From Rhodospirillales bacterium (GTDB taxonomy: Bacteria; Pseudomonadota; Alphaproteobacteria; Bin95), in NCBI GenBank assembly GCA_008081395.1, contig VMCJ01000011.1, positions 14,264-78,263 on the forward strand: a DNA stretch of 64,000 nt. Reading direction: 5' to 3'. The notes under the pieces are model-generated. The model was given only the letters and a program-made list of their open reading frames with translations, was not told the origin of the DNA and ran no database searches. This document shows positions 1-64,000 of the stretch, piece after piece. Position 1 is the stretch's first letter, and every line of letters starts with the position of its first letter. The position numbers were made by a program, and so were the translations under genes.

Positions 1-429
1 CTTAACCAGGAGCGCTTGTTGTTGGCTGCAAATGGTGGGGGTGCTTCTCTTCGTTGTATCGATGTTTCTCGGGCTTTTGCACGGGAACGTTCCGCATTTG
101 GCAGCAAAATAGCCAACTATCAGGCCATTAGTCACAAATTTGCTGATATGCATGCTTTAACGGAGGCTGCACGACTGGTTACATTCCATGCCGCCGAGAT
201 GCTCGACGCGGGGGAAAATGCTGTTTCTGAAACTACAACGGCGAAGATAGTGGCAACTGACAATAACTATCGAGTTGCGGATCTTGCTATGCAGGTTATG
301 GGGGGCGCGGGTTATGTAGATGGTGAGATGCAGCGTCTCTTTAGAGAAGCCCGCCTTGGCCCAATTGGTGGCGGATCGAATGAAATTCTTCGAAATGTGC
401 TTGCAGCAAGAATGGATTTGCGAGGTTAA
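1..429 (+). CDS. acyl-CoA dehydrogenase, C-terminal fragment; 5' end lies outside the window
   Basis: The translation carries the acyl-CoA dehydrogenase C-terminal helical-domain signature (GGxGY..RLxREARLxPIGGGSNEI). The ORF runs off the left edge of the window. Confidence 0.7.
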   Translation, partial: LNQERLLLAANGGGASLRCIDVSRAFARERSAFGSKIANYQAISHKFADMHALTEAARLVTFHAAEMLDAGENAVSETTTAKIVATDNNYRVADLAMQVMGGAGYVDGEMQRLFREARLGPIGGGSNEILRNVLAARMDLRG

Positions 430-1913
430 TCCAAATAACGGTGCTTGATATGTGTTTCAAATGCATCTGTTGAAAGAGGTCTACCGGTTACTGCTGCGAT
501 TAGGTCATTGCTCGACGCGTGGAGGCAGCCTTGGCTATGGATTTCCCTTGCCATAAAATCTTGGAGGCTACTGTAGTCACCATTTCCAAGTTCGGTTGCT
601 AGCTTTTCCTTCCCTATTTCCTTTTCTGCTGTTTGGAAGAGCTGTGCGGCAGTAAGAGCGCCAAGAGTATATGTTGGAAAATAGCCAAATGCTCCGTCGA
701 ACCAATGTATGTCCTGTAAACAACCCTCTAGGTCGTCCGGTCCTGGAAGACCTAGGTGAGTTTCTAGATGGTCATTCCAGGCGGTTTTGAGATCCTTGGG
801 TTGAAGGTCACCTGATATCAGACCTTGCTCTAACTCAAAACGAAGGATTATGTGGATTGGATACGTCACTTCGTCTGCTTCAACCCTGACATAGCTTGGT
901 TGAACAAACTGCAAGGCGCGCCGAACGTAATCTGCAGATGTTCTGTACCCAGCCTCATTCAGAATACCTGAGAGGAAACTGCTCATTTCCCGGGAGCGCC
1001 CTGCTTGCATTTCGAAAGTTAGTGATTGGCTTTCGTGCATTGTCATCCCCGCGGCAGCACCTACAGGCTGATTGCGCCAGACCTTTGGTTGGCCTCGGGT
1101 ATAAGCGGCATGGCCAGCTTCATGAAGGACTGCCATTAAGCCAGAGAGAGCATCATCCTTATCCCAACGAGCTGTAATTCTGGCATCTTCGATGGTGCCT
1201 GTTGAGAAAGGATGAATGCTCTCATCCATTCGACCATGTTCAAAGTCAAAACCTATAGTTTTAAGCAATCGTATGCCCATTTTTCGCTGATCTGTAACAT
1301 CAGCTCTAATGGCCGGTTCTGATGGCCATTTCCCCTGCTTTTCAATGATCTCTGGAATTATTTCAGCTAGGAACTGACTTAGACGATCAAAAATGGTCTC
1401 AATCTCATTTGCCTTGCGGCCGGGGTCATATTGATCGAGTAGTGCATCATAAGGTGAGAGAGCCTTTGCATCCCCTAAGGCCGCGGCTTCTTCGCGTACA
1501 AGATTAACTAGTGGTTCAAATGCTGGTAGCACTACATTAAAATCATTCTCATTCCGTGCTAGACGCCAAGCGGTTTCCGACTTTGCCTTAGCGTGAGCGA
1601 GGGCAGTTACTAGTTCTGGGGATACTGCTGTTGCAGCTGTGTGCATTCGCTGCATTTCGCGAAAATTGGCTTGATACCAAACATCATCTTTAACAGAAGC
1701 CGTTGCTAGGAGGTCCCCTATCTCTGGGTTGGATATGATTGCATGTGAGGCTTCAGCAAGTACTGCCAATTGTTCACTGCGATCCAGGATTCCTCCTTTT
1801 GGCATAGTTACGCTTTGATCCCAATGGAGCCAGCTGGCAGCTTCATCAATGCGAATTGCACGAGCAAAACGTTTTTCCAGTTCCTGCAGTGCAGTCACGA
1901 TAGCCAAGTTCTC
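426..1913 (-). CDS. M32 family carboxypeptidase (carboxypeptidase Taq-like)
   Basis: HEAGHAAY zinc-binding motif, HESQS motif and the DIHWxxGxFGYFPTY C-terminal motif are present. Length is ~495-518 aa. The first in-frame start (GTG at 1982) overlaps the upstream tlyC-like gene by 59 nt. A TTG at 1913 preceded by GGAGA, just after the upstream stop at 1924, is the more plausible start. Confidence 0.75.
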   Translation of the reverse strand, partial: ENLAIVTALQELEKRFARAIRIDEAASWLHWDQSVTMPKGGILDRSEQLAVLAEASHAIISNPEIGDLLATASVKDDVWYQANFREMQRMHTAATAVSPELVTALAHAKAKSETAWRLARNENDFNVVLPAFEPLVNLVREEAAALGDAKALSPYDALLDQYDPGRKANEIETIFDRLSQFLAEIIPEIIEKQGKWPSEPAIRADVTDQRKMGIRLLKTIGFDFEHGRMDESIHPFSTGTIEDARITARWDKDDALSGLMAVLHEAGHAAYTRGQPKVWRNQPVGAAAGMTMHESQSLTFEMQAGRSREMSSFLSGILNEAGYRTSADYVRRALQFVQPSYVRVEADEVTYPIHIILRFELEQGLISGDLQPKDLKTAWNDHLETHLGLPGPDDLEGCLQDIHWFDGAFGYFPTYTLGALTAAQLFQTAEKEIGKEKLATELGNGDYSSLQDFMAREIHSQGCLHASSNDLIAAVTGRPLSTDAFETHIKHRYLD

Positions 1914-1923
1914 CGATTTATTT

Positions 1924-3240
1924 TTAATGTAGCCGGACTTGCGGGGGTGTAACACGGATTTGAGCGATTTGGTTCCGTGCACGGCGTAATATACGGAAAC
2001 GGTATCGGTGGAATTCGAAGGTTTGCCCTACTTCAGGGAGCATTCGCGCTTCGTGCATAATTAGGCCAGCCAGCGTTGTTGCATCGTCGTCTGGTAAGTT
2101 CCAGTCAAATTCACGATTCAAATCCCTAATGTGGGTAGCTCCCGGCACCATGTAACTTCCATCAGGCTGTCTCCGAACTCCCGCAAGTGGAAGGTCATGT
2201 TCATCGGCAATATCACCAACAATCTCTTCGAGTATGTCTTCAAGGGTCGCCACTCCCATGAATGCTCCATACTCGTCAACAACAAGAGCAAAATGCTCTC
2301 TCCTCCGACGAAACTCCTGAAGTTGGTCTAACAAAGTAGTAGATTCAGGAACAAACCAGGGGGGAGAGGCTACTTTGTTGATTTCAATTCCTGCCGGATT
2401 GCCGCCTGCAGCTTGGACTGCACGCAGCAGCGCTTTAGCGTGAAGAACCCCAACAATATTTTCAGCGGATTCCTGCCAAATAGGAATTCTAGTATAAGGG
2501 CTAGAGAGGACTTCGGTCACGATTTCTTCTGAAGGCCGACTGCCATCTACCATCACGACTTTGCTTCGGTGCGTCATCGCCTCACCTACTTCCAACTCTG
2601 CCAGTTCTAAGATGCTGTGCAGCATCTGTCGTTCAGACTGACTTTCTTCATCGCCGTGATGCATATCAATGGCGCCGCGGAGTGCTTCCTGTCTTTCCTC
2701 CACCGCCTCAATGGCGCGATTATCAATATTTTTACTGTCACTAAAAATACGAAGAACGCAGTTAACTATCCACTGGATCGATCGCGAAATTGGTGCCAGG
2801 AAGCCCACGATGAATCGGACTGCTGGTGCTACCGCTAGAGCGGCTCGGTCTGGGTGATTTATAGCGAAAGTTTTTGGTGCAACCTCAGAAAAGATTAAAA
2901 CAAGCAGTGTCATGCCCAGCGTCGCATAAGCCACACCAGCTTCGCCAAAGAGCTTTATTAGTGCATTCGTTGCAATGGATGCGGCTAGAATGTTAACGAG
3001 GTTGTTACCAAGTAGCAGGGCACCTAACAAATCTTCCTTACGGTCACCCAGTCTGCGAACCATCCGCGCGCGTTTGTCACCCTTACGAGCAAGATGATGC
3101 ATCCGAGGTCTGTTAACAGCAGTGAGTGCTGTTTCAGAACCTGAGAAGAATGCTGACAATAATAAAAGAAATAGAATTGTAAGGATTGAAAGCCAAAATT
3201 CCCAATCCTCACCGATTAGGAAATTTGTTTGATCGATCAT
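1924..3240 (-). CDS. HlyC/CorC (TlyC) family membrane protein (DUF21 + CBS pair + CorC_HlyC domains)
   Basis: The N-terminus has TM helices with the GSETAL motif, followed by CBS-type segments and a C-terminal transporter-associated domain. The start overlaps the aroB stop (ATGA). Confidence 0.8.
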   Translation of the reverse strand: MIDQTNFLIGEDWEFWLSILTILFLLLLSAFFSGSETALTAVNRPRMHHLARKGDKRARMVRRLGDRKEDLLGALLLGNNLVNILAASIATNALIKLFGEAGVAYATLGMTLLVLIFSEVAPKTFAINHPDRAALAVAPAVRFIVGFLAPISRSIQWIVNCVLRIFSDSKNIDNRAIEAVEERQEALRGAIDMHHGDEESQSERQMLHSILELAELEVGEAMTHRSKVVMVDGSRPSEEIVTEVLSSPYTRIPIWQESAENIVGVLHAKALLRAVQAAGGNPAGIEINKVASPPWFVPESTTLLDQLQEFRRRREHFALVVDEYGAFMGVATLEDILEEIVGDIADEHDLPLAGVRRQPDGSYMVPGATHIRDLNREFDWNLPDDDATTLAGLIMHEARMLPEVGQTFEFHRYRFRILRRARNQIAQIRVTPPQVRLH

Positions 3241-4352
3241 GGTGATAACGCCTCGCTCAAAGTCGCTTTAATCGCGGCTACTTCTGAATTGGGACATACA
3301 AAGGCTTTCCCAATTCCTCGGGCTAGAATGAGTGTTATATTGCTATCAACCGATTTTTTATCAGCTTTCATTCTTTTTAAAAGCGCCTCTATGGTTGGCA
3401 CAGATTGGTTTCCAGTTAGATCAGGGCGCACGGGAAGGCCAACAGCTTTTAAGCTTTCACAAACTCGGATTGACTCTTCTTTACTGATCAACCCTAAGCG
3501 AGCGGAATGATGGAACGCCAACGCCATCCCTATTGAAACAGCCTCTCCGTGTAATAGACTACCATTGTAACCGGCTTCTGCCTCGAAGGCGTGACCAAAA
3601 GTGTGCCCGAGATTTAACAGGGCTCGTTGCCCGGCTTCTCGCTCATCTGCAGCGACAATCTCTGCTTTCGCACGGCAGCATTCTGATACAGCGCTTGCCA
3701 TTAATTCGAGGTTACCGGAAAGAGCTGCAGCGCCGTTTGAGTCCAGCCATTCGAAGAAATTAGGCCTGTTTATTAAACCATATTTGATAACTTCAGCATA
3801 TCCTGCAAGCAAATCGCGTCTGGGTAATGTTTGTAGAACGTCGAGATCCGCTAGAACTAGTTTAGGTTGATGAAAGGTACCTACCAGATTTTTCCCAGCG
3901 CCTAGATTGATGGCGGTTTTCCCTCCAACGGAACTATCTACTTGGGCTAGCAAAGTAGTGGGTATCTGAACAAAATCCAGACCGCGTAATAACACTGATG
4001 ATGCAAATCCTGCCAAATCACCTATGACGCCACCGCCCAAAGCGACAACTGTTGTGCGTCGATCGATACCAAGTGAGAGAGCCTGCTCTAAAAGGTTAGA
4101 AAACGTATTAAAGGATTTACTTGCCTCACCGGGAGCGACCTTAATGAGCTCAGTACGGAAACCGCAGACTTTTAGGCTTGCAGAAAGGCGGGGCCAATGA
4201 AGGCCAGCGACGCTTGCATCGGCTACGACAAGAAGTCGATCATGACACCCAACGGCGCGTATATGTTCCCCTGCTCGATCAAGAAGCCCGGATCCTATAA
4301 GGATGTCATAGCTTCGTTCATTCAGGTCCACGCGAACAGTTTTGTAGCTCAT
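3237..4352 (-). CDS. aroB: 3-dehydroquinate synthase
   Basis: Glycine-rich NAD-binding region (GGGVIGDLAGF) and metal-binding His residues are present. Length is 371 aa. It is immediately downstream of aroK with a 4-nt overlap. Confidence 0.9.
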   Translation of the reverse strand: MSYKTVRVDLNERSYDILIGSGLLDRAGEHIRAVGCHDRLLVVADASVAGLHWPRLSASLKVCGFRTELIKVAPGEASKSFNTFSNLLEQALSLGIDRRTTVVALGGGVIGDLAGFASSVLLRGLDFVQIPTTLLAQVDSSVGGKTAINLGAGKNLVGTFHQPKLVLADLDVLQTLPRRDLLAGYAEVIKYGLINRPNFFEWLDSNGAAALSGNLELMASAVSECCRAKAEIVAADEREAGQRALLNLGHTFGHAFEAEAGYNGSLLHGEAVSIGMALAFHHSARLGLISKEESIRVCESLKAVGLPVRPDLTGNQSVPTIEALLKRMKADKKSVDSNITLILARGIGKAFVCPNSEVAAIKATLSEALSP

Positions 4353-4945
4353 TTGGGCTCCACTGGTGCGACTACACCAATTTCAATCAGCTTTGCTTCA
4401 GCAGTACTTGCTGTGGTGTCGACCGACGTGTCATTACTACTGATAACGATATCAGCTTCAGAATACGATGAAAGTCGGGCATTCAGGAGTTTTTCTAATT
4501 CTGCTCTTGGGTCCGAGACGTACAGCATTGGCCTGTTTGTTCTCCGTGAGACGCGCTGAAATAGCGTGTCCAAATCAGTGTCGATCCAGATACTGGCAGC
4601 TCTCTCCTTGGTTTTTTTTCGTGTTACTGGGTCTGCAAATGCTCCTCCGCCTAACGCGAGGATATGAGGAGGGTCATCTAGAAGGCGTGATATTACTCGA
4701 CGTTCACCTTCTCGAAATCCTGCTTCGCCTAATGAACTAAATATTTCTGGAATTGTGCATCCCGCAGCACGTTCAATTTCTGTATCCGCATCTAAAAATT
4801 TAGCTTCTAAGCGCTGCGCAAGTTTTCGCCCGATAGTGCTTTTGCCAGCTCCCATCATTCCCACTAGGACGACAGTGCGTTTTAGTCGGTAAGGTTTGTT
4901 TAGTTTGGCTTCTTTGGAATTCATTTCGTCTCGACAATCCGTCAT
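4349..4945 (-). CDS. aroK: shikimate kinase
   Basis: Walker A GMMGAGKST and the shikimate kinase fold are present. Length is 198 aa. It overlaps the aroB start. Confidence 0.85.
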   Translation of the reverse strand: MTDCRDEMNSKEAKLNKPYRLKRTVVLVGMMGAGKSTIGRKLAQRLEAKFLDADTEIERAAGCTIPEIFSSLGEAGFREGERRVISRLLDDPPHILALGGGAFADPVTRKKTKERAASIWIDTDLDTLFQRVSRRTNRPMLYVSDPRAELEKLLNARLSSYSEADIVISSNDTSVDTTASTAEAKLIEIGVVAPVEPK

Positions 4946-5171
4946 GGAATCGCCATGGTTTGCTTTTTATATTAGCACATAACGTAAGCAGGCTCCTCTA
5001 AAGGCTGCTTCGCCGCTGATAATGGCCTCGTGCGTGGGAGAAGATTTGTGATCGGCCGAGTTTTGGGGTTTTTAGTGTTATTGATAATAGTAGTATTGCT
5101 TGGTGGCGCTGTCTTCCTTGCTTACTGGGATATTCCAGCTTCGACTTCAACAGTAGAGAAAGTGCTGCCGA

Positions 5172-6779
5172 ATGAGCGTTTTCCAGACTAGATTCATCGT
5201 AGCTTTATCATTTGTTTTAACGTGTGGCTCAGCGATTGCCCAGGATGAAGTTAAAACAAGCCAAATTGCAGGAGGTCTTGATGTTGCTGCCGTAGGAGCT
5301 CTTGGCTCTGAAGAGGCAAGAATGCCAAGTAATATATGGTCTGGTTCAAATAGGGCGGTTGTTGCTCAACTGGTGTCTGATTTGCCGGTCCGAATTAGTT
5401 CACCTACGCTTGCAGATGTAACCCGACGTGTATTGGCGGCGGCAGCTGAGCCGCCTGCGGGTGATCAATTAGTTCCTAATTTTGCTCACGTTCGAGCAAA
5501 CGCTTTACTGCGTATTGGGCATGCTGATCTTGCGGCTCGTATAATTTCTGGTCTTCCAAGAGTAGGTCGCCAGGAAGAAAGTGATATTACTCTTATTAAA
5601 GCAAATCTTTTAACTCGAGACGTAGCGGGCTCCTGCGAAGTGGCACGCGAGCGGTTAGGCAGAGCTAAGTCTTCCATATTTGCAAAAGTGAATGCTTTTT
5701 GTGATGTTTTATCTGGCGATATAAGTCGCGCGCATTTTAGTGCCGCTCTTGTAGCTGAACTTGCACCAGAAGATAGTGCCTATTTTGAGCTTCTGGGACT
5801 GCTCTTCCATGAAGGTGCAAAACCAGGTCCTGCAATCGGAAATTTAATTAATCCTTCTCCCTTACACAGAGCTATGCTGGCTACTGCAGGTTTATCGCCC
5901 GAAATCTTACCTGCGGGAGGCCTCCCTGACCCGTTTTCCGAAGATGCAGTTGCGGTTGAGATGCTTTTGGCAACGGATCCAATAGCAAGTCCGGCTTTGC
6001 GGCAAGAAGCTGGCCAGTACTCAATTCTGGCAAATGCTTTGAAGATTGAGGATGCTCGCCAACTTCTTATGGTTGCTGGTTCCCCCGATGCACCTTTTGG
6101 GCTTGCTGAAGTTGTTAGGATATCTAGTGGTTCTGAACGCGCAATTGCGATGGGTCAGTTTTTGGATATAGCAAGAAATTCAGCAGCTGCGGCAACGATG
6201 GCAAGGCTTGCCTTACCAATACTCACTAATCTTCCAACGACCGATATCAGTCCTGAAATAGGTGGAAAAGTTGCTCGCGGTCTCGTCTTAGCTGCGGCAA
6301 TAGATATGGCAAAGGGTTGGTTGGATCAGCTGGAGGCAGCTTCTGCAAGTGAAGAATTGGTCAAGCTTTCACAGGTCCTCGCGATCGCTAGTGGCAGAGA
6401 TTTAAAACCTTTTACCGGGGAAGAGGCTCTTGTCTGGGTAAAAGCAATGGATCCCGCGTCTATAGCTGAAAAAGCCTCTCTGCTTGAGCTATTGCGCCGA
6501 TCAGTTGGCTTGACCACATCACCAGTACTTGAGGCCATTGGATTGGTAACAGACGTAAAATCAACTATCCCACCTTCTGATTTAATGCCCTTAGAGGTGG
6601 CTGGGGCTGAGAAGCTTGTTGGGGAAACCATTTTGCGCGCGGTAAAATTTGTTAGCAACGGAGGTCAGTCAGACCAGCCTTTGCGGCTGGCAGCTGCCTC
6701 AAAAGCTCTGTTTGAGGTTGGACTTATAGATGAAGCGCGTTTGATAGCAGCGGAGGCTGCTATTATGGGTGGCTTGTGA
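5172..6779 (+). CDS. hypothetical Ala/Leu-rich secreted protein
   Basis: N-terminal signal peptide (MSVFQTRFIVALSFVLTCGSAIAQDE). The ORF is 535 aa with no recognisable catalytic motif. It lies between aroK and xerD, as conserved hypotheticals do in other alphaproteobacteria. Confidence 0.5.
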   Translation: MSVFQTRFIVALSFVLTCGSAIAQDEVKTSQIAGGLDVAAVGALGSEEARMPSNIWSGSNRAVVAQLVSDLPVRISSPTLADVTRRVLAAAAEPPAGDQLVPNFAHVRANALLRIGHADLAARIISGLPRVGRQEESDITLIKANLLTRDVAGSCEVARERLGRAKSSIFAKVNAFCDVLSGDISRAHFSAALVAELAPEDSAYFELLGLLFHEGAKPGPAIGNLINPSPLHRAMLATAGLSPEILPAGGLPDPFSEDAVAVEMLLATDPIASPALRQEAGQYSILANALKIEDARQLLMVAGSPDAPFGLAEVVRISSGSERAIAMGQFLDIARNSAAAATMARLALPILTNLPTTDISPEIGGKVARGLVLAAAIDMAKGWLDQLEAASASEELVKLSQVLAIASGRDLKPFTGEEALVWVKAMDPASIAEKASLLELLRRSVGLTTSPVLEAIGLVTDVKSTIPPSDLMPLEVAGAEKLVGETILRAVKFVSNGGQSDQPLRLAAASKALFEVGLIDEARLIAAEAAIMGGL

Positions 6780-7673
6780 GTGTTACCTGGCCATCTTGAA
6801 CAGTTTTTTGAGATGCTTCTTGCGGAGCGGGGAGCAGCTAAAAACACAATAGAGGCCTACCGCCGTGACTTAGTTGCCGTTGCTGAATATCTCCTACCGC
6901 AAGCCTTAGATACTATTACCTCTGTTGGGCTCACAGATTACTTAAGTTCGATTGCTGAGGAGGGAATGAGCCCGCGTACCAGTTCTCGGCGGTTATCAGC
7001 TTTGCGTCAGTATTTTGGGTTTCTCGTTCAAGAAGGCATCCGGACCGACAATCCAACCATTAAAATTGACAGGCCAAAGCTTGGGCGACCCTTGCCAAAA
7101 TATCTAACTGAATTTGAGGTTGAAGCTTTGCTGACGGCCGCACGCTTACAGCGCGGACGACATGGAAGACGGTTAACTTTAATTGTGGAGCTGCTTTACG
7201 CAACCGGGCTGAGGATTTCTGAGCTTGTGACATTACCAGCTAGCGCGGCAAAGGCACAGGATGCGTTGATAATTTATGGTAAAGGAGGAAAAGAGCGCCT
7301 GGTGCCCCTAGGAAGACAGGCAATCTCAGCGATGCAATCTTATGAAAAAGACAGAAACTCGTTTTATATGGGCCAAGGTGACAGCCCGTGGCTGTTTCCA
7401 TCGCGAGGAAAGGGTGGTCATATATCAAGAAGACGAGTTGGGCAGATGCTTGATGAGTTAGCGGTTGAGGCTGGTATCGAGGTTCAAAAAGTCTCACCTC
7501 ATGTCCTGCGTCACGCTTTTGCCACTCATCTTCTGCATAATGGGGCAGATTTGCGAACGGTTCAGGAGCTTCTAGGACATGAAGACCTTTCAACCACAGA
7601 AATATACACTCATATTCTGGACGAAAGAATGAAAAGCCTTGTTCTGCAAAAGCACCCCTTAGCCATTGAGTAA
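6780..7673 (+). CDS. xerD: site-specific tyrosine recombinase XerD
   Basis: The N-terminal LEQFLEMLxAERGAAxNTIxAYRRDL block matches the XerD signature. The C-terminal catalytic HxxRH..Y (HVLRHAFATHLL ... EIYTH) is present. Length is 297 aa. Confidence 0.85.
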   Translation: MLPGHLEQFFEMLLAERGAAKNTIEAYRRDLVAVAEYLLPQALDTITSVGLTDYLSSIAEEGMSPRTSSRRLSALRQYFGFLVQEGIRTDNPTIKIDRPKLGRPLPKYLTEFEVEALLTAARLQRGRHGRRLTLIVELLYATGLRISELVTLPASAAKAQDALIIYGKGGKERLVPLGRQAISAMQSYEKDRNSFYMGQGDSPWLFPSRGKGGHISRRRVGQMLDELAVEAGIEVQKVSPHVLRHAFATHLLHNGADLRTVQELLGHEDLSTTEIYTHILDERMKSLVLQKHPLAIE

Positions 7674-7737
7674 TAGGGCAGCATCTCTAATCTCCACCGT
7701 CACGGTCAAGACAATCACCATTTTCGGGATGCAGAAA

Positions 7738-8604
7738 TTAAGTCAATAATTCCTGTGGGTTGCTGAAAGAGCTTCTAAACCGTTCACGCAATTTGTTCAG
7801 GGCTCGTTTTTCAAGCTGGCGCACACGCTCTTTACTCACACCCAACTCTGCCCCAAGAGCTTCGAGAGTCAGTGTGTCTTCCTCTAATAGCCTTGCTTGG
7901 ATTATCCGTGCCTCTCTTACCGGTAAGTCTGAAAGAGCGCTCTGGACCCAATCAGATCGTATTTCCGCATCTTTCGCTTCTATTGTAACGGCTTCGGGGG
8001 TCGGGCGATCATCTACCAGGTAGTCTTGCCAGGAAAGATCAGTCTCCTCTCCCACCGGAGCGTTCAACGACTGGTCTGACGCTGATAATCGGGCAGACAT
8101 ACCTTGTACATCACGCTCGGGCACCTTTAATTCTGCTGCGATTTCTTTACGCCCCGCATCATCAAGTAACTTTCCCGTTCGACCCTCAATCCTGGCGCGA
8201 AGCCGACGAAGGTTGAAGAAAAGAGATTTTTGCGATGATGTCGTTCCAGTTCTTACAATCGACCAGTTTCTCAGAATGTAGTCTTGCATTGCAGAACGCA
8301 CCCACCAAGAAGCGTAGGTAGAAAACCTAATATCGCGCTCTGGTTCAAAGCGCGCGGCAGCCTGCATAAGACCTACATTGCCCTCTTGGATCAGATCAGC
8401 AAGTGGCAGTCCATAATTGCGAAACTTAACGGCCATACCAGCCACAAGACGACCATAAGAAGTAATCAATTCGTGTAAGGCTAGCTCGTCTTCTTCGTCA
8501 CGCCAGGCCTTAGCTAAGGAAAGTTCTCGCTCTCGAGTGAGCAGAGGAGTGCTCATCGATGATCGAACCAGGCGCATTCCGTTGTTTTGCGATATATGGG
8601 TCAT
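7738..8604 (-). CDS. rpoH: RNA polymerase sigma-32 heat-shock factor
   Basis: Sigma-70 regions 2 and 4 are present, along with the RpoH box (QRKLFFNLRK-like: QKSLFFNLRRLR). Length is 288 aa. A GGAAGGGA RBS precedes the ATG. Confidence 0.85.
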   Translation of the reverse strand: MTHISQNNGMRLVRSSMSTPLLTRERELSLAKAWRDEEDELALHELITSYGRLVAGMAVKFRNYGLPLADLIQEGNVGLMQAAARFEPERDIRFSTYASWWVRSAMQDYILRNWSIVRTGTTSSQKSLFFNLRRLRARIEGRTGKLLDDAGRKEIAAELKVPERDVQGMSARLSASDQSLNAPVGEETDLSWQDYLVDDRPTPEAVTIEAKDAEIRSDWVQSALSDLPVREARIIQARLLEEDTLTLEALGAELGVSKERVRQLEKRALNKLRERFRSSFSNPQELLT

Positions 8605-8709
8605 ATTGAGTCCCTTCCTGGAGCAACATTATTTGCAACTCACAAGGGAATACGATGCTTTTAGCTTTGCGGATCACCCGCATACGCATTTTGAATCTAA
8701 ATTTAAGAT

Positions 8710-8745
8710 CAAAACGCAAAAAGCAGCTGACGGTTAGCCAGCTGC
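8710..8745 (-). terminator. rho-independent terminator downstream of carD
   Basis: On the minus strand the sequence reads GCAGCUG-gcuaaccgu-CAGCUGC followed by UUUUUGCGUUUUG. It sits ~30 nt after the carD stop. Confidence 0.6.
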
Positions 8746-8774
8746 CTTTCTAGAATCACAGTCGCTTCTTAGGT

Positions 8775-9278
8775 TTAAGCTGCAGCTGATCGCAATTGGG
8801 CTACGATTTTCTCTTCTGCTGCCGCTTCATCAATTTTATCGATGGCAGCTACCTCACGAGTAAGCCTCTCCAATGCAGATTGATAAATCTGACGCTCACT
8901 ATATGACTGATCAGGTTGGTCAGCATTTCTATGGAGGTCTCGCACTACTTCAGCAATCGACACTGGATCGCCAGAGTTAATCTTAGCTTCATACTCTTGC
9001 GCCCGACGGCTCCACATCGCTCGACGAACCCGAACTTTTCCAGTCAGAGTTTTCATTGCGACTTGAATATCTTTTTTAGAAGAAAGACTTCTGAGGCCTG
9101 CAGACTCAAGCTTGTCTAATGGAATCCGTAAGGTCATTTTCTCTTTTTCAAACTCTACAACTAGTAATTCTAGCTTTTCGCCAGCAATTTCTTGAGTTTG
9201 AACAGCTTTCACCTGACCGACCCCGTGTGCCGGATAGACAACGTAATCGCCAGTGCGATGTTTGGCAGCTTTGCTCAT
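8775..9278 (-). CDS. carD: CarD/CdnL family transcriptional regulator
   Basis: N-terminal RNAP-interacting domain (GDYVVYPAHGVGQVKAV) and the C-terminal helical domain are present. Length is 167 aa. Confidence 0.85.
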   Translation of the reverse strand: MSKAAKHRTGDYVVYPAHGVGQVKAVQTQEIAGEKLELLVVEFEKEKMTLRIPLDKLESAGLRSLSSKKDIQVAMKTLTGKVRVRRAMWSRRAQEYEAKINSGDPVSIAEVVRDLHRNADQPDQSYSERQIYQSALERLTREVAAIDKIDEAAAEEKIVAQLRSAAA

Positions 9279-9639
9279 CAGTAATGTATAAGCCTCGATT
9301 TCAATATGGTCAGATTATAATATGTGCACGAAATGGTGAGGAAACACCTGTCTCGTAAGTTTAGATAGTAACGGTCTGTACTACAAAATTATGACAAAAA
9401 AAAGATAAATATGAAAACGATATGATCGGAATATTAAAAATAAAAATTATATAAAAAAACATTTTCTCCAATTCAAAAAAATAAAAAGTAAATTCAACAA
9501 AATTTTAAAAATTTCCAGAGTGTTATGTTTTCTATGATTTTATAATTTTATTTTAAATTCACGTATTTATCGCGTGAGAATTTAAGTGATACTTAATCGC
9601 AACAGAATTTTCCTACGAATTTTCTATTTAAATACACTA

Positions 9640-10731
9640 TCAGTATTTGCTCAGTGCCTCTCGGATGCCTTCTAGCCCTGAATAACTAGCATCAATAATA
9701 CCAAACTCAGTGATAAGGCCCGAGATGAGATGTGCCGGTGTAACATCGAAGGCATCATTGCGTGCATGGCTACTAGTGGGGGTCAAACGCACCTTTTGAC
9801 GACTCCCATCATTAGCTTGGCCCCAAATATGGGTGACCTCGTCTTCTGCTCGTTGTTCGATCGGGATTTGCAATCCGTCTTCAAGTGTCCAGTCAATGGT
9901 TGGGGTTGGTAGAGCTACATAGAAAGGGATTTGATTGTCTTTGGCTGCAAGGGCCTTGAGATAGGTTCCTATTTTGTTGCAAACATCACCGTTCGCCGTT
10001 GTTCGATCGGTGCCAACGATGCATAGATCCACCAGCCCCCTTTGCATCAAGTGACCGCCAGCGTTATCTACAATCACATGGTGTGGAATTCCGTGAGCGC
10101 CTAGCTCCCATGCCGTGAGCGCTGCGCCTTGATTTCGGGGGCGGGTCTCATCAACCCAAACGTGTACATCAAGTCCTGCCTCATGGGCTTTGTAAATTGG
10201 AGCAAGCGCTGTGCCCCAGTCTACAGTGGCAATCCATCCAGCATTACAATGGGTCAATATATTGACTGGAGAGTTATTCTTTTTACCCGAAGCAATACTG
10301 CGAATAACTTCAAGCCCATGGTTACCAATGGCCTCATTAATGGCTACATCCTCATCGGCAATGGACGCAGCTTCAGACATTGCAACAGACGCACGGTTTG
10401 AAACTAACTGTCCAATAAGATGACTGTGCATGCGCTCCAATGCCCAACGAAGGTTGACTGCGGTTGGTCGAGTAGACAAAAGGGCTTTGAATGCCTTTTC
10501 AAGGTTGGCATCGCTGGGATTTTCTTTAAGAGCTATTGCTAAACCATAAGCGGCAGTAGCTCCAATCAATGGGGCACCCCGCACTTGCATGTCACAAATC
10601 GCTGTGATTACCGAAGTGAGATCTGCCAGTTCTTTTATTTGGACTTCATGTGGTAACAACGTCTGATCTATAATCCAAATACGGCCATCCTTTTCCCAAA
10701 TCGAGCGATAACTCTTTCCATCGATTTTCAT
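9640..10731 (-). CDS. mtnA: S-methyl-5-thioribose-1-phosphate isomerase
   Basis: eIF-2B alpha/beta/delta-related fold. The N-terminus ([14 protein letters not shown]...[15 protein letters not shown]) is typical of MtnA. Length is 363 aa. Confidence 0.85.
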
Positions 10732-11618
10732 TTATTAAGCACCCTGCCTGCCACTGCATCGAGCATACTGATTAATTGCGGGTCTCGCTTTTCGGGCGGC
10801 GTCACTATTGCAACATCCAACGCTGTTTGACAGCCAGCGTGACAGGTCTGTGTGCGTTTGCCTAAGGCTGGAACAATATTTTTAATAATAGAACGAGCTT
10901 TAGCTGCATTTTCATGCAGAACTTTGATTACAGCATCGACCGTAACGTCGTTGTGTCCCTCATGCCAGCAATCATAGTCTGTGACCATTGCGACGGTGGC
11001 GTAGCAAAGTTCAGCCTCACGGGCGAGTTTTGCTTCCGGCATGTTGGTCATGCCTATAACATCACAGCCCCAAGCTCTATATAGCTGTGACTCTGCTCGC
11101 GTGGAAAATTGAGGTCCCTCCATTGCCAGGTAGGTGCCACCTCGGGTTACCGTTACTCCTGAAGCTGCGGCTGCGGCCTCTAGGGCATCACCCATTCGGG
11201 TACAAACTGGGTCACCTAGTGCAACGTGTGCGACACAACCCTCGTCAAAAAAACTTTTTTTCCTGGAAAATGTCCGATCGATAAACTGATCAACAATTAC
11301 AAAATGCCCTGGAGGAAGTTCTTCCTTCAATGAACCTACCGCCGAAAGAGAGAGAAGTTCTGTGGCACCGGCGCGCTTGAGAGCATCAATATTAGCTCGA
11401 TAGTTTACAGCGCTCGGGGGGAGGTGATGGTTGCGCCCATGCCTCGGCATAAATAACACAGCCTGACCGTCTAGGACGCCTTCCATGATCTCGTCCGAAG
11501 GTGTTCCGAATGGAGATTCTATTTTTCTCCAACGTCGCTCCTCAAGCCCATCAATATCATAAAGTCCACTGCCGCCGAGTATCCCAATTACTGGTGGTGT
11601 GCCAGGTTTTGCCGTCAT
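10728..11618 (-). CDS. mtnP: S-methyl-5'-thioadenosine phosphorylase
   Basis: PNP/MTAP family N-terminus (IGIIGGSGLYD ... FxPRHGRxHxxxPSxVNYRANI). Length is 296 aa. It overlaps the mtnA start. Confidence 0.85.
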
Positions 11619-11635
11619 GTTTTAGCCCCTACCCA

Positions 11636-11673
11636 GAAAACCAAAAGGCCGCTGCAATACATTTGCAACGGCC
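11636..11673 (-). terminator. rho-independent terminator downstream of petC
   Basis: On the minus strand there is a 10-bp stem, GGCCGUUGCA-aauguau-UGCAGCGGCC, followed by UUUUGGUUUU. Confidence 0.65.
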
Positions 11674-11700
11674 TTTGTACAACGTTTTAAACGTAGTTGG

Positions 11701-12531
11701 TTAGTGCACTTTTCGCCAAACTTCACGCTTCGCGAGGTACAGTAGAATGGTTAATATCACTAAGAAAATGATAACTTTAAAACCAGTCTGTTTCCGCTCT
11801 TCCAGCTTTGGCTCTGCAACGAAAGCAAGAAAATTGTTTATATCAGTCGTCATTTGTTCGACTGTTGCTGCTGTGCCATCATTATAAGTGACTGCATCTG
11901 GTGACAGAGGGGGAGCCATACTAATTTGATAGCCTGGATAATAGGCATTGTAGTATCGGCCTTCCCCGACTTCACATCCTGCAGGCGCATCCATGTAACC
12001 ACCAAGAATTTTTGGAATATGTGCCTCAAAATCAGGGCGAGCTTTCACTATTAGGCTAAGGTCAGGAGGGATGGCACCCCCATTTGCCGCAGCTGCTGCC
12101 TTTACATTAGGAAATGGTTTTGGGAAGTGGTCCGATGGAAGAGCCCTTCTTAATACCACTTCACCCTCGTCATTTGGTGGGGCGGGGACTTCATACTCCT
12201 GGGCTACACCCTTGATTTCGTCTTCGGTTGCGCCGAGCGCTGACAAGTTACGAAATGCGAAGAGATTTAGGGAGTGGCATGAGGCACAAACGCCTCTGTA
12301 TACCTCGAAGCCGCGGAGCGCTGAATCGTGATCATAATGGCCAAAAATCCCCTGAAAAGACCACTTTTGCTCTGGGATAGTGGGCAAAGTTTTTGGAGTA
12401 CAGGCAGTTTCTTTTCCAGCTCCGGCTGCACTTGCAGTAGATGCAGGAATACTGGCGGATGCAAAAAGTATTAGGCCAGCAAAGAGAGAGGAAGAAATTT
12501 GTTTAAGGGTCATTTTTCTTCGTCCCTTCAA
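11701..12531 (-). CDS. petC: cytochrome c1 of the bc1 complex
   Basis: Signal peptide, a CASCH heme-binding motif and a C-terminal membrane anchor are present. It is the last gene of the petABC cluster. Confidence 0.85.
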
Positions 12532-13748
12532 GCACTAGTGCCAGATGGCGATGGTTTTGAAATACTCAGGGGTAGATCAATTGGTCGCTCATATAAGCCA
12601 AGAAGTGGCAGCAAAATGATGAAGTGGGCAAAATAATATACAGTGCCTAGTCTGGACAGTACCACCCAGATACCTTCAGCAGGCATCGCTCCACAGAACC
12701 CCAATAATATACAGTCTGCTAAAAGAACCCAGAACAAGACAAAATACACTGGGCGGAATTTCGCTGACCGAATAGGTGAGCGGTCCAACCAAGGCAGCAC
12801 GAAGAGCACTGCAATTGCGGCAAACATCGCAATAACTCCACCCAATTTATCTGGCACAGCTCTCAGGATCGCGTAGAACGGCAGGAAGTACCATTCAGGA
12901 ACGATGTGGGCGGGGGTTACTAGAGGATTTGCCTCAACGTAGTTGTCAGGGTGACCCATATAATTGGGCGCAAAAGACACCACTGCCATAAAGATGGTGA
13001 GAAACACTCCCAATCCAAACATATCTTTAACTGTGTAATAGGGATGGAAGGGGATGGTATCACCCTTGTTCTTTATATCGATTCCGAGGGGATTGTTTGA
13101 GCCGTGCTGGTGCAAAGCTGCTATGTGCAAAATAACTACCCCAGCAATCACAAATGGTAGGAGAAAGTGCAAAGAGAAGAAGCGGTTTAGGGTTGGATTG
13201 TCTACTGTAAACCCGCCCCAAAGCCATGTGACTATGTTTTCACCAATCAGCGGAATAGCTGAGAACAAATTGGTAATGACGGTGGCGCCCCAGAAACTCA
13301 TTTGGCCCCATGGTAAAACGTAACCCATAAAAGCGGTGGCCATCATCAATAGCAAGATGACAACACCAAGAATCCAGAGCAATTCTCGTGGAGCTTTGTA
13401 GGACCCGTAATAAAGTCCCCTAAAAATATGAATGTAAACAACGATAAAGAAGAACGACGCTCCATTCATATGAATGTATCGGATCAGCCAACCGAAATCG
13501 ACGTCTCGCATAATTCGTTCTACTGAGGCGAAAGCATAATCCACATGCGCTGTGTAGTTCATCGACAGCACAATGCCCGAGACAATCATTATAACCAGAC
13601 AGAACCCGGCGAGACTACCGAAATTCCACATATAGTTAAGGTTTCTCGGCGTGGGATACTCATGCAACTCATGATTAAGCATGGAGAATACCGGCAAGCG
13701 GTACTCAATCCACCGAACGATGGGATTCGAAAATTCAGGTGAGCTCAT
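12528..13748 (-). CDS. petB: cytochrome b of the bc1 complex
   Basis: Polytopic protein with the conserved His pairs and a PEWY motif ([15 protein letters not shown]). Length is 406 aa. Confidence 0.9.
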
Positions 13749-13760
13749 CGATTATGTGCC

Positions 13761-14330
13761 TCATCCGATCTTAATAACGTTTTCAGACAAGAACTCGTAA
13801 GGAGGAACAGCTAAGTTAGCTGGGGCTGGTCCTCTGCGAATTCTACCGGAGGTATCGTAATGGGAACCGTGGCAGGGGCAGAACCAGCCATCGTAGTCAC
13901 CCTTCACGTCCCCTGTCTTTTGGCCAAGCGGTATACATCCAAGATGGGTGCATACGCCAACGATAACAAGCCACTTGGCTTCACCAGGCTTTACCCGTTC
14001 TGCGTCAGCTTGAGGATCTGGTAAATCGTCGAGGTTAACGCTTTGTGCTTCCTCTATTTCTTTAGCAGTCCGATGTCTAATAAAGGTTGGCTTTCCTCGC
14101 CAGACCACAGTTATTGATTGCCCCTCTGCAACTGAAGCTACATTTACCTCAGTAGAAGCTAAAGCAAGAGTATCTGCTGCGGGCCGCAGGTTTGACAGGA
14201 AAGGCCAAACTGCAGCGACTGTTCCAACGGCTGCCATTGCGCCTGTTGCCATAAAGAGGAAGTCGCGCCGTCCCTCATCCATGCCAACATCAGCGTCATG
14301 GTTCCCGGCGGCGTGTACCGGCTCCGACAT
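13761..14330 (-). CDS. petA: ubiquinol-cytochrome c reductase Rieske iron-sulfur subunit
   Basis: CTHLGC and CPCHGS Rieske boxes are present, and the N-terminus carries a twin-arginine (RRDFLF) signal. Confidence 0.9.
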   Translation of the reverse strand: MSEPVHAAGNHDADVGMDEGRRDFLFMATGAMAAVGTVAAVWPFLSNLRPAADTLALASTEVNVASVAEGQSITVVWRGKPTFIRHRTAKEIEEAQSVNLDDLPDPQADAERVKPGEAKWLVIVGVCTHLGCIPLGQKTGDVKGDYDGWFCPCHGSHYDTSGRIRRGPAPANLAVPPYEFLSENVIKIG

Positions 14331-14488
14331 AAACTACTACCTCGCAAAAAGGAAAATTTTACGACTAAGACTTAGCCCAGCCGCATATGTGAACCCAACC
14401 CGTTAAAGGTCCGAGCGTCATTATGACGCGCGATTTCCATAACGTTTAATATGTCTACGATTTTTCGAGAAAAAAGTCATTATAGGTT

Positions 14489-14938
14489 ATGCGAATTGCT
14501 CTAATACAACCTGAAATTCCTCAAAATGTTGGAGCTGTAATCCGACTTGCCGCCTGTCTTGGGGTGAATGTTGATCTTATTGGTCCTTTGGGTTTTGTTC
14601 TGACCGACAAAAAATTGAAGCGAGCTGGCATGGACTACATTGACCTTGCAAAGATTCGCCGCTTTGACAGCCTGGAAGACTTTATAAGCACTATGACAGG
14701 ACGGCTTATTCTTTTCACTACAAAGGGTGACATTGGGGCTTATAGTTTTAACTATAGATCAGGAGATGTGCTCGCCTTTGGTTCGGAGTCATCTGGCGCT
14801 CCTGCTTTAGCTCATTCATCAGCGGCGGCCCGTTTGGCGCTGCCAATGACCGAAGGCGCACGCTCAATGAACTTAGCCACCGCTGCCGCTTTGGCGCTTG
14901 GGGAGGGGCTCCGCCAAATTGGTGGATTGCCTCAGTGA
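14489..14938 (+). CDS. trmL: tRNA (cytidine/uridine-2'-O)-methyltransferase, SpoU/TrmL family
   Basis: SPOUT fold N-terminus ([20 protein letters not shown]) and a C-terminal SAM-binding knot region are present. Length is 149 aa. Confidence 0.8.
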
Positions 14939-14960
14939 ATTCGAAAGGCTCAAGCTAGCT

Positions 14961-15845
14961 ATGATAAATAACGAAGCACGGAAATCAGAAGCGAAGGCTT
15001 GGTTTGAAGCGCTGCGAGATAGGATTTGCAACGCCTTTGAACTTATTGAGGAAGAGTTTGCCAAAGGCGCTAGCGGCGACTTGATGCCGGGCCGGTTTGA
15101 ACGAAACGCTTGGACCCGCAAAGCCAAGAACGATGATCCTGACTCAGGTCCAGGCGGAGGCGGGGTGATGTCGGTGTTGCGTGGTAATGTATTTGAAAAA
15201 GTAGGTGTGAACGTTTCAACAGTTTATGGGGAATTTTCTGACTCTTTCAGAGGCCAAGTTCCTGGCACGAAAGATGATCCAACTTTTTGGGCGAGTGGCA
15301 TCTCGCTCGTTGCTCATATGTGCAACCCTCATGTCCCAGCAGTTCATATGAATACCCGTCATATTGTGACTTCCAAGGCCTGGTTTGGCGGTGGAGCGGA
15401 TCTAACACCAATGTTTCCTGAGAATCATCATGATGATGGTGTTCGTTTTCATTCAGCCCTTAAAGCTGCGTGTGATAGGGCTAATCCTGATTATTACAAG
15501 CGATATAAGGAATGGTGCGATGAGTATTTTTTTCTTCCACACCGGGATGAACCCCGTGGTCTAGGGGGAATATTTTTTGATGGCTTAGATAGTGGTGAAT
15601 GGAAGGCCGACTTTGCATTCGTACGTGACGTTGGCGAGGTATTTTTGGAGATTTACGCCCATATTGTTAGGGGTCAAATGAACCGTGAGTGGACTGACGA
15701 AGAAAGAGAGCGCCAACTAATCCGACGAGGACGTTATGTGGAATTTAATTTGCTCCACGATCGCGGGACTAAGTTTGGACTTATGACAGGTGGAAATACT
15801 GAGGCAATTTTAATGTCTATGCCACCGGCAGTGAAATGGCCCTAA
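14961..15845 (+). CDS. hemF: oxygen-dependent coproporphyrinogen III oxidase
   Basis: Conserved HemF blocks (GGGGxMSVLRG, NPHVPxVHMNxRH, FGGGxDLTP). The ATG at 14961 lies just after the trmL stop. The longer ORF-track start at 14898 would overlap trmL. Confidence 0.85.
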
Positions 15846-15920
15846 AGGCCGCCAAACTCAACTAAAATATTTAGCAAATGCTCTCTGAACAAAACTTGTG
15901 CAAAGGTAGTTCATTAATTT

Positions 15921-17747
15921 TCATTCTACTGTGACTGATTTTGCGAGGTTTCGGGGCTGATCAACATCTGTTCCTTTAGCAACGGCTGCAAAATAAGCCA
16001 GAAGTTGCATTGGAATGGAATAAAGTATTGGCGCTACAAATGGGTCACAGGCCGGCATTTCTATAGTGTGGGCGGCATACTCGCCTGCTTCATTTATTCC
16101 TTGAGCATCAGATACAAGAATTGCTTTACCGCCACGAGCAACTAGCTGGTGAAGGTTCGACGCTGTTTTTTCAAATAAGTTATCATATGGCGCTACGACG
16201 ACTACAGGTACGTTTTCGTCAATTAGAGCAATGGGCCCATGTTTCATTTCTCCCGCCGCATAACCCTCTGCATGGATATAAGAGATTTCTTTTAGTTTTA
16301 GGGCTCCTTCCATAGCAATTGGGTATGATGATCCTCGGCCAAGGTAAAGCACATCCGTAGCTTCAGCTAAAACAGCTGCTACTGACCGCATCTTATCTTC
16401 GTTTGCTAAGGTTTGAGCTAATAGCGCTGGGGCAGATATCAGTGCGTTGGTAAGGCTTGCAGCTTTTACTGCAGTGATTGCCTTTCGCCGGATAGCTGTT
16501 TCGATTGCAAAAGCAGCAAGCACTACTAGTTGAGTGGTGAATGCTTTTGTAGAAGCCACGCCAATTTCAGGGCCAGCCAAGGTTTGAAGCGAGGCATGAC
16601 TTTCCCGAGCAATAGCGCTTTCGGGGACGTTAACTACAGAAACAATCGTCTGGTCTTGTGATTTTGCGTAGCGCAGCGCTTCTAACGTGTCGATAGTTTC
16701 TCCTGATTGAGAAACACAGATAAAGGCTCCGTCTTTGGGCATTGGAGCTTCGCGGTAACGAAATTCACTTGCGATATCTATATCCATCGGTACCCGAGCG
16801 ATTTGCTCCATCCAATATTTGCCCACTGTGCAGGCATAGAATGCGGTACCGCACGCGCTGGCTGTAAATCTTGATATTTTTTCAAGTTCTAAAGGTAGCT
16901 TGGGCAACTCAACTGACTGAGTTTTGTATGAATACAGAGCCCTCAAGGTGTCACCAATAACTGCAGGCTGCTCGTGTATCTCCTTTTCCATGAAGTGACG
17001 ATATTCACCCTTACCAATCATTGCCCCAGAAATGGCCGACTGTTTAAGTTCACGTTTAACAGCTTGACCCGATCGGTTCATAATTTTGACGGTTTGGTCC
17101 TGGATGACGACCCAATCTCCCTCGTCCAGATATGTGAGGGTAGAAGTTAACGGGGCTAAAGCTAGTGCATCGGAGCCCAAATAAACCTCTTGGCTGCCGT
17201 ATCCCAGAACCAATGGGCTGCCTTGACGCGCTCCTATCATAAGATTTTCATGGCCGCTAAACATGATCGCGAGAGCAAAAGCACCGTCGAGCCTTTTTAA
17301 GGCACGATGTGTAGCATCTTCTGGCGCAAGGCCTAAAGTTTCAAGATTATAAGAAATGAGGCGGGCAACTACTTCTGTGTCAGTCTCTGTTTCAAAAGTA
17401 ACTCCCTTAGCTTCCAACTCTTGCCGCAGCGGTCTGAAGTTTTCAATGATACCATTATGAACAACAGCTACGTGATCCGTTGCGTGGGGGTGTGCGTTAA
17501 GTTCTGAAGGGGCACCGTGCGTTGCCCAGCGGGTGTGACCGATACCAATTTTGCCATCAACTGGACTGTCCTTTAAATGCGCAACTAAATTTGAGAGCTT
17601 CCCTTCAGCTCGGCGGCGTTCGATTGAACCATTAAATAAAGTGGCAACACCTGCGGAGTCATATCCCCTGTACTCAAGCCGCTTTAGACTCTCGATAAGG
17701 TTTGCAACCACACCCTCTTGACTAACTATTCCTATAATTCCGCACAT
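15921..17747 (-). CDS. glmS: glutamine--fructose-6-phosphate aminotransferase
   Basis: N-terminal MCGIIG glutaminase nucleophile and two SIS domains are present. Length is 608 aa. Confidence 0.9.
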   Translation of the reverse strand: MCGIIGIVSQEGVVANLIESLKRLEYRGYDSAGVATLFNGSIERRRAEGKLSNLVAHLKDSPVDGKIGIGHTRWATHGAPSELNAHPHATDHVAVVHNGIIENFRPLRQELEAKGVTFETETDTEVVARLISYNLETLGLAPEDATHRALKRLDGAFALAIMFSGHENLMIGARQGSPLVLGYGSQEVYLGSDALALAPLTSTLTYLDEGDWVVIQDQTVKIMNRSGQAVKRELKQSAISGAMIGKGEYRHFMEKEIHEQPAVIGDTLRALYSYKTQSVELPKLPLELEKISRFTASACGTAFYACTVGKYWMEQIARVPMDIDIASEFRYREAPMPKDGAFICVSQSGETIDTLEALRYAKSQDQTIVSVVNVPESAIARESHASLQTLAGPEIGVASTKAFTTQLVVLAAFAIETAIRRKAITAVKAASLTNALISAPALLAQTLANEDKMRSVAAVLAEATDVLYLGRGSSYPIAMEGALKLKEISYIHAEGYAAGEMKHGPIALIDENVPVVVVAPYDNLFEKTASNLHQLVARGGKAILVSDAQGINEAGEYAAHTIEMPACDPFVAPILYSIPMQLLAYFAAVAKGTDVDQPRNLAKSVTVE

Positions 17748-17780
17748 TCAGATTACGCTCTCCGCACCAACTTAGGGCTG

Positions 17781-19169
17781 TTATTTATCTTTTTCCCGAG
17801 TTTTTCGAGAACGAAAAGCTATTGCCCATTTGGGGTGGCTTGACTGAGGTGCTCTTTCAAGGCTCAAGGCGTTGTCTTGAACATCCTTGGTTATAGTACT
17901 CCCTGCCCCAACAATAGCACCGTCTCCGATCTTTACCGGGGCTACCAAGGCACTATTCGAGCCAATGAAGGCTCCTCTGCCTATATCAGTGAAATATTTA
18001 TGAAAGCCATCATAGTTACAGGTTATGGTACCTGCTCCTATATTTGCTTCGGCTCCAACTCGGGCATCCCCTATGTAAGCTAAGTGGTTTGCTTTAGCGC
18101 CAGCTTCAACAACAGATCCCTTAACTTCAACAAAATTTCCAATTCGAGCGGATGGTCCAATTTCAGTACCAGGGCGAAGTCGAGCATAAGGCCCCACTAT
18201 CGCACCGGACGAGATATTGGCTCCCTCAATATGGCTAAATGCGCGAATGGTTGCGCCTTTTTCTATGATGGTACCAGGACCCAAAATGACATTTGGTTCA
18301 ATAACGACATCTTGTCCAACTTCAACATCATGACTAAAAAACACAGTGTCTGGCGAAATCATCGTGACTCCTGCCGCCATCGCAGCCAGTCGCGCCTGAT
18401 TCTGGAAAACTGCTTCTGCAGCAGCTAAATCGACCCTATCGTTAACGCCCTGTAATTCGCTTTCTTCGCCCTCAATCACCGCAGCTAAACCTTTGTCAGC
18501 ACGCAAAAGTGCTACGATGTCAGTCAGATAGTACTCACTCTTGGAGTTTTTATTTTCAACCCGTTCCAAAAGTTCAAAAAGTTTTGGTCCATTAATTAGC
18601 ATAACGCCAGAATTGCAGAGATTGTTTTTTCTTTCTTCCGCATTGGCGTCACGAACTTCGACGATCCGGTCGAGATAACCATTTTGGTTCAACACCAGGC
18701 GGCCATATGCGCTTTCTTCCTTAGTTCTCATTCCAAGGACTACGATGTCGGGAGAGTCGTCTGCCATGCGTCGGTCAAGCATAGCTTGCAAGGTTGACTG
18801 ACGTATCAGCGGTGTGTCGCCAAAAAGGATAAAGATGTCGCCATCAAAGCCTTCATAGAGGGATTTAGCTGCTTTAGCTGCGTGTGCTGTACCAAGGGCT
18901 TCTTGTTGAATGGCGGTAGCGACAGGGTGGACTGCCTCGATTACTTCTTTGTGATTGGGAGCTACGACAACGCATATTCGTTCAGCATTAAGGCCGTTTA
19001 TCAAATTTAGAACATGATTAATCATAGGCTTGCCGCCTATTTGGTGTAAGACTTTGGGCAGGCTGGACTTCATTCTTGTGCCCTGGCCAGCCGCAAGCAC
19101 AATAGCGCCAAGTGATTTTTTTGATGAATTTATTTGTTGGTTCAAGATGAGATCCAGACTTTCAAACAA
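17781..19169 (-). CDS. glmU: bifunctional UDP-GlcNAc pyrophosphorylase / GlcN-1-P acetyltransferase
   Basis: LAAGxGTRMKS nucleotidyltransferase motif plus C-terminal hexapeptide repeats. The annotated start is a TTG, so the exact start is uncertain. Confidence 0.85.
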   Translation of the reverse strand: MFESLDLILNQQINSSKKSLGAIVLAAGQGTRMKSSLPKVLHQIGGKPMINHVLNLINGLNAERICVVVAPNHKEVIEAVHPVATAIQQEALGTAHAAKAAKSLYEGFDGDIFILFGDTPLIRQSTLQAMLDRRMADDSPDIVVLGMRTKEESAYGRLVLNQNGYLDRIVEVRDANAEERKNNLCNSGVMLINGPKLFELLERVENKNSKSEYYLTDIVALLRADKGLAAVIEGEESELQGVNDRVDLAAAEAVFQNQARLAAMAAGVTMISPDTVFFSHDVEVGQDVVIEPNVILGPGTIIEKGATIRAFSHIEGANISSGAIVGPYARLRPGTEIGPSARIGNFVEVKGSVVEAGAKANHLAYIGDARVGAEANIGAGTITCNYDGFHKYFTDIGRGAFIGSNSALVAPVKIGDGAIVGAGSTITKDVQDNALSLERAPQSSHPKWAIAFRSRKTREKDK

Positions 19170-19321
19170 AGTGTTGCTAGAGGTCTTATCTAAGAAATCA
19201 TGTGTTAATTATCACTCGCATGTAATTTTCCCAAATTATTTAAAAATCAATGTAACCAAAGCTGAGAAACTTCAAAGACGCGCCGAGCTGTGTGTTCTTA
19301 ACATCAGTGGAAAAACGAACG

Positions 19322-19990
19322 ATGAATAAGCCGCGTGCACTTATATTTGATCTTGATGGGACGCTAACTGATAGCGCCCCTGCTATTGGCCGAGCGCTCA
19401 ATCGTCTTTGGGCCGACATGCAGCGGGCGCCAATACCTCAGGTGGCTATCAGGGGATATATTGGCGATGGTCCAGCAGCACTGATCAAATGTGCCCGCAG
19501 AGACAGTGGCCTAGAGCCTGACCTAGTAGCCGAACAGGCTGAGGCTAATGAGTTTTTGAGAATTTATGCTGAAGATGGGCCAGGCGGAGAGATCTTCCCA
19601 GGTGCAATTGAGGTTTGTGAAGAATTAGTTTCAGCTGGTTTAGAGTTGGCAGTTTGTACAAACAAACCTCAAGATGCCGCGTGGCGTTTGCTATCAATGC
19701 TGGGGCTTGCTCCTTTTCTAGTCGGGTGCGTGGGTGGAGATGCAGCGCCATTGCGCAAACCTGACCCTGCCCACGTTCTTGAGACTCTGAAACTTTTCAA
19801 TAATGTTGCGCCGTCGCAGGCTCTGATGGTTGGAGATGGTTTGCAGGATGTGGCCGCAGCAGAGGCGGCCGGGGTGAACGTGATAGTGGCTTCGTATGGT
19901 TACGGGGGCGTTTCAACTGCACGCCCTGACTTGCCAAGCATCAATACGATTACAGATCTTCCAGAGCTTCTAGCGCTAAAAAGAGATTAA
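19322..19990 (+). CDS. HAD-superfamily hydrolase (phosphoglycolate phosphatase-like)
   Basis: DLDGTL motif I at the N-terminus and a GDGxxD motif near the C-terminus. ATG at 19322. Confidence 0.7.
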   Translation: MNKPRALIFDLDGTLTDSAPAIGRALNRLWADMQRAPIPQVAIRGYIGDGPAALIKCARRDSGLEPDLVAEQAEANEFLRIYAEDGPGGEIFPGAIEVCEELVSAGLELAVCTNKPQDAAWRLLSMLGLAPFLVGCVGGDAAPLRKPDPAHVLETLKLFNNVAPSQALMVGDGLQDVAAAEAAGVNVIVASYGYGGVSTARPDLPSINTITDLPELLALKRD

Positions 19991-20058
19991 CCCTAGACAA
20001 TTGTTGAATGTCAAAAAGCGTAAGGTTTAATTAGCCTTTTGCGTAGATGCTTATGTTA

Positions 20059-20268
20059 TTATTTTTGCTCAGCAGTGATGCTGCTTCGAGCTTTGTTAAT
20101 GGCGGCTAAAACTTGATCCAAGTCGCCAACAAGGTTTGCGAGAAGTAATATCAGCCTACTGTTCATTTGGCGGCTTTCTGCATCGGTGAGATTTTCATGA
20201 GCGTCGACTAAAGCTTCAAAGAGATCATCCGGCTGCGAAACACGGATCTCTTTTGGGTACTGTGCCAT
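20059..20268 (-). CDS. small DUF2783-like protein, translationally coupled to the upstream monooxygenase
   Basis: 69-aa acidic protein (MAQYPKEIRV...). Its ATG overlaps the monooxygenase stop (TAATG). Small proteins of this kind commonly follow MhpA-type hydroxylases. Confidence 0.5.
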   Translation of the reverse strand: MAQYPKEIRVSQPDDLFEALVDAHENLTDAESRQMNSRLILLLANLVGDLDQVLAAINKARSSITAEQK

Positions 20269-21854
20269 TAGTGTCTCCCTGCAGATCGTGCTAGTGCAGC
20301 GGTAAGCCATTCTTGATTAAACTGATGTGTTCGTGCCGCGATATGCTGGTCGGGCCGGAAAAGATAAGTTGTTCCTTCCCGCATATTATAACGTTCTTTG
20401 ATTAGACCACTTGGGTCATTTTCTGGACCAATCTGTATTACAAGTATGTCAGTAGGAATATTAGGAGGAGTAGGACCCCATATCATTATCGTAAAATTTT
20501 GACCTATCTGTTTAAGAAGCCAATCCTCCTTACCATCAATTAAAATAGGAGCATCAACTGCGGCAGAACCCGGCAGCAAACCTCTATTAAATGTGCTGGC
20601 ATCACAGGTGATGAGAGGCGAACTTTCATAGCGTGCAGGCACAGAAAGACGGCCACTATTCACCATTCTTCTGGCGAAAGGTTCTTGCCGAGCTAAAGCT
20701 AATACTGCATCTCGAAGATCTTTAACTGCGGCAGATTTTGGAGTCATAAAATCAGTTGAGCGACTTGAGTTTTTGATGTTTTCATCCGCTGCGGGAATTC
20801 GTTCTGCTTCATAGCTGTCTAGTAAATTATCTGGCGCCTCTCCTTTGATAACTTTAGCTAACTTCCAGGCAAGATTATCGGCGTCTTGTACCCCACCGTT
20901 GCCCCCACGTGCGCCAAACGGTGAAACTTGGTGGGCACTATCGCCAGCAAAAAAGATGTTGTTATGTCTAAATTTTTCGAGCCGACGGCATCTAAACGAG
21001 TAAAGGCTTATCCACTCAATTTCGAAGGGAATATCAGAACCAAGCATACGTTCTATACGACCTCGGACTTTGTCCTCTTTAATCTCTTCTTCTGGATCAG
21101 CGTTGGCCGCGATCTGAAGGTCAATTCGCCAAACCCCATCAGGCTGTTTATGCAGAAGAGCTGATTGGCCATCATGAAATGGGGGCTCGAACCAAAACCA
21201 CCTTTCCGAGGGAAAATTAGCTTTCATAAAAACATCTGTGATGAGAAAACGGTCATCAAATGCCCGTCCAACGAAAGGTAAGTTTAAGGCCTTTCGTATG
21301 GTTGAATGAGCTCCGTCACACGCAATCACATAACTAGCATCAAGCTTATAGGCTCCATCAGGGGTTTCGATACCGAGGCTTGCCCCCTCATCATGAACCT
21401 CTAGCCCTACCACTGCATGTTTCCACCGCAGCTCTATCCCAGGTGTGGTCTCAGCCTTTTGGACTAAAAAATCTTCTACGTAATACTGTTGTATATTGAT
21501 AAATGCAGGCCAGGCATGGCCCGGTTCTGGCAAAAGATCAAAATTGTAGATTTCGTCATCTTGGAAGAATAGGCGCCCTTTATTCCAGATCACGCCTTTT
21601 TCTTCTAACAGTTTGCCAATGCCTATCCGGTCAAAAATTTCCAATGTTCGTTTGGACATGCAAATAAGCCGAGATCCGTGGCTTGTAGTATCATCATCAT
21701 CTAGCAATGTTACGCTAATGCCACGTTGAGCGAGGTCAATCGCGACAGTCAAACCCACAGGCCCCGCTCCGACGATAGCAACCTTGGTGCTATCTTTTCC
21801 GGACTTAGGAGCAGGTGGGGCTATGAATTTTGGATGGGTATAACCTTTAGGCAT
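20268..21854 (-). CDS. FAD-dependent aromatic hydroxylase (MhpA / 3-(3-hydroxyphenyl)propionate hydroxylase-like)
   Basis: GxGxxG dinucleotide-binding fold (VAIVGAGPVGLTVAIDL), a DG motif and a GD motif (FFAGDSAH) are present. Length is 528 aa. Confidence 0.75.
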   Translation of the reverse strand: MPKGYTHPKFIAPPAPKSGKDSTKVAIVGAGPVGLTVAIDLAQRGISVTLLDDDDTTSHGSRLICMSKRTLEIFDRIGIGKLLEEKGVIWNKGRLFFQDDEIYNFDLLPEPGHAWPAFINIQQYYVEDFLVQKAETTPGIELRWKHAVVGLEVHDEGASLGIETPDGAYKLDASYVIACDGAHSTIRKALNLPFVGRAFDDRFLITDVFMKANFPSERWFWFEPPFHDGQSALLHKQPDGVWRIDLQIAANADPEEEIKEDKVRGRIERMLGSDIPFEIEWISLYSFRCRRLEKFRHNNIFFAGDSAHQVSPFGARGGNGGVQDADNLAWKLAKVIKGEAPDNLLDSYEAERIPAADENIKNSSRSTDFMTPKSAAVKDLRDAVLALARQEPFARRMVNSGRLSVPARYESSPLITCDASTFNRGLLPGSAAVDAPILIDGKEDWLLKQIGQNFTIMIWGPTPPNIPTDILVIQIGPENDPSGLIKERYNMREGTTYLFRPDQHIAARTHQFNQEWLTAALARSAGRH

Positions 21855-21928
21855 GGATATAAAATTTGTGAATGCGACGGCGTTTAAATGGTCTTGGCGA
21901 TAACACCTGTCATCTGAAGCCGGCCTCC

Positions 21929-22468
21929 TTACCCTTTAGCAGCACTTGGTGTCATTAATAACCGGAATGGCCCAAGCATGGCTAAGGCTATAACAACTTT
22001 GACAAGAAAATCCCCAACCAGAAGAGTAGTCCATGGAACCGAGGTGCCATAGAAAGCCAAGCTGAAAAATAGCGCAGTATCAAGGGCAGAAGCCGCGGTG
22101 GTTGACACCAAAGGAGCTCGCCACCACGAACCAACCCTGAGTTGGTCAAAGATTTTAACATCCAAAAGCTGAGCAGCCATAAAAGCTGTCACCGAAGCCA
22201 AGGCTATTCGTGGACCTGCAAGAATAATTGAGACAACTGCCGCAACGCCGAAGCCAACATACACAACTCGGCGAGCTACTTTTGGTCCGTCCGCACGATT
22301 TATAAGATCAGTTACTAAAAATGTAATTGGGTAAGTCAGTGCGCCCCAGGTTAGCCATTCATTAATTGGATGTTGAACCAAAATATTGGAGGCAACAATA
22401 AGTAATACCATGGCGGCAATCGCAGCAATAAAGCGTTTGTTACCCCAAGTTTTTTGAGAAACAGGCAT
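21929..22468 (-). CDS. YhhQ/VUT family membrane protein (putative queuosine-precursor transporter)
   Basis: Polytopic 179-aa protein whose conserved blocks align with E. coli YhhQ (xSNxLVQ, TWGAxxxPxxFLxTDL, RWWxAPxxSTxxxxxxDTxxFFxxAF). Confidence 0.55.
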   Translation of the reverse strand: MPVSQKTWGNKRFIAAIAAMVLLIVASNILVQHPINEWLTWGALTYPITFLVTDLINRADGPKVARRVVYVGFGVAAVVSIILAGPRIALASVTAFMAAQLLDVKIFDQLRVGSWWRAPLVSTTAASALDTALFFSLAFYGTSVPWTTLLVGDFLVKVVIALAMLGPFRLLMTPSAAKG

Positions 22469-23166
22469 CAGTGAATGTCCTTAGGGCCCAGCATGGCATT
22501 TTTTAATTTTTCAAAGCTGAATTCTTGGGACTTACACAAATCTAGAATTATTTTTTCTTTAGCTGCCACTCGTCCAGCTGCAGCTACAACTTCTCCCGCC
22601 ACTTCTTTTGGCACTACGACAGCGCCGTGTTGGTCAGCATGGATGAGATCATCATGCTCGACGACCATACCGGAAACTGTAACTTGGCAACCAAAGTCGA
22701 GCATATGAACGTGCGCGTGGCTCGGTTTAATTGAACCGGCGAGAGCCTGGAAACCTTCTGCCCAGTCTGGGATATCTCGAATACATCCGTCGGTGACGAC
22801 GCCTATAGCACCTAAGGCTTTGTGCACATTTGAATTCACCTCGCCCCAGAAAGCTCCGTGGCCTGCATTCGGGCCGTCTAAATCTTGCAAGATAGCAATT
22901 CTTGGCAGCTCGCCTTTGGATACGTACTCGTAGTAAGAGACCCGCTTATCGGCTCCGATAGATTTATTTGGACGAACCGACCTGATCATGCCTGTTCGAG
23001 CAACCCCTACTATAGGTTTAAGATTAGGGAACGGACAGACTAAAGGTTCCGTTGTAAATCCTCGATCTCGAAATTTGTTATCAATTTCTTCCAGAGCATT
23101 ACACACTGTCGGTGTATCGAGCGCCGCAAGATTAGAAAGTAATTCTGCAGTAATAACCGTCATCAT
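22468..23166 (-). CDS. RraA family protein (aldolase / RNase E inhibitor-like fold)
   Basis: RraA-like signature GVVTDGCIRDIPD. Length is 232 aa. Its stop overlaps the start of the downstream YhhQ-like gene. Confidence 0.65.
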   Translation of the reverse strand: MMTVITAELLSNLAALDTPTVCNALEEIDNKFRDRGFTTEPLVCPFPNLKPIVGVARTGMIRSVRPNKSIGADKRVSYYEYVSKGELPRIAILQDLDGPNAGHGAFWGEVNSNVHKALGAIGVVTDGCIRDIPDWAEGFQALAGSIKPSHAHVHMLDFGCQVTVSGMVVEHDDLIHADQHGAVVVPKEVAGEVVAAAGRVAAKEKIILDLCKSQEFSFEKLKNAMLGPKDIH

Positions 23167-23269
23167 GAGGTTCCTATAAAATAAGCTTTAACAATTCTGT
23201 TAGCTTGGCTGATTTAGATAGCCTAAAGGGCTATTTTTAATGAAAATCGGTACGCATCTCTTAGGCTGA

Positions 23270-24067
23270 TCATAGACCCAAGACATCATTCATTGTGTAT
23301 AGCCCTGCGGGCTTGCCGTGTATCCAACTAGCAGAACGGACAGCCCCCCGCACGAAGAGCGAGCGGTCTGTGCATCTATGAACCAATTCTAGACGTTCAC
23401 CTGCGCCTGCGAACATAACGGTATGCTCGCCGACCACATCCGCTCCTCTCAGGGTTGCGAACCCAATCGCCCCATCAGGTCTTTCTCCTGTCTCACCCTC
23501 TCGTGACCAAATTGCTACATCATCTAAGTTAACACCCCTGCCTCTAGCTGCTGCCTTGCCGAGGCCAACAGCTGTACCTGATGGAGCGTCAATTTTATGT
23601 TTGTGATGCATTTCCATAATCTCGATGTCGTACTCAGGGTCTAGAATGCTAGCCACACGTTCAACGAGATTCATAAATACATTCACAACAACGCTCATGT
23701 TTGGAGCGTAGACAATAGGAATTTTTTTGCCGGCTGAAGCAAGCTCAGCCTCTTGATTGGCATCTAAGCCAGTAGTTCCTGTGACGTAGGCGGTATTATG
23801 CTTTGCCGCTAATTTAGCATGTTGGGCAGTAGCGGTTGGGATGGAGAATTCGATTGCAACGTCCACTGTTTGAATGACGGTTTCTGCATCCCCTTCAACG
23901 GTTACTCCGATAGATCCGATCCCTGCAAGTTCACCCGCATCTTGTCCAATGAGTTCTGAACCAGGCACTTCAGAGGCCGCTACGACTTCCATATTCTTTG
24001 CTTCATGGCAGAGTTTTACGATTAGCCTGCCCATGCGCCCACCTGCACCAATAACCCCTACTCTCAT
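23270..24067 (-). CDS. dapB: 4-hydroxy-tetrahydrodipicolinate reductase
   Basis: N-terminal NAD-binding MRVGVIGAGGRMG and DapB C-terminal domain motifs (EIxExHHxxKxDAPSGTA) are present. Confidence 0.85.
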   Translation of the reverse strand: MRVGVIGAGGRMGRLIVKLCHEAKNMEVVAASEVPGSELIGQDAGELAGIGSIGVTVEGDAETVIQTVDVAIEFSIPTATAQHAKLAAKHNTAYVTGTTGLDANQEAELASAGKKIPIVYAPNMSVVVNVFMNLVERVASILDPEYDIEIMEMHHKHKIDAPSGTAVGLGKAAARGRGVNLDDVAIWSREGETGERPDGAIGFATLRGADVVGEHTVMFAGAGERLELVHRCTDRSLFVRGAVRSASWIHGKPAGLYTMNDVLGL

Positions 24068-24232
24068 TTGCTATGCTCCTTGCACTCGCAAAAAAAACCA
24101 ACTTACTTTATTCCATAAAGGGTGTTGCAGAGATTAAAAATCCCTAGGGCGAGGAGCAGAGAATTTTTTACGCACCGCTAAGTGCAAATTAACGCTCCTC
24201 AAAACCAAACAATATTTATGATTGGGTGGAAG

Positions 24233-24309
24233 TGGCGGGAGTGACGGGGCTCGAACCCGCGACCTCTGGCGTGACAGGCCAGCGCTCTAACCAACTGAGC
24301 TACACCCCC
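24233..24309 (-). tRNA. tRNA-Asp (anticodon GTC)
   Basis: The reverse complement gives GGGGGTGTAGCTCAGTTGGTTAGAGC...CCTGTCACGCCAG...GGTTCGAGCCCCGTCACTCCCGCCA. This has a cloverleaf, a CTGTCAC anticodon loop and an encoded CCA. Confidence 0.85.
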
Positions 24310-24391
24310 TTGAGAGGTCTATTTTTTTAAACCCTCTGGAGACGGCGGTTAATACGGACCACCATCGTTTTCGTCAATAGGTACCCTTCAA

Positions 24392-25168
24392 TTAGGTTAA
24401 GTACACCCCGCCATTTATATGGATTGTTTGCCCGGTGGTGTAGGCTCCCTCTGGCGTACATAACAGTCGAACCATGCCGGCAATCTCATCAACTGTTCCC
24501 ATTCTATTCAGGGGAATGCCACGATCATTCATTCCTGGGCGAGCGCCAGCTGATGCACCGCGGGTTGTATCGATCATCCCTGGTGCGACAGCGTTTACAT
24601 TAATTCCATGCGGAGCCATTTCTCGGGCTAGACCCCTTGTAAAACCTTCCAATCCAGCCTTGGCCGCGTTCACATGGATTCGATTTAGCGTTCCCACGCG
24701 ATTAGAAATGCCACTGAGTGTAACTATTGCGCCACCTTCGCCATTTGCCACCATATGCTTTGCACAGGATTGGCAAACATTAAAAGCACCATCAAGCGCA
24801 ACGCTGATTACGCCTTTCCATTCATCAAAGGGCATATCAAGGAATGGTGTCTGTTTACGATGGGCTGCATTTGATACTGCAATATCTATGCGACCAAATT
24901 TTTCCATTGTAGCTTCAACCATAGCATCAACGGCAGCGCGATCGGTGACATCGGCTAGGAAAGGCAAAGCTTGGATGCCGTAGGTTTGCTCAAGCATCGC
25001 GGCTGTTTCATCTACTGCAGCCTGATCAAAGCGTCCATTTACAACAATATTGGCGCCAACAGCTGCTAGATGTTCCGCTATTCGCTGACCAATATTTTTT
25101 CCAGCGCCTGTAATTACAGCAGTTTTGCCCGCTAGAACTTTTGCTCCTGGGTCGATCATCAAGGTCAC
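24392..25168 (-). CDS. SDR family oxidoreductase
   Basis: TGAGKNIG Rossmann motif and a YxxxK active site are present. Length is 258 aa. Confidence 0.8.
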   Translation of the reverse strand: MTLMIDPGAKVLAGKTAVITGAGKNIGQRIAEHLAAVGANIVVNGRFDQAAVDETAAMLEQTYGIQALPFLADVTDRAAVDAMVEATMEKFGRIDIAVSNAAHRKQTPFLDMPFDEWKGVISVALDGAFNVCQSCAKHMVANGEGGAIVTLSGISNRVGTLNRIHVNAAKAGLEGFTRGLAREMAPHGINVNAVAPGMIDTTRGASAGARPGMNDRGIPLNRMGTVDEIAGMVRLLCTPEGAYTTGQTIHINGGVYLT

Positions 25169-25210
25169 CTAGCTTCTGTAGTTAAAAAAAACGCCGCTCT
25201 AGAGCGGCGA

Positions 25211-25286
25211 TGGTGGGCGATGACAGACTCGAACTGCCGACATCCTCGGTGTAAACGAGGCGCTCTACCAACTGAGCTAATCGCCC
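25211..25286 (-). tRNA. tRNA-Val (anticodon TAC)
   Basis: The reverse complement gives GGGCGATTAGCTCAGTTGGTAGAGCGCCTCGTTTACACCGAGG...GGTTCGAGTCTGTCATCGCCCACC, with a TTTACAC anticodon loop. Confidence 0.85.
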
Positions 25287-25351
25287 GATGCGCTATAACC
25301 TTTTAGTGTTAGGCGGCATACACAAGTGTAAGCCGCCTAACAACTAAAAAA

Positions 25352-25624
25352 TTAATTTAAAGCGTCTTTAAGGCCTTTACCTGCCTTGAACTTAGGCTGC
25401 TTTGACGCTTTGATTTGGATGGTTTCGCCGGTGCGTGGGTTGCGACCAGTTGTTGCCGCACGGCTTGCTACGGCGAATGTACCGAAACCAACAATGCGCA
25501 CATCATCGCCCTTTTTAAGGGCGCCCTCGATGGCATTGAATACGGCATCAATGGCATTTCCGGCATCGGCTTTAGTGATACCAGCTTCTTCCGCTACTGC
25601 GGCGACGAGTTCATTTTTATTCAC
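25352..25624 (-). CDS. HU family DNA-binding protein
   Basis: 91-aa protein with a (V)NKNELVAAVAE... HU signature. The GTG start is preceded by AATAGGGGAG. The longer 131-aa ORF-track version has no homologous N-terminal extension. Confidence 0.85.
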   Translation of the reverse strand: MNKNELVAAVAEEAGITKADAGNAIDAVFNAIEGALKKGDDVRIVGFGTFAVASRAATTGRNPRTGETIQIKASKQPKFKAGKGLKDALN

Positions 25625-25790
25625 TTGCTGCTCCCCTATTCTGAGTCCATTCCCATTGCTGGAGTGAACAAAACCAGGTGTTTCTAATAAATCGCAGAAT
25701 ACAGGCGATCGAGCTGCCGTCAACGCGATAGTGCATTGGATTATCAACAGCTAAAAAAAGGCCTCGCAAAAAATTTGTGAGGGGAGCAAC

Positions 25791-26732
25791 ATGGTTTCTC
25801 AGGAGAAGAATATGAGCGAGCAAACAAAGCGCTACCGGGATGGCCCTGGCTACGACCATAAACTGTATCCTTGGAGCACGCTTAATGGACGGAAATCATT
25901 ACAATGGCCAGGAGGCGCTAGAATTGCACTTGCCTGCTTTGTGCACCTGGAAAATTTCGAAATTGACCCTCCACGTGGAGCAATTGCCGATCCACGATTT
26001 GGTGGAGCGCTAGGGTCTTACGACCCTGATTATCAAAATCACACTAGGCGATTACATGGATTGCGTGTTGGGTATTTTCGTGTGTTGGAAATTCTGGAGA
26101 GGTATGGGGTTAAGGCAACAATTACCTTCAACTCTTCAGTAGCTGAAAGTTATCCCTACCTAGTAGAACGTGCTCTCAAGGGCGGCCACGGTTTGGTAGC
26201 TAGGGGTGTTTCCGCTCGTCAGATGATTTCTCAAAGCATGAGCGAACAAGAAGAAAAAACACACATCCAGCATAGTATTGATACCCTTGAGAGGATTTCT
26301 GGTCGTTCAGTCAAAGGCTGGGCTGGTCAAGATATGGGAGAGAGCGATAGGACCCCGAGGATACTCAAAGAGTTAGGGTTAACTCACGTTATAGATTGGC
26401 CGAACGATGATATTCCATACCCTATGGATGTATCAGGAAAGGGTGATACTCCCCTCATTTCTATTCCTAATCAGACAGAATGGGATGATGCTGAACTTTT
26501 CGCTGTACGGCATGTGGACCCCTGGAGATATCCTGAAATATTCCGAAGCGCCTTTAATCATCTCTACAATGAAGGCGGTCAGATGTTTGGTTTTGGCGTC
26601 CATCCATGGATTTTTGGACAGGCTTTTCGCATTAAATATCTAGAAGAGGCAATTTCTGTCACCGAGGACATGCCTGGTATTTGGAGGGCCACGTCAGACG
26701 AAATTGCAGAATGGACAATTTCAAACCTCTAG
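25791..26732 (+). CDS. polysaccharide deacetylase family protein
   Basis: NodB-type deacetylase-like fold with conserved His/Asp blocks. Length is 313 aa. Confidence 0.65.
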   Translation: MVSQEKNMSEQTKRYRDGPGYDHKLYPWSTLNGRKSLQWPGGARIALACFVHLENFEIDPPRGAIADPRFGGALGSYDPDYQNHTRRLHGLRVGYFRVLEILERYGVKATITFNSSVAESYPYLVERALKGGHGLVARGVSARQMISQSMSEQEEKTHIQHSIDTLERISGRSVKGWAGQDMGESDRTPRILKELGLTHVIDWPNDDIPYPMDVSGKGDTPLISIPNQTEWDDAELFAVRHVDPWRYPEIFRSAFNHLYNEGGQMFGFGVHPWIFGQAFRIKYLEEAISVTEDMPGIWRATSDEIAEWTISNL

Positions 26733-26741
26733 GATTTACGC

Positions 26742-27854
26742 TCAAGCAAGCCGCATTTTAGTTTTTGAACGGATCATGTCGAAGTCGATATCGGCGCCTA
26801 GCCCAGGACGTTCGATAGCATGAACGTGCCCATCTACGATCTCTATGTCAGGGTTGAGGCCATATTTTTGAGCACCAGCAGGTAAGAGTACCTCAAAGAA
26901 AGACGTGTTGGGGATGGCCATTGCAAGATGAAGGTTTGCTACATTGTTCAGAGAATTACCTCCATGGTGGATTTCGTAATTCATTTTAAAAGCCTCGGCG
27001 AGGTGGGCTGCTTTTAAGCAGCCAGTAAGCCCTCCTTTCACAGCCACATCACCTCTTAAATAGTCCGTCGCCTGCATTATCAACCAAGGAGCATACGAAT
27101 AGAGTCCGCCAGGCGAGTACTCAGTTGCCATCAAAGGAATGGAGAGTTTTTGGCGAAGTTTTGGATAATTTAATAAATCTTCCTCGTCGAGAGGATCTTC
27201 AAACCAGTGGAAGTTTAAGTCTTCGATAACACGGCCAACCTTAAGCGCCGCTGGATAGTCATAGGCCCAAGTGCTATCCAACATTAAGCGATAATCATCG
27301 CCCACAGAGCGTCTAACCGCATTGCAAACCTTGATGTCCAGATCGGGGTCAGTGGGAGGGTGGATTTTGTAGGCGGCCCAGCCATCCTCCATAAATGTCA
27401 GTGCTTCTTCAGCATACGCTTCTGGAGTGTCTAGAACGGCAGAAGATGCATAAGCAGGGATTTTATCTCTGAACTGGCCAATAAGCTTAGCGATGGGCAG
27501 CCCAGCAATTTTGCCTGCTATGTCCCAAAGTGCAATGTCACATGCTCCAATTGCACGGAGAGTAGTCGTACGATTTTTACGATATAGTTTTTTGTAAATG
27601 AGCTCTCGGTCTAGTGGGTTTTGACCCATCAGGACAGGCTTCAAATAATGGATCAGGCTTTCCCCATCCATCTGGGCACCACGGTTAGCTGAGCCAAGAA
27701 AGGCATGCCCGTCGACACCATCGCGCGTTCTTACTGTTAGTAAGCCAAGTTGGCTGGCACCAGCAAAAGTACCAGTATGATTTCCATACTGAGTTGGTGG
27801 AATATCGTCCCAGGCAAAGAGGTCCAGGGTAACATCATCTATTACGTCAGCCAT
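26742..27854 (-). CDS. enolase-superfamily enzyme (mandelate racemase / muconate lactonizing enzyme family)
   Basis: MR/MLE N-terminal capping domain and C-terminal TIM barrel. Metal-binding acidic residues are spaced as in the family. Length is 370 aa. Confidence 0.7.
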   Translation of the reverse strand: MADVIDDVTLDLFAWDDIPPTQYGNHTGTFAGASQLGLLTVRTRDGVDGHAFLGSANRGAQMDGESLIHYLKPVLMGQNPLDRELIYKKLYRKNRTTTLRAIGACDIALWDIAGKIAGLPIAKLIGQFRDKIPAYASSAVLDTPEAYAEEALTFMEDGWAAYKIHPPTDPDLDIKVCNAVRRSVGDDYRLMLDSTWAYDYPAALKVGRVIEDLNFHWFEDPLDEEDLLNYPKLRQKLSIPLMATEYSPGGLYSYAPWLIMQATDYLRGDVAVKGGLTGCLKAAHLAEAFKMNYEIHHGGNSLNNVANLHLAMAIPNTSFFEVLLPAGAQKYGLNPDIEIVDGHVHAIERPGLGADIDFDMIRSKTKMRLA

Positions 27855-27893
27855 TTGCCTCCCCTAATTACTTGGGTCCTGCTTTGCCAAGTA

Positions 27894-29852
27894 TTACTCA
27901 AACGTCATGATGGTTTCGTCGGCAGCGAGGCTAACACCTGCTTCCACTAACACACTAGAAACCGTGGATGACTTCTCGGCTCGAAGCACGTTTTCCATTT
28001 TCATAGCTTCAACGATCGCGAGAGCCTGACCAGGTTCGACAGTATCGCCTTCAGAAACAAGCACTGTCTTGAGTAGCCCCGGCATAGGTGACAGTAAGAG
28101 GTTCGAAGTGTCCGGTTCCTGCTTCTCGGGCATGAGGTTGTAAAGTGCTGCTACACCAGGAGACAGAACAAGCGCCCTCGACTCTGTTCCGCGATGGGTT
28201 AGGCTGTATCCCGCACCGTCACGATCGATTTGAACGGCGACAAGGGTGCCGTCAATTTTTCCATCAAAAATTAGAGATGCTGGATCAAGATTGCCCTCAA
28301 GCCTTATCGAACGCTCAGCCAACTTTACGATAGCCCCGTCTGCTTCCAGGCTAACATTTACATCTCTTCTCTCGTCTCCAATACAGACGGTAAACTCTAA
28401 TTCATGAGAGATCTCTCTCTCTCTTCGAATTTGGGTCGCATGGCGCGCAGCAGAAACTGATGAGAGAACATCCATGCGCGTTGGAACAAGTTCCGTCTCT
28501 ACAAAACCATCACTGAATTCTTCATCAATGAAGGCTGTAGAAATTTGGCCCTCCCGAAATCGATTGTGGTCAACCACTGCTGATAGAAAAGTAAGATTGT
28601 GACGAATTCCCCTGACCTGGAATTTGTCTAGTGCGAGACTCATACGATCTATGGCCTCTGTGCGATTGGCACCATGCGTAACCAACTTCGCCAGCATAGG
28701 ATCATAGAACATCGATACTTCACCGCCCTCGGCGACACCGGTATCTACACGCACATAATTTGTCTCTGCAGGCGGACGATAGCGGGTAAGGCGTCCAATC
28801 GATGGCGCAAAATTGCGCGTGGGGTCTTCGGCATACAACCGACACTCAAGTGACCAGCCGTTAATTTTAAGGTCTTCCTGACCGAAGGATAGGTTCTCGC
28901 CATTGGCAACACGGAGCATCTGTTCAACGAGATCCAGCCCCGTAATCATTTCAGTTACTGGGTGCTCCACCTGCAGTCGAGTGTTCATTTCCAGAAAATA
29001 GAAATCACGGTTGGGACCAACAATAAATTCAACCGTACCTGCAGATTGGTAGCCTACGGCTTTCGCTAGTGATACAGCTTGAGCACCCATTTTATTCCGG
29101 GTTGCTTCATCCAAAAACGGGCTAGGGGCTTCTTCAACAACTTTCTGATGACGCCGCTGGATAGAGCACTCACGCTCGAAGAGATGGACAACGTTACCGT
29201 GGCTGTCAGCCAGCACCTGAATTTCGATGTGTCTTGGTTCTACTACAAATTTTTCAATGAAGACGCGGTCATCACCAAAACTCGATTTTGCTTCTGAGGC
29301 GGCGCGCACGAGCCCATCACGTGTTTCTTCATCGTTAAATGCAATTCGCATCCCTTTGCCACCACCACCAGCTGATGCCTTTAGCATTACTGGGTAGCCA
29401 ATTTCATTGGCTATTTTCACTGCTTCATCGGGATCGGAAATTGCGTCTGCGGATCCGGGTACGGTTGATACACCCGCTTCTTTGGCGAGTCGTTTTGATT
29501 CGATTTTATCGCCCATTGCATCGATGGCATTGGGTGGTGGTCCGATGAATACTAATCCTGCCTCTGCAACCGAGCGGGCAAAATTTGCATTCTCAGAAAG
29601 AAATCCGAAGCCGGGATGAATGGCTTCTGCTCCTGTATCCTTTGCGGCCTGAATTATTTTGTCTGCGAGGAGATAGCTTTCTGCTGCAGCTGGTGGCCCG
29701 ATATGAACCGCTTCATCAGCCTGCAACACGTGGGGACTATCGATATCTGCATCTGAAAAAATCGCTACTGTTTCCACGCCCATACGCTTTGCCGTTTTAA
29801 TTACGCGACACGCAATTTCGCCACGATTTGCGATTAGGATCTTGGAAAACAT
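27894..29852 (-). CDS. biotin carboxylase with C-terminal biotin carboxyl carrier domain (acyl-CoA carboxylase alpha-subunit type)
   Basis: MFxKILIANRGEIAxRVIxTA biotin carboxylase N-terminus, an ATP-grasp domain and a C-terminal biotinyl motif (EAMKM) are present. Length is 652 aa. Confidence 0.85.
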   Translation of the reverse strand: MFSKILIANRGEIACRVIKTAKRMGVETVAIFSDADIDSPHVLQADEAVHIGPPAAAESYLLADKIIQAAKDTGAEAIHPGFGFLSENANFARSVAEAGLVFIGPPPNAIDAMGDKIESKRLAKEAGVSTVPGSADAISDPDEAVKIANEIGYPVMLKASAGGGGKGMRIAFNDEETRDGLVRAASEAKSSFGDDRVFIEKFVVEPRHIEIQVLADSHGNVVHLFERECSIQRRHQKVVEEAPSPFLDEATRNKMGAQAVSLAKAVGYQSAGTVEFIVGPNRDFYFLEMNTRLQVEHPVTEMITGLDLVEQMLRVANGENLSFGQEDLKINGWSLECRLYAEDPTRNFAPSIGRLTRYRPPAETNYVRVDTGVAEGGEVSMFYDPMLAKLVTHGANRTEAIDRMSLALDKFQVRGIRHNLTFLSAVVDHNRFREGQISTAFIDEEFSDGFVETELVPTRMDVLSSVSAARHATQIRREREISHELEFTVCIGDERRDVNVSLEADGAIVKLAERSIRLEGNLDPASLIFDGKIDGTLVAVQIDRDGAGYSLTHRGTESRALVLSPGVAALYNLMPEKQEPDTSNLLLSPMPGLLKTVLVSEGDTVEPGQALAIVEAMKMENVLRAEKSSTVSSVLVEAGVSLAADETIMTFE

Positions 29853-30044
29853 GCTTGCTCTCTCACTTATGGAACTGTTTTTTTATTATATACCAACAAA
29901 GTTTCCTGCAGCCGCTTTAGCATCGAGAAGTAATGGCAGGCTGCGGGAGGATCTCTGTGATTTTTGCCTATCTTAAATATCGGCTTGGTCAGAATTTGTC
30001 ATCTGCTTGGAGAGATCCTTATTAGCTCCCTCTCCAGAAAAAAT

Positions 30045-31694
30045 TTAAGCTGTAATGCCTGATTTGCTATCAGTGAGAATCATTTCAGCACCCTTTTCTG
30101 CTATCATTAAGGTAGGAGAGTTTGTGTTGCCTGAGGTTATTCTTGGCATCACTGAAGCATCTGCAATACGAATATTAGCCAATGCTTTAAGGCGTAGTCT
30201 CGAGTCTACTGGAGCATCGGAATCCTCTCCCATACGGGCAGTCCCAACGGGATGAAATATTGTAGTGGCAATATCGCCTGCAGCGCGCGCCAATTCCTCA
30301 TCACCATCAATGTGTGGTCCAGGCTTAAACTCTTCAGGTTGGTAACGTAGCATTGCTGGCTGACTGGCGATGTGCCTCGTCAGACGAACGGCTTGGGCTG
30401 CCACAATGCGATCAGCTGGGTCAGAAAGGTAGTTTGGGTGGATTTCTGGGGCCTCTCTGAAATCAGAGGAGGCAGCTCTTACTTCACCACGGCTCTCAGG
30501 GCGAAGGTTGCAAACCGAGGCTGTGAATGCAGGAAATGGATGTAGTGGTTCTCCAAATTTTTCAAGGCTTAGAGGCTGCACGTGATATTGCAGGTTTGGC
30601 GTCTCACGAGATGGGTCAGATTTGGCAAAGCAACCAAGTTGGCTTGGGGCCATAGTAAGGGGTCCGCGCCGAAAGAGGGCGTAATCTAGGCCCATTCCCA
30701 CCTTTCCCAAAATGGAGTTAGCCTGTTCATTAAGTGTTTTTACGCCACTTACTTTGTATGCAAGTCGTACTTGCAAATGGTCCTGCAGGTTTCGGCCCAA
30801 GCCATCGACATCTGATACCAAACTGACACCGATTTTTTGCAGCCACTCGCCAGGTCCTATTCCAGAAAGTTGAAGGATGTGGGGTGTTCCTATGGAGCCC
30901 GCTGCTAAAACAACTTCCCCTGCAACATTCGCCTGCTTTGAAACTCCATCTTGGTTAAAAAGAACAGCAGTAGTTCTTGCTTCTTTGATTTCTAGTTTCT
31001 CGACCTGGGCATTGGTAGCGACAACTAGGTTTTGCCTGCTAGCAATAGGTTTCAGGAATGCTTTAGATGCGTTCCATCTTACACCACGACGCTGATTCAC
31101 ATGAAAATAACCAACGCCCTCATTGTTGCCGCGGTTGAAATCTTCGACCGCAGGTATTCCTGCCTGCACAGCAGCTTCGCGGAAAGCGTCTAGTATTTCC
31201 CATGAGAGTCGGGGTTCCTCTACCCTCCATTCCCCTCCTGCTCCGTGCAGGTCATCAGCACCACCTTTAAAATCCTCTGTTCGCCGAAAATAAGGAAGTA
31301 CATCGTCCCAGGCCCAGCCCACGGCGCCAAGCTGACGCCAGCCATCATAGTCCCGAGCCTGACCCCGCATATAAATCATACCGTTGATTGATGAGCACCC
31401 TCCCAAAACCTTCCCTCGTGGGTAGTCAAGCACGCGGCCATTGAGACCTTCCTCTGCCACAGTTTTGAAACACCAATCCGTGCGCGGATTCATCATGGTG
31501 TACAGGTAGCCGACCGGAATATGTATCCAATGCCAGTTATCTTTTCCGCCTGCTTCAAGAAGCAAAACACGGTTTTCTGGATTTGCCGAGAGACGGTTGG
31601 CAAGTAAACATCCAGCGGTCCCAGCACCTATGACCACGTAGTCGAATAAGCCGATACTTTGGCGATCTTTCATGCCATTACCCTCTTCGCGCAA
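30045..31694 (-). CDS. GMC family oxidoreductase (choline dehydrogenase-like)
   Basis: DYVVIGAGTAGCLLANRLS FAD-binding N-terminus and both GMC signature motifs are present. Length is 549 aa. Confidence 0.85.
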   Translation of the reverse strand: MREEGNGMKDRQSIGLFDYVVIGAGTAGCLLANRLSANPENRVLLLEAGGKDNWHWIHIPVGYLYTMMNPRTDWCFKTVAEEGLNGRVLDYPRGKVLGGCSSINGMIYMRGQARDYDGWRQLGAVGWAWDDVLPYFRRTEDFKGGADDLHGAGGEWRVEEPRLSWEILDAFREAAVQAGIPAVEDFNRGNNEGVGYFHVNQRRGVRWNASKAFLKPIASRQNLVVATNAQVEKLEIKEARTTAVLFNQDGVSKQANVAGEVVLAAGSIGTPHILQLSGIGPGEWLQKIGVSLVSDVDGLGRNLQDHLQVRLAYKVSGVKTLNEQANSILGKVGMGLDYALFRRGPLTMAPSQLGCFAKSDPSRETPNLQYHVQPLSLEKFGEPLHPFPAFTASVCNLRPESRGEVRAASSDFREAPEIHPNYLSDPADRIVAAQAVRLTRHIASQPAMLRYQPEEFKPGPHIDGDEELARAAGDIATTIFHPVGTARMGEDSDAPVDSRLRLKALANIRIADASVMPRITSGNTNSPTLMIAEKGAEMILTDSKSGITA

Positions 31695-31751
31695 GATACT
31701 TTTACAGGCATATACTTATTTTACAAAAATTCTAAGGGGGAACGCGGCGTG

Positions 31752-32543
31752 ATGGAGTATGTGGAGGCTAATGGAGCAGTTTTTCGAACCGAAAGGGTTG
31801 GGGGTGGTTCAGGCCATCCGTTACTGCTGATCCATGAGCTGGGCGGTGACATGATGAGTTGGGATCCCGCAATTGCAGCGGGCTTGGTGAATAATCGACC
31901 TGCACTGCGCATGGATTGGCGTGGTGCAGGGATGTCTGAAAAAATTCGCGGACCATTCGACATCGATATTATGTGTGCAGACATCATGAAAGTTGTGAAG
32001 GAAACAGGTTTTGGTGATAGGGGACCTATTGATGTACTCGGGATCGCGTTAGGCGGGGGCGTAGCTATTGGGCTTGCAATTCGCTATCCGGAGTTAGTGC
32101 GTCGGATGATTTCTACTAGCTCTGCAATCGGTGGAGCAGGTGCTAGAGACCGCATGTTGCAACGGGCTGCAGGCGTAGAAAAAGAGGGTATGCGGCCTTA
32201 TTGCGAATCTAGTCATGCTGTTTCTTTTGCTGAACCTCTGCGAACAGACCCAGAATTGTACGCTTGGTACCGTAAAAAATGGATATCCCAAGACCCGGCA
32301 AGCTTTGCAGCCCATAACAGGATGCTAGCTAATATGGACGAAACTCCAAATCTTGGGAAAATTAAGGCGCAAACTCTTATCCTCTCGGGTACTCATGACC
32401 CCTTGAGGACCCCTCAAGCTGTTAAAGAAATTGCAGATGCTATTCCGGGATCTCAGTATGAGGAGTTGGATACAGGCCACTTTATGCATGTACAGACCCC
32501 GAACCTGTGCGCTACTCGCATTCCGGCATTCCTCGACGCATAG
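31752..32543 (+). CDS. alpha/beta hydrolase
   Basis: HELGGD oxyanion-hole region and a GxALGGG nucleophile elbow variant are present. ATG at 31752 is preceded by AGGGGGAA. Confidence 0.7.
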   Translation: MEYVEANGAVFRTERVGGGSGHPLLLIHELGGDMMSWDPAIAAGLVNNRPALRMDWRGAGMSEKIRGPFDIDIMCADIMKVVKETGFGDRGPIDVLGIALGGGVAIGLAIRYPELVRRMISTSSAIGGAGARDRMLQRAAGVEKEGMRPYCESSHAVSFAEPLRTDPELYAWYRKKWISQDPASFAAHNRMLANMDETPNLGKIKAQTLILSGTHDPLRTPQAVKEIADAIPGSQYEELDTGHFMHVQTPNLCATRIPAFLDA

Positions 32544-32568
32544 AATTTTACTCGAAAGGACTTGATCA

Positions 32569-33375
32569 ATGAACGACGTCTATGAGTTATACGCCATAAA
32601 ATATGGCGAAACTGAAAACCGACCTATGAGTGAAAATTACATAGGTGGAGATCCTCACGATACCAGTCAGAATTTGGCTTATTTCATCTGGGTGGCTACG
32701 AACAATGAACGGACGTTTGTTATTGATACGGGTTTTAACTACGAAGTAGCAGCCGCGCGAGGACGGAAATTAGATCGTTTGCCGAGGGAAGGACTTGACC
32801 TGATTGGAATTGATGCAGGGAAAGTTGAGCAGGTTATCATAACTCACCTCCATTATGATCACGCTGGAACATTTACAGATTTTGGCAATGCTCGGCTGCA
32901 TTTACAGGACAGTGAAATGGCGATGGCTACGGGGCGGTGTATGTGCCACGCACCCCTGCGGCTTCCGTATCATGTTGACGACGTATGTGAGATGGTTCGT
33001 AAGGTTTATGCCGAGCAAGTAGACTTTCATAATGGCGATCAAGAAATTGCTCCGGGCATAAGTTTACATCTCTGTGCTGGTCATGCTGCAGGTCTTCAGT
33101 CAGTTAGAGTAAAAACTCGCCGTGGTTGGGTCATGGTTGCTTCAGACGCAACGCACCTTTACATGAATTTCAAGGACAAAAAGCCATTCCCCATAATGGT
33201 AAACATGGCAGAGATGATGGAGAGTTGGGGAAAGCTAATCCGGCTAGGTGATAGTATTGATCACGTTGTGCCTGGCCATGATCCTAAGGTGCTTGAATAT
33301 TATCCAGCAGCTGACCCCAAACTTGAGGGAATTGTTGCTAGATTGGATGTGGCGCCAAAGGTGTCTATCGCATGA
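32569..33375 (+). CDS. MBL-fold metallo-hydrolase (N-acyl-homoserine lactonase-like)
   Basis: HLHYDHAG zinc-binding motif. Length is 268 aa. Confidence 0.7.
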   Translation: MNDVYELYAIKYGETENRPMSENYIGGDPHDTSQNLAYFIWVATNNERTFVIDTGFNYEVAAARGRKLDRLPREGLDLIGIDAGKVEQVIITHLHYDHAGTFTDFGNARLHLQDSEMAMATGRCMCHAPLRLPYHVDDVCEMVRKVYAEQVDFHNGDQEIAPGISLHLCAGHAAGLQSVRVKTRRGWVMVASDATHLYMNFKDKKPFPIMVNMAEMMESWGKLIRLGDSIDHVVPGHDPKVLEYYPAADPKLEGIVARLDVAPKVSIA

Positions 33376-34235
33376 CTGACTGGTCAGAACGCCGGAAAGC
33401 CTTCCGGCAAGTAATCGAAGGTCAAGCATGTGTTCATCCAGCATCTGTTTTTGACCCAATGTCAGCTCGAATTGCGCAGTCAATTGGATTTGAGATAGGG
33501 ATGCTGGCTGGATCTACGGGATCACTGACTGTCTTAGGTGCCCCTGATTTGATTGTACTAACCCTAACAGAATTTGCAGACCAGGCGCTTCGTATTAACC
33601 GGGCAGCAGACATTCCATTAATGGTTGATGCAGATCACGGTTATGGCAATGCATTAAGTGTTATGCGGACCGTACAAGAACTCGAGACTGCCGGCGTTTC
33701 CGGAATGTCGATTGAAGATACGGAGCTACCCCAACCGTTTGGTGAGACTAAACAGCGCCTTCTTTCCATCGAAGAGGGAGTTGGAAAGATGAAAGCTGCG
33801 ATGGCCGCCAAGCAAGATCCAAAGTTAGTCGTGGCCGGGCGCACAAGTGCGATCCAAATTTCTGGGCTGGAGGAATGTTTGCGGCGAGCAAAAGCCTACG
33901 AGGCTTGTGATGTCGATATACTCTTTTTTGTTGGGGTAAAGACGCGGGCAGAATTAGATGCGTTGTCTGCTGCTACGACATTACCAATAATGCTGGGGGG
34001 GGCGACGCCTGAACTTTCGGACAAAGAATACCTCGCTAGTCGGCGCGTACGAATTGCTCTTCAAGGTCATCAGCCCATCATGGCGGGCATAGAGGCGGTA
34101 AGAGCCACTATGCAGGCTCTACGTGATGGAACCTCACCAAAAGACTTAACTGGCTTGCCATCGGCCGAAACTGTAAAAGTTGCTACGCGATCGGCTGATT
34201 ATGACCGTTGGAGTGCGGATTTTCTCGGCCAATGA
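33372..34235 (+). CDS. isocitrate lyase / PEP mutase superfamily enzyme (oxaloacetate decarboxylase or methylisocitrate lyase-like)
   Basis: ICL/PEPM superfamily TIM-barrel blocks (GxYDxxSAR-like DPMSARIA, DADHGYGN, SIEDT). The start overlaps the upstream stop (ATGA). Confidence 0.75.
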   Translation: MTDWSERRKAFRQVIEGQACVHPASVFDPMSARIAQSIGFEIGMLAGSTGSLTVLGAPDLIVLTLTEFADQALRINRAADIPLMVDADHGYGNALSVMRTVQELETAGVSGMSIEDTELPQPFGETKQRLLSIEEGVGKMKAAMAAKQDPKLVVAGRTSAIQISGLEECLRRAKAYEACDVDILFFVGVKTRAELDALSAATTLPIMLGGATPELSDKEYLASRRVRIALQGHQPIMAGIEAVRATMQALRDGTSPKDLTGLPSAETVKVATRSADYDRWSADFLGQ

Positions 34236-34513
34236 CGCCAGAAATTCTTCGCCTCTCCGTGGAAGAAGATGCGCCACCAGAAAATCTTTCGCCGCTGCTT
34301 TGTGCTCTTTGGTTCGCTGCTAAGAACCAATGGAATGTGGCACATGAGATTGTTCAAGCAGAAGACGGCAAGGATGCCGCCTGGGTCCATGCCCACTTGC
34401 ATCGTATTGAGGGCGACCTTGCTAATGCTAGCTATTGGTATCGTCGTGCTGGAAAGGTGGAACGTTCGGGCTCTTTGAGTGATGAATGGGAAGAGATCGT
34501 AACGGCACTATAG
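34232..34513 (+). CDS. hypothetical 93-aa protein translationally coupled to the ICL/PEPM-family gene
   Basis: ATG at 34232 overlaps the upstream TGA (ATGA). I recognise no domain. Confidence 0.4.
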   Translation: MTPEILRLSVEEDAPPENLSPLLCALWFAAKNQWNVAHEIVQAEDGKDAAWVHAHLHRIEGDLANASYWYRRAGKVERSGSLSDEWEEIVTAL

Positions 34514-34714
34514 CTCCTCGGTCCAAGGGTCATAGCCGTAGCACCATGCTGGATCGGTTTTGGCCCTCATCCAGGTGTTAGCCTAAGAGACGGCTTGTGC
34601 TTTAACGGTTCTGGAAAACCTTTTTTGCTTAAAAGTATTGAGGCCTATATTCCCAGGCGTGAAAGCGCATTTGCCATAGCAAGCCCCCCATGATGGCAAT
34701 ACGAATATCTTTAA

Positions 34715-35932
34715 TCATACAGATTTGCCGCGCTGGGCACGCCCTACCATGGCGAGCGCGCAGATAGATATAACTCCCAAGGCTGCCAGCGCCGCAGTTG
34801 CTGAAATGACTACCCCGTAACCCCCTAACTCCCAAATCAGAGCGCCCAGGTGGGGTGCAAATGCAAATGCAGCCAAATATGGCAATGCTAGCCAACCAGC
34901 TATTGATCCAAAATTGTCACGCCCAAGAAATTCAGCTGTCAGCGCCGGTTTTAATATGCTGGTGAGACCGTATGCGCCGCCCTGCAATACTGCGAATAGG
35001 AAGGCTAACTCAGGTTCTCCGCCAGCTGTTAACAGCACCACAGAAGCTATCATCACGATTAAAAATGCTGAGCCTGACATGGTTAGTGATTGCACGCGCT
35101 TCTCGAACAACATCAACATAACCCGACCAAAAACTTGCATCGGTCCAATAGTCGAGGCGACAAGGATTGCTGTCTCTCTTGTTATTTGACGCTCTGTTAG
35201 GATAGGCATGATGTGGTTGAGTAGGATGCCGTGGTTCAGCGCCATAAAGGGAAATGCGATAGCCAACATCCAGAACTGTGGCCGGCGGATTGCTATTTGG
35301 ACAGCAGCCGTATTCAACGCCTTGACTTCGTTACTGGGTCTATTTCTTGGCTTATCCTGTTCCACCAAGGCCGTGCCATAAAAAAGGGATGGCACAGCAA
35401 CAATGGCGGCAATGATGGCAAAGACTAACAGACCAGTCCGCCAGTCGGTTTGCTTAAGCATCCAGGCCGTAGTTAAGAAGCATAATGTGGACGCTAAGCC
35501 GGCTATCAAGGTGATTTTGGTAATTGCTGGCCTGGCTTTTTCACCAAACGCCCGAGTGACCACAGAGAAACATGGCTCATAGAGGCAGCAACCTTGTGCG
35601 GCTCCGATTACAGCCCAAACGGCAAGGAATGTCCAAGGGTCATTTACGAAAGAAAGCCCAGCTAAGGCCAGGCAGCCAAGAAAAGCTCCGCCTCCAAGGA
35701 CCCAGCGACCTAGCCCTTCATCAATCCGACGGCCAGCCCAGGGTGAAACTAAAGCGGCGATCAATATTGCTACGGTTAGTCCTAGTGTTAAATCTGCCTT
35801 TTGCCAACCAAGCGTTTCCTCCCAGGTCAGTAGAAGGCCAGCAAAGATGTAGAAGATGTAGGCCCAGATAACTGTCTCGCCTAGGCCGAGCAGCCATACT
35901 CCTAACAATCGTTTATGGCCTGCATCAGTCAT
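34715..35932 (-). CDS. MFS transporter
   Basis: 12-TM-like hydrophobicity pattern with the MFS motif A region. Length is 405 aa. Confidence 0.8.
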   Translation of the reverse strand: MTDAGHKRLLGVWLLGLGETVIWAYIFYIFAGLLLTWEETLGWQKADLTLGLTVAILIAALVSPWAGRRIDEGLGRWVLGGGAFLGCLALAGLSFVNDPWTFLAVWAVIGAAQGCCLYEPCFSVVTRAFGEKARPAITKITLIAGLASTLCFLTTAWMLKQTDWRTGLLVFAIIAAIVAVPSLFYGTALVEQDKPRNRPSNEVKALNTAAVQIAIRRPQFWMLAIAFPFMALNHGILLNHIMPILTERQITRETAILVASTIGPMQVFGRVMLMLFEKRVQSLTMSGSAFLIVMIASVVLLTAGGEPELAFLFAVLQGGAYGLTSILKPALTAEFLGRDNFGSIAGWLALPYLAAFAFAPHLGALIWELGGYGVVISATAALAALGVISICALAMVGRAQRGKSV

Positions 35933-36041
35933 TAGAACTGCTAAGCCTGAAAAACTCTAAGGAACCAGGGTGAGACATAGCGAAACCAAACAAAAATGTT
36001 TCACCATAATCGAAGTCATGGTGATCCAGCGCAAGCCCCTC

Positions 36042-36485
36042 TCATACTAGCCCTAATTCTTTCAATTCAGCTAGCATCGAGGCTGGCATCGCTGGGTCGA
36101 TTTCACCTGAGAGTTCGTGAAGATCTTCTGGGGCATCTTTGGCGTCAAGATATCTCCAGCCTTGGAATGGCCGAGTGGCGCGCGGGACGACTGGGATCAA
36201 TTCTGGTGCCAGTAAAATGCCACACCGTCGTATCCCGTCTTCACCATACACTTCTTCAAAGTCCAAAATAATTTGGCGAGCTTGCATAACGCCCTTGATC
36301 ACCCAGAACATGCTTCCACTATTGGCAAGCAGTTCATTGGCTCGCTTTGGCCACATGCGTGTCACATGACGGCTGATAGCTGGCTCACCGCGTTCCTTGC
36401 GCTGGGAGCGGCGCATTGCCTGGATTGTAGCAAGATTATCGATGCTATCTGTGCCTACAGAGAGTTTTCGGAGATGTAGCGTCAT
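36042..36485 (-). CDS. DUF1489 family protein
   Basis: Conserved blocks typical of DUF1489 (LxKLSVGxDSIxxL, TRMxPKR, WVIKG, FQGWRYL..DAP.DL). Confidence 0.5.
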   Translation of the reverse strand: MTLHLRKLSVGTDSIDNLATIQAMRRSQRKERGEPAISRHVTRMWPKRANELLANSGSMFWVIKGVMQARQIILDFEEVYGEDGIRRCGILLAPELIPVVPRATRPFQGWRYLDAKDAPEDLHELSGEIDPAMPASMLAELKELGLV

Positions 36486-36592
36486 GAGTTAAACTTATAG
36501 TTATGATGCTGCTCGTCTATGGGATGGATTGTGGATTGTCTAACGGTTAGAGTTTTGTGGTACATCCATTTTCTTTCAGAGGAGCTCTTCCC

Positions 36593-37210
36593 ATGTCGAT
36601 AACTCTTTACGGCATAGCTGCCAGTCGCGCGTCGCGCTGCCTTTGGGCGCTAGAAGAAACTGGTTTGCCTTACCAACACGTTAAAACGGTGATGCGCAAG
36701 GACACTGGGACACCAGAGTTTCTGAAGGTTAATCCTAATGGACGTATACCAGTCCTCGTTGATGGTGAGGTCGTAATGTTCGAGTCTTTGGCCATAAATT
36801 CTTATATTGCCAGTAAGGCTGGAGGAGACTTGGCACCCAAGAATTCAGTGGAAAGCGCAGCTTTAATGCAGTGGTCGCTTTGGGTGATGACGGAAGCTGA
36901 AAAGGCCTTGCTCGATGCTATGTTCCATACTCTGGGTATCATGGGTAGAGAGAAAGACGTCGATAAGGTTGCCGAAGCAGTTTCAATACTGGAGCGTCCA
37001 TTTAAGGTATTGAATCTAGAGTTAGAAAAAAAGAATTGGCTTGTGGGAGATCGCTTCTCAATAATCGACCTAAACGTTGCCAGCGTTCTCTCGTGGGCAA
37101 AGACTGCAAGGTTAGATCTATCTGCGTTTCCTAATATTGAACGTTGGCTTACGGCTTGCTTGGGACGGCCAGCTTTTGGACGTGTGAGGGAAATGCAGAA
37201 GGCGGGTTAG
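36593..37210 (+). CDS. glutathione S-transferase
   Basis: GST N-terminal thioredoxin-like domain (LYGxxxSRASRxLWALEE) and a C-terminal helical domain. ATG at 36593 is preceded by GAGGAG. Confidence 0.75.
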   Translation: MSITLYGIAASRASRCLWALEETGLPYQHVKTVMRKDTGTPEFLKVNPNGRIPVLVDGEVVMFESLAINSYIASKAGGDLAPKNSVESAALMQWSLWVMTEAEKALLDAMFHTLGIMGREKDVDKVAEAVSILERPFKVLNLELEKKNWLVGDRFSIIDLNVASVLSWAKTARLDLSAFPNIERWLTACLGRPAFGRVREMQKAG

Positions 37211-37213
37211 CAA

Positions 37214-38350
37214 TTACTGACGGAACTGTTTTGACAGCTTCAGGCCCTGACTTTGGTAGTTGGAGCCCGCGTCTTGGCCATAGAGGAGATCCGTAGCGCT
37301 AGTAAGGCGCTCAATTGCTACAAAGCCGGCGACCTGCCCGTCATCAACCATAAAGGGCACCTCATGGCTGCGGACTTCCAGTACTATTTTTGCACCTATG
37401 CGCTTATTGCCCTGATAGCCGAAACCAGGGTCAAAAAAGCCCGCATAGTGGACCCTGAATTCCCCTACTAGAGTATCGTAGGCAAACATGTCCGCAGCCC
37501 AACCATCGGGAATGGCGACGGTTTCTTTTGTTGCAAGAATATGAAAATGGTCTCTTTCTAGAATTAGACCCCTGCCTTCAGGCCGATAAAGTGTTTCCCA
37601 GAAATCAGATGGCTCGTAGGCACCTTTTTGATCAACATCTATAGGTTGATCAGTAGTTCGAGATTTGTAACCAACAATTCCCGTGTCCAGGTTGCCTACA
37701 ACATCTACGGAAAGTGCAATTGCTCCATCCCTGACAATGGCATCGCCAACCTCTGGGAGAATTACACCATAAGTTTCGTTAAGCTCTCGAACGGCTCGAC
37801 TACCAATACTGGGAGTTCCGGTTCGGAAGCGGAGCTGAGCTAGTCTCGAGCCAGGCCGCACTATTATGTTAAAAGACCTAGGAGCAATTTCTAACCAAAG
37901 TGGACCAGTGTAACCTTCTTCAACGGTATCAAATTGAACACCAAAATCGGTAATGAGCCGCGCAAAAATATCTAATCTTCCCGTCGAACTTTTAGGATTT
38001 GCGAAACCAGACTCGCGCCGTCTTAAGTCTACTGTCTCTTGCAAACGAACTATGTAGATTGATCCTGTCTTAAGCTCTGCTCCCCCAGATAGATCGATGC
38101 GCTTAGCGTCAACAGATTTGAGTTTATCCGCCATAGACCAATCGCGGCCCGGTAGGAAGCTGGCGGGCACTTCGTAGCCTTGGGCTGACAGCCGAAGGTC
38201 TAAACTTGCTGGTTGAATTTGATCGATATCGAAAGGTGTCTCTGCACGAATTCGACCAACTTCAGCGACTTGGCGAATGCGTTGCGCGGGCCAAACACCA
38301 GTTCCGCCTTCATGTTCGCGAGGAATTTCTGGAAATATTGGTTGCTTCAT
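37214..38350 (-). CDS. 2'-deoxycytidine 5'-triphosphate deaminase, long alphaproteobacterial form
   Basis: The dCTP deaminase/dUTPase beta-barrel motifs appear twice across the 378-aa sequence. Confidence 0.6.
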   Translation of the reverse strand: MKQPIFPEIPREHEGGTGVWPAQRIRQVAEVGRIRAETPFDIDQIQPASLDLRLSAQGYEVPASFLPGRDWSMADKLKSVDAKRIDLSGGAELKTGSIYIVRLQETVDLRRRESGFANPKSSTGRLDIFARLITDFGVQFDTVEEGYTGPLWLEIAPRSFNIIVRPGSRLAQLRFRTGTPSIGSRAVRELNETYGVILPEVGDAIVRDGAIALSVDVVGNLDTGIVGYKSRTTDQPIDVDQKGAYEPSDFWETLYRPEGRGLILERDHFHILATKETVAIPDGWAADMFAYDTLVGEFRVHYAGFFDPGFGYQGNKRIGAKIVLEVRSHEVPFMVDDGQVAGFVAIERLTSATDLLYGQDAGSNYQSQGLKLSKQFRQ

Positions 38351-38431
38351 AGTCAGGGTGTTTTTGGATAAAGTAGATTACCAATAGACCCGGAATCTGC
38401 TCTGAAGCAAAGGCCGGCCTATCCACAGGCG

Positions 38432-38459
38432 CTTGACCTAACCCTGCTTTATCCCACAT
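38432..38459 (+). promoter_or_regulatory. putative sigma-32 (RpoH)-type promoter of hslVU
   Basis: CTTGAC-N15-CCCACAT lies ~35 nt upstream of the hslV ATG. It matches the CTTGAA-N13-17-CCCCATnT heat-shock consensus. Confidence 0.4.
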
Positions 38460-38493
38460 GCATGCAGGACAACACATAAAGTTCGGATTCACA

Positions 38494-39054
38494 ATGGCTG
38501 ATAATGACCCTTCACTTTGGCACGGTACCACTATTCTCGCAGTTAGAAAGAATGGCCGAGTAGCCATCGCCGGGGATGGGCAGGTGAGCTTAGGCCATAC
38601 TGTTATCAAGGGTACCGCTAGAAAGGTCCGTAGACTTGCAGGTGGGACAGTTATTGCAGGTTTTGCTGGTGCCACTGCTGATGCATTTGCTCTTTTTGAA
38701 AGACTTGAAGCCAAACTTGAACAGTATCCAGGCCAGCTGGCGCGTGCTGCTGTGGAAATGGCAAAGGAATGGCGCACCGACCGTTATCTCCGAAGATTAG
38801 AAGCGATGATGGCGGTTGCTGACGCATCTACTTCTCTCACCTTGACGGGCGTGGGTGATGTGCTGGAGCCAGATGATGGTCTAATAGGAATCGGGTCAGG
38901 AGGCGGGTATGCTCTTTCAGCTGCTCGTGCACTTTTACCGCTTGAAGGAATGGATGCTGAAATGATTGCGCGTCGTAGTCTTGAAATTGCATCAGAAATT
39001 TGCGTTTACACTAACAACAACATCGTCATCGAAGCCATGGACGCGGAAGTATAA
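38494..39054 (+). CDS. hslV: ATP-dependent protease subunit HslV
   Basis: The N-terminal Thr nucleophile context ([20 protein letters not shown]) is present. The stop overlaps the hslU ATG (TAATG). Confidence 0.9.
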
Positions 39055-40367
39055 TGACCAGCTTTTCCCCCCGCGAAATCGTATCAGAACTTGATCGTCA
39101 CATTATTGGACAGAAAGATGCAAAGCGCGCTGTTGCGGTGGCATTGCGTAACCGTTGGCGTCGGCGTCAATTGCCCGATAGCCTTAAAGATGAGGTCCTG
39201 CCGAAAAATATTTTGATGATCGGGCCTACAGGTGTCGGCAAAACTGAGGTTGCCCGGCGCCTTGCTCGGCTTGCCGAGGCGCCTTTTATAAAAGTCGAAG
39301 CAACGAAGTTTACGGAAGTTGGATATGTTGGCCGTGACGTAGAGTCTATCGTGAGGGATCTTGTTGAAATTGCAGTTCATGCGGCCCGAGAAAAACAGAG
39401 AGCGACATTACTTCCGAAAGCAGAGATCGCTGCGGAAGAACGAGTTATAGATGCATTGGTGGGTGAGGCAGCATCTGAGTCTTCGAGACAGACTTTCCGA
39501 AAGAAGCTCCGCGAAAATGAGTTGAATGATCGAGAAATAGAGATCGAACTGCGAGATGGTCCTGGAGGACCAAAAATGCCGAGCTTTGAGATACCTGGCA
39601 TGCCGGGAGCTCAAATGGGAGTGATGAACCTAAACGATATCTTTGGTAAGGCGTTTCAGGCGCCGACCAAGAAGCGCCGCATGACAGTGGGTGAGAGTTA
39701 TGAGGCTCTTGTTCGTGAAGAGAGTGAAGCATTAGTGGATGAAGATGCTGCTGCTCGCGAGGCTGTTGAAGCTGTTGAGGAGAATGGCATCGTTTTTCTC
39801 GATGAAATCGACAAAATTGCAAGTGCGGCTAACCGCTCCGGTGCCGATGTTTCAAGGGAGGGTGTTCAGCGAGATTTGCTGCCTCTCATAGAGGGAGCAA
39901 CGGTGCCTACTAAGTATGGAACCGTAAAAACTGATCATATTCTATTCATTGCCTCCGGCGCTTTCCACCTGGCGAAGCCTTCGGATTTATTGCCTGAGCT
40001 TCAGGGGCGTTTACCTATCCGCGTTGAATTAAAGGCTCTCGAAAGGGATGATTTCGTAAGAATTTTACGAGAGCCTGAAGCATCTTTACTCGTGCAATAC
40101 AAAGCACTCATGGAAACTGAAGGTGTGACCCTAGACTTTACTGACGATGCGATCGAAGCACTTGCGGACCTAACAGCAGAAATAAATGCTAGTGTTGAAA
40201 ATATTGGTGCCCGGCGTCTGCATACTGTTATGGAGAGATTGCTGGAGGAAATAAGTTTTGATGCATCTGACCGAAAGGGTGAGTCGATAAAAATAGATGG
40301 TGAGATGGTTAGAGACCGTGTCGGAGAGCTTGCTAAGGACACTGATCTTTCAAAATTTATCTTATAA
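39054..40367 (+). CDS. hslU: ATP-dependent protease ATPase subunit HslU
   Basis: Walker A GPTGVGKT and the AAA+ core with an I-domain insertion are present. Length is 437 aa. Confidence 0.9.
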
Positions 40368-40406
40368 ACTTTTTGTCTAATTCAGCCTCTTTAGGGAACC
40401 AAATCC

Positions 40407-41288
40407 ATGTCCAATTCCCAGATTGCTCAAATTCCTGGCGTATATCATCGCAAGATTGGCGAAATCATTGTGACTGCAGTTTCAGATGGCTATCTGGATG
40501 GTGATGTAAGCGTTTTGCGGAATATTGATGAAAACGACGCTATGGCAATGCTCAAGGCGAACTTTAGAAAGGGTCGCCGAACTTTCGTCAATGGTTTCAT
40601 TATCCGTTCAAAAGGGCGAACAGCTCTTGTTGAAACGGGTTCAGGTAATTACCTGTTGCCGACTGCGGGAAAGCTTTTGTCAAACGTAATTGCGGCAGGG
40701 GTGGACCCAAAAGAGATCGATACTGTCCTTTTAACCCATATGCACCCCGACCATTCCGCTGGGTTAACCAATATGGCGGACAACTCGCTTTACTTCCCAA
40801 ATGCTGAACTTGTCGCTCACGAGAATGAGCCGAAGCATTGGCAAGATGATTCAGCTATGGCCAGGGCTGATGATCGCGCGAAGAAGTTGTATTTTCAGGC
40901 GGCGCGAGAGCAAATCACTCCATATGCAAAGCAAAGCCGTTTCTTCCAAAAAGATGAGGAGGTTTTCCCTGGCGTGACCGCTCTTAGGGCCCATGGTCAT
41001 ACGCCAGGCCATACCTGCTATATGATTGAATCTGGTGGTGAAAGTCTTTTGATTTGGGGCGATATCGTGCATGTGCCTGAGATACAAACCGCACGTCCGG
41101 AAGTTGCAATAGCTTTTGATACAGATATCGAAGCGGCTATTGCATCACGCCGTCGGATTTTTGATATGGCCGAGCAGGATGGCCTTTTGGTTGCGGGAAT
41201 GCACTTACACTTTCCAACTTTTAGCCACTTGGTGAAAAGTGGAGAGGGTTATAGCTTGATCCCTGAGCCTTGGGCTCACGATATGTAA
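40407..41288 (+). CDS. MBL-fold metallo-hydrolase
   Basis: THMHPDHSAG motif. Length is 293 aa. Confidence 0.75.
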   Translation: MSNSQIAQIPGVYHRKIGEIIVTAVSDGYLDGDVSVLRNIDENDAMAMLKANFRKGRRTFVNGFIIRSKGRTALVETGSGNYLLPTAGKLLSNVIAAGVDPKEIDTVLLTHMHPDHSAGLTNMADNSLYFPNAELVAHENEPKHWQDDSAMARADDRAKKLYFQAAREQITPYAKQSRFFQKDEEVFPGVTALRAHGHTPGHTCYMIESGGESLLIWGDIVHVPEIQTARPEVAIAFDTDIEAAIASRRRIFDMAEQDGLLVAGMHLHFPTFSHLVKSGEGYSLIPEPWAHDM

Positions 41289-41335
41289 GGCGGATGTGCG
41301 CGTGCCTTGACGATACAGGGCAGCGGGCTTCTCAA

Positions 41336-41617
41336 TCAGTCAGTACGGCTGGTCACTTCCAACAGATGATAGCCGAATTGGGTCTTCACCGGGCCTTGTA
41401 CTTCGTTGACGGTTGCGCTGAACACAACCCTATCAAACTCTGGAACCATCTGGCCTGGACCGAATGATCCGAGGTCGCCACCACTCCGACCGGATGGGCA
41501 GGAGGAGTGCTGTTGCGCCAGCTTGGCAAAATCTTCGCCATTGGCAATCTTGTCCTTGAGCTCCTGGCAAAGCTCCTCGGAATTGACCAAAATATGTCTT
41601 GCTGTGGCGCTTGCCAT
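41336..41617 (-). CDS. parvulin-type peptidyl-prolyl cis-trans isomerase (PpiC/Par10-like)
   Basis: 93-aa protein with rotamase blocks (ARHILV, SxGGDLGxF, FGYHLL). Confidence 0.75.
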   Translation of the reverse strand: MASATARHILVNSEELCQELKDKIANGEDFAKLAQQHSSCPSGRSGGDLGSFGPGQMVPEFDRVVFSATVNEVQGPVKTQFGYHLLEVTSRTD

Positions 41618-42127
41618 GGATCTTCCTCTTCAACTTGGAATTGGGTGAAGGATTAACCTCAGATGAGGTTTGAGGTCGTGGATACAGGGTTCTAGGTTGT
41701 CAATCAACGATAAACAGCCACTCGTTGATCTTGGTGGGCCATCGGTGTACCACAAAATTGTAGGCGACCTGGTGCCCCATTCCTGGTTACAGGATGAATT
41801 TGTACCCATCTTTCTGCTCATTGTGCAATTGGCCTCAGAGGCAGAAGATAATATGAACCTCCACGCACTAAAGATCAGTCAGATGTCAGGGTAAGTTTTT
41901 CAGCATCCGCATACCCGTGTGTCTAAACTCATAAAAAAGATGTAGCTGAACGAGATAGTCAATAAATCCATCGCTGTTTGTTGAGTGCTTTGATGGCTGT
42001 ACATTTAATGCGCCCACTCTTATGTTGCGGCTCTTAATGACTCGGCTATGCGCCTAACAAGTTGCTGATCGTGTAGGGAAAATAGGTTTCCCAGGTGATT
42101 GGTCTTAGACACCCTGAAAGATAGAGC

Positions 42128-44092
42128 ATGACGGATTTCGAAGGCGTGGTTCCGGCGCTTCATAAGGCATTGATGAAGCGCGGATATAAGACTTTGACCT
42201 CGGTGCAAAATGCTGTCCTCGCGAAGGAAATGCGTGATGCGGATGGTTTGGTTTCGGCACAGACTGGATCCGGAAAGACGGTGGCCTTTGGGCTGGCTAT
42301 GGCCCCAACCCTGCTGGCGGGTGCTGATATTTTTGGTCCCGCGCGCGCGCCACTAGCGTTGGTAGTTGCCCCGACGCGCGAGCTAGCCTTACAGGTCATG
42401 CGGGAACTTGAATGGCTCTATGAGTTCACGGACGCCTGCGTGACCTCCTGCGTTGGTGGTATGGACATGCGAGCCGAGCGAAGAGCTTTGGAACGTGGGG
42501 CACATATCGTCGTAGGCACACCGGGGCGGCTTCGTGACCATATCGAGCGTGGTTCGCTTGATTTGTCTCGGATCAAGGTGGTTGTTATGGACGAGGCGGA
42601 CGAGATGCTTGATCTCGGTTTTCGAGAGGACCTGGAATTCATCCTGCAGGCCGCGCCGGAAAAACGAAGAACCTTGATGTTTTCGGCTACTGTGCCCAAG
42701 ACCATTGCCGCTCTCGCTAAACGCTATCAGCAAGATGCGGTGCGTATCACTGCTGCAGGTGAAGAACATCAACATGGCGACATTGAATATCGCGCGTTGA
42801 CCTGTGCCCCAACCGATACGGAAAATGCCATCATCAATGTGTTGCGTTACATGGATCCGACCTCAGCCATCGTCTTCTGCGGCACTCGGGCAACTGTTAA
42901 TCACCTGACCAGCCGTTTCACCAACCGTGGAATTTCTGTGGTTGCCCTATCGGGAGAACTGAATCAGAGCGCGCGATCTCATGCCCTTCAGGCGCTACGG
43001 GATGGCCGAGCAAGGGTTTGTGTTGCGACGGATGTCGCAGCTAGGGGCATTGATTTGCCAAACCTAGAATTAGTAATCCACGCTGATCTGCCGAGGAATT
43101 CAGAATCATTATTGCATCGTAGCGGACGCACTGGGCGAGCAGGCCGTAAGGGCGTTGCCACTTTGATCGTGCCTTACCCTCGCCGACGACATACAGAACG
43201 ATTATTAAGAAATGCAAATATCGAGGCGATTTGGGCTAAACCCCCTTCGGTTGAACAGATTCAGGAGCAGGATCGTCAGCGAGTACTGGAAGATGCGGAC
43301 CTGAGTGGCGACTTTACCGAGGATGAGCGCATGTTTGCGAATGAGCTCTTGAACCGCTTCGATGCAGAAGCCGTCGCCATAGCTTTCCTGCGAAAGTTCA
43401 TGGCGGGATTGTCTGCGCCAGAGGAGCTTCTAGACGCTTGGCCGGATGGCGGTCGCAGCGATCGCAAAGACCGTACAGGACGCAGCCAAGGCGGCGAGAG
43501 CAGCAAACGCGGAAGCGATTTTGAGGATGGGGTCTGGTTGCGACTGTCTGTCGGTCGGAACCACAGAGCTGAGCCACGTTGGTTGTTACCAATGCTATGC
43601 CGTCATGGCAATATAACCAAGACTCAGGTTGGCTCCATCAAGATATTCGACGCCGAAACTCATGTGGAACTTCGCCCCGAAGCGCTCGACAAGTTTTTGC
43701 AGGCAATAGGCCCCAGTCGCAAGCTCGAGAAGACTATTACGGTTGACCGAGTTGTTGGTGATTCAGTCTCTGCCGGCAGAACCGAAAAGCGTAGAGGTGT
43801 GTCAGGGGCCGCAACACGCCGAGCACGGCGATCTCACGGAGACAGTCCAAGTCAAGAATCTACGTCGAATGTTTCTCACATCCAAACTAACGAGTTGGAT
43901 ATCAAGCCTGGTGAGGCTGCACCGAACCAGCGTAAACCCAAGAAGCTTAAAAATTCTAAAAAACCCAAAGTACACAAAGGCAAGACAAAAACGAACTTCA
44001 AGGAGGCCAAATCCCGCAAGGCTAAGCCTGGGGAAGAAAAGCAACGACGGGCCAAGCCTAAGAAGGGGCGTAGCAAGACCCCGGCTGCATAG
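42128..44092 (+). CDS. DEAD-box ATP-dependent RNA helicase with basic C-terminal tail
   Basis: Q motif, Walker A (AQTGSGKT), DEAD box (MDEADEML), SAT and HRSGRTGRAG motifs are present. The C-terminal ~100 aa is Lys/Arg-rich. Confidence 0.85.
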   Translation: MTDFEGVVPALHKALMKRGYKTLTSVQNAVLAKEMRDADGLVSAQTGSGKTVAFGLAMAPTLLAGADIFGPARAPLALVVAPTRELALQVMRELEWLYEFTDACVTSCVGGMDMRAERRALERGAHIVVGTPGRLRDHIERGSLDLSRIKVVVMDEADEMLDLGFREDLEFILQAAPEKRRTLMFSATVPKTIAALAKRYQQDAVRITAAGEEHQHGDIEYRALTCAPTDTENAIINVLRYMDPTSAIVFCGTRATVNHLTSRFTNRGISVVALSGELNQSARSHALQALRDGRARVCVATDVAARGIDLPNLELVIHADLPRNSESLLHRSGRTGRAGRKGVATLIVPYPRRRHTERLLRNANIEAIWAKPPSVEQIQEQDRQRVLEDADLSGDFTEDERMFANELLNRFDAEAVAIAFLRKFMAGLSAPEELLDAWPDGGRSDRKDRTGRSQGGESSKRGSDFEDGVWLRLSVGRNHRAEPRWLLPMLCRHGNITKTQVGSIKIFDAETHVELRPEALDKFLQAIGPSRKLEKTITVDRVVGDSVSAGRTEKRRGVSGAATRRARRSHGDSPSQESTSNVSHIQTNELDIKPGEAAPNQRKPKKLKNSKKPKVHKGKTKTNFKEAKSRKAKPGEEKQRRAKPKKGRSKTPAA

Positions 44093-44230
44093 TTTGATCC
44101 CGACCCATGGGTACCTCCTGGCACTTGGTTCTAACACAACTATAGATGATCGTTGATGCTTAGATCGGATGGGGATCGCCAGTAGTATTGTCCAGATACG
44201 TTGATATGAGGGCCGAAGTCTTGAGTAAAA

Positions 44231-44902
44231 CTAGGGATTCCATAATTCTAAGTCTGCAACGGATGCCCGAATTTTAGTTTTTGTATCGTCGCTATCTGCA
44301 GAAATTGCTAAACCAACAAGCGTTGTGATTGGTGCACCAAAAGCAGTTAAAAAGTCTTGGTCTAAATTTACAGACTCTTGAAATCTTCCCAAGCCAGAGG
44401 GGCGTAGGATAATCGTTTTACCCTGATTACCCAGGTACGGCGTTAACAAAAAATCACCTCGTTTATGAGCTCCTCCAAAAACGTACATCAATACTCTGAT
44501 GGATTTATTGTCGAGCATTGAAAGCATTGACTTATGTTGCAGGGTTGGTGCGTCTTTTGCCTCCGCGAATACAAAGTACATTGCAAGATTGCGATCATCG
44601 CTTCCTTTAATAGTTAGATCCGTTGGGGGAACAGTTTTAGTTACCTCCCATGTCCATGACGCTTTTTTGGTCGATCCACTTTTGCCCTCTGTCGCAGACC
44701 AAATCATCGACACGGTTTTGTCAGATTCAACCAACACCTGGTTCATATTGGTTATGTATTTATTTGATGAGAACACTGAAAATTTTTGATGGGTCCAGCC
44801 ATCAAAATTGATCGACTTTGCTAATGCTGGATTGATGATAAATACCAACATGGCTAGCAGGCACCAAAGTATCTTCCCCGTTGAAAACAATGAATTATTC
44901 AT
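44231..44902 (-). CDS. hypothetical secreted protein in a low-GC stretch
   Basis: Signal peptide (LWCLLAMLVFIINPALA). Length is 223 aa. Local GC (~40%) is visibly lower than in flanking genes. Confidence 0.45.
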   Translation of the reverse strand: MNNSLFSTGKILWCLLAMLVFIINPALAKSINFDGWTHQKFSVFSSNKYITNMNQVLVESDKTVSMIWSATEGKSGSTKKASWTWEVTKTVPPTDLTIKGSDDRNLAMYFVFAEAKDAPTLQHKSMLSMLDNKSIRVLMYVFGGAHKRGDFLLTPYLGNQGKTIILRPSGLGRFQESVNLDQDFLTAFGAPITTLVGLAISADSDDTKTKIRASVADLELWNP

Positions 44903-44954
44903 TCGCTCTTTATGTTCAACTGCAACTAAAGATTAGTTTTAAGCAAAACAAAAA

Positions 44955-45722
44955 TCATTCCATTACAAGGCCACCATCTACATAAATCGTTTGTCCAGTG
45001 ATGAAAGCCGACCAGGGTGAAGCTAGAAAAAGTACTGGCCCCGCTATGTCTTCGGGCTTCGCTATACGTCGCAATGGGGTGGCAGAGATAATATCTTCTT
45101 TGATATTTTCTCGCACCCTTTCGCTCGCTTTAGTTGGGTAAACTAACCCAGGGGCAACAGTGTTGACGCGTATTCCAAGGGGGCCAAGTTCAGCTGCTAA
45201 TGTGCGCGTAAACCCTACTAGGGCGGCCTTTGCAGTTGCATAGTCGTGGTATGGGACGACGGGTCTCGCAATCAGATCGGTGGCAATGTTAATGATGGAT
45301 CCGTTGGCGCGGGTTAACATGTTTGGAACCGCTGCTTGCACCATATTATGAGCGGCCTGCACTGCACCCTCAAATTGGCTCTGGTAATCTTGCCAATCTA
45401 GGTCCCAATGAAGTTTCCTCCGCTCTGGGTCAAACTCATATGGTCGAAAAGCGTTGTTAACTAGAACGTCGATCTTCCCAAAGGCTTCAATGGTCTCGGA
45501 GACTAAGTTTGTTGCACCGTCTTTATTTGTAACATCAGAGCAGATTGCTAATGCTACTCCGCCATTTGTCTCGCAGGCTGCAACAGTTGCCGCCGCGGTT
45601 TCGGCATTGGTTAAATAATTTACACCAACGTTGGCCCCTTCGCGCGCAAAAGCTTGAGCAATTGCCGATCCTATCCCGCGACCAGCACCAGTGACGAGCA
45701 CACTTTTTCCGCTAAAATTCAT
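44955..45722 (-). CDS. SDR family oxidoreductase, last enzyme of the TPP-riboswitch operon
   Basis: TGAGRGIG Rossmann motif and a YxxxK active site are present. It starts 5 nt after the binding-protein gene. Confidence 0.8.
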   Translation of the reverse strand: MNFSGKSVLVTGAGRGIGSAIAQAFAREGANVGVNYLTNAETAAATVAACETNGGVALAICSDVTNKDGATNLVSETIEAFGKIDVLVNNAFRPYEFDPERRKLHWDLDWQDYQSQFEGAVQAAHNMVQAAVPNMLTRANGSIINIATDLIARPVVPYHDYATAKAALVGFTRTLAAELGPLGIRVNTVAPGLVYPTKASERVRENIKEDIISATPLRRIAKPEDIAGPVLFLASPWSAFITGQTIYVDGGLVME

Positions 45723-45727
45723 AGTTA

Positions 45728-46702
45728 TTATTTCGGTATGAGATCGCTGAAGATAACCTTTTTCATCTCTAATTTAGATTTAATTAGTCCTAGTTCTAAG
45801 AAAGTGTCAGCGCCTTTTTGCAAGAGCTCGACGTCAAAATGCCCAAGCCCTTTAGCTTTAGTCGTTTGTGATTGCGCAGAGAGATTTCGGAGTTTGATGA
45901 TTGCAAGGTTTACCTTTTCGTTCCGCCCGTTAATTGAGCGCGTTATAGCGATTTTTGCCGCTTCTTCCGGCTCAGAAATCATCCACGCAGCACTTTTTTG
46001 ATATGCTTTTAAAAATCGGCGGAGTAGGGGTTTTTGATCCCTATAATGATTGCGGCGAACGACAAACATATCGCTTGGTACATTAAGGCTATCTCTGACC
46101 TCTATTACATCGACCTCACCAATGCCCTTTAGTTTAGCAACGTAAAGGCCAGTGTCGGTTGCTGCAGTGGCATCCACTTGGCCTTGCATTACTGGTGCAA
46201 AGTTAAGCAGACCAGTTACCTTAATTTTAACATCAGTCTCTTTAAGCCCCACCTGATGCAGTAGGACCTGAAGATTTTGCCGAGTTCCGCTGGAAAGGCT
46301 GTATACCCCGATAGTCTTCCCTTTTAAGTCTGCCGGTGTCTTGATACCCCGACCAACCGGTGAAACCACGTTAAAAACATTTTGGGGGTAGATATTGTAA
46401 ATGGCTACTAAGTCCTCGCCTTTATCGAGAGCTTGATAGAAAGAGGCTGGATCTGTGAACGCTACATCCGCTGCTCCTGAGAGCATATTAGCAATTGCGG
46501 ACCCCCCACCTGCGCCTGGGACGTAGCCAAGGTCTATTCCTTCTGCTTTAAAAAACCCTTTGTCAGGTTCGGCAAGTATATTGGTGATTTCGCTAATTGG
46601 TTTACTCCAACCAGCAATACGTACCTTTTCAAGAGTTGCAGACATGGCTGCAGAGCTGGTGAAAGAGAACGCTAATATCGCTGCCAATAGAGAATGTTTC
46701 AT
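45728..46702 (-). CDS. ABC transporter substrate-binding protein, NMT1/THI5-like (ThiY-like)
   Basis: Signal peptide plus an NMT1/SsuA/TauA-type periplasmic binding fold. A TPP riboswitch heads the operon. Confidence 0.7.
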   Translation of the reverse strand: MKHSLLAAILAFSFTSSAAMSATLEKVRIAGWSKPISEITNILAEPDKGFFKAEGIDLGYVPGAGGGSAIANMLSGAADVAFTDPASFYQALDKGEDLVAIYNIYPQNVFNVVSPVGRGIKTPADLKGKTIGVYSLSSGTRQNLQVLLHQVGLKETDVKIKVTGLLNFAPVMQGQVDATAATDTGLYVAKLKGIGEVDVIEVRDSLNVPSDMFVVRRNHYRDQKPLLRRFLKAYQKSAAWMISEPEEAAKIAITRSINGRNEKVNLAIIKLRNLSAQSQTTKAKGLGHFDVELLQKGADTFLELGLIKSKLEMKKVIFSDLIPK

Positions 46703-47457
46703 TAGAAGGTGCCTTTCTGACGGCTTTGTAAAATCCGCCTCTCAATTACAACTATAATTTGATAAAAAAAGAGGCCCATAAGGGTGATCAGAATAAAAAG
46801 AGCGAAAATTAAGGTTGTATCCATCATCCCTTGAGCAGCAATGATGCTAGCTCCTAGCCCCTTGCTGCCTGCAATAAATTCGCCAACTACTGCGCCTACC
46901 AAAGCGAGAACTATCGCAACTCGAATTCCAGCTAGAATTACGGGCATGCTGGTTGGAAGCTTCAGTCGCAATAAGGTCTGAAGTCTGGTCGCACCCAGCA
47001 TGCGAAAGAGATCTCTTTTCTCCTGCGGAACATTTGATAAACCCGTTATTGTGTTTTCGAGCAGTGGAAAGAAACAGATTAGAGCTGTGATAATGACCGT
47101 AGAGGTCATCCCAAAGCCGAACCAGATTATGAAAATTGGTCCAAGAGCTAGTTTTGGCACTACCTGACTGGCAAGCACGTAAGGCCAAAGGAGACGGCGA
47201 AGGCGCGGCATTTCGGCAAGTATCGCGCCAATAAGGAAACCGATGACGCACCCTAGGGCAAATCCCAACAGAGTCTCAGCACCAGTTACCCAGAGATGTT
47301 GCCAAAGAGCACCAGATACAAGGCCATCCCAAAGTGTTTCTGTAACTGCTGAAGGCGCAGGAAGTACCAGAGGCGAAACTCCGGAGAGCAACACACCCAG
47401 CTCCCAGGCGATCAGTACCGCTACGAGCAGAGCAGAGCTGGATATATGCCTCAACAC
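46702..47457 (-). CDS. ABC transporter permease, NitT/TauT family (ThiX-like)
   Basis: 6-TM permease with an EAA-like loop. It overlaps both neighbouring genes. Confidence 0.8.
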   Translation of the reverse strand: MLRHISSSALLVAVLIAWELGVLLSGVSPLVLPAPSAVTETLWDGLVSGALWQHLWVTGAETLLGFALGCVIGFLIGAILAEMPRLRRLLWPYVLASQVVPKLALGPIFIIWFGFGMTSTVIITALICFFPLLENTITGLSNVPQEKRDLFRMLGATRLQTLLRLKLPTSMPVILAGIRVAIVLALVGAVVGEFIAGSKGLGASIIAAQGMMDTTLIFALFILITLMGLFFYQIIVVIERRILQSRQKGTF

Positions 47458-48215
47458 TGTCCCGCCCCTAATAACATTGCCGATCTGACTTTCCGGCAGA
47501 GTTTGGAAAAGTGGGCTTCATATCGTAAGTCTGAGGCTCGTGGTCTAGGAAGGTCTATTTCGACTTCGTGGGTAATAAGCCCTCCCTCCATAACTAAGAT
47601 TTTGTCTCCCAGGTATGCTGCTTCTCCAATATCGTGGGTGACAAAAATTACAGTCGTGCCGCTGGCTTCAACCAGATTGATTAATACGTCTTGGAGATCC
47701 TCACGGGTTAATGCATCAAGAGCAGCGAATGGTTCGTCCATCATTAGGACGGGGGGGGAGGTAACAAGCGATCGGGCAAGCGCTGCCCGGCTTTGTTGCC
47801 CGCCCGAAAGTTGTTCTGGATAACGTTGAGCAAGATGCTTGATGCCAGCGAGTTCCAGCAGTTCGAGCGCAAATTTTTCATCCGATTTATTTACAGAGCC
47901 TTTAAGACTTATAGGTAGTAAGACGTTATCAATTACCGTTAACCATTCTAGAAGGGATGGCGTTTGAAATACAAAACCAACATCTGAAGATGGCCCATCG
48001 ACAGGGGTATCGCTAATTTTAATTGAGCCGGACGATGGTGCCAGCAGGCCAGCAGCCACTTTTAAACATGTAGTTTTTCCGCATCCACTCCTGCCGACCA
48101 AGCAATAAAACCCGCCTTTGGGAATGTTAAAGTCAATTCCCAAAAGACCTTTTGATCCATTAGAAAAAGTATAGCTAACTTTTGATAGGCTAATTGAGGT
48201 TGGGTTAGTCTGCAT
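47451..48215 (-). CDS. ABC transporter ATP-binding protein (ThiZ-like)
   Basis: Walker A GRSGCGKTT, the LSGGQQ signature and Walker B MMDEPF are present. Confidence 0.85.
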   Translation of the reverse strand: MQTNPTSISLSKVSYTFSNGSKGLLGIDFNIPKGGFYCLVGRSGCGKTTCLKVAAGLLAPSSGSIKISDTPVDGPSSDVGFVFQTPSLLEWLTVIDNVLLPISLKGSVNKSDEKFALELLELAGIKHLAQRYPEQLSGGQQSRAALARSLVTSPPVLMMDEPFAALDALTREDLQDVLINLVEASGTTVIFVTHDIGEAAYLGDKILVMEGGLITHEVEIDLPRPRASDLRYEAHFSKLCRKVRSAMLLGAGQC

Positions 48216-49656
48216 AACTGGCCAAATCTTCAGCAGCAGTTTCAGCGCGAGCCTCTATTTCGGTTATTCTTACTAGGTCAAGCAAATTGAAACGTCCATC
48301 GTGGTGCCAGCCGGCTTCTGGTGAGGTCATATCGCCAAGAGCAGTAACACGGGTCACCCCGACTTCACCTAACATGGAGGCAAGGTTGAAAAGACGTTCT
48401 GGTGTCGCAGAGATTGCCGCCGTTTGGATCAATGTTTTGTAGGGCTTGGATAATATTGGCGTTTCTTCAAGGTCGTCGACGGCAACAATTCTGATAGTAC
48501 GATTAAGACCACTTGGCCTCAGTGCACGGTCTTGCAGTTGAATTGAGACAGTCCAATTACCGTTGCATGGTTCTACGACTTTACCACCCAGACGGGTCTC
48601 TTCTGCCATACGCCATTCTACTAAGCTAGATGCCTCGGCAAGAGAGAGGGGGCGCCGCGGGAATTTTTCCTCATAACTTGCAAGTGATTGGGCTATGTAA
48701 GTTCCAAAAGTTTCTGGTGAAATTGCACCACCTTTTTCGACGAAGAAAACATGCGGTGAGTAACACCCCTGCTGGTCATATCGTACAACGTCGTATGCAG
48801 CCTTTCTTGCAGTTGAAGAGGCGCGGGAGGGATCAAGGGCTTCTCTCCCAATTAGGCCAAAGCTGATTTTATGGCCGTGAGCTAGAAAGCGCGTCGATGC
48901 TGGGGCTTGCGCTGCTAGCGCTGCGATCGCCGTGTCTCCACCGTATGCAAGTGCAACATCTGCTTCCCTAAACAGTCCGGCCTCAAGTTCTGTATTGCCG
49001 CCCTGCCACCAAACCAGTGCTATCGTCTTCGCGAGTTCAGGATCGGTTTCCGCTAAAACGTCATGAAACCACCCTGCAAAAAAAGGCTCAGCTGTCGCAA
49101 CCTTTCCAACGCTTGCGGCCTTCACTAACAGTCCAGCAATCAGTGTCCAAAGAGGCAGACCAGGAACATTTCCTGCCCAAACATGTGCTAAGAGATCAGG
49201 TCCAAAGGCACGACCAAAGCCTCCTTTAACAAGTGGCTGGAATTTGTCGAGAATACCTGGGTTTGGAAAGTCTTCGGTAATGAAACGCTGAAGTTGCGGT
49301 TTTCTGAACGTTTTGAGATAGCCAGTAAGGCCAATCCGCACCATTTCTTCGTCATAGCCAGTCACTATTGGCAGCAAATGCTCCATTTTTTTTCGAACTG
49401 GGTGGCTTCTGTCGAGAAGACGGGCCACTGTCTGGTCAATAGCAGTAAGAACCCTATCGACAGGCCAAGTTTTGACACTGTTTCTCGCGTTGAGCCGAAC
49501 TTTGGAGGCGATGATACTCAGATCTGCGGACTGCAAATTTGGCGTTAATGCAATTAAGCTCTTTTCACCATCTCCGCCATATTGCCTGGGCTCCCAATGA
49601 ATCCTCTCTGGATCAAGCCCATGAAGGCGGCCTACGTATTCAACGTCTGTTGTCAA
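48205..49656 (-). CDS. LuxC-family acyl-CoA reductase (aldehyde-forming)
   Basis: 483-aa protein whose architecture and conserved blocks resemble LuxC (aldehyde dehydrogenase-superfamily fold with a catalytic Cys region). It overlaps the LuxE-like gene by 4 nt. Confidence 0.65.
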   Translation of the reverse strand: MTTDVEYVGRLHGLDPERIHWEPRQYGGDGEKSLIALTPNLQSADLSIIASKVRLNARNSVKTWPVDRVLTAIDQTVARLLDRSHPVRKKMEHLLPIVTGYDEEMVRIGLTGYLKTFRKPQLQRFITEDFPNPGILDKFQPLVKGGFGRAFGPDLLAHVWAGNVPGLPLWTLIAGLLVKAASVGKVATAEPFFAGWFHDVLAETDPELAKTIALVWWQGGNTELEAGLFREADVALAYGGDTAIAALAAQAPASTRFLAHGHKISFGLIGREALDPSRASSTARKAAYDVVRYDQQGCYSPHVFFVEKGGAISPETFGTYIAQSLASYEEKFPRRPLSLAEASSLVEWRMAEETRLGGKVVEPCNGNWTVSIQLQDRALRPSGLNRTIRIVAVDDLEETPILSKPYKTLIQTAAISATPERLFNLASMLGEVGVTRVTALGDMTSPEAGWHHDGRFNLLDLVRITEIEARAETAAEDLASYAD

Positions 49657-50735
49657 TTTGCAGCCGCCGATATCAAAAATTCATCGACCGCCATTGAACA
49701 CCCCTGAGCCTCGGCACCACTAACGCGCCCATGGAGCATGAAACCTTCATCCACCTCAACCCCTGCATCTTCTGTCAATATAGTGGTTACAATATTGAAG
49801 TGGGCGAGGTCTGTGTGCGCAAGAACACCAGTCGTGCCCTTGGGGAGGGATGAGCCTGTGAGAGGGTCAACGACACGTGTTTTTATCCAATGGGGGCCAG
49901 ATTTAACAGACGGACAAACAGCATTACCATTGTCATAGAATTGGGTGCTGAGCTCAGTCATTCCATACATATTGATGCAGTTTGCGCGAGAGACCCCAAA
50001 AGCATTTTGAAGGGCATCATAAAATGTATCCAACTCCAACTCTCGGGATTGGCCTTTAAAACCTCCAGTATCGAGAAGGCGGCTGCCAGGCGGTAGTTGG
50101 AAGCGTCTTCCCTGACGTTCCATTTCATCTAAAACATGGACGAAGCTGAAACTGGCGCCCAGCAAACCGTATGATACACCATTTTCTTCTGCATCTTCCA
50201 AACTGTGGAATAAGCGTTCGTAATCGATGCCATTACTTCTAACAAAGTGGGAGCTTCCCTCAGAGCCAAAGTATTGCTTGGCGAGTTCAAGATAATGGGC
50301 GAGCGAGGAATTCGGCATAGCCACAGGTGGCGGAAAAAGAATGCCAATTTTTAGTTTTTCTCTATTGCCCATGAATCGTTCGAGAAAATTTTGACGCATT
50401 GATGCGTTATATACGGCCAAGGTTGGATGGTAGCTTTTCCCTCTTTTTCCACCCTGTGTTGTGCCACTTGTCATAAAGGTGGCTTCTGCACTTGTTGGAG
50501 AGGAGCATGTAAGGTCAAGCGTCTTGAAGGCGCTGATGGGTACAGCGGGAATATCTGCCCAGTGCCGCACCGTTTTGGGTGTTTTTCCTCTTGCTAAGCA
50601 AAACTTTTTGAACGGCAGGTTATGTTCAAATTGATATGCAAAAATTGAAAGCGCCATCTGATCGAAATCGGCTTCGACAGCATTTTTATTTTCGATGAAG
50701 GTTAGGAGTTTGCTAACAACTTCAGCCTCATCCAT
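49653..50735 (-). CDS. LuxE-family acyl-protein synthetase (adenylate-forming, ANL-like)
   Basis: TSGTT AMP-binding P-loop (MTSGTTQGGKRGKSY), about 360 aa in length, and LuxE-like conserved blocks. It is the first gene after the riboswitch. Confidence 0.65.
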   Translation of the reverse strand: MDEAEVVSKLLTFIENKNAVEADFDQMALSIFAYQFEHNLPFKKFCLARGKTPKTVRHWADIPAVPISAFKTLDLTCSSPTSAEATFMTSGTTQGGKRGKSYHPTLAVYNASMRQNFLERFMGNREKLKIGILFPPPVAMPNSSLAHYLELAKQYFGSEGSSHFVRSNGIDYERLFHSLEDAEENGVSYGLLGASFSFVHVLDEMERQGRRFQLPPGSRLLDTGGFKGQSRELELDTFYDALQNAFGVSRANCINMYGMTELSTQFYDNGNAVCPSVKSGPHWIKTRVVDPLTGSSLPKGTTGVLAHTDLAHFNIVTTILTEDAGVEVDEGFMLHGRVSGAEAQGCSMAVDEFLISAAAN

Positions 50736-50789
50736 CGCGCTATCTCCACTCAGAGGATGACACTAGGAGAGGGATAGGCCGCATCTTTA

Positions 50790-50930
50790 GAGTCCCATTC
50801 CCTCCGCCGGTATAATCCGGTTCAGGTTCAAAGGGTCATCGTGCTGACACTCATTTTAGTCAACGACCAATGGTGTCTATCGATATCTCAGCCCTTAAAG
50901 CAGGGCCCCCCTACGGTAAGTCCCAGACGC
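50790..50930 (-). promoter_or_regulatory. TPP (thiamine pyrophosphate) riboswitch, THI-box
   Basis: The minus-strand RNA reads ...GGGGGGCCCUGCUUUAAGGGCUGAGA-(variable hairpin)-ACCCUUUGAACCUGAACCGGAUUAUACCGGCGGAGGGAA. Compare the E. coli thiM aptamer GGGGUGCCC...GGCUGAGA...ACCCGUAUCACCUGAUCUGGAUAAUGCCAGCGUAGGGAA. The aptamer ends ~55 nt upstream of the luxE-like ATG. A CUCUCC element could sequester the GGAGAU Shine-Dalgarno. Confidence 0.85.
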
Positions 50931-51062
50931 TAAGTGGAAAACTGCTCTCGCGTCAAGATTGATATGATATTTTTTGCCGGCCTTATTTTCGAGTTTATCA
51001 CAAAAGTAAAAAAATACATTTGCGGTTGAAGAGGCTAATTATGCTCTCTTATCTCTGGCTTA

Positions 51063-51911
51063 TTAGGAAATTAAAACTCCTTTGGCGTCGTCTGACGCGA
51101 TTGTACAACGCCAGTGAACACGACGCTCTTCGATGGGATAATCTGCTGTTGCAGAATGGAGTGTGCAACGATTGTCCCAGGTAACCAGATCACCGACTTC
51201 CCACTTGTGTCTATATTCTGCCCCCGGTGCAATTTGATATTGTTCTAGTTCTTGAAAAAGATCCTTCGCTTCTTGATCAGATAAGCCAACGATCCGCAGC
51301 AAATGTGTAGGATTGAAGTAAAGAGTTTTTTGTCCAGTCTCACTATGAGTGCGAATTAAGGGGTGTCGCACTGGTGGAAGATTTCTGTCCTCTGGCTCAA
51401 GCAGTTCCGAACTTTTTCGAGATACACCCCCATAAACATAATCTGCTTCCAAGTTTTGAATTCTCTTCTTAAGGGTATTTGGTAAGGAGTTATAAGCCAT
51501 AGCCATATTGGCAAAGAGCGTGTCTCCACCTCTTGATGGGATCTCCAAGCCAAAAAGCTGTGTGGCTTTACACCCCTTTGGATCCCAAGGACCATCTGTG
51601 TGCCATCCGTGTCCGCGCGTATATACCGGCCTATTTACAGTCCCATCAGCATTGCGAGCATTGGTGCCCATGACCGTCAATTCGGGATGATTTGGATGAC
51701 GTGATTTTTTTACTAAGTGTGGAAAAATTTCGCCAAAGCGTCGGCCATAGCTGAGAAAGTCTTCAATTGTAAGTTCTTGACCACGAATGCAGATCACACC
51801 AGCTTCGAGCCAGGCTCTATAGATCAGCTGAAATTCACTGTCGCTTATGCTTCGAATATCTATACCGGTGACGATTGCCCCACAGCCAGGACTGGCCTTT
51901 TCAATATGCAC
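51063..51911 (-). CDS. TauD/TfdA family Fe(II)/2-oxoglutarate dioxygenase
   Basis: HxD...H facial triad (HWHTDGPWD ... H) and TauD-like blocks are present. The likely GTG start at 51911/51914 sits immediately after AGGAGGAGG, which overlaps the upstream stop. The ORF-track TTG start at 51950 would overlap the LLM gene by 29 nt. Confidence 0.75.
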   Translation of the reverse strand: MHIEKASPGCGAIVTGIDIRSISDSEFQLIYRAWLEAGVICIRGQELTIEDFLSYGRRFGEIFPHLVKKSRHPNHPELTVMGTNARNADGTVNRPVYTRGHGWHTDGPWDPKGCKATQLFGLEIPSRGGDTLFANMAMAYNSLPNTLKKRIQNLEADYVYGGVSRKSSELLEPEDRNLPPVRHPLIRTHSETGQKTLYFNPTHLLRIVGLSDQEAKDLFQELEQYQIAPGAEYRHKWEVGDLVTWDNRCTLHSATADYPIEERRVHWRCTIASDDAKGVLIS

Positions 51912-51921
51912 CACCCTCCTC

Positions 51922-52917
51922 CTACTGCAGCTCGCTTTTGATTTCACCAATTAGTTCAATTGCCTTGAGTACATCCTTTTGGGCTAATCCAGGCCACTGC
52001 AGCCTAACTATCAGGTGATTGACCCCAAGTTTTTGGTTAAGCCATTGGATCCGATCTTTCACCATAGCCTTGTCGCCAATAATGAAACGAGCTGCTTGGA
52101 AGTCATCAAAAGCCTCTTCGAAAGGTTGTCCTGCAACATTGGCGCTACCCCACGACGCGTAAGCTGAATACTTGTAAATTAGGGGTTCCTTGGCGATAGC
52201 AAAAGCCTGTTTAGCCGTAGTAGCGACGAAGCATTCCCGTATCATTGGTTTTTCAGTGGGAGGGCCAAGACCTTTTGCTTCGCGTTCTTCATCATAAATC
52301 GCGTAATTGCGTTCCAACTGATCCCAATCAGCAGATGGGCTAACTAGCCAGGCATCAGCTATTCGAGCAGCACGACGTATTGCGGGTTCTACGCTTGCTC
52401 CGATCCAAAGAGGCAGGGAGGATCCATTTTTGGGTCTAACAGAGGCGCCAACGTCTGTTAGCTGAAAGAACTGGCCCGTATGAGAAATGCGGTCCTCTGA
52501 CCAGAGGCGCCGAATGACGTTGATTGCTTCTGTCGTCCGAGCGGCACGCTTACTAAAATTGACCCCAAAGGCCTCGAATTCTGCCTCACGATATCCTAGG
52601 CCAACGGCAAGAATATAACCACCTCTGCAGATCCAATCGAGTGTTGCTGACTCTTCGGCCACTTGAACAGGGTTAGTCATACCTAGGAGCCATATACCGG
52701 GCCCCATTCGCATATTTCCCGCTTCTGCAGCAAGTCTTGCTAACAGAATATTAGCCTGAAACATGCGAAGAGGCTGCGTCAGGTAGTGGTGTGGCGCTAT
52801 GATAGAGGAAAAACCACAATCGCGAGCAGTACGCACCTGAGCCAACAAATTTTCAGTTGCATCATCTAAAGGCGCGTCATCAGAAAATTGTGGATTTATG
52901 TAGAGGCCAAAGTCCAT
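51922..52917 (-). CDS. LLM-class (luciferase-like) flavin-dependent monooxygenase
   Basis: TIM-barrel LLM blocks with an MDFGLYINPQF start. The internal ATG at 52917 avoids overlap with the amidohydrolase gene. Length is ~331 aa. Confidence 0.7.
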   Translation of the reverse strand: MDFGLYINPQFSDDAPLDDATENLLAQVRTARDCGFSSIIAPHHYLTQPLRMFQANILLARLAAEAGNMRMGPGIWLLGMTNPVQVAEESATLDWICRGGYILAVGLGYREAEFEAFGVNFSKRAARTTEAINVIRRLWSEDRISHTGQFFQLTDVGASVRPKNGSSLPLWIGASVEPAIRRAARIADAWLVSPSADWDQLERNYAIYDEEREAKGLGPPTEKPMIRECFVATTAKQAFAIAKEPLIYKYSAYASWGSANVAGQPFEEAFDDFQAARFIIGDKAMVKDRIQWLNQKLGVNHLIVRLQWPGLAQKDVLKAIELIGEIKSELQ

Positions 52918-52940
52918 TTGACATCTCTCTCTTGCAGAAA

Positions 52941-53975
52941 TCAGTTTATTTTGTAGGTGCGAACCGCCGTGTCGTGGAATAGCTGACGTTTTTCGTCGAC
53001 GCTGTAATCCAGTGTAAGGTGCTTGAAAGAATTCCAAAGAGTGTTGTAGCTGCAGCTGGTCATATCTACTGGAAAGTTTGACTCGAACATACATCGACTG
53101 GTGCCAAAGTGTTCAATGGTATGTTCGTACCAACGTCGAGTTGCCTGCATTAAAGTTTCGCTAGTTGGTGGTGTGTTATGATTTTCCCAGCCAAAGCCGT
53201 TGATATCCATATTGATGCCACCAAGTTTTGCTAACACATTTTGACAGGTTGCTAGATCGGCTATTTCTTTCTGCCAGATTGGAAAAATGTCGTCAGCTTT
53301 ACCCGCATAAGGTCCAATTCCAAGAGGGCCTCCAAAGTGATTTAGAATGATAGTTGTATCTGGAAATGCCCGTGCTAGTGCGGTTACTTCTTTAAGTTGT
53401 GTGTGATAGCACCAGGCTTCAAAAGTCATATTTCTGGGAGCTAATTCAGCAAACCCTTCTCTGAATTTTGCATTTGAAAATCGGTCCGGCCCGTTTGCAT
53501 CTTTGGCGCTGCGAATCGAATTGTCAGCATCCCACTGGCCCTGGCAGCGAATTCCACGAAATCGCCCTCCGCCTGCTTGAACATGGGCATCAAGAACTTC
53601 GCCAACAGCACTGCCAATATTTAAATTGGCTGAGCCAACGATAGCTGCTGCAACCCTGCACTTCCCATACAAGCCAGAAGCACTCATCGCCGCGATACCA
53701 TTTACGAACTCTGTTTCTCCAACGCACTTCAGGTGCTCTGGACCACTCGCCCTGTACATCGCTGAGCACTCAATGAACACAGTGCTGACAATGTTATGAC
53801 CAGAATTTAAGTCCGACAAAATTTCATCAAGAAGATATTTCGGCGCTACACGGTCATGGCGAAACTCCCACAAGTGATGATGAGGATCACAGATCGGCAA
53901 TTCCGGCTCCAAAGTATCTTCGATGACTTTGTCTAACCATGGCTTATTTTTTGAAGGAGTCATCATGCTATCCAT
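52941..53975 (-). CDS. amidohydrolase-2 (PF04909-type) metal-dependent TIM-barrel hydrolase/decarboxylase
   Basis: N-terminal DPHHHLW metal-binding motif and an Amidohydro_2-type C-terminal region. Length is 344 aa. Confidence 0.75.
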   Translation of the reverse strand: MDSMMTPSKNKPWLDKVIEDTLEPELPICDPHHHLWEFRHDRVAPKYLLDEILSDLNSGHNIVSTVFIECSAMYRASGPEHLKCVGETEFVNGIAAMSASGLYGKCRVAAAIVGSANLNIGSAVGEVLDAHVQAGGGRFRGIRCQGQWDADNSIRSAKDANGPDRFSNAKFREGFAELAPRNMTFEAWCYHTQLKEVTALARAFPDTTIILNHFGGPLGIGPYAGKADDIFPIWQKEIADLATCQNVLAKLGGINMDINGFGWENHNTPPTSETLMQATRRWYEHTIEHFGTSRCMFESNFPVDMTSCSYNTLWNSFKHLTLDYSVDEKRQLFHDTAVRTYKIN

Positions 53976-54091
53976 TTTGAAAATTCCCGACGTTACAGCG
54001 TGCGCTCGTTAGATATTATCCTCAAGGCATTTGATTGCATTTAGTTGCCGCTATCCAATAGGCTGTAGTGATAAATTGGGAGAAAATCCTC

Positions 54092-54892
54092 ATGGAAACG
54101 CCGACTTCAATTCGTGCTGAAGTTCGCTATGTGAATGCTGAATGGAAAGGTCGAAATGAAATTCCTCGAATAGGGTCCAGGGAAACACGACGGGCTAACA
54201 CGTCCCGAAAGTCCATAGATATTTACGATGCTCGACCAGGCCTTGCGAATGGTGAAATCACTTTAGATGGTTCCGGTTTTACGCTTGAAAAGCTTGTGCA
54301 CGCCGTAGAAGATTTTCGTGATATTGAGGCCACAGCGCGCCAGTACTACCCCGCTGTTGAAAAGTTGGTGGCCGATCTTTCTGGAGCAAAGAATGTATTT
54401 GTCCGGGATCATTTGGTTCGAACAGAGGTTCCCATTGACTTCAATGATGGATACGCAAGATTTGTTCATTGCGACTATAACATGAAGAGGTTGAAGGAGA
54501 TGTCTGAGTCTTTGTTGAAGGCTAGAGGTATTGAGCCGAAAGAAGACTGGACCTATGCGTGGTTCAATACCTGGCAGCCTTTTGACAACCCAGCCGTAAA
54601 TAATCCGCTAGCTTTTATAGATTGGCAATCATTGCCAGAAGATGACGTAATTGATTACTTCTATACAGGTCGAAACAGAGAGAGTTTGGTGGCGGCTCCC
54701 GTTTATAATCCAGATCACGTTTGGCGCTATGTGCCGTCGATGTCGCCAGATGAAATTCTGATTTTTAAACAGATGGACGGAAGGCGTAATGCATCTGTTT
54801 ATTGCCCTCATACCTCTTTTGATAATCCTGCGGCCCCGGACGATGCCCCACCGCGTCGAAGTGTTGAAACACGGTTGTTGGCAGTTTTTTAA
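54092..54892 (+). CDS. hypothetical protein, possibly a CmcJ/NvfI-like non-heme iron oxygenase
   Basis: 267-aa soluble protein with candidate HxD (FVHCDYN) and distal His (YCPHTSF) ligands. The assignment is tentative. ATG at 54092 is preceded by GGGAGA. Confidence 0.35.
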   Translation: METPTSIRAEVRYVNAEWKGRNEIPRIGSRETRRANTSRKSIDIYDARPGLANGEITLDGSGFTLEKLVHAVEDFRDIEATARQYYPAVEKLVADLSGAKNVFVRDHLVRTEVPIDFNDGYARFVHCDYNMKRLKEMSESLLKARGIEPKEDWTYAWFNTWQPFDNPAVNNPLAFIDWQSLPEDDVIDYFYTGRNRESLVAAPVYNPDHVWRYVPSMSPDEILIFKQMDGRRNASVYCPHTSFDNPAAPDDAPPRRSVETRLLAVF

Positions 54893-54980
54893 AGAGATCA
54901 AAAACGGGTATTGCTAGTTAAGGAATGGTTAAATTAGGCAAGAGTTGAGCTTAGTTCGGTGTGCAGTACTTGCAACTAGT

Positions 54981-56099
54981 TTAACGAATTAGTGAAGAAT
55001 TCGCAGCATCAATCGCTTCAGGTAGAGCCTTCTCAAATGCGGCCAAGTTTTCTGGGAGACCTGCACTGACTCGAATACAGCGATCTTGAGGCGCTGCAAA
55101 CGGCATCCGGACAAAAATACCTCTGGCTACAAGTTCATTCAAAATGGCGCGCGCAAAAGCGCTGTCTCTACCGCAGTCTATGGCGACAAAGTTGGCTGCA
55201 CTGTCCAGGGGTTGAAGATTATTTGCAGTGGCGATGCGCCCAATCTCAAAGCGGGATGTTTCAACTAGTTTTCTTACATTGAGTAGCCAGTTTTGATCCC
55301 GTACTGAGGCAAGAGCGCCAGCCTGGGCGATACTGTTCACACCAAAGTGGTTACGTACTTTGTTGAATGCTAACGCCAGCCCTGCCTCGGCAATTCCATA
55401 GCCTACTCTCGCACCAGCCATACCAAAGGCTTTAGAAAATGTGCGGAACCTAATAACCCGTGGGTTGTCTACATCGATGGGAGGCGCCGTTAACTCTGGA
55501 GCAAACTCAATGTAGGCTTCATCAAGGCAAAGAATCGAGCCTTCTGGCACAGCGTTAATCATTGTTTGAACGGAATTTGCGTTATGCCAACTTCCCATTG
55601 GGTTATCTGGATTAGCTAGGTAAATTAGTGCTGCAGAGTTTGCCATAGATGCAGCAAGTAAGGCTTCGAGATCTTCTTTGTCGTCTTTGTAGGGTACTAA
55701 TTCTAGTCGTCCCCCAAAGCCTGCTACGTGATAATTAAAGGTTGGATATGCGCCCAGCGAGGTTACTACTGGGGTCTGCTCAGAGACCATCAACCTAACT
55801 AGATTTCCCAAAAGAGCATCGATGCCCTCGCCAACTACGATGTTATCGGGCCGTACTCCATGCAACTTAGCCAACTCTTGCTTCAGGTCATAATTCTCCG
55901 GGTCGCAATAACGCCACACTTCAGAAGCAGCTAGTCGCATGGCTTCTAAAGCTTTAGGTGATGGGCCAAATACGCTTTCATTAGCTCCTATACGAGCTTG
56001 AAACGGTTTGCCTATTTGCCGCTCCTGAGTTTCAGGTCCAACGAACGGCACGGTTGAGGGCAATGATGCAGTCAGTGATGTGAATGGATAGTTTTGCAT
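54981..56099 (-). CDS. class-II PLP aminotransferase, histidinol-phosphate aminotransferase-like
   Basis: HisC-family blocks (ANESxxGPSP, the region around the PLP-binding Lys, FSKAFGxAGxRVGY). Length is 372 aa. Confidence 0.8.
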   Translation of the reverse strand: MQNYPFTSLTASLPSTVPFVGPETQERQIGKPFQARIGANESVFGPSPKALEAMRLAASEVWRYCDPENYDLKQELAKLHGVRPDNIVVGEGIDALLGNLVRLMVSEQTPVVTSLGAYPTFNYHVAGFGGRLELVPYKDDKEDLEALLAASMANSAALIYLANPDNPMGSWHNANSVQTMINAVPEGSILCLDEAYIEFAPELTAPPIDVDNPRVIRFRTFSKAFGMAGARVGYGIAEAGLALAFNKVRNHFGVNSIAQAGALASVRDQNWLLNVRKLVETSRFEIGRIATANNLQPLDSAANFVAIDCGRDSAFARAILNELVARGIFVRMPFAAPQDRCIRVSAGLPENLAAFEKALPEAIDAANSSLIR

Positions 56100-56182
56100 C
56101 TATGGCCTTAGATTGGCTGAAATTTAGACTAGTTTATCGCGGCGTATAGAGCCGCTGAACTTTAACCCTGGCTATATCAAAA

Positions 56183-56518
56183 TCACGGCTCACCTGGAGC
56201 TGGATCAAAATGTTCTTCTAGTTTGTTTTTAACGTCCACCCAATCATCCGCATCGGTGGGACTGTCACCTTTTCGGGTAATGTTAGGCCAAGACTCTGAA
56301 TAGTCTCTGTTAAACTCTACCCATTTCTCTGCCCCTACTTCCGTATCAGGCTTAATAGCTTCAATTGGACATTCTGGCTCGCACACACCACAGTCAATAC
56401 ATTCGTCGGGATGGATCACAAGCATATTTGCGCCGACGTAGAAGCAGTCTACAGGACATACTTCCACGCAATCCATGTATTTGCACTTAATGCAGTTATC
56501 TGTGACGACGTAGGTCAT
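56183..56518 (-). CDS. fdxA: 7Fe ferredoxin (FdxA type, [3Fe-4S][4Fe-4S])
   Basis: [26 protein letters not shown]...[12 protein letters not shown] cysteine pattern. Length is 111 aa. Confidence 0.85.
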
Positions 56519-56675
56519 TGGCTGCTAGCTTCCTAAAGTATGAGAATAAACTTTACAGGCGGTATATCGCGACCAGAACTTGCAATCAATCAAAGTTGCG
56601 TCCGAACAGTTTGGCCATTCATAAGCAATAAATTATCCTCACGACGACTCACAAGTCCATGGAGACAAAATCCCG

Positions 56676-57722
56676 ATGCCAAAAGCTTTCTTGACAACCG
56701 TTATAGGATCAATGCCCAAGCGGCCCTGGCTGATGAGAGATAGAATAGCCTTGGATGGTAAAAAGGACCATTTTGGCAAGGGCCCCGAGTGGGTTTTGGA
56801 AGGCACGGCACTCTCTGAAGCACAAGATGATGCTGTACGCGTCGTTGTCTCTCAGCAAGAGCAAGCAGGGATCGATATTATATCCGATGGGGAGCAACGT
56901 CGGACTAATTATGTAACGACAGTAGTTAGAGGCTTAGATGGTTTTGACTTCGAATCATTAAAGGAAAAAACCATGCGAGCAGGCCGTCGCAAAGTATTGG
57001 CTGGTCGCTGCATCGGAGAGATAAAACATACCAGGCCTTTAGTTGTTGACGATGTGAAATTTCTTAAAAGCGTCACAAATCGTAAAATCAAAGCAACCTT
57101 GCCAGCACCAATGACAATTGTGGACAGTATTAATGACGACTTCTACGGTGATCCTAAGTCTTTTGCTTTTGCATGGGCAGAGGAAATTAATAAAGAGGCA
57201 AGGCTTTTAGAGGCGGCTGGTGCCGATGTTATCCAGTTTGATGAGCCAGTTTTTTCTCGTTATCCAGACGAAGCGGCAGATTGGGGTATTGAAGCGCTTG
57301 ATCGTTGCGTCGATGGCCTATCTGTAACAACAGCAGTGCATATTTGTTACGGATATCCCCAACCTGGCTTGGAACGGCCTATACCGGACGCCTATCCAAC
57401 AGTTGTTGCCGCGCTTGAACACTCTAAAATTGATCAGCTTGCCTTGGAGTTTGAGGGTTCAACACTCAATCCAGAAATTTTAAAATTATGCCCAACAAAG
57501 ACCGTTTTGTTTGGCTGTGTTTTCAATTCTGATGGAGTGATGGAGACAGCTGAACATGTTGCAGACAGACTGTTAAAAGCGGCAGAAGCCTTGTCGCCAG
57601 AACAGATCCAGGCGGCTCCTGATTGCGGTCTTGCGCCAATGTCACCAGCTAAGGCTTTTCAGAAGTTAAAGGTAATGTGTGAAGGAGCAGCGCTTGCTCG
57701 GAAGCGTGCAGGTTTGGAATAG
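56676..57722 (+). CDS. cobalamin-independent methionine synthase (MetE) C-terminal-domain family protein
   Basis: Short (348 aa) UROD/MetE-like protein. N-terminus TTVIGSxPxxP and Zn-binding His/Cys/Glu residues are positioned as in MetE-like methyltransferases. Confidence 0.7.
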   Translation: MPKAFLTTVIGSMPKRPWLMRDRIALDGKKDHFGKGPEWVLEGTALSEAQDDAVRVVVSQQEQAGIDIISDGEQRRTNYVTTVVRGLDGFDFESLKEKTMRAGRRKVLAGRCIGEIKHTRPLVVDDVKFLKSVTNRKIKATLPAPMTIVDSINDDFYGDPKSFAFAWAEEINKEARLLEAAGADVIQFDEPVFSRYPDEAADWGIEALDRCVDGLSVTTAVHICYGYPQPGLERPIPDAYPTVVAALEHSKIDQLALEFEGSTLNPEILKLCPTKTVLFGCVFNSDGVMETAEHVADRLLKAAEALSPEQIQAAPDCGLAPMSPAKAFQKLKVMCEGAALARKRAGLE

Positions 57723-57734
57723 GAGGGTTAAAAG

Positions 57735-58916
57735 TTGCCTATTATAAATCGCATAGCCGAACTGAAGGAGGAAATGACCGAGTGGCGTCGAGAAATGCAT
57801 ATGCATCCCGAGACAGCTTTTGAAGAGGAGTGGACGAGCGCGTTTATACTCAAACGCCTAGAGACCTTTGGCATGGACGAAATTCATACTGGCATCGCCA
57901 AAACAGGCATTGTCGCAGTTTTGAGGGGCCAGGAAGAGGGGCCGGCAATAGGTCTGCGCGCTGACTTTGATGCGCTCGATATCCTTGAATTAAATGACGT
58001 TTCATACAAATCAAAAATCCCAGGCAAGATGCATGCATGTGGTCATGATGGTCACACTGCGATGCTCCTTGGGGCAGCCAAATACATGGCTGAAACGAGA
58101 AATTTTCGGGGAACAGTATATTTCATTTTCCAACCTGCGGAGGAGAATGAGGGCGGCGGCCGAGTGATGGTTGAGGACGGTCTTTTTGATCGGTTTCCGA
58201 TGACAGCTGTTTATGGCATGCACAATTCACCGGGTGTGCCGATTGGCCATATCACTATGGGATCCGGCCCAATGATGGCAGGGTACGACATATTCGAAAT
58301 AATAATTGATGGTTATGGCACCCACGCGGCCCGTCCGCATCAGGGTGTTGATCCTGTGATTATTCAGGCGCAGATTGTTATGGCACTGCAAACTATTGCA
58401 TCAAGGCAAACTGATGCATTGGACAGCGTGGTCCTCTCTATTACGCAGGTGCACGGAGGCGACACCTGGAACGTGATACCGCAGCAGGTGATCCTGAGAG
58501 GCACGGTTAGGTGTTTTTCCCCCCAGGTCCAAGATCTAGTTGAAGACAAAATGCGAAAGCAATGTGCGGCAATTGCCCAGGCCTTTGATGCAAATGTTAC
58601 CGTCAATTATGAGCGTCGCTACCCACCAACAGTCAATGATCCGGAACAAACAAAATTTTGTGCTGAGGTGGCTTGTGATCTTGCAGGCCCAGATAACGTG
58701 AACGCTAATGCCCGGCCAGTGATGGGGTCAGAGGATTTTTCATTTATGTTACAAGAAAAGCCCGGTTGTTACATACGGATGGGCAATGGAGGACCAGGTG
58801 AATTTGGATCTGTTGTTGTTCATAATCCCCGATATGATTTTAATGACGAAGCGTTGCCGTGGGGGGCTAGCTATTGGGCGCAGCTTGTAGAAAAGGCTCT
58901 GCCACGGCAAAAGTAA
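57735..58916 (+). CDS. M20 family amidohydrolase (hippurate hydrolase / N-acyl-amino acid amidohydrolase-like)
   Basis: MHACGHDGH metal-binding motif and M20D dimerisation-domain blocks. Length is 393 aa. Confidence 0.85.
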   Translation: MPIINRIAELKEEMTEWRREMHMHPETAFEEEWTSAFILKRLETFGMDEIHTGIAKTGIVAVLRGQEEGPAIGLRADFDALDILELNDVSYKSKIPGKMHACGHDGHTAMLLGAAKYMAETRNFRGTVYFIFQPAEENEGGGRVMVEDGLFDRFPMTAVYGMHNSPGVPIGHITMGSGPMMAGYDIFEIIIDGYGTHAARPHQGVDPVIIQAQIVMALQTIASRQTDALDSVVLSITQVHGGDTWNVIPQQVILRGTVRCFSPQVQDLVEDKMRKQCAAIAQAFDANVTVNYERRYPPTVNDPEQTKFCAEVACDLAGPDNVNANARPVMGSEDFSFMLQEKPGCYIRMGNGGPGEFGSVVVHNPRYDFNDEALPWGASYWAQLVEKALPRQK

Positions 58917-59073
58917 CAAAAGCTATCTTCAGCTGAAATTGTTTGGTGTTTTCAACCAAGAAAAAAGTTGGCTTTTGTCAGCTAAGTTCATCTGAGGGGA
59001 CAAGCTTCGAGTTTCCTGCAGCAATAGCCTTAAAATATGAATTTAGGTTAAAAAAATTTTAGGGGATAAATTA

Positions 59074-59451
59074 ATGCCTATTTCTAAAGAACATCTTGAG
59101 TTTGTTGTTCCTGATATGAGTGAAGGTTGGGAGACCCCTGCAGGATATCCCGCGGGTATCAAACAGAAAATTCTTGCTGGATCTCTCGATGATACAAAGA
59201 GATCAGGTAGCCGTACCCGGCTTCTGCGTTTTGATCCCGGTGTTTTCACAACAGAGCCATTCGTGCATGAACACTGGGAAGAGGTATATGTCCTCTCGGG
59301 AGATCTTTGGGTTGGCAATGATCAGCAAGGCAATGGCGGTAGAAAGTGTGATCCGAATACATACGCTTGCCGACCGCCAGGAGCTTATCACGGTCCCTTT
59401 AAGTCCGAGGGCGGCTGCATGCTTCTTGAAATCCATTATTACGATTCATAG
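59074..59451 (+). CDS. cupin domain protein
   Basis: 125-aa protein with HEHWEEVYVLSG-type cupin motif 1 and a later His (motif 2). Confidence 0.55.
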   Translation: MPISKEHLEFVVPDMSEGWETPAGYPAGIKQKILAGSLDDTKRSGSRTRLLRFDPGVFTTEPFVHEHWEEVYVLSGDLWVGNDQQGNGGRKCDPNTYACRPPGAYHGPFKSEGGCMLLEIHYYDS

Positions 59452-59493
59452 TTAATGCTATGTGAGCTGAGTAAGATGGTACTGAAAAAGAAC

Positions 59494-60696
59494 CTAGAGG
59501 CTAAATACGGCGCCTGAATCTAGGCTGTTACGAATTTCTTCATCTGAAAACCCAAACTTAGCCAAGATTTCTTCTGTATTTGCCCCCTTAGCAGGGGCTG
59601 GGTATCGTGTTTCAGCATAAGCTCCATTCAGTTTTATGGGCGTTCCCATAGCAAGCGGTGCGTTAGGCGCCATTGTCTTTACTATAGGCAGCCAATTTGT
59701 AATTGCAGTGTCAGATGCAACGTCACCAAAGTCATTAATTGGTCCGGCAAGAATGTCAGCAGCTTGGAGCCTCTCTATCCATTCTTTTGCTGATGCTGAA
59801 GCTAGCATTGGCTCAATTATTTCATCAATTTTGTTTCGGTTTGCTACCCGATTAGCATTAGTTCGATAGCTTGGATCATCAATTAAGTGTTCCAGTCCCA
59901 TCACGCCGCAAAATTTAGCCCAGTGGGAGTCTCTCAGAATAGCTATAGAGATATATCGACCATCGCCCGCTCTGTAAGCACCAGCTGGTGCGAGGTTCAT
60001 ATTAGAATTTCCTTGCCTTTTAGGAGGAACGCCAGAAGCAAGGAAACGCGTGTAGCCTGCGGTCATCATTCCCAGCGCTGCAGCCATAAGGCTTATCTCA
60101 ATATTTGCACCGCCGTTACCTGATAAGCGATTATAAAGTGCAAGAAGAATTCCCTGCACGGCGGCATTTCCGGCGGCCATATCTATTAGCGGAAAACCTA
60201 CTCTTGTTGGGGGGCCATCTGGTTCCCCAACCAGGCTCATCAGCCCACTCATAGCCTGAATAATGGTATCGCTCGCAGGCTGCTGCGCGTAAGGACCTTC
60301 CAATCCAAAGCCTGAGATAATGCAATAAATCAAATTAGGATTTATGGATTGGCAGTTGGAGTAATCAAAACCTAATTTTGCCATCACACCGGGACGATAA
60401 TTAGAGATCAAAATATCTGCTTGGCGGATCATGCGAGAGAGAATTTTGGCTCCCTCCGCTGTTCCTGCATTTAGGCCAATATTTCGTTTGTTTCGGTTCA
60501 GAGAAATAAACTGCCCGTTCTCTTGCCCATCCACTTCGTTGTGGTCTGCAGGGCGGGACCAATCACCAGCAGGCCTTTCAACCTTAATTACATCGGCTCC
60601 CATATCAGCAAGAGCCATGGCGGCATAGGGGCCTGCAACACCCTCTGTCATGTCTATGACGGAAATTTTTTCTAGGATTCCGTGGCCTATTTTCAT
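59494..60696 (-). CDS. CaiB/BaiF family (class III) CoA-transferase
   Basis: N-terminal ILxxIxVIDMTxxxAGPYAxMxLADMGAxVIKVE signature. Length is 400 aa. Confidence 0.85.
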   Translation of the reverse strand: MKIGHGILEKISVIDMTEGVAGPYAAMALADMGADVIKVERPAGDWSRPADHNEVDGQENGQFISLNRNKRNIGLNAGTAEGAKILSRMIRQADILISNYRPGVMAKLGFDYSNCQSINPNLIYCIISGFGLEGPYAQQPASDTIIQAMSGLMSLVGEPDGPPTRVGFPLIDMAAGNAAVQGILLALYNRLSGNGGANIEISLMAAALGMMTAGYTRFLASGVPPKRQGNSNMNLAPAGAYRAGDGRYISIAILRDSHWAKFCGVMGLEHLIDDPSYRTNANRVANRNKIDEIIEPMLASASAKEWIERLQAADILAGPINDFGDVASDTAITNWLPIVKTMAPNAPLAMGTPIKLNGAYAETRYPAPAKGANTEEILAKFGFSDEEIRNSLDSGAVFSL

Positions 60697-60864
60697 TTTA
60701 TTCTCTCTTTTTAGGGGTGCCAGCTTGAATTTGGCCTAGTATAACACCTAACATAAGAAGTTAAGGATTTAGGAGTCCGCATACCGTCCACATATCCAGG
60801 ATAATGGAGGCGTGGGTTTGGGAGCGACAATTGATCAACTGCTAACTAGTTAGGAAGCAACGGC

Positions 60865-63123
60865 ATGGACGCGGTAACGCAAGATAATAAATGGATTGGT
60901 AAAAGCACGATCCGTCCCGACGGCGTCGATAAAGTTACGGGCATGGCCCGTTACGGTGCAGACGGAGATATGCCCGGTATGGTTTGGGGAAAGGTTCTGC
61001 GCAGTCCCCATGCTCACGCAAAAATTAAGTCAATCGACACATCTGCCGCGGAAGCGATGAAGGGTGTGTTGGCTGTTATGACTGGTGATGACCTCCCAGT
61101 TCTCCCGCTTGATATCCCGCGCCCGATGGGTCCACAGGATCTGCGTTGGGTTTGTCGCAATACTATTGCTCATGACAAAACCATGTATGTGGGCCATGCC
61201 GTGGCAGCAGTTGCAGCTACTTCGCAGCCGATTGCAGAAGCAGCTCTTGCTGCAATAAAGGTAGATTATGAAGTTCTACCTCATGTGGTTGAAATTGAAG
61301 ACGCCATTAAAGAAGACGCGCCTATTGTACACGATTGGATCCGCACTTCTGGCGTGGAGCCAGCACCTCAAAAACCGTCAAATATAGCTTCGGTTCTTAC
61401 AGAAAAGGCAGGCGATGTTGAGGCAGGCTTTGCCGCTGCTGAAGTTATCATTGAGCGGACTTTTAAAACAGCCGCTGTTCACCAAGCTTACATTGAGCCG
61501 CATGCATGCACGGTCCATTACGGCAAGGATGGACAATCGACAATTTGGTCGAGTAGCCAGGGACAATTCATGGTCCGTTACGTAACTTCTGTGCTTACTG
61601 GCATGGCAGTTGGCGACATTAAGGCAATTCCAGCAGAGATTGGTGGTGGTTTCGGCGGTAAGACCATTGTTTATCTCGAGCCTTTGGCAATGGTGCTCTC
61701 AAAGAAGTGTGGGCGCCCTGTGAAGATGCAGATGTCTCGCGAGGAAGTATTCCGTGCGACTGGTCCAACTTCTGGCTCCGTAAGCCATATAAAGTTGGGC
61801 GTTTCTAAAGAGGGAAAGATAACGGCTGTCGAGACCGACTACTATTATCAAGCAGGAGCTTGGCCTGGGTCTCCAGTAGCCAGAGCAGTGTATTTCCCAT
61901 ATTCCAGTTATAAGATTGATAATGCAGTAGTTCGCGGTTTTGACGTCGTCTCGAACCGCCAAAAGGTTAATGCTTACCGTGCTCCTGGAGCGCCTGGTGG
62001 CAATTATCCTCTTGAATGCGCGCTTGATGAGGCAGCTGATAAGCTTGGCATGGATCCTCTCGAATTGCGTAAAAAGAACATGATCGGGGCAGATGAACCA
62101 ACTTTCTTTGGTGCAAAGATTGGCACTCACGGCATGTTGGAATGTATTGAGGCGATTGAGCAACATCCTAATGCCAAGATCCCTCTCGGTCCGAATCAAG
62201 GTCGTGGGGTTGCTGTTGGCTACTGGGGTAACGCTGGTGGCGAATCCAGTGCCCAGCTTCATATTAATGAAGACGGGACAGCCCTCGTTATCACTGGTCA
62301 CCCAGATGTAGGTGGTAGCCGGGCATCCATGGTCAATATTGCTGCAGAGCTTTTGGGTATAGACTACCGCAAAGTTCGAGCTCAGATCGGAGATACCAAT
62401 GCGGTTGGCATAAGTGCTGTCACCGGCGGAAGTCGCGTAACTTTTGCGTCGGGTATGGCTGTCAACCAGGCCACACGTAAAGTCATCGACGTGTTGCGTT
62501 CTAGAGCTGCCGCAAAGTGGGGCATTGATGTTGAGGCCGTGGAGTGGGCAGATGGCGAAGCTCGCCCAGCTGGCCAAAATGCGGGCGAGTTTGACCCTCT
62601 GACACTTGAAGATATTGCCGGTGCTGGTGGAGAGCCTATTGCAGCGTCAGTATCGATCAATGCAACAGGTCATCAGGGTTCATTTGCAGCCCAAATGGTG
62701 GATGTGGAAGTTGATCCAGAAACTGGGCATGTGAAGGTTCTTCGTTTCACAGCCTCACAGGATGTGGGACGTGCGATCCATCCGGACTATTGTGCAGGTC
62801 AGATCCAGGGCGGAGTTGTTCAAGGTATTGGTTGGGCTCTTAACGAAGAGTACATCTATGCAAAGAACGGTGATGTAGATAATGCTGGGTTCCTTGATTA
62901 CCGAATTCCGGTTGCCAGTGATCTTCCTAACATCACCCCAATAATGGTCGAGGTGCCAAACGATAAGCACCCATACGGTGTTAAGGGTGTTGGTGAAACC
63001 ACTATCGTACCTCCTCTGGCCGCTATCGCGAATGCGGTTTCGCATGCGATCGGTCGTCGGATGACGGAGCTTCCAATGGCACCACCTAAAGTTCTGGCGG
63101 CCATAAGTGCTTCAGAAGATTAA
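60865..63123 (+). CDS. xanthine dehydrogenase / aldehyde oxidase family molybdopterin-binding large subunit
   Basis: 752-aa protein with the Ald_Xan_dh hammerhead N-terminal domain and MoCo-binding domains (GGGFGGK motif, C-terminal active-site Glu region). Confidence 0.85.
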   Translation: MDAVTQDNKWIGKSTIRPDGVDKVTGMARYGADGDMPGMVWGKVLRSPHAHAKIKSIDTSAAEAMKGVLAVMTGDDLPVLPLDIPRPMGPQDLRWVCRNTIAHDKTMYVGHAVAAVAATSQPIAEAALAAIKVDYEVLPHVVEIEDAIKEDAPIVHDWIRTSGVEPAPQKPSNIASVLTEKAGDVEAGFAAAEVIIERTFKTAAVHQAYIEPHACTVHYGKDGQSTIWSSSQGQFMVRYVTSVLTGMAVGDIKAIPAEIGGGFGGKTIVYLEPLAMVLSKKCGRPVKMQMSREEVFRATGPTSGSVSHIKLGVSKEGKITAVETDYYYQAGAWPGSPVARAVYFPYSSYKIDNAVVRGFDVVSNRQKVNAYRAPGAPGGNYPLECALDEAADKLGMDPLELRKKNMIGADEPTFFGAKIGTHGMLECIEAIEQHPNAKIPLGPNQGRGVAVGYWGNAGGESSAQLHINEDGTALVITGHPDVGGSRASMVNIAAELLGIDYRKVRAQIGDTNAVGISAVTGGSRVTFASGMAVNQATRKVIDVLRSRAAAKWGIDVEAVEWADGEARPAGQNAGEFDPLTLEDIAGAGGEPIAASVSINATGHQGSFAAQMVDVEVDPETGHVKVLRFTASQDVGRAIHPDYCAGQIQGGVVQGIGWALNEEYIYAKNGDVDNAGFLDYRIPVASDLPNITPIMVEVPNDKHPYGVKGVGETTIVPPLAAIANAVSHAIGRRMTELPMAPPKVLAAISASED

Positions 63124-63196
63124 AACTTAAAGAGATACTAAATTATGCAGCGGCAGCGTCATTGTTATGACGCTGCCGTTTTTCTTTTCCTAATTT

Positions 63197-63964
63197 TTAT
63201 GTTCTTAACGCAGAGTAGGCGCGGCTTAGGACGCCAACCGAAGCAACTAATGAGAGATAATAAAAAAGCAATACACCTACAAATACGAGGTATTGGCTAC
63301 CTACCGCAGTTCCTAAGGCTGTCAAAGCCATAACAAGTATGGCTCCAAGGAATCCTAGAGTTAACCAAGTTACAATTAATGCCTGTGCAATTTGCGCGGT
63401 ATTACCCTTTGCCAAAGCCATTGCATCTACAAAACCTGTTTGGTTCCCTAATGCAGCAGCCGGCATTGCTAAGCCAAGTTTAGCCCAAATGAAGGCATAT
63501 CCACTGATCACAAAAACAGCGGTTATAATCATTCCAAATACAGAACTGGCCATAAGCACAGGAGCAAAAATCTGGGTTACGATGTTAATGGCCATCATGC
63601 AAAGCCAAATTGTTATAAGCCTCCCAAGGTAGCGCCATTCACGAATATCCCATCCAAAAAGGCGCCCATTTTCGCGTCGCACTTCACCAGTTACTAGAAG
63701 TCGATGCCAACCAGTAAATGCAGGCACCAGTGCTAGCGTGGCGAAGAGTGAACCGAAGCTCATGTGACCAATAATTGTCAGCAATTCTGATTCTAAACCT
63801 TTGGTGCTCTCTGCGGGGGGCACTGCCAATCGAGCCATCACGGCAAAGAGTACAAGGACCAGTAGTGAGGGAGTACAAAGGGTTAGAAGTGTTCCAAAGC
63901 GCGTGAATAGATTACTCAGGGCATATCCCATAAGATCTCTTACACTCAGTGTTTTTTCAGCCAT
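63197..63964 (-). CDS. hypothetical polytopic membrane protein
   Basis: 255-aa protein with at least 6 predicted TM helices and no recognisable family signature. Confidence 0.45.
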   Translation of the reverse strand: MAEKTLSVRDLMGYALSNLFTRFGTLLTLCTPSLLVLVLFAVMARLAVPPAESTKGLESELLTIIGHMSFGSLFATLALVPAFTGWHRLLVTGEVRRENGRLFGWDIREWRYLGRLITIWLCMMAINIVTQIFAPVLMASSVFGMIITAVFVISGYAFIWAKLGLAMPAAALGNQTGFVDAMALAKGNTAQIAQALIVTWLTLGFLGAILVMALTALGTAVGSQYLVFVGVLLFYYLSLVASVGVLSRAYSALRT

Positions 63965-64000
63965 TTAATTAATTCTTCCTTGCTCTTCCACCGGGACGTC

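Follow-up and report, generated by a model that had tools for sequence, protein, structure and literature searches.

The region between positions 51063 and 53975 of the 64,000-nucleotide stretch of Rhodospirillales DNA analysed here (the window) is filled by three open reading frames on the minus strand. The first gene (53975..52941) encodes a 344 aa protein of the Amidohydro_2 family (PF04909, 103 bits), a lactonase-like TIM-barrel hydrolase of the COG3618 type; translation could instead begin at the in-frame ATGs at 53966 and 53963, MTPS being the N-terminus of many homologues. The second gene (52917..51922) encodes a luciferase-like (LLM) flavin-dependent oxidoreductase or monooxygenase of 331 aa (PF00296, 158 bits). 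Its ATG at 52917 yields the family N-terminus MDFGLY, and the mechanically called frame begins further upstream. The third gene starts at one of two GTG codons, 51914 (283 aa) or the conserved 51911 (282 aa), ends at 51063 and encodes a TauD/TfdA-family Fe(II)/2-oxoglutarate dioxygenase (PF02668, 209 bits), termed TauD-like in the following. Coordinates and Pfam matches thus agree with the gene order and families given in the original prediction. The gaps within the trio are short, 23 nt between the amidohydrolase and LLM genes and 7 or 10 nt between the LLM and TauD-like genes. Such tight packing had been regarded as an informative sign, but it is usual in the window: of its 37 same-strand neighbour pairs, 21 have gaps of at most 25 nt (median gap 12 nt), and the coding share is about 93% by a longest-ORF count.

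The junction between the LLM and TauD-like genes (51909..51924, minus strand) reads CAG TAG GAGGAGG GTG GTG, with the stop codon at 51924-51922, the GAGGAGG at 51921-51915 and the GTG codons at 51914 and 51911. An AGGAGG at 51923-51918 shares nucleotides with the LLM stop codon and is placed 6 nt ahead of GTG 51911, and the ribosome binding site embedded in the upstream stop is therefore present as it had been described. Three close relatives (L006, L007 and L015) retain only the second GTG, 10 nt past the TAG, behind a G-rich stretch that reads TAGGGGG(C/G)GCAAGGTG; stop, G-rich stretch and GTG occupy the same positions in all three. Hence, the position of the junction is conserved, and the perfect GAGGAGG is specific to this genome. 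GAGGAGG occurs six times in the window on both strands, roughly the 6-7 copies that a rough estimate from base composition gives, and the copy at the junction is the only one at a real gene start. With a TAG, an overlapping AGGAGG and a GTG 7-10 nt downstream, the sequence has the anatomy of a coupled gene pair, and since the junction positions are kept in relatives, the translational coupling proposed earlier is plausible. Ribosomes that end at the LLM stop would probably re-engage at the overlapping AGGAGG and translate the TauD-like frame from GTG 51911.

Transcription of the trio probably starts in the 92-nt divergent intergenic region (53976..54067, no strand assigned) and proceeds from the amidohydrolase through the LLM to the TauD-like gene. 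This presumed promoter region is shared with a divergently oriented CmcJ/NvfI-family gene on the plus strand (54068-54892; 205 bits against a cut-off of 80), a neighbour that is conserved in relatives. Short blocks within it are common to L006 and L015; matches to sigma-70-like promoters there are weak and at chance level, and the 92 nt contain no inverted repeats. At the other end of the trio, and outside its operon, lies a TPP riboswitch on the minus strand (50922..50782; RF00059, 65.1 bits against a gathering score of 54.3), which is kept in L006, L007 and L015. The aptamer is found 3' of the trio and not in its 5' leader, and because it lies downstream it cannot regulate the three genes. 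A TTGACG -35 box upstream of the riboswitch is conserved in four relatives, and the riboswitch heads a separate unit that comprises a LuxE-like gene (50735..49653, minus strand), a LuxC-like gene (49656..48205, minus strand), ABC transporter genes with an NMT1-type binding protein, and an SDR gene. The sequence after the TauD-like gene showed no intrinsic terminator, so that read-through into the riboswitch leader is possible. The original prediction had an NMT1-type transporter next door under a TPP riboswitch. The riboswitch control is borne out and the transporter belongs to this unit, but it is not adjacent, as the LuxE-like and LuxC-like genes and two ABC subunits separate the binding protein from the riboswitch. 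A functional tie between the trio and this transporter is not supported, given that the intervening DNA contains the riboswitch with its conserved -35 box as well as the LuxE-like and LuxC-like genes.

The third enzyme is an Fe(II)/2-oxoglutarate dioxygenase of a distinct TauD/TfdA subfamily. Its best PDB matches are RdpA, TauD and 2,4-D dioxygenase, with E values of about 1e-31 to 1e-34. In E. coli TauD, we take H99, D101 and H255 to bind Fe(II), T126 and R266 to bind 2-oxoglutarate, His70 and Arg270 to hold the sulfonate, and Tyr73, Asn95 and Ser158 to contact the taurine amine. Aligned to that protein, the TauD-like enzyme keeps the iron triad (H105/D107/H253) and the 2-oxoglutarate ligands (T132/R265); WHTD, GGDT, H253 and R265 are invariant in 29 family members. 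The anion-binding pair, H70 and R270 in E. coli, is also kept as H66 and R269 and is invariant in the family, whereas K, G and V stand in the places of the taurine-amine ligands Y73, N95 and S158. The arginine equivalent to TauD Arg270 binds carboxylate or sulfate in TfdA, RdpA and AtsK; H66 and R269 therefore indicate an anionic substrate, not specifically a sulfonate. Extra basic residues in the pocket, R72 and H73, are invariant in the family, and the substrate may thus also carry a carboxylate or another acidic group. The genomic context of relatives points towards sulfur. Orthologues with 70-74% identity (L001, L098, L103) are located between a metE-like gene and cysK plus cysE (cysK 559-563 bits against a cut-off of 387; cysE 232-237 against 210.65), and on at least eight contigs relatives with 54-59% identity lie between a gene for a TctC binding protein and a TauE/SafE (PF01925) sulfite exporter gene. 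The TauD-like protein is probably a dioxygenase that releases sulfite from some sulfonate that is not taurine; this assignment is drawn from the neighbourhoods of relatives 54-74% identical in two clades, a distance at which specificity can shift. Most likely, it would hydroxylate the carbon beside the anionic group and thereby free sulfite from a non-taurine organosulfonate.

These data bear directly on the possibility that the trio is a classical sulfur-starvation operon of the tau/ssu type, with tauD and ssuD orthologues under CysB/Cbl-like control. Membership of the TauD and LLM families and the sulfur-related context of the TauD-like relatives speak for it. Clear orthology to tauD and ssuD was looked for, but the scores fall far short, with 152.3 bits against a cut-off of 313 for the TauD equivalog (NF007104), 38.8 against 518.2 for SsuD (TIGR03565) and 55 against 383 for SfnG, so that this reading is largely refuted at the level of orthology. 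The residues for the taurine amine are not conserved, and RslO1 and luciferase match the LLM fold better than SsuD does. The operon holds three enzymes only, without ssuE, tauABC, ssuABC or any other sulfonate transporter, and the sole NMT1-type binding protein is under the TPP riboswitch. Neither a LysR gene near the trio nor any other regulator gene is found among the ORFs annotated from about 26.7 to 64 kb, a scan that leaves out several ORFs at 38.3-42.1 kb, and tauE, cysK, cysE and tctC were not found in the window. Judged by these sequence comparisons, the trio is not a classical taurine/sulfonate operon, as the misfit pointed out earlier had suggested, and we regard such an operon as extremely improbable. 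The resemblance to sulfonate clusters that had been noted before holds in part, for the TauD-like gene and its relatives near cysK-cysE or TctC/TauE-SafE, and does not extend to the trio.

The LLM protein is a short enzyme with a fold closest to FMN-dependent luciferase-like monooxygenases. Its AlphaFold2 model (pLDDT 90) has RslO1 (7bip) as top PDB match with a TM score of 0.88, followed by Atu2307, PuwE-OX and bacterial luciferase (0.85-0.87); Mer (0.74-0.77), RutA (0.75) and SsuD (0.73) match less well. In the model, the fold is nearer to FMN-type LLMs than to Mer or Fgd. The score for the F420-dependent Rv2161c family (TIGR03619) is 129.3 bits, below the cut-off of 166.9. A pyrimidine catabolic role of the RutA type, which had been considered, is not supported, given the RutA score (TIGR03612, 33.2 bits against 498.3) and a fold match inferior to that with RslO1, and no rut genes occur in the region of the window around the trio. 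A flavin reductase encoded elsewhere would be needed; none was found in the scan of ORFs from about 26.7 to 64 kb (again excepting those at 38.3-42.1 kb). LLM orthologues of 64-77% identity (L008-L011, L096, L097) stand alone, divergent from a gene pair encoding CCG and LUD_dom/Fer4 (LutA/LutB-like) proteins.

The amidohydrolase is a COG3618-type amidohydrolase-2 enzyme with lactonases (L-fucono-1,5-lactonase, LigI-like) as its closest solved relatives. It is a TIM-barrel protein with an N-terminal HxH motif and COG3618 as the nearest family. Its best NCBIfam match, L-fucono-1,5-lactonase (NF052480), reaches 62.8 bits and remains below the cut-off of 400; the trio proteins miss all curated equivalog cut-offs (TauD, SsuD, RutA and L-fuconolactonase). 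PDB entry 4dlf is the top match of the family profile (E 3e-16) and of the AlphaFold2 model in Foldseek (E 2.5e-13, TM 0.65/0.77). In this ranking 4dlf and 4do7 come first, LigI-like hydrolases next and decarboxylases after, for a model of moderate confidence (pLDDT 72). Among 21 aligned members, 63-85% identical to the window protein, CDPHHHLW with its DPHHH motif, NHFGGP and FESNFPVD are invariant or nearly so, P31 being kept in 90% or more. The protein belongs to a highly conserved family of its own, found in Alphaproteobacteria, Gammaproteobacteria, Chloroflexota, Methylomirabilota and Acidobacteriota. Across 80 GTDB genomes, no gene recurs beside the homologues with 51-73% identity. The Pfam family most often found directly next to them appears in 4 of 77 cases, an LLM gene is near in one of the 80 loci and distant TauD paralogues in five, and there are no sugar-acid or lignin-pathway neighbours.

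One way to connect the three enzymes is a catabolic or tailoring module of the lactone or Baeyer-Villiger type, in which the LLM would convert a ketone into a lactone for the COG3618 hydrolase to open, and the TauD-like and CmcJ/NvfI oxygenases would add hydroxyl groups. The lactonases nearest to the amidohydrolase, the natural-product monooxygenases and type II Baeyer-Villiger monooxygenases among the fold matches of the LLM, and the conserved CmcJ/NvfI-family gene next to the trio fit this idea, as does one GTDB locus (L034) in which the amidohydrolase occurs together with a YDMC-type gene and a TauD paralogue. Against it stand the missing conserved co-occurrence (one of 80 loci) and the sulfur metabolism, not lactones, that surrounds the TauD-like genes elsewhere; fold similarity, moreover, does not establish chemistry. 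We consider such a lactone pathway to be clearly unlikely.

The riboswitch unit invites another connection. In published clusters, a TPP riboswitch is linked with the SDR OarX, the FMN-dependent monooxygenase FmnO and an acyl-CoA-synthetase (PMC11223231). The trio and the cassette of LuxE, LuxC, ThiY-like ABC transporter and SDR could act as a thiamine or pyrimidine vitamer module that processes a thiamine breakdown product. In each of the three relatives the trio lies directly next to the riboswitch, even in L015 with its different cassette content. In a Dehalococcoidia MAG (L084), a homologue of the amidohydrolase gene is followed after 76 nt by a TPP riboswitch, an SSF transporter gene and thiC, and the 74% identical TauD-like orthologue in L001 is located 1.2 kb from thiO-thiS-thiG-thiE with a near-threshold TPP aptamer. 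However, the riboswitch is downstream of the trio with its own conserved -35 box, seven other loci with TauD-like or LLM orthologues have no TPP riboswitch, and L098 and L103 keep the core of metE-like, TauD-like and cysK genes without thi genes. A TPP riboswitch is found in 1 of 80 amidohydrolase loci, an event with a chance of about 7% by rough estimate. We judge a joint vitamer module very improbable. A broader version, in which the trio and the cassette (with an ABC importer and an OarX-like SDR) make up a marine island that recycles breakdown products of vitamin B1, is in our estimate highly improbable. Here, a compound derived from thiamine or pyrimidine would be oxidised or opened by the three trio enzymes, and the riboswitch genes would reduce an oxidised carboxylate vitamer to a usable precursor.

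The three genes are syntenic in L006, L007 and L015 (84-87% identity) and never occur together beyond relatives with at least 84% identity; further away, the orthologues of the individual genes are found in different, unrelated neighbourhoods. Adjacency is thus confined to one group of marine alphaproteobacteria, the unity of the three genes implied earlier does not hold beyond it, and comparison with other genomes, in which the orthologue sets never occur together, gives no support for a shared pathway. The genes might even be unrelated and co-transcribed by chance through the tight packing of a streamlined genome, without a common substrate. Separate neighbourhoods of the orthologues, an amidohydrolase family that is solitary in 80 genomes and spacing that is usual in the window favour this explanation. 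Yet the trio, its spacing of 7-23 nt and its stop/Shine-Dalgarno/start junction are kept in the three relatives, although in L015 the cassette immediately downstream has been replaced, and all three enzymes are oxidative or hydrolytic and of catabolic type. Chance co-orientation is rather unlikely in our view. There is about an even chance that the trio is an ordinary accessory operon, assembled recently in one marine Rhodospirillales/SAR116-like lineage.

As an accessory operon of three very common enzyme superfamilies, the trio as it stands matters little, and the neighbouring riboswitch cassette is the more interesting object. A thiamine link, if true, would bear on which oxidised B1 vitamers bacteria salvage, and how, and a B1-recycling island would give a function to the long-unassigned OarX/FmnO association. 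The TauD-like subfamily has a more practical consequence. Marine 'omics studies count SAR116 TauD-family genes as taurine dioxygenase via KEGG orthology (for example bioRxiv 10.1101/2024.12.10.627767); as this subfamily lacks the taurine-amine ligands and scores below the TauD cut-off, the use of taurine may be overestimated in such counts, and another sulfonate missed. The amidohydrolase family, large, uncharacterised and without conserved neighbours, is a reasonable target for enzyme discovery.

Compared with known systems, each component is a relative with differences of its own. The amidohydrolase has its best sequence and fold matches in COG3618 lactonases, namely L-fucono-1,5-lactonase BmulJ_04915 (4dlf) and LigI-type 2-pyrone-4,6-dicarboxylate hydrolases, with which it aligns over the N-terminal D-x-H-x-H motif and the C-terminal barrel. 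It is, however, only about 20% identical and about 40-60 residues longer than 4dlf and the LigI-like hydrolases, with a low-confidence insert at residues 35-94. The LLM shares the superfamily PF00296 and the TIM-barrel fold with SsuD, MsuD, SfnG and RutA, but is shorter, scores far under the SsuD, SfnG and RutA cut-offs, and has no partner flavin reductase or rutB-G nearby. With E. coli TauD and the TauD/TfdA/AtsK group, the TauD-like protein has the Pfam family, length, iron triad, 2-oxoglutarate ligands and anion holders in common. In contrast to E. coli TauD, to which it is about 30% identical, it carries Lys, Gly and Val in place of the taurine-amine ligands and is not accompanied by tauABC, and it is equally distant from RdpA and 2,4-D dioxygenases. 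Like the OarX/FmnO clusters (PMC11223231), the riboswitch unit combines a TPP riboswitch with a LuxE-like carboxylate-activating enzyme, a LuxC-like reductase, a ThiY-like binding protein and a FabG-like SDR. The paper on those clusters makes no mention of LuxE/LuxC-type activation, and here the gene of the FMN-monooxygenase family, the LLM, lies just upstream of the riboswitch and not under its control.

The trio on the minus strand comprises an amidohydrolase-2 gene (PF04909, 53975..52941, 344 aa), a gene for a luciferase-like flavin-dependent monooxygenase (LLM; PF00296, 52917..51922, 331 aa) and a gene for a TauD-family dioxygenase (PF02668) that begins at 51914 or 51911 and ends at 51063. 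The true start of the LLM gene is the ATG at 52917, which yields an N-terminus MDFGLY... and leaves a gap of 23 nt to the amidohydrolase stop. The original prediction described three packed genes and an LLM stop codon followed by GAGGAGG and two GTG codons, and this was read correctly from the sequence (TAG 51924-51922, GAGGAGG 51921-51915, GTG GTG 51914-51909). The best geometry is offered by AGGAGG at 51923-51918, which overlaps the LLM stop and lies 6 nt ahead of the GTG at 51911. In the close relatives with a syntenic trio (L006, L007 and L015) the same junction reads TAGGGGG(C/G)GCAAGGTG, and conservation is limited to the second GTG, the G-rich stretch and the spacing of 10 nt. The window holds six copies of GAGGAGG, about the compositional expectation, of which the junction copy alone lies at a gene start, and tight spacing is the norm (21 of 37 same-strand neighbour pairs are at most 25 nt apart). 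The junction thus carries less weight, and translational coupling between the LLM and TauD-like genes is plausible and unremarkable. The unity of the three genes, also implied, does not hold as a conserved feature. They are adjacent only in relatives at 84-87% identity, in which the whole 20-kb region is syntenic; outside these, TauD-like relatives never stand with the other two trio genes, and more distant orthologues sit in separate neighbourhoods. Since adjacency is limited to close relatives, the trio was assembled recently in the window lineage, which GC content, genome size and habitat suggest to be SAR116-like. It is an ordinary lineage-specific accessory operon.

None of the trio proteins reaches an NCBIfam cut-off. 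The suspected poor fit to the tau/ssu model is borne out by the SsuD and TauD profiles: the TauD-like protein scores 152 bits against the TauD equivalog (cut-off 313) and the LLM 38.8 bits against SsuD (cut-off 518). A RutA-type pyrimidine catabolism, which had been considered for the LLM, was rejected by score (33 bits, cut-off 498) and by fold (TM 0.75 to RutA versus 0.88 to RslO1). Judged by these profiles, the trio is neither tauD/ssuD nor rutA. The amidohydrolase reaches 63 bits against L-fuconolactonase (cut-off 400). The best NCBIfam match of the LLM is TIGR03619, the F420-type LLM family (129 bits, cut-off 167); an F420-dependent enzyme is disfavoured, this match being under the cut-off and the modelled fold lying nearer to FMN-type LLMs.

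Among the trio genes, only the TauD-like one has an informative neighbourhood. The protein is about equally far from RdpA, TauD and 2,4-D dioxygenases. Alignment with E. coli TauD shows that the iron triad, the 2OG ligands and the equivalents of His70 and Arg270 are kept, whereas Tyr73 is replaced by Lys, Asn95 by Gly and Ser158 by Val. In the E. coli enzyme, His70 and Arg270 hold the anionic head group, and Tyr73, Asn95 and Ser158 bind the taurine ammonium. The extra basic residues R72 and H73 are invariant in 29 TauD-like family members, and we infer that the substrate may bear a second anionic group. The closest non-syntenic orthologues (70-74% identity; L001 5893-12744, L098 1644-6549, L103 3373-8179) lie in a block of LysR, metE-like, TauD-like, cysK and cysE genes, with the metE-like gene divergent from and cysK convergent with the TauD-like gene, and cysE next. 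Both products score above their cut-offs there, CysK with 559-563 bits (387) and CysE with 232-237 bits (210.65). Relatives at 54-59% identity (L003-L005, L105-L108, L112, L114, L115) stand, on at least eight contigs, between a divergent TctC-type binding protein gene and a PF01925 TauE/SafE gene, an arrangement that looks like an uncharacterised sulfonate-desulfonation locus. These loci often carry additional TauD paralogues and an SDR gene as well. By guilt by association, across two clades at 54-74% identity, both settings suggest a role in sulfur metabolism with release of sulfite. Whether the window enzyme itself desulfonates an organosulfonate we regard as an evenly balanced question; a sulfonate other than taurine is the best-supported guess for its substrate. 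In bloom metatranscriptomics, TauD-family genes of SAR116 have been counted as taurine dioxygenase on the basis of KEGG K03119 (bioRxiv 10.1101/2024.12.10.627767). Because the window subfamily falls below the curated TauD cut-off and is devoid of the taurine-amine ligands, such assignments in SAR116 may need checking.

The structure model of the LLM (pLDDT 90) is nearest to FMN-type luciferase-like monooxygenases, with RslO1 first (TM 0.88), followed by Atu2307, PuwE-OX and luciferase, and more remote from Mer (0.74-0.77), SsuD (0.73) and RutA (0.75). Its orthologues at 64-77% identity (L008-L011, L096 and L097, from four lineages) are solitary, without the other trio genes, and always divergent from a CCG plus LUD_dom/Fer4 (LutA/LutB-like) pair. 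An AsnC-type regulator gene and a cluster with AMP-ligase, Zn-ADH, cupin, TauD paralogue and FMO genes also occur near them. The amidohydrolase is a member of a large PF04909 family, as yet uncharacterised (>8000 proteins at E<=1e-20), whose motifs CDPHHHLW, NHFGGP and FESNFPVD vary little or not at all across 21 aligned members. Its solved relatives in sequence and profile searches are COG3618 proteins only (4dlf, E 3e-16, and 6uvz), and its AF2 model (pLDDT 72) likewise places 4dlf first, LigI-like hydrolases next and decarboxylases after these. Homologues at 51-73% identity are found in Alphaproteobacteria, Gammaproteobacteria, Chloroflexota, Methylomirabilota, Acidobacteriota and others. 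Across 80 GTDB loci (L016-L095) they have neither a recurrent neighbour nor an enriched partner family: the commonest family among immediate neighbours is seen at 4 of 77, an LLM nearby at 1 of 80 and TauD paralogues (28-33% identity) nearby at 5 of 80. One locus, L018, carries three tandem amidohydrolase paralogues (65, 61 and 55% identity). A tblastn search of plasmids found replicons of Rhizobium, Paraburkholderia and Methylobacterium with amidohydrolase homologues (46-53% identity) among mixed CoA-transferase, acyl-CoA and transporter genes, without a common pathway; hits to the TauD-like protein reached only 31-36%.

Upstream of the trio, the region 53976-54067 contains no inverted repeats, its promoter-like matches are no better than shuffle level, and alignment with relatives reveals short conserved blocks only; no regulator site was recognised by these criteria. 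A CmcJ/NvfI-family (PF27522 YDMC) oxidoreductase gene (54068-54892, plus strand, 205 bits, cut-off 80) diverges from the trio and keeps this position in close relatives; known members of this family act in the tailoring of antibiotics and meroterpenoids. Past it come aminotransferase, ferredoxin, MetE-C-terminal-like, M20 amidohydrolase, cupin, family III CoA-transferase and molybdenum hydroxylase genes. The gene for the protein with only the MetE C-terminal domain (best NCBIfam match PRK09121, "methionine synthase", at 280 bits with a cut-off of 392) and, 12 nt on, that for the M20 amidohydrolase (TIGR01891, 358 bits) occupy 56676-58916 on the plus strand. This MetE-like product shares 37-38% identity with those of the metE-like genes that accompany TauD-like orthologues elsewhere. 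In the annotated parts of the window we found no gene for a regulator or a flavin reductase, and no tauE, cysK, cysE or tctC.

Downstream, a TPP riboswitch (50922-50782, minus strand, 65.1 bits) lies 140 nt past the TauD-like gene, and several observations hint that the trio is tied to thiamine. Every close relative has the trio directly beside the riboswitch, even L015 with its altered cassette. In L084, a Dehalococcoidia MAG (10001-14730), an amidohydrolase homologue (52%) is followed after 76 nt by a TPP riboswitch (62.8 bits) and then by genes for an SSF (ThiV-like) transporter and thiC; we estimate the probability of this adjacency by chance at ~7%. In L001, thiO-thiS-thiG-thiE with a TPP aptamer just under the Rfam gathering score (52.2 versus 54.3 bits) lies 1.2 kb from the TauD-like orthologue. 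However, the L098 and L103 blocks have no thi genes, the aptamer is absent from seven other orthologue loci, and L084 is the only one of the 80 amidohydrolase loci to carry it. The aptamer search used the conserved 30-nt 3' core with fuzzy matching and found every Rfam-detected copy, including the sub-threshold one of L001. Moreover, the aptamer is on the wrong side for regulation; lying 3' of the trio, it is unable to control it. A consensus scan found no intrinsic terminator 3' of the TauD-like gene, so some read-through is possible, and the folds of this region are weak (z = -2.4 in the window) and lack conservation, with z = +1.0 and +0.3 in relatives. Going by this gene order, the trio is not thiamine-regulated.

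The riboswitch heads an unusual cassette of its own (44231-50922, minus strand), made up of LuxE-like (acyl-protein synthetase) and LuxC-like (acyl-CoA reductase) genes and of those for an ABC ATPase and permease, an NMT1/ThiY-like binding protein, a FabG-like SDR and a DUF3047 protein. The NMT1-type transporter was correctly placed under the riboswitch, and its binding protein matches PDB 3ix1 at E 2e-7 versus 8e-7 for SsuA. Just ahead of the aptamer lies a TTGACG -35 box that is kept in four relatives and indicates that the unit has its own promoter. The leader past the aptamer carries CCCTCTCC, which could pair with the GGAG ahead of the LuxE start and suggests translational control. The cargo has been swapped between close relatives: in the 85%-identical L015 (9816-12421, compared with 45728-50922 of the window) the riboswitch is kept without LuxE, LuxC and the SDR, and the ABC transporter belongs to a divergent type (26-42% identity). 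We found nothing relevant in the literature on LuxC or LuxE under a TPP riboswitch. In 2024, an unexplained link of TPP riboswitches with the SDR OarX, the FMN-dependent monooxygenase FmnO and acyl-CoA synthetases was described, and salvage of oxidised thiamine products was hypothesised without proof, genetic tests of five candidate compounds being negative (PMC11223231). The window cassette fits this idea well. Its SDR (44955-45722) is possibly OarX-like, and a series of activation, reduction to the aldehyde and reduction to the alcohol would be in keeping with the salvage of an oxidised (carboxylate) product of thiamine breakdown.
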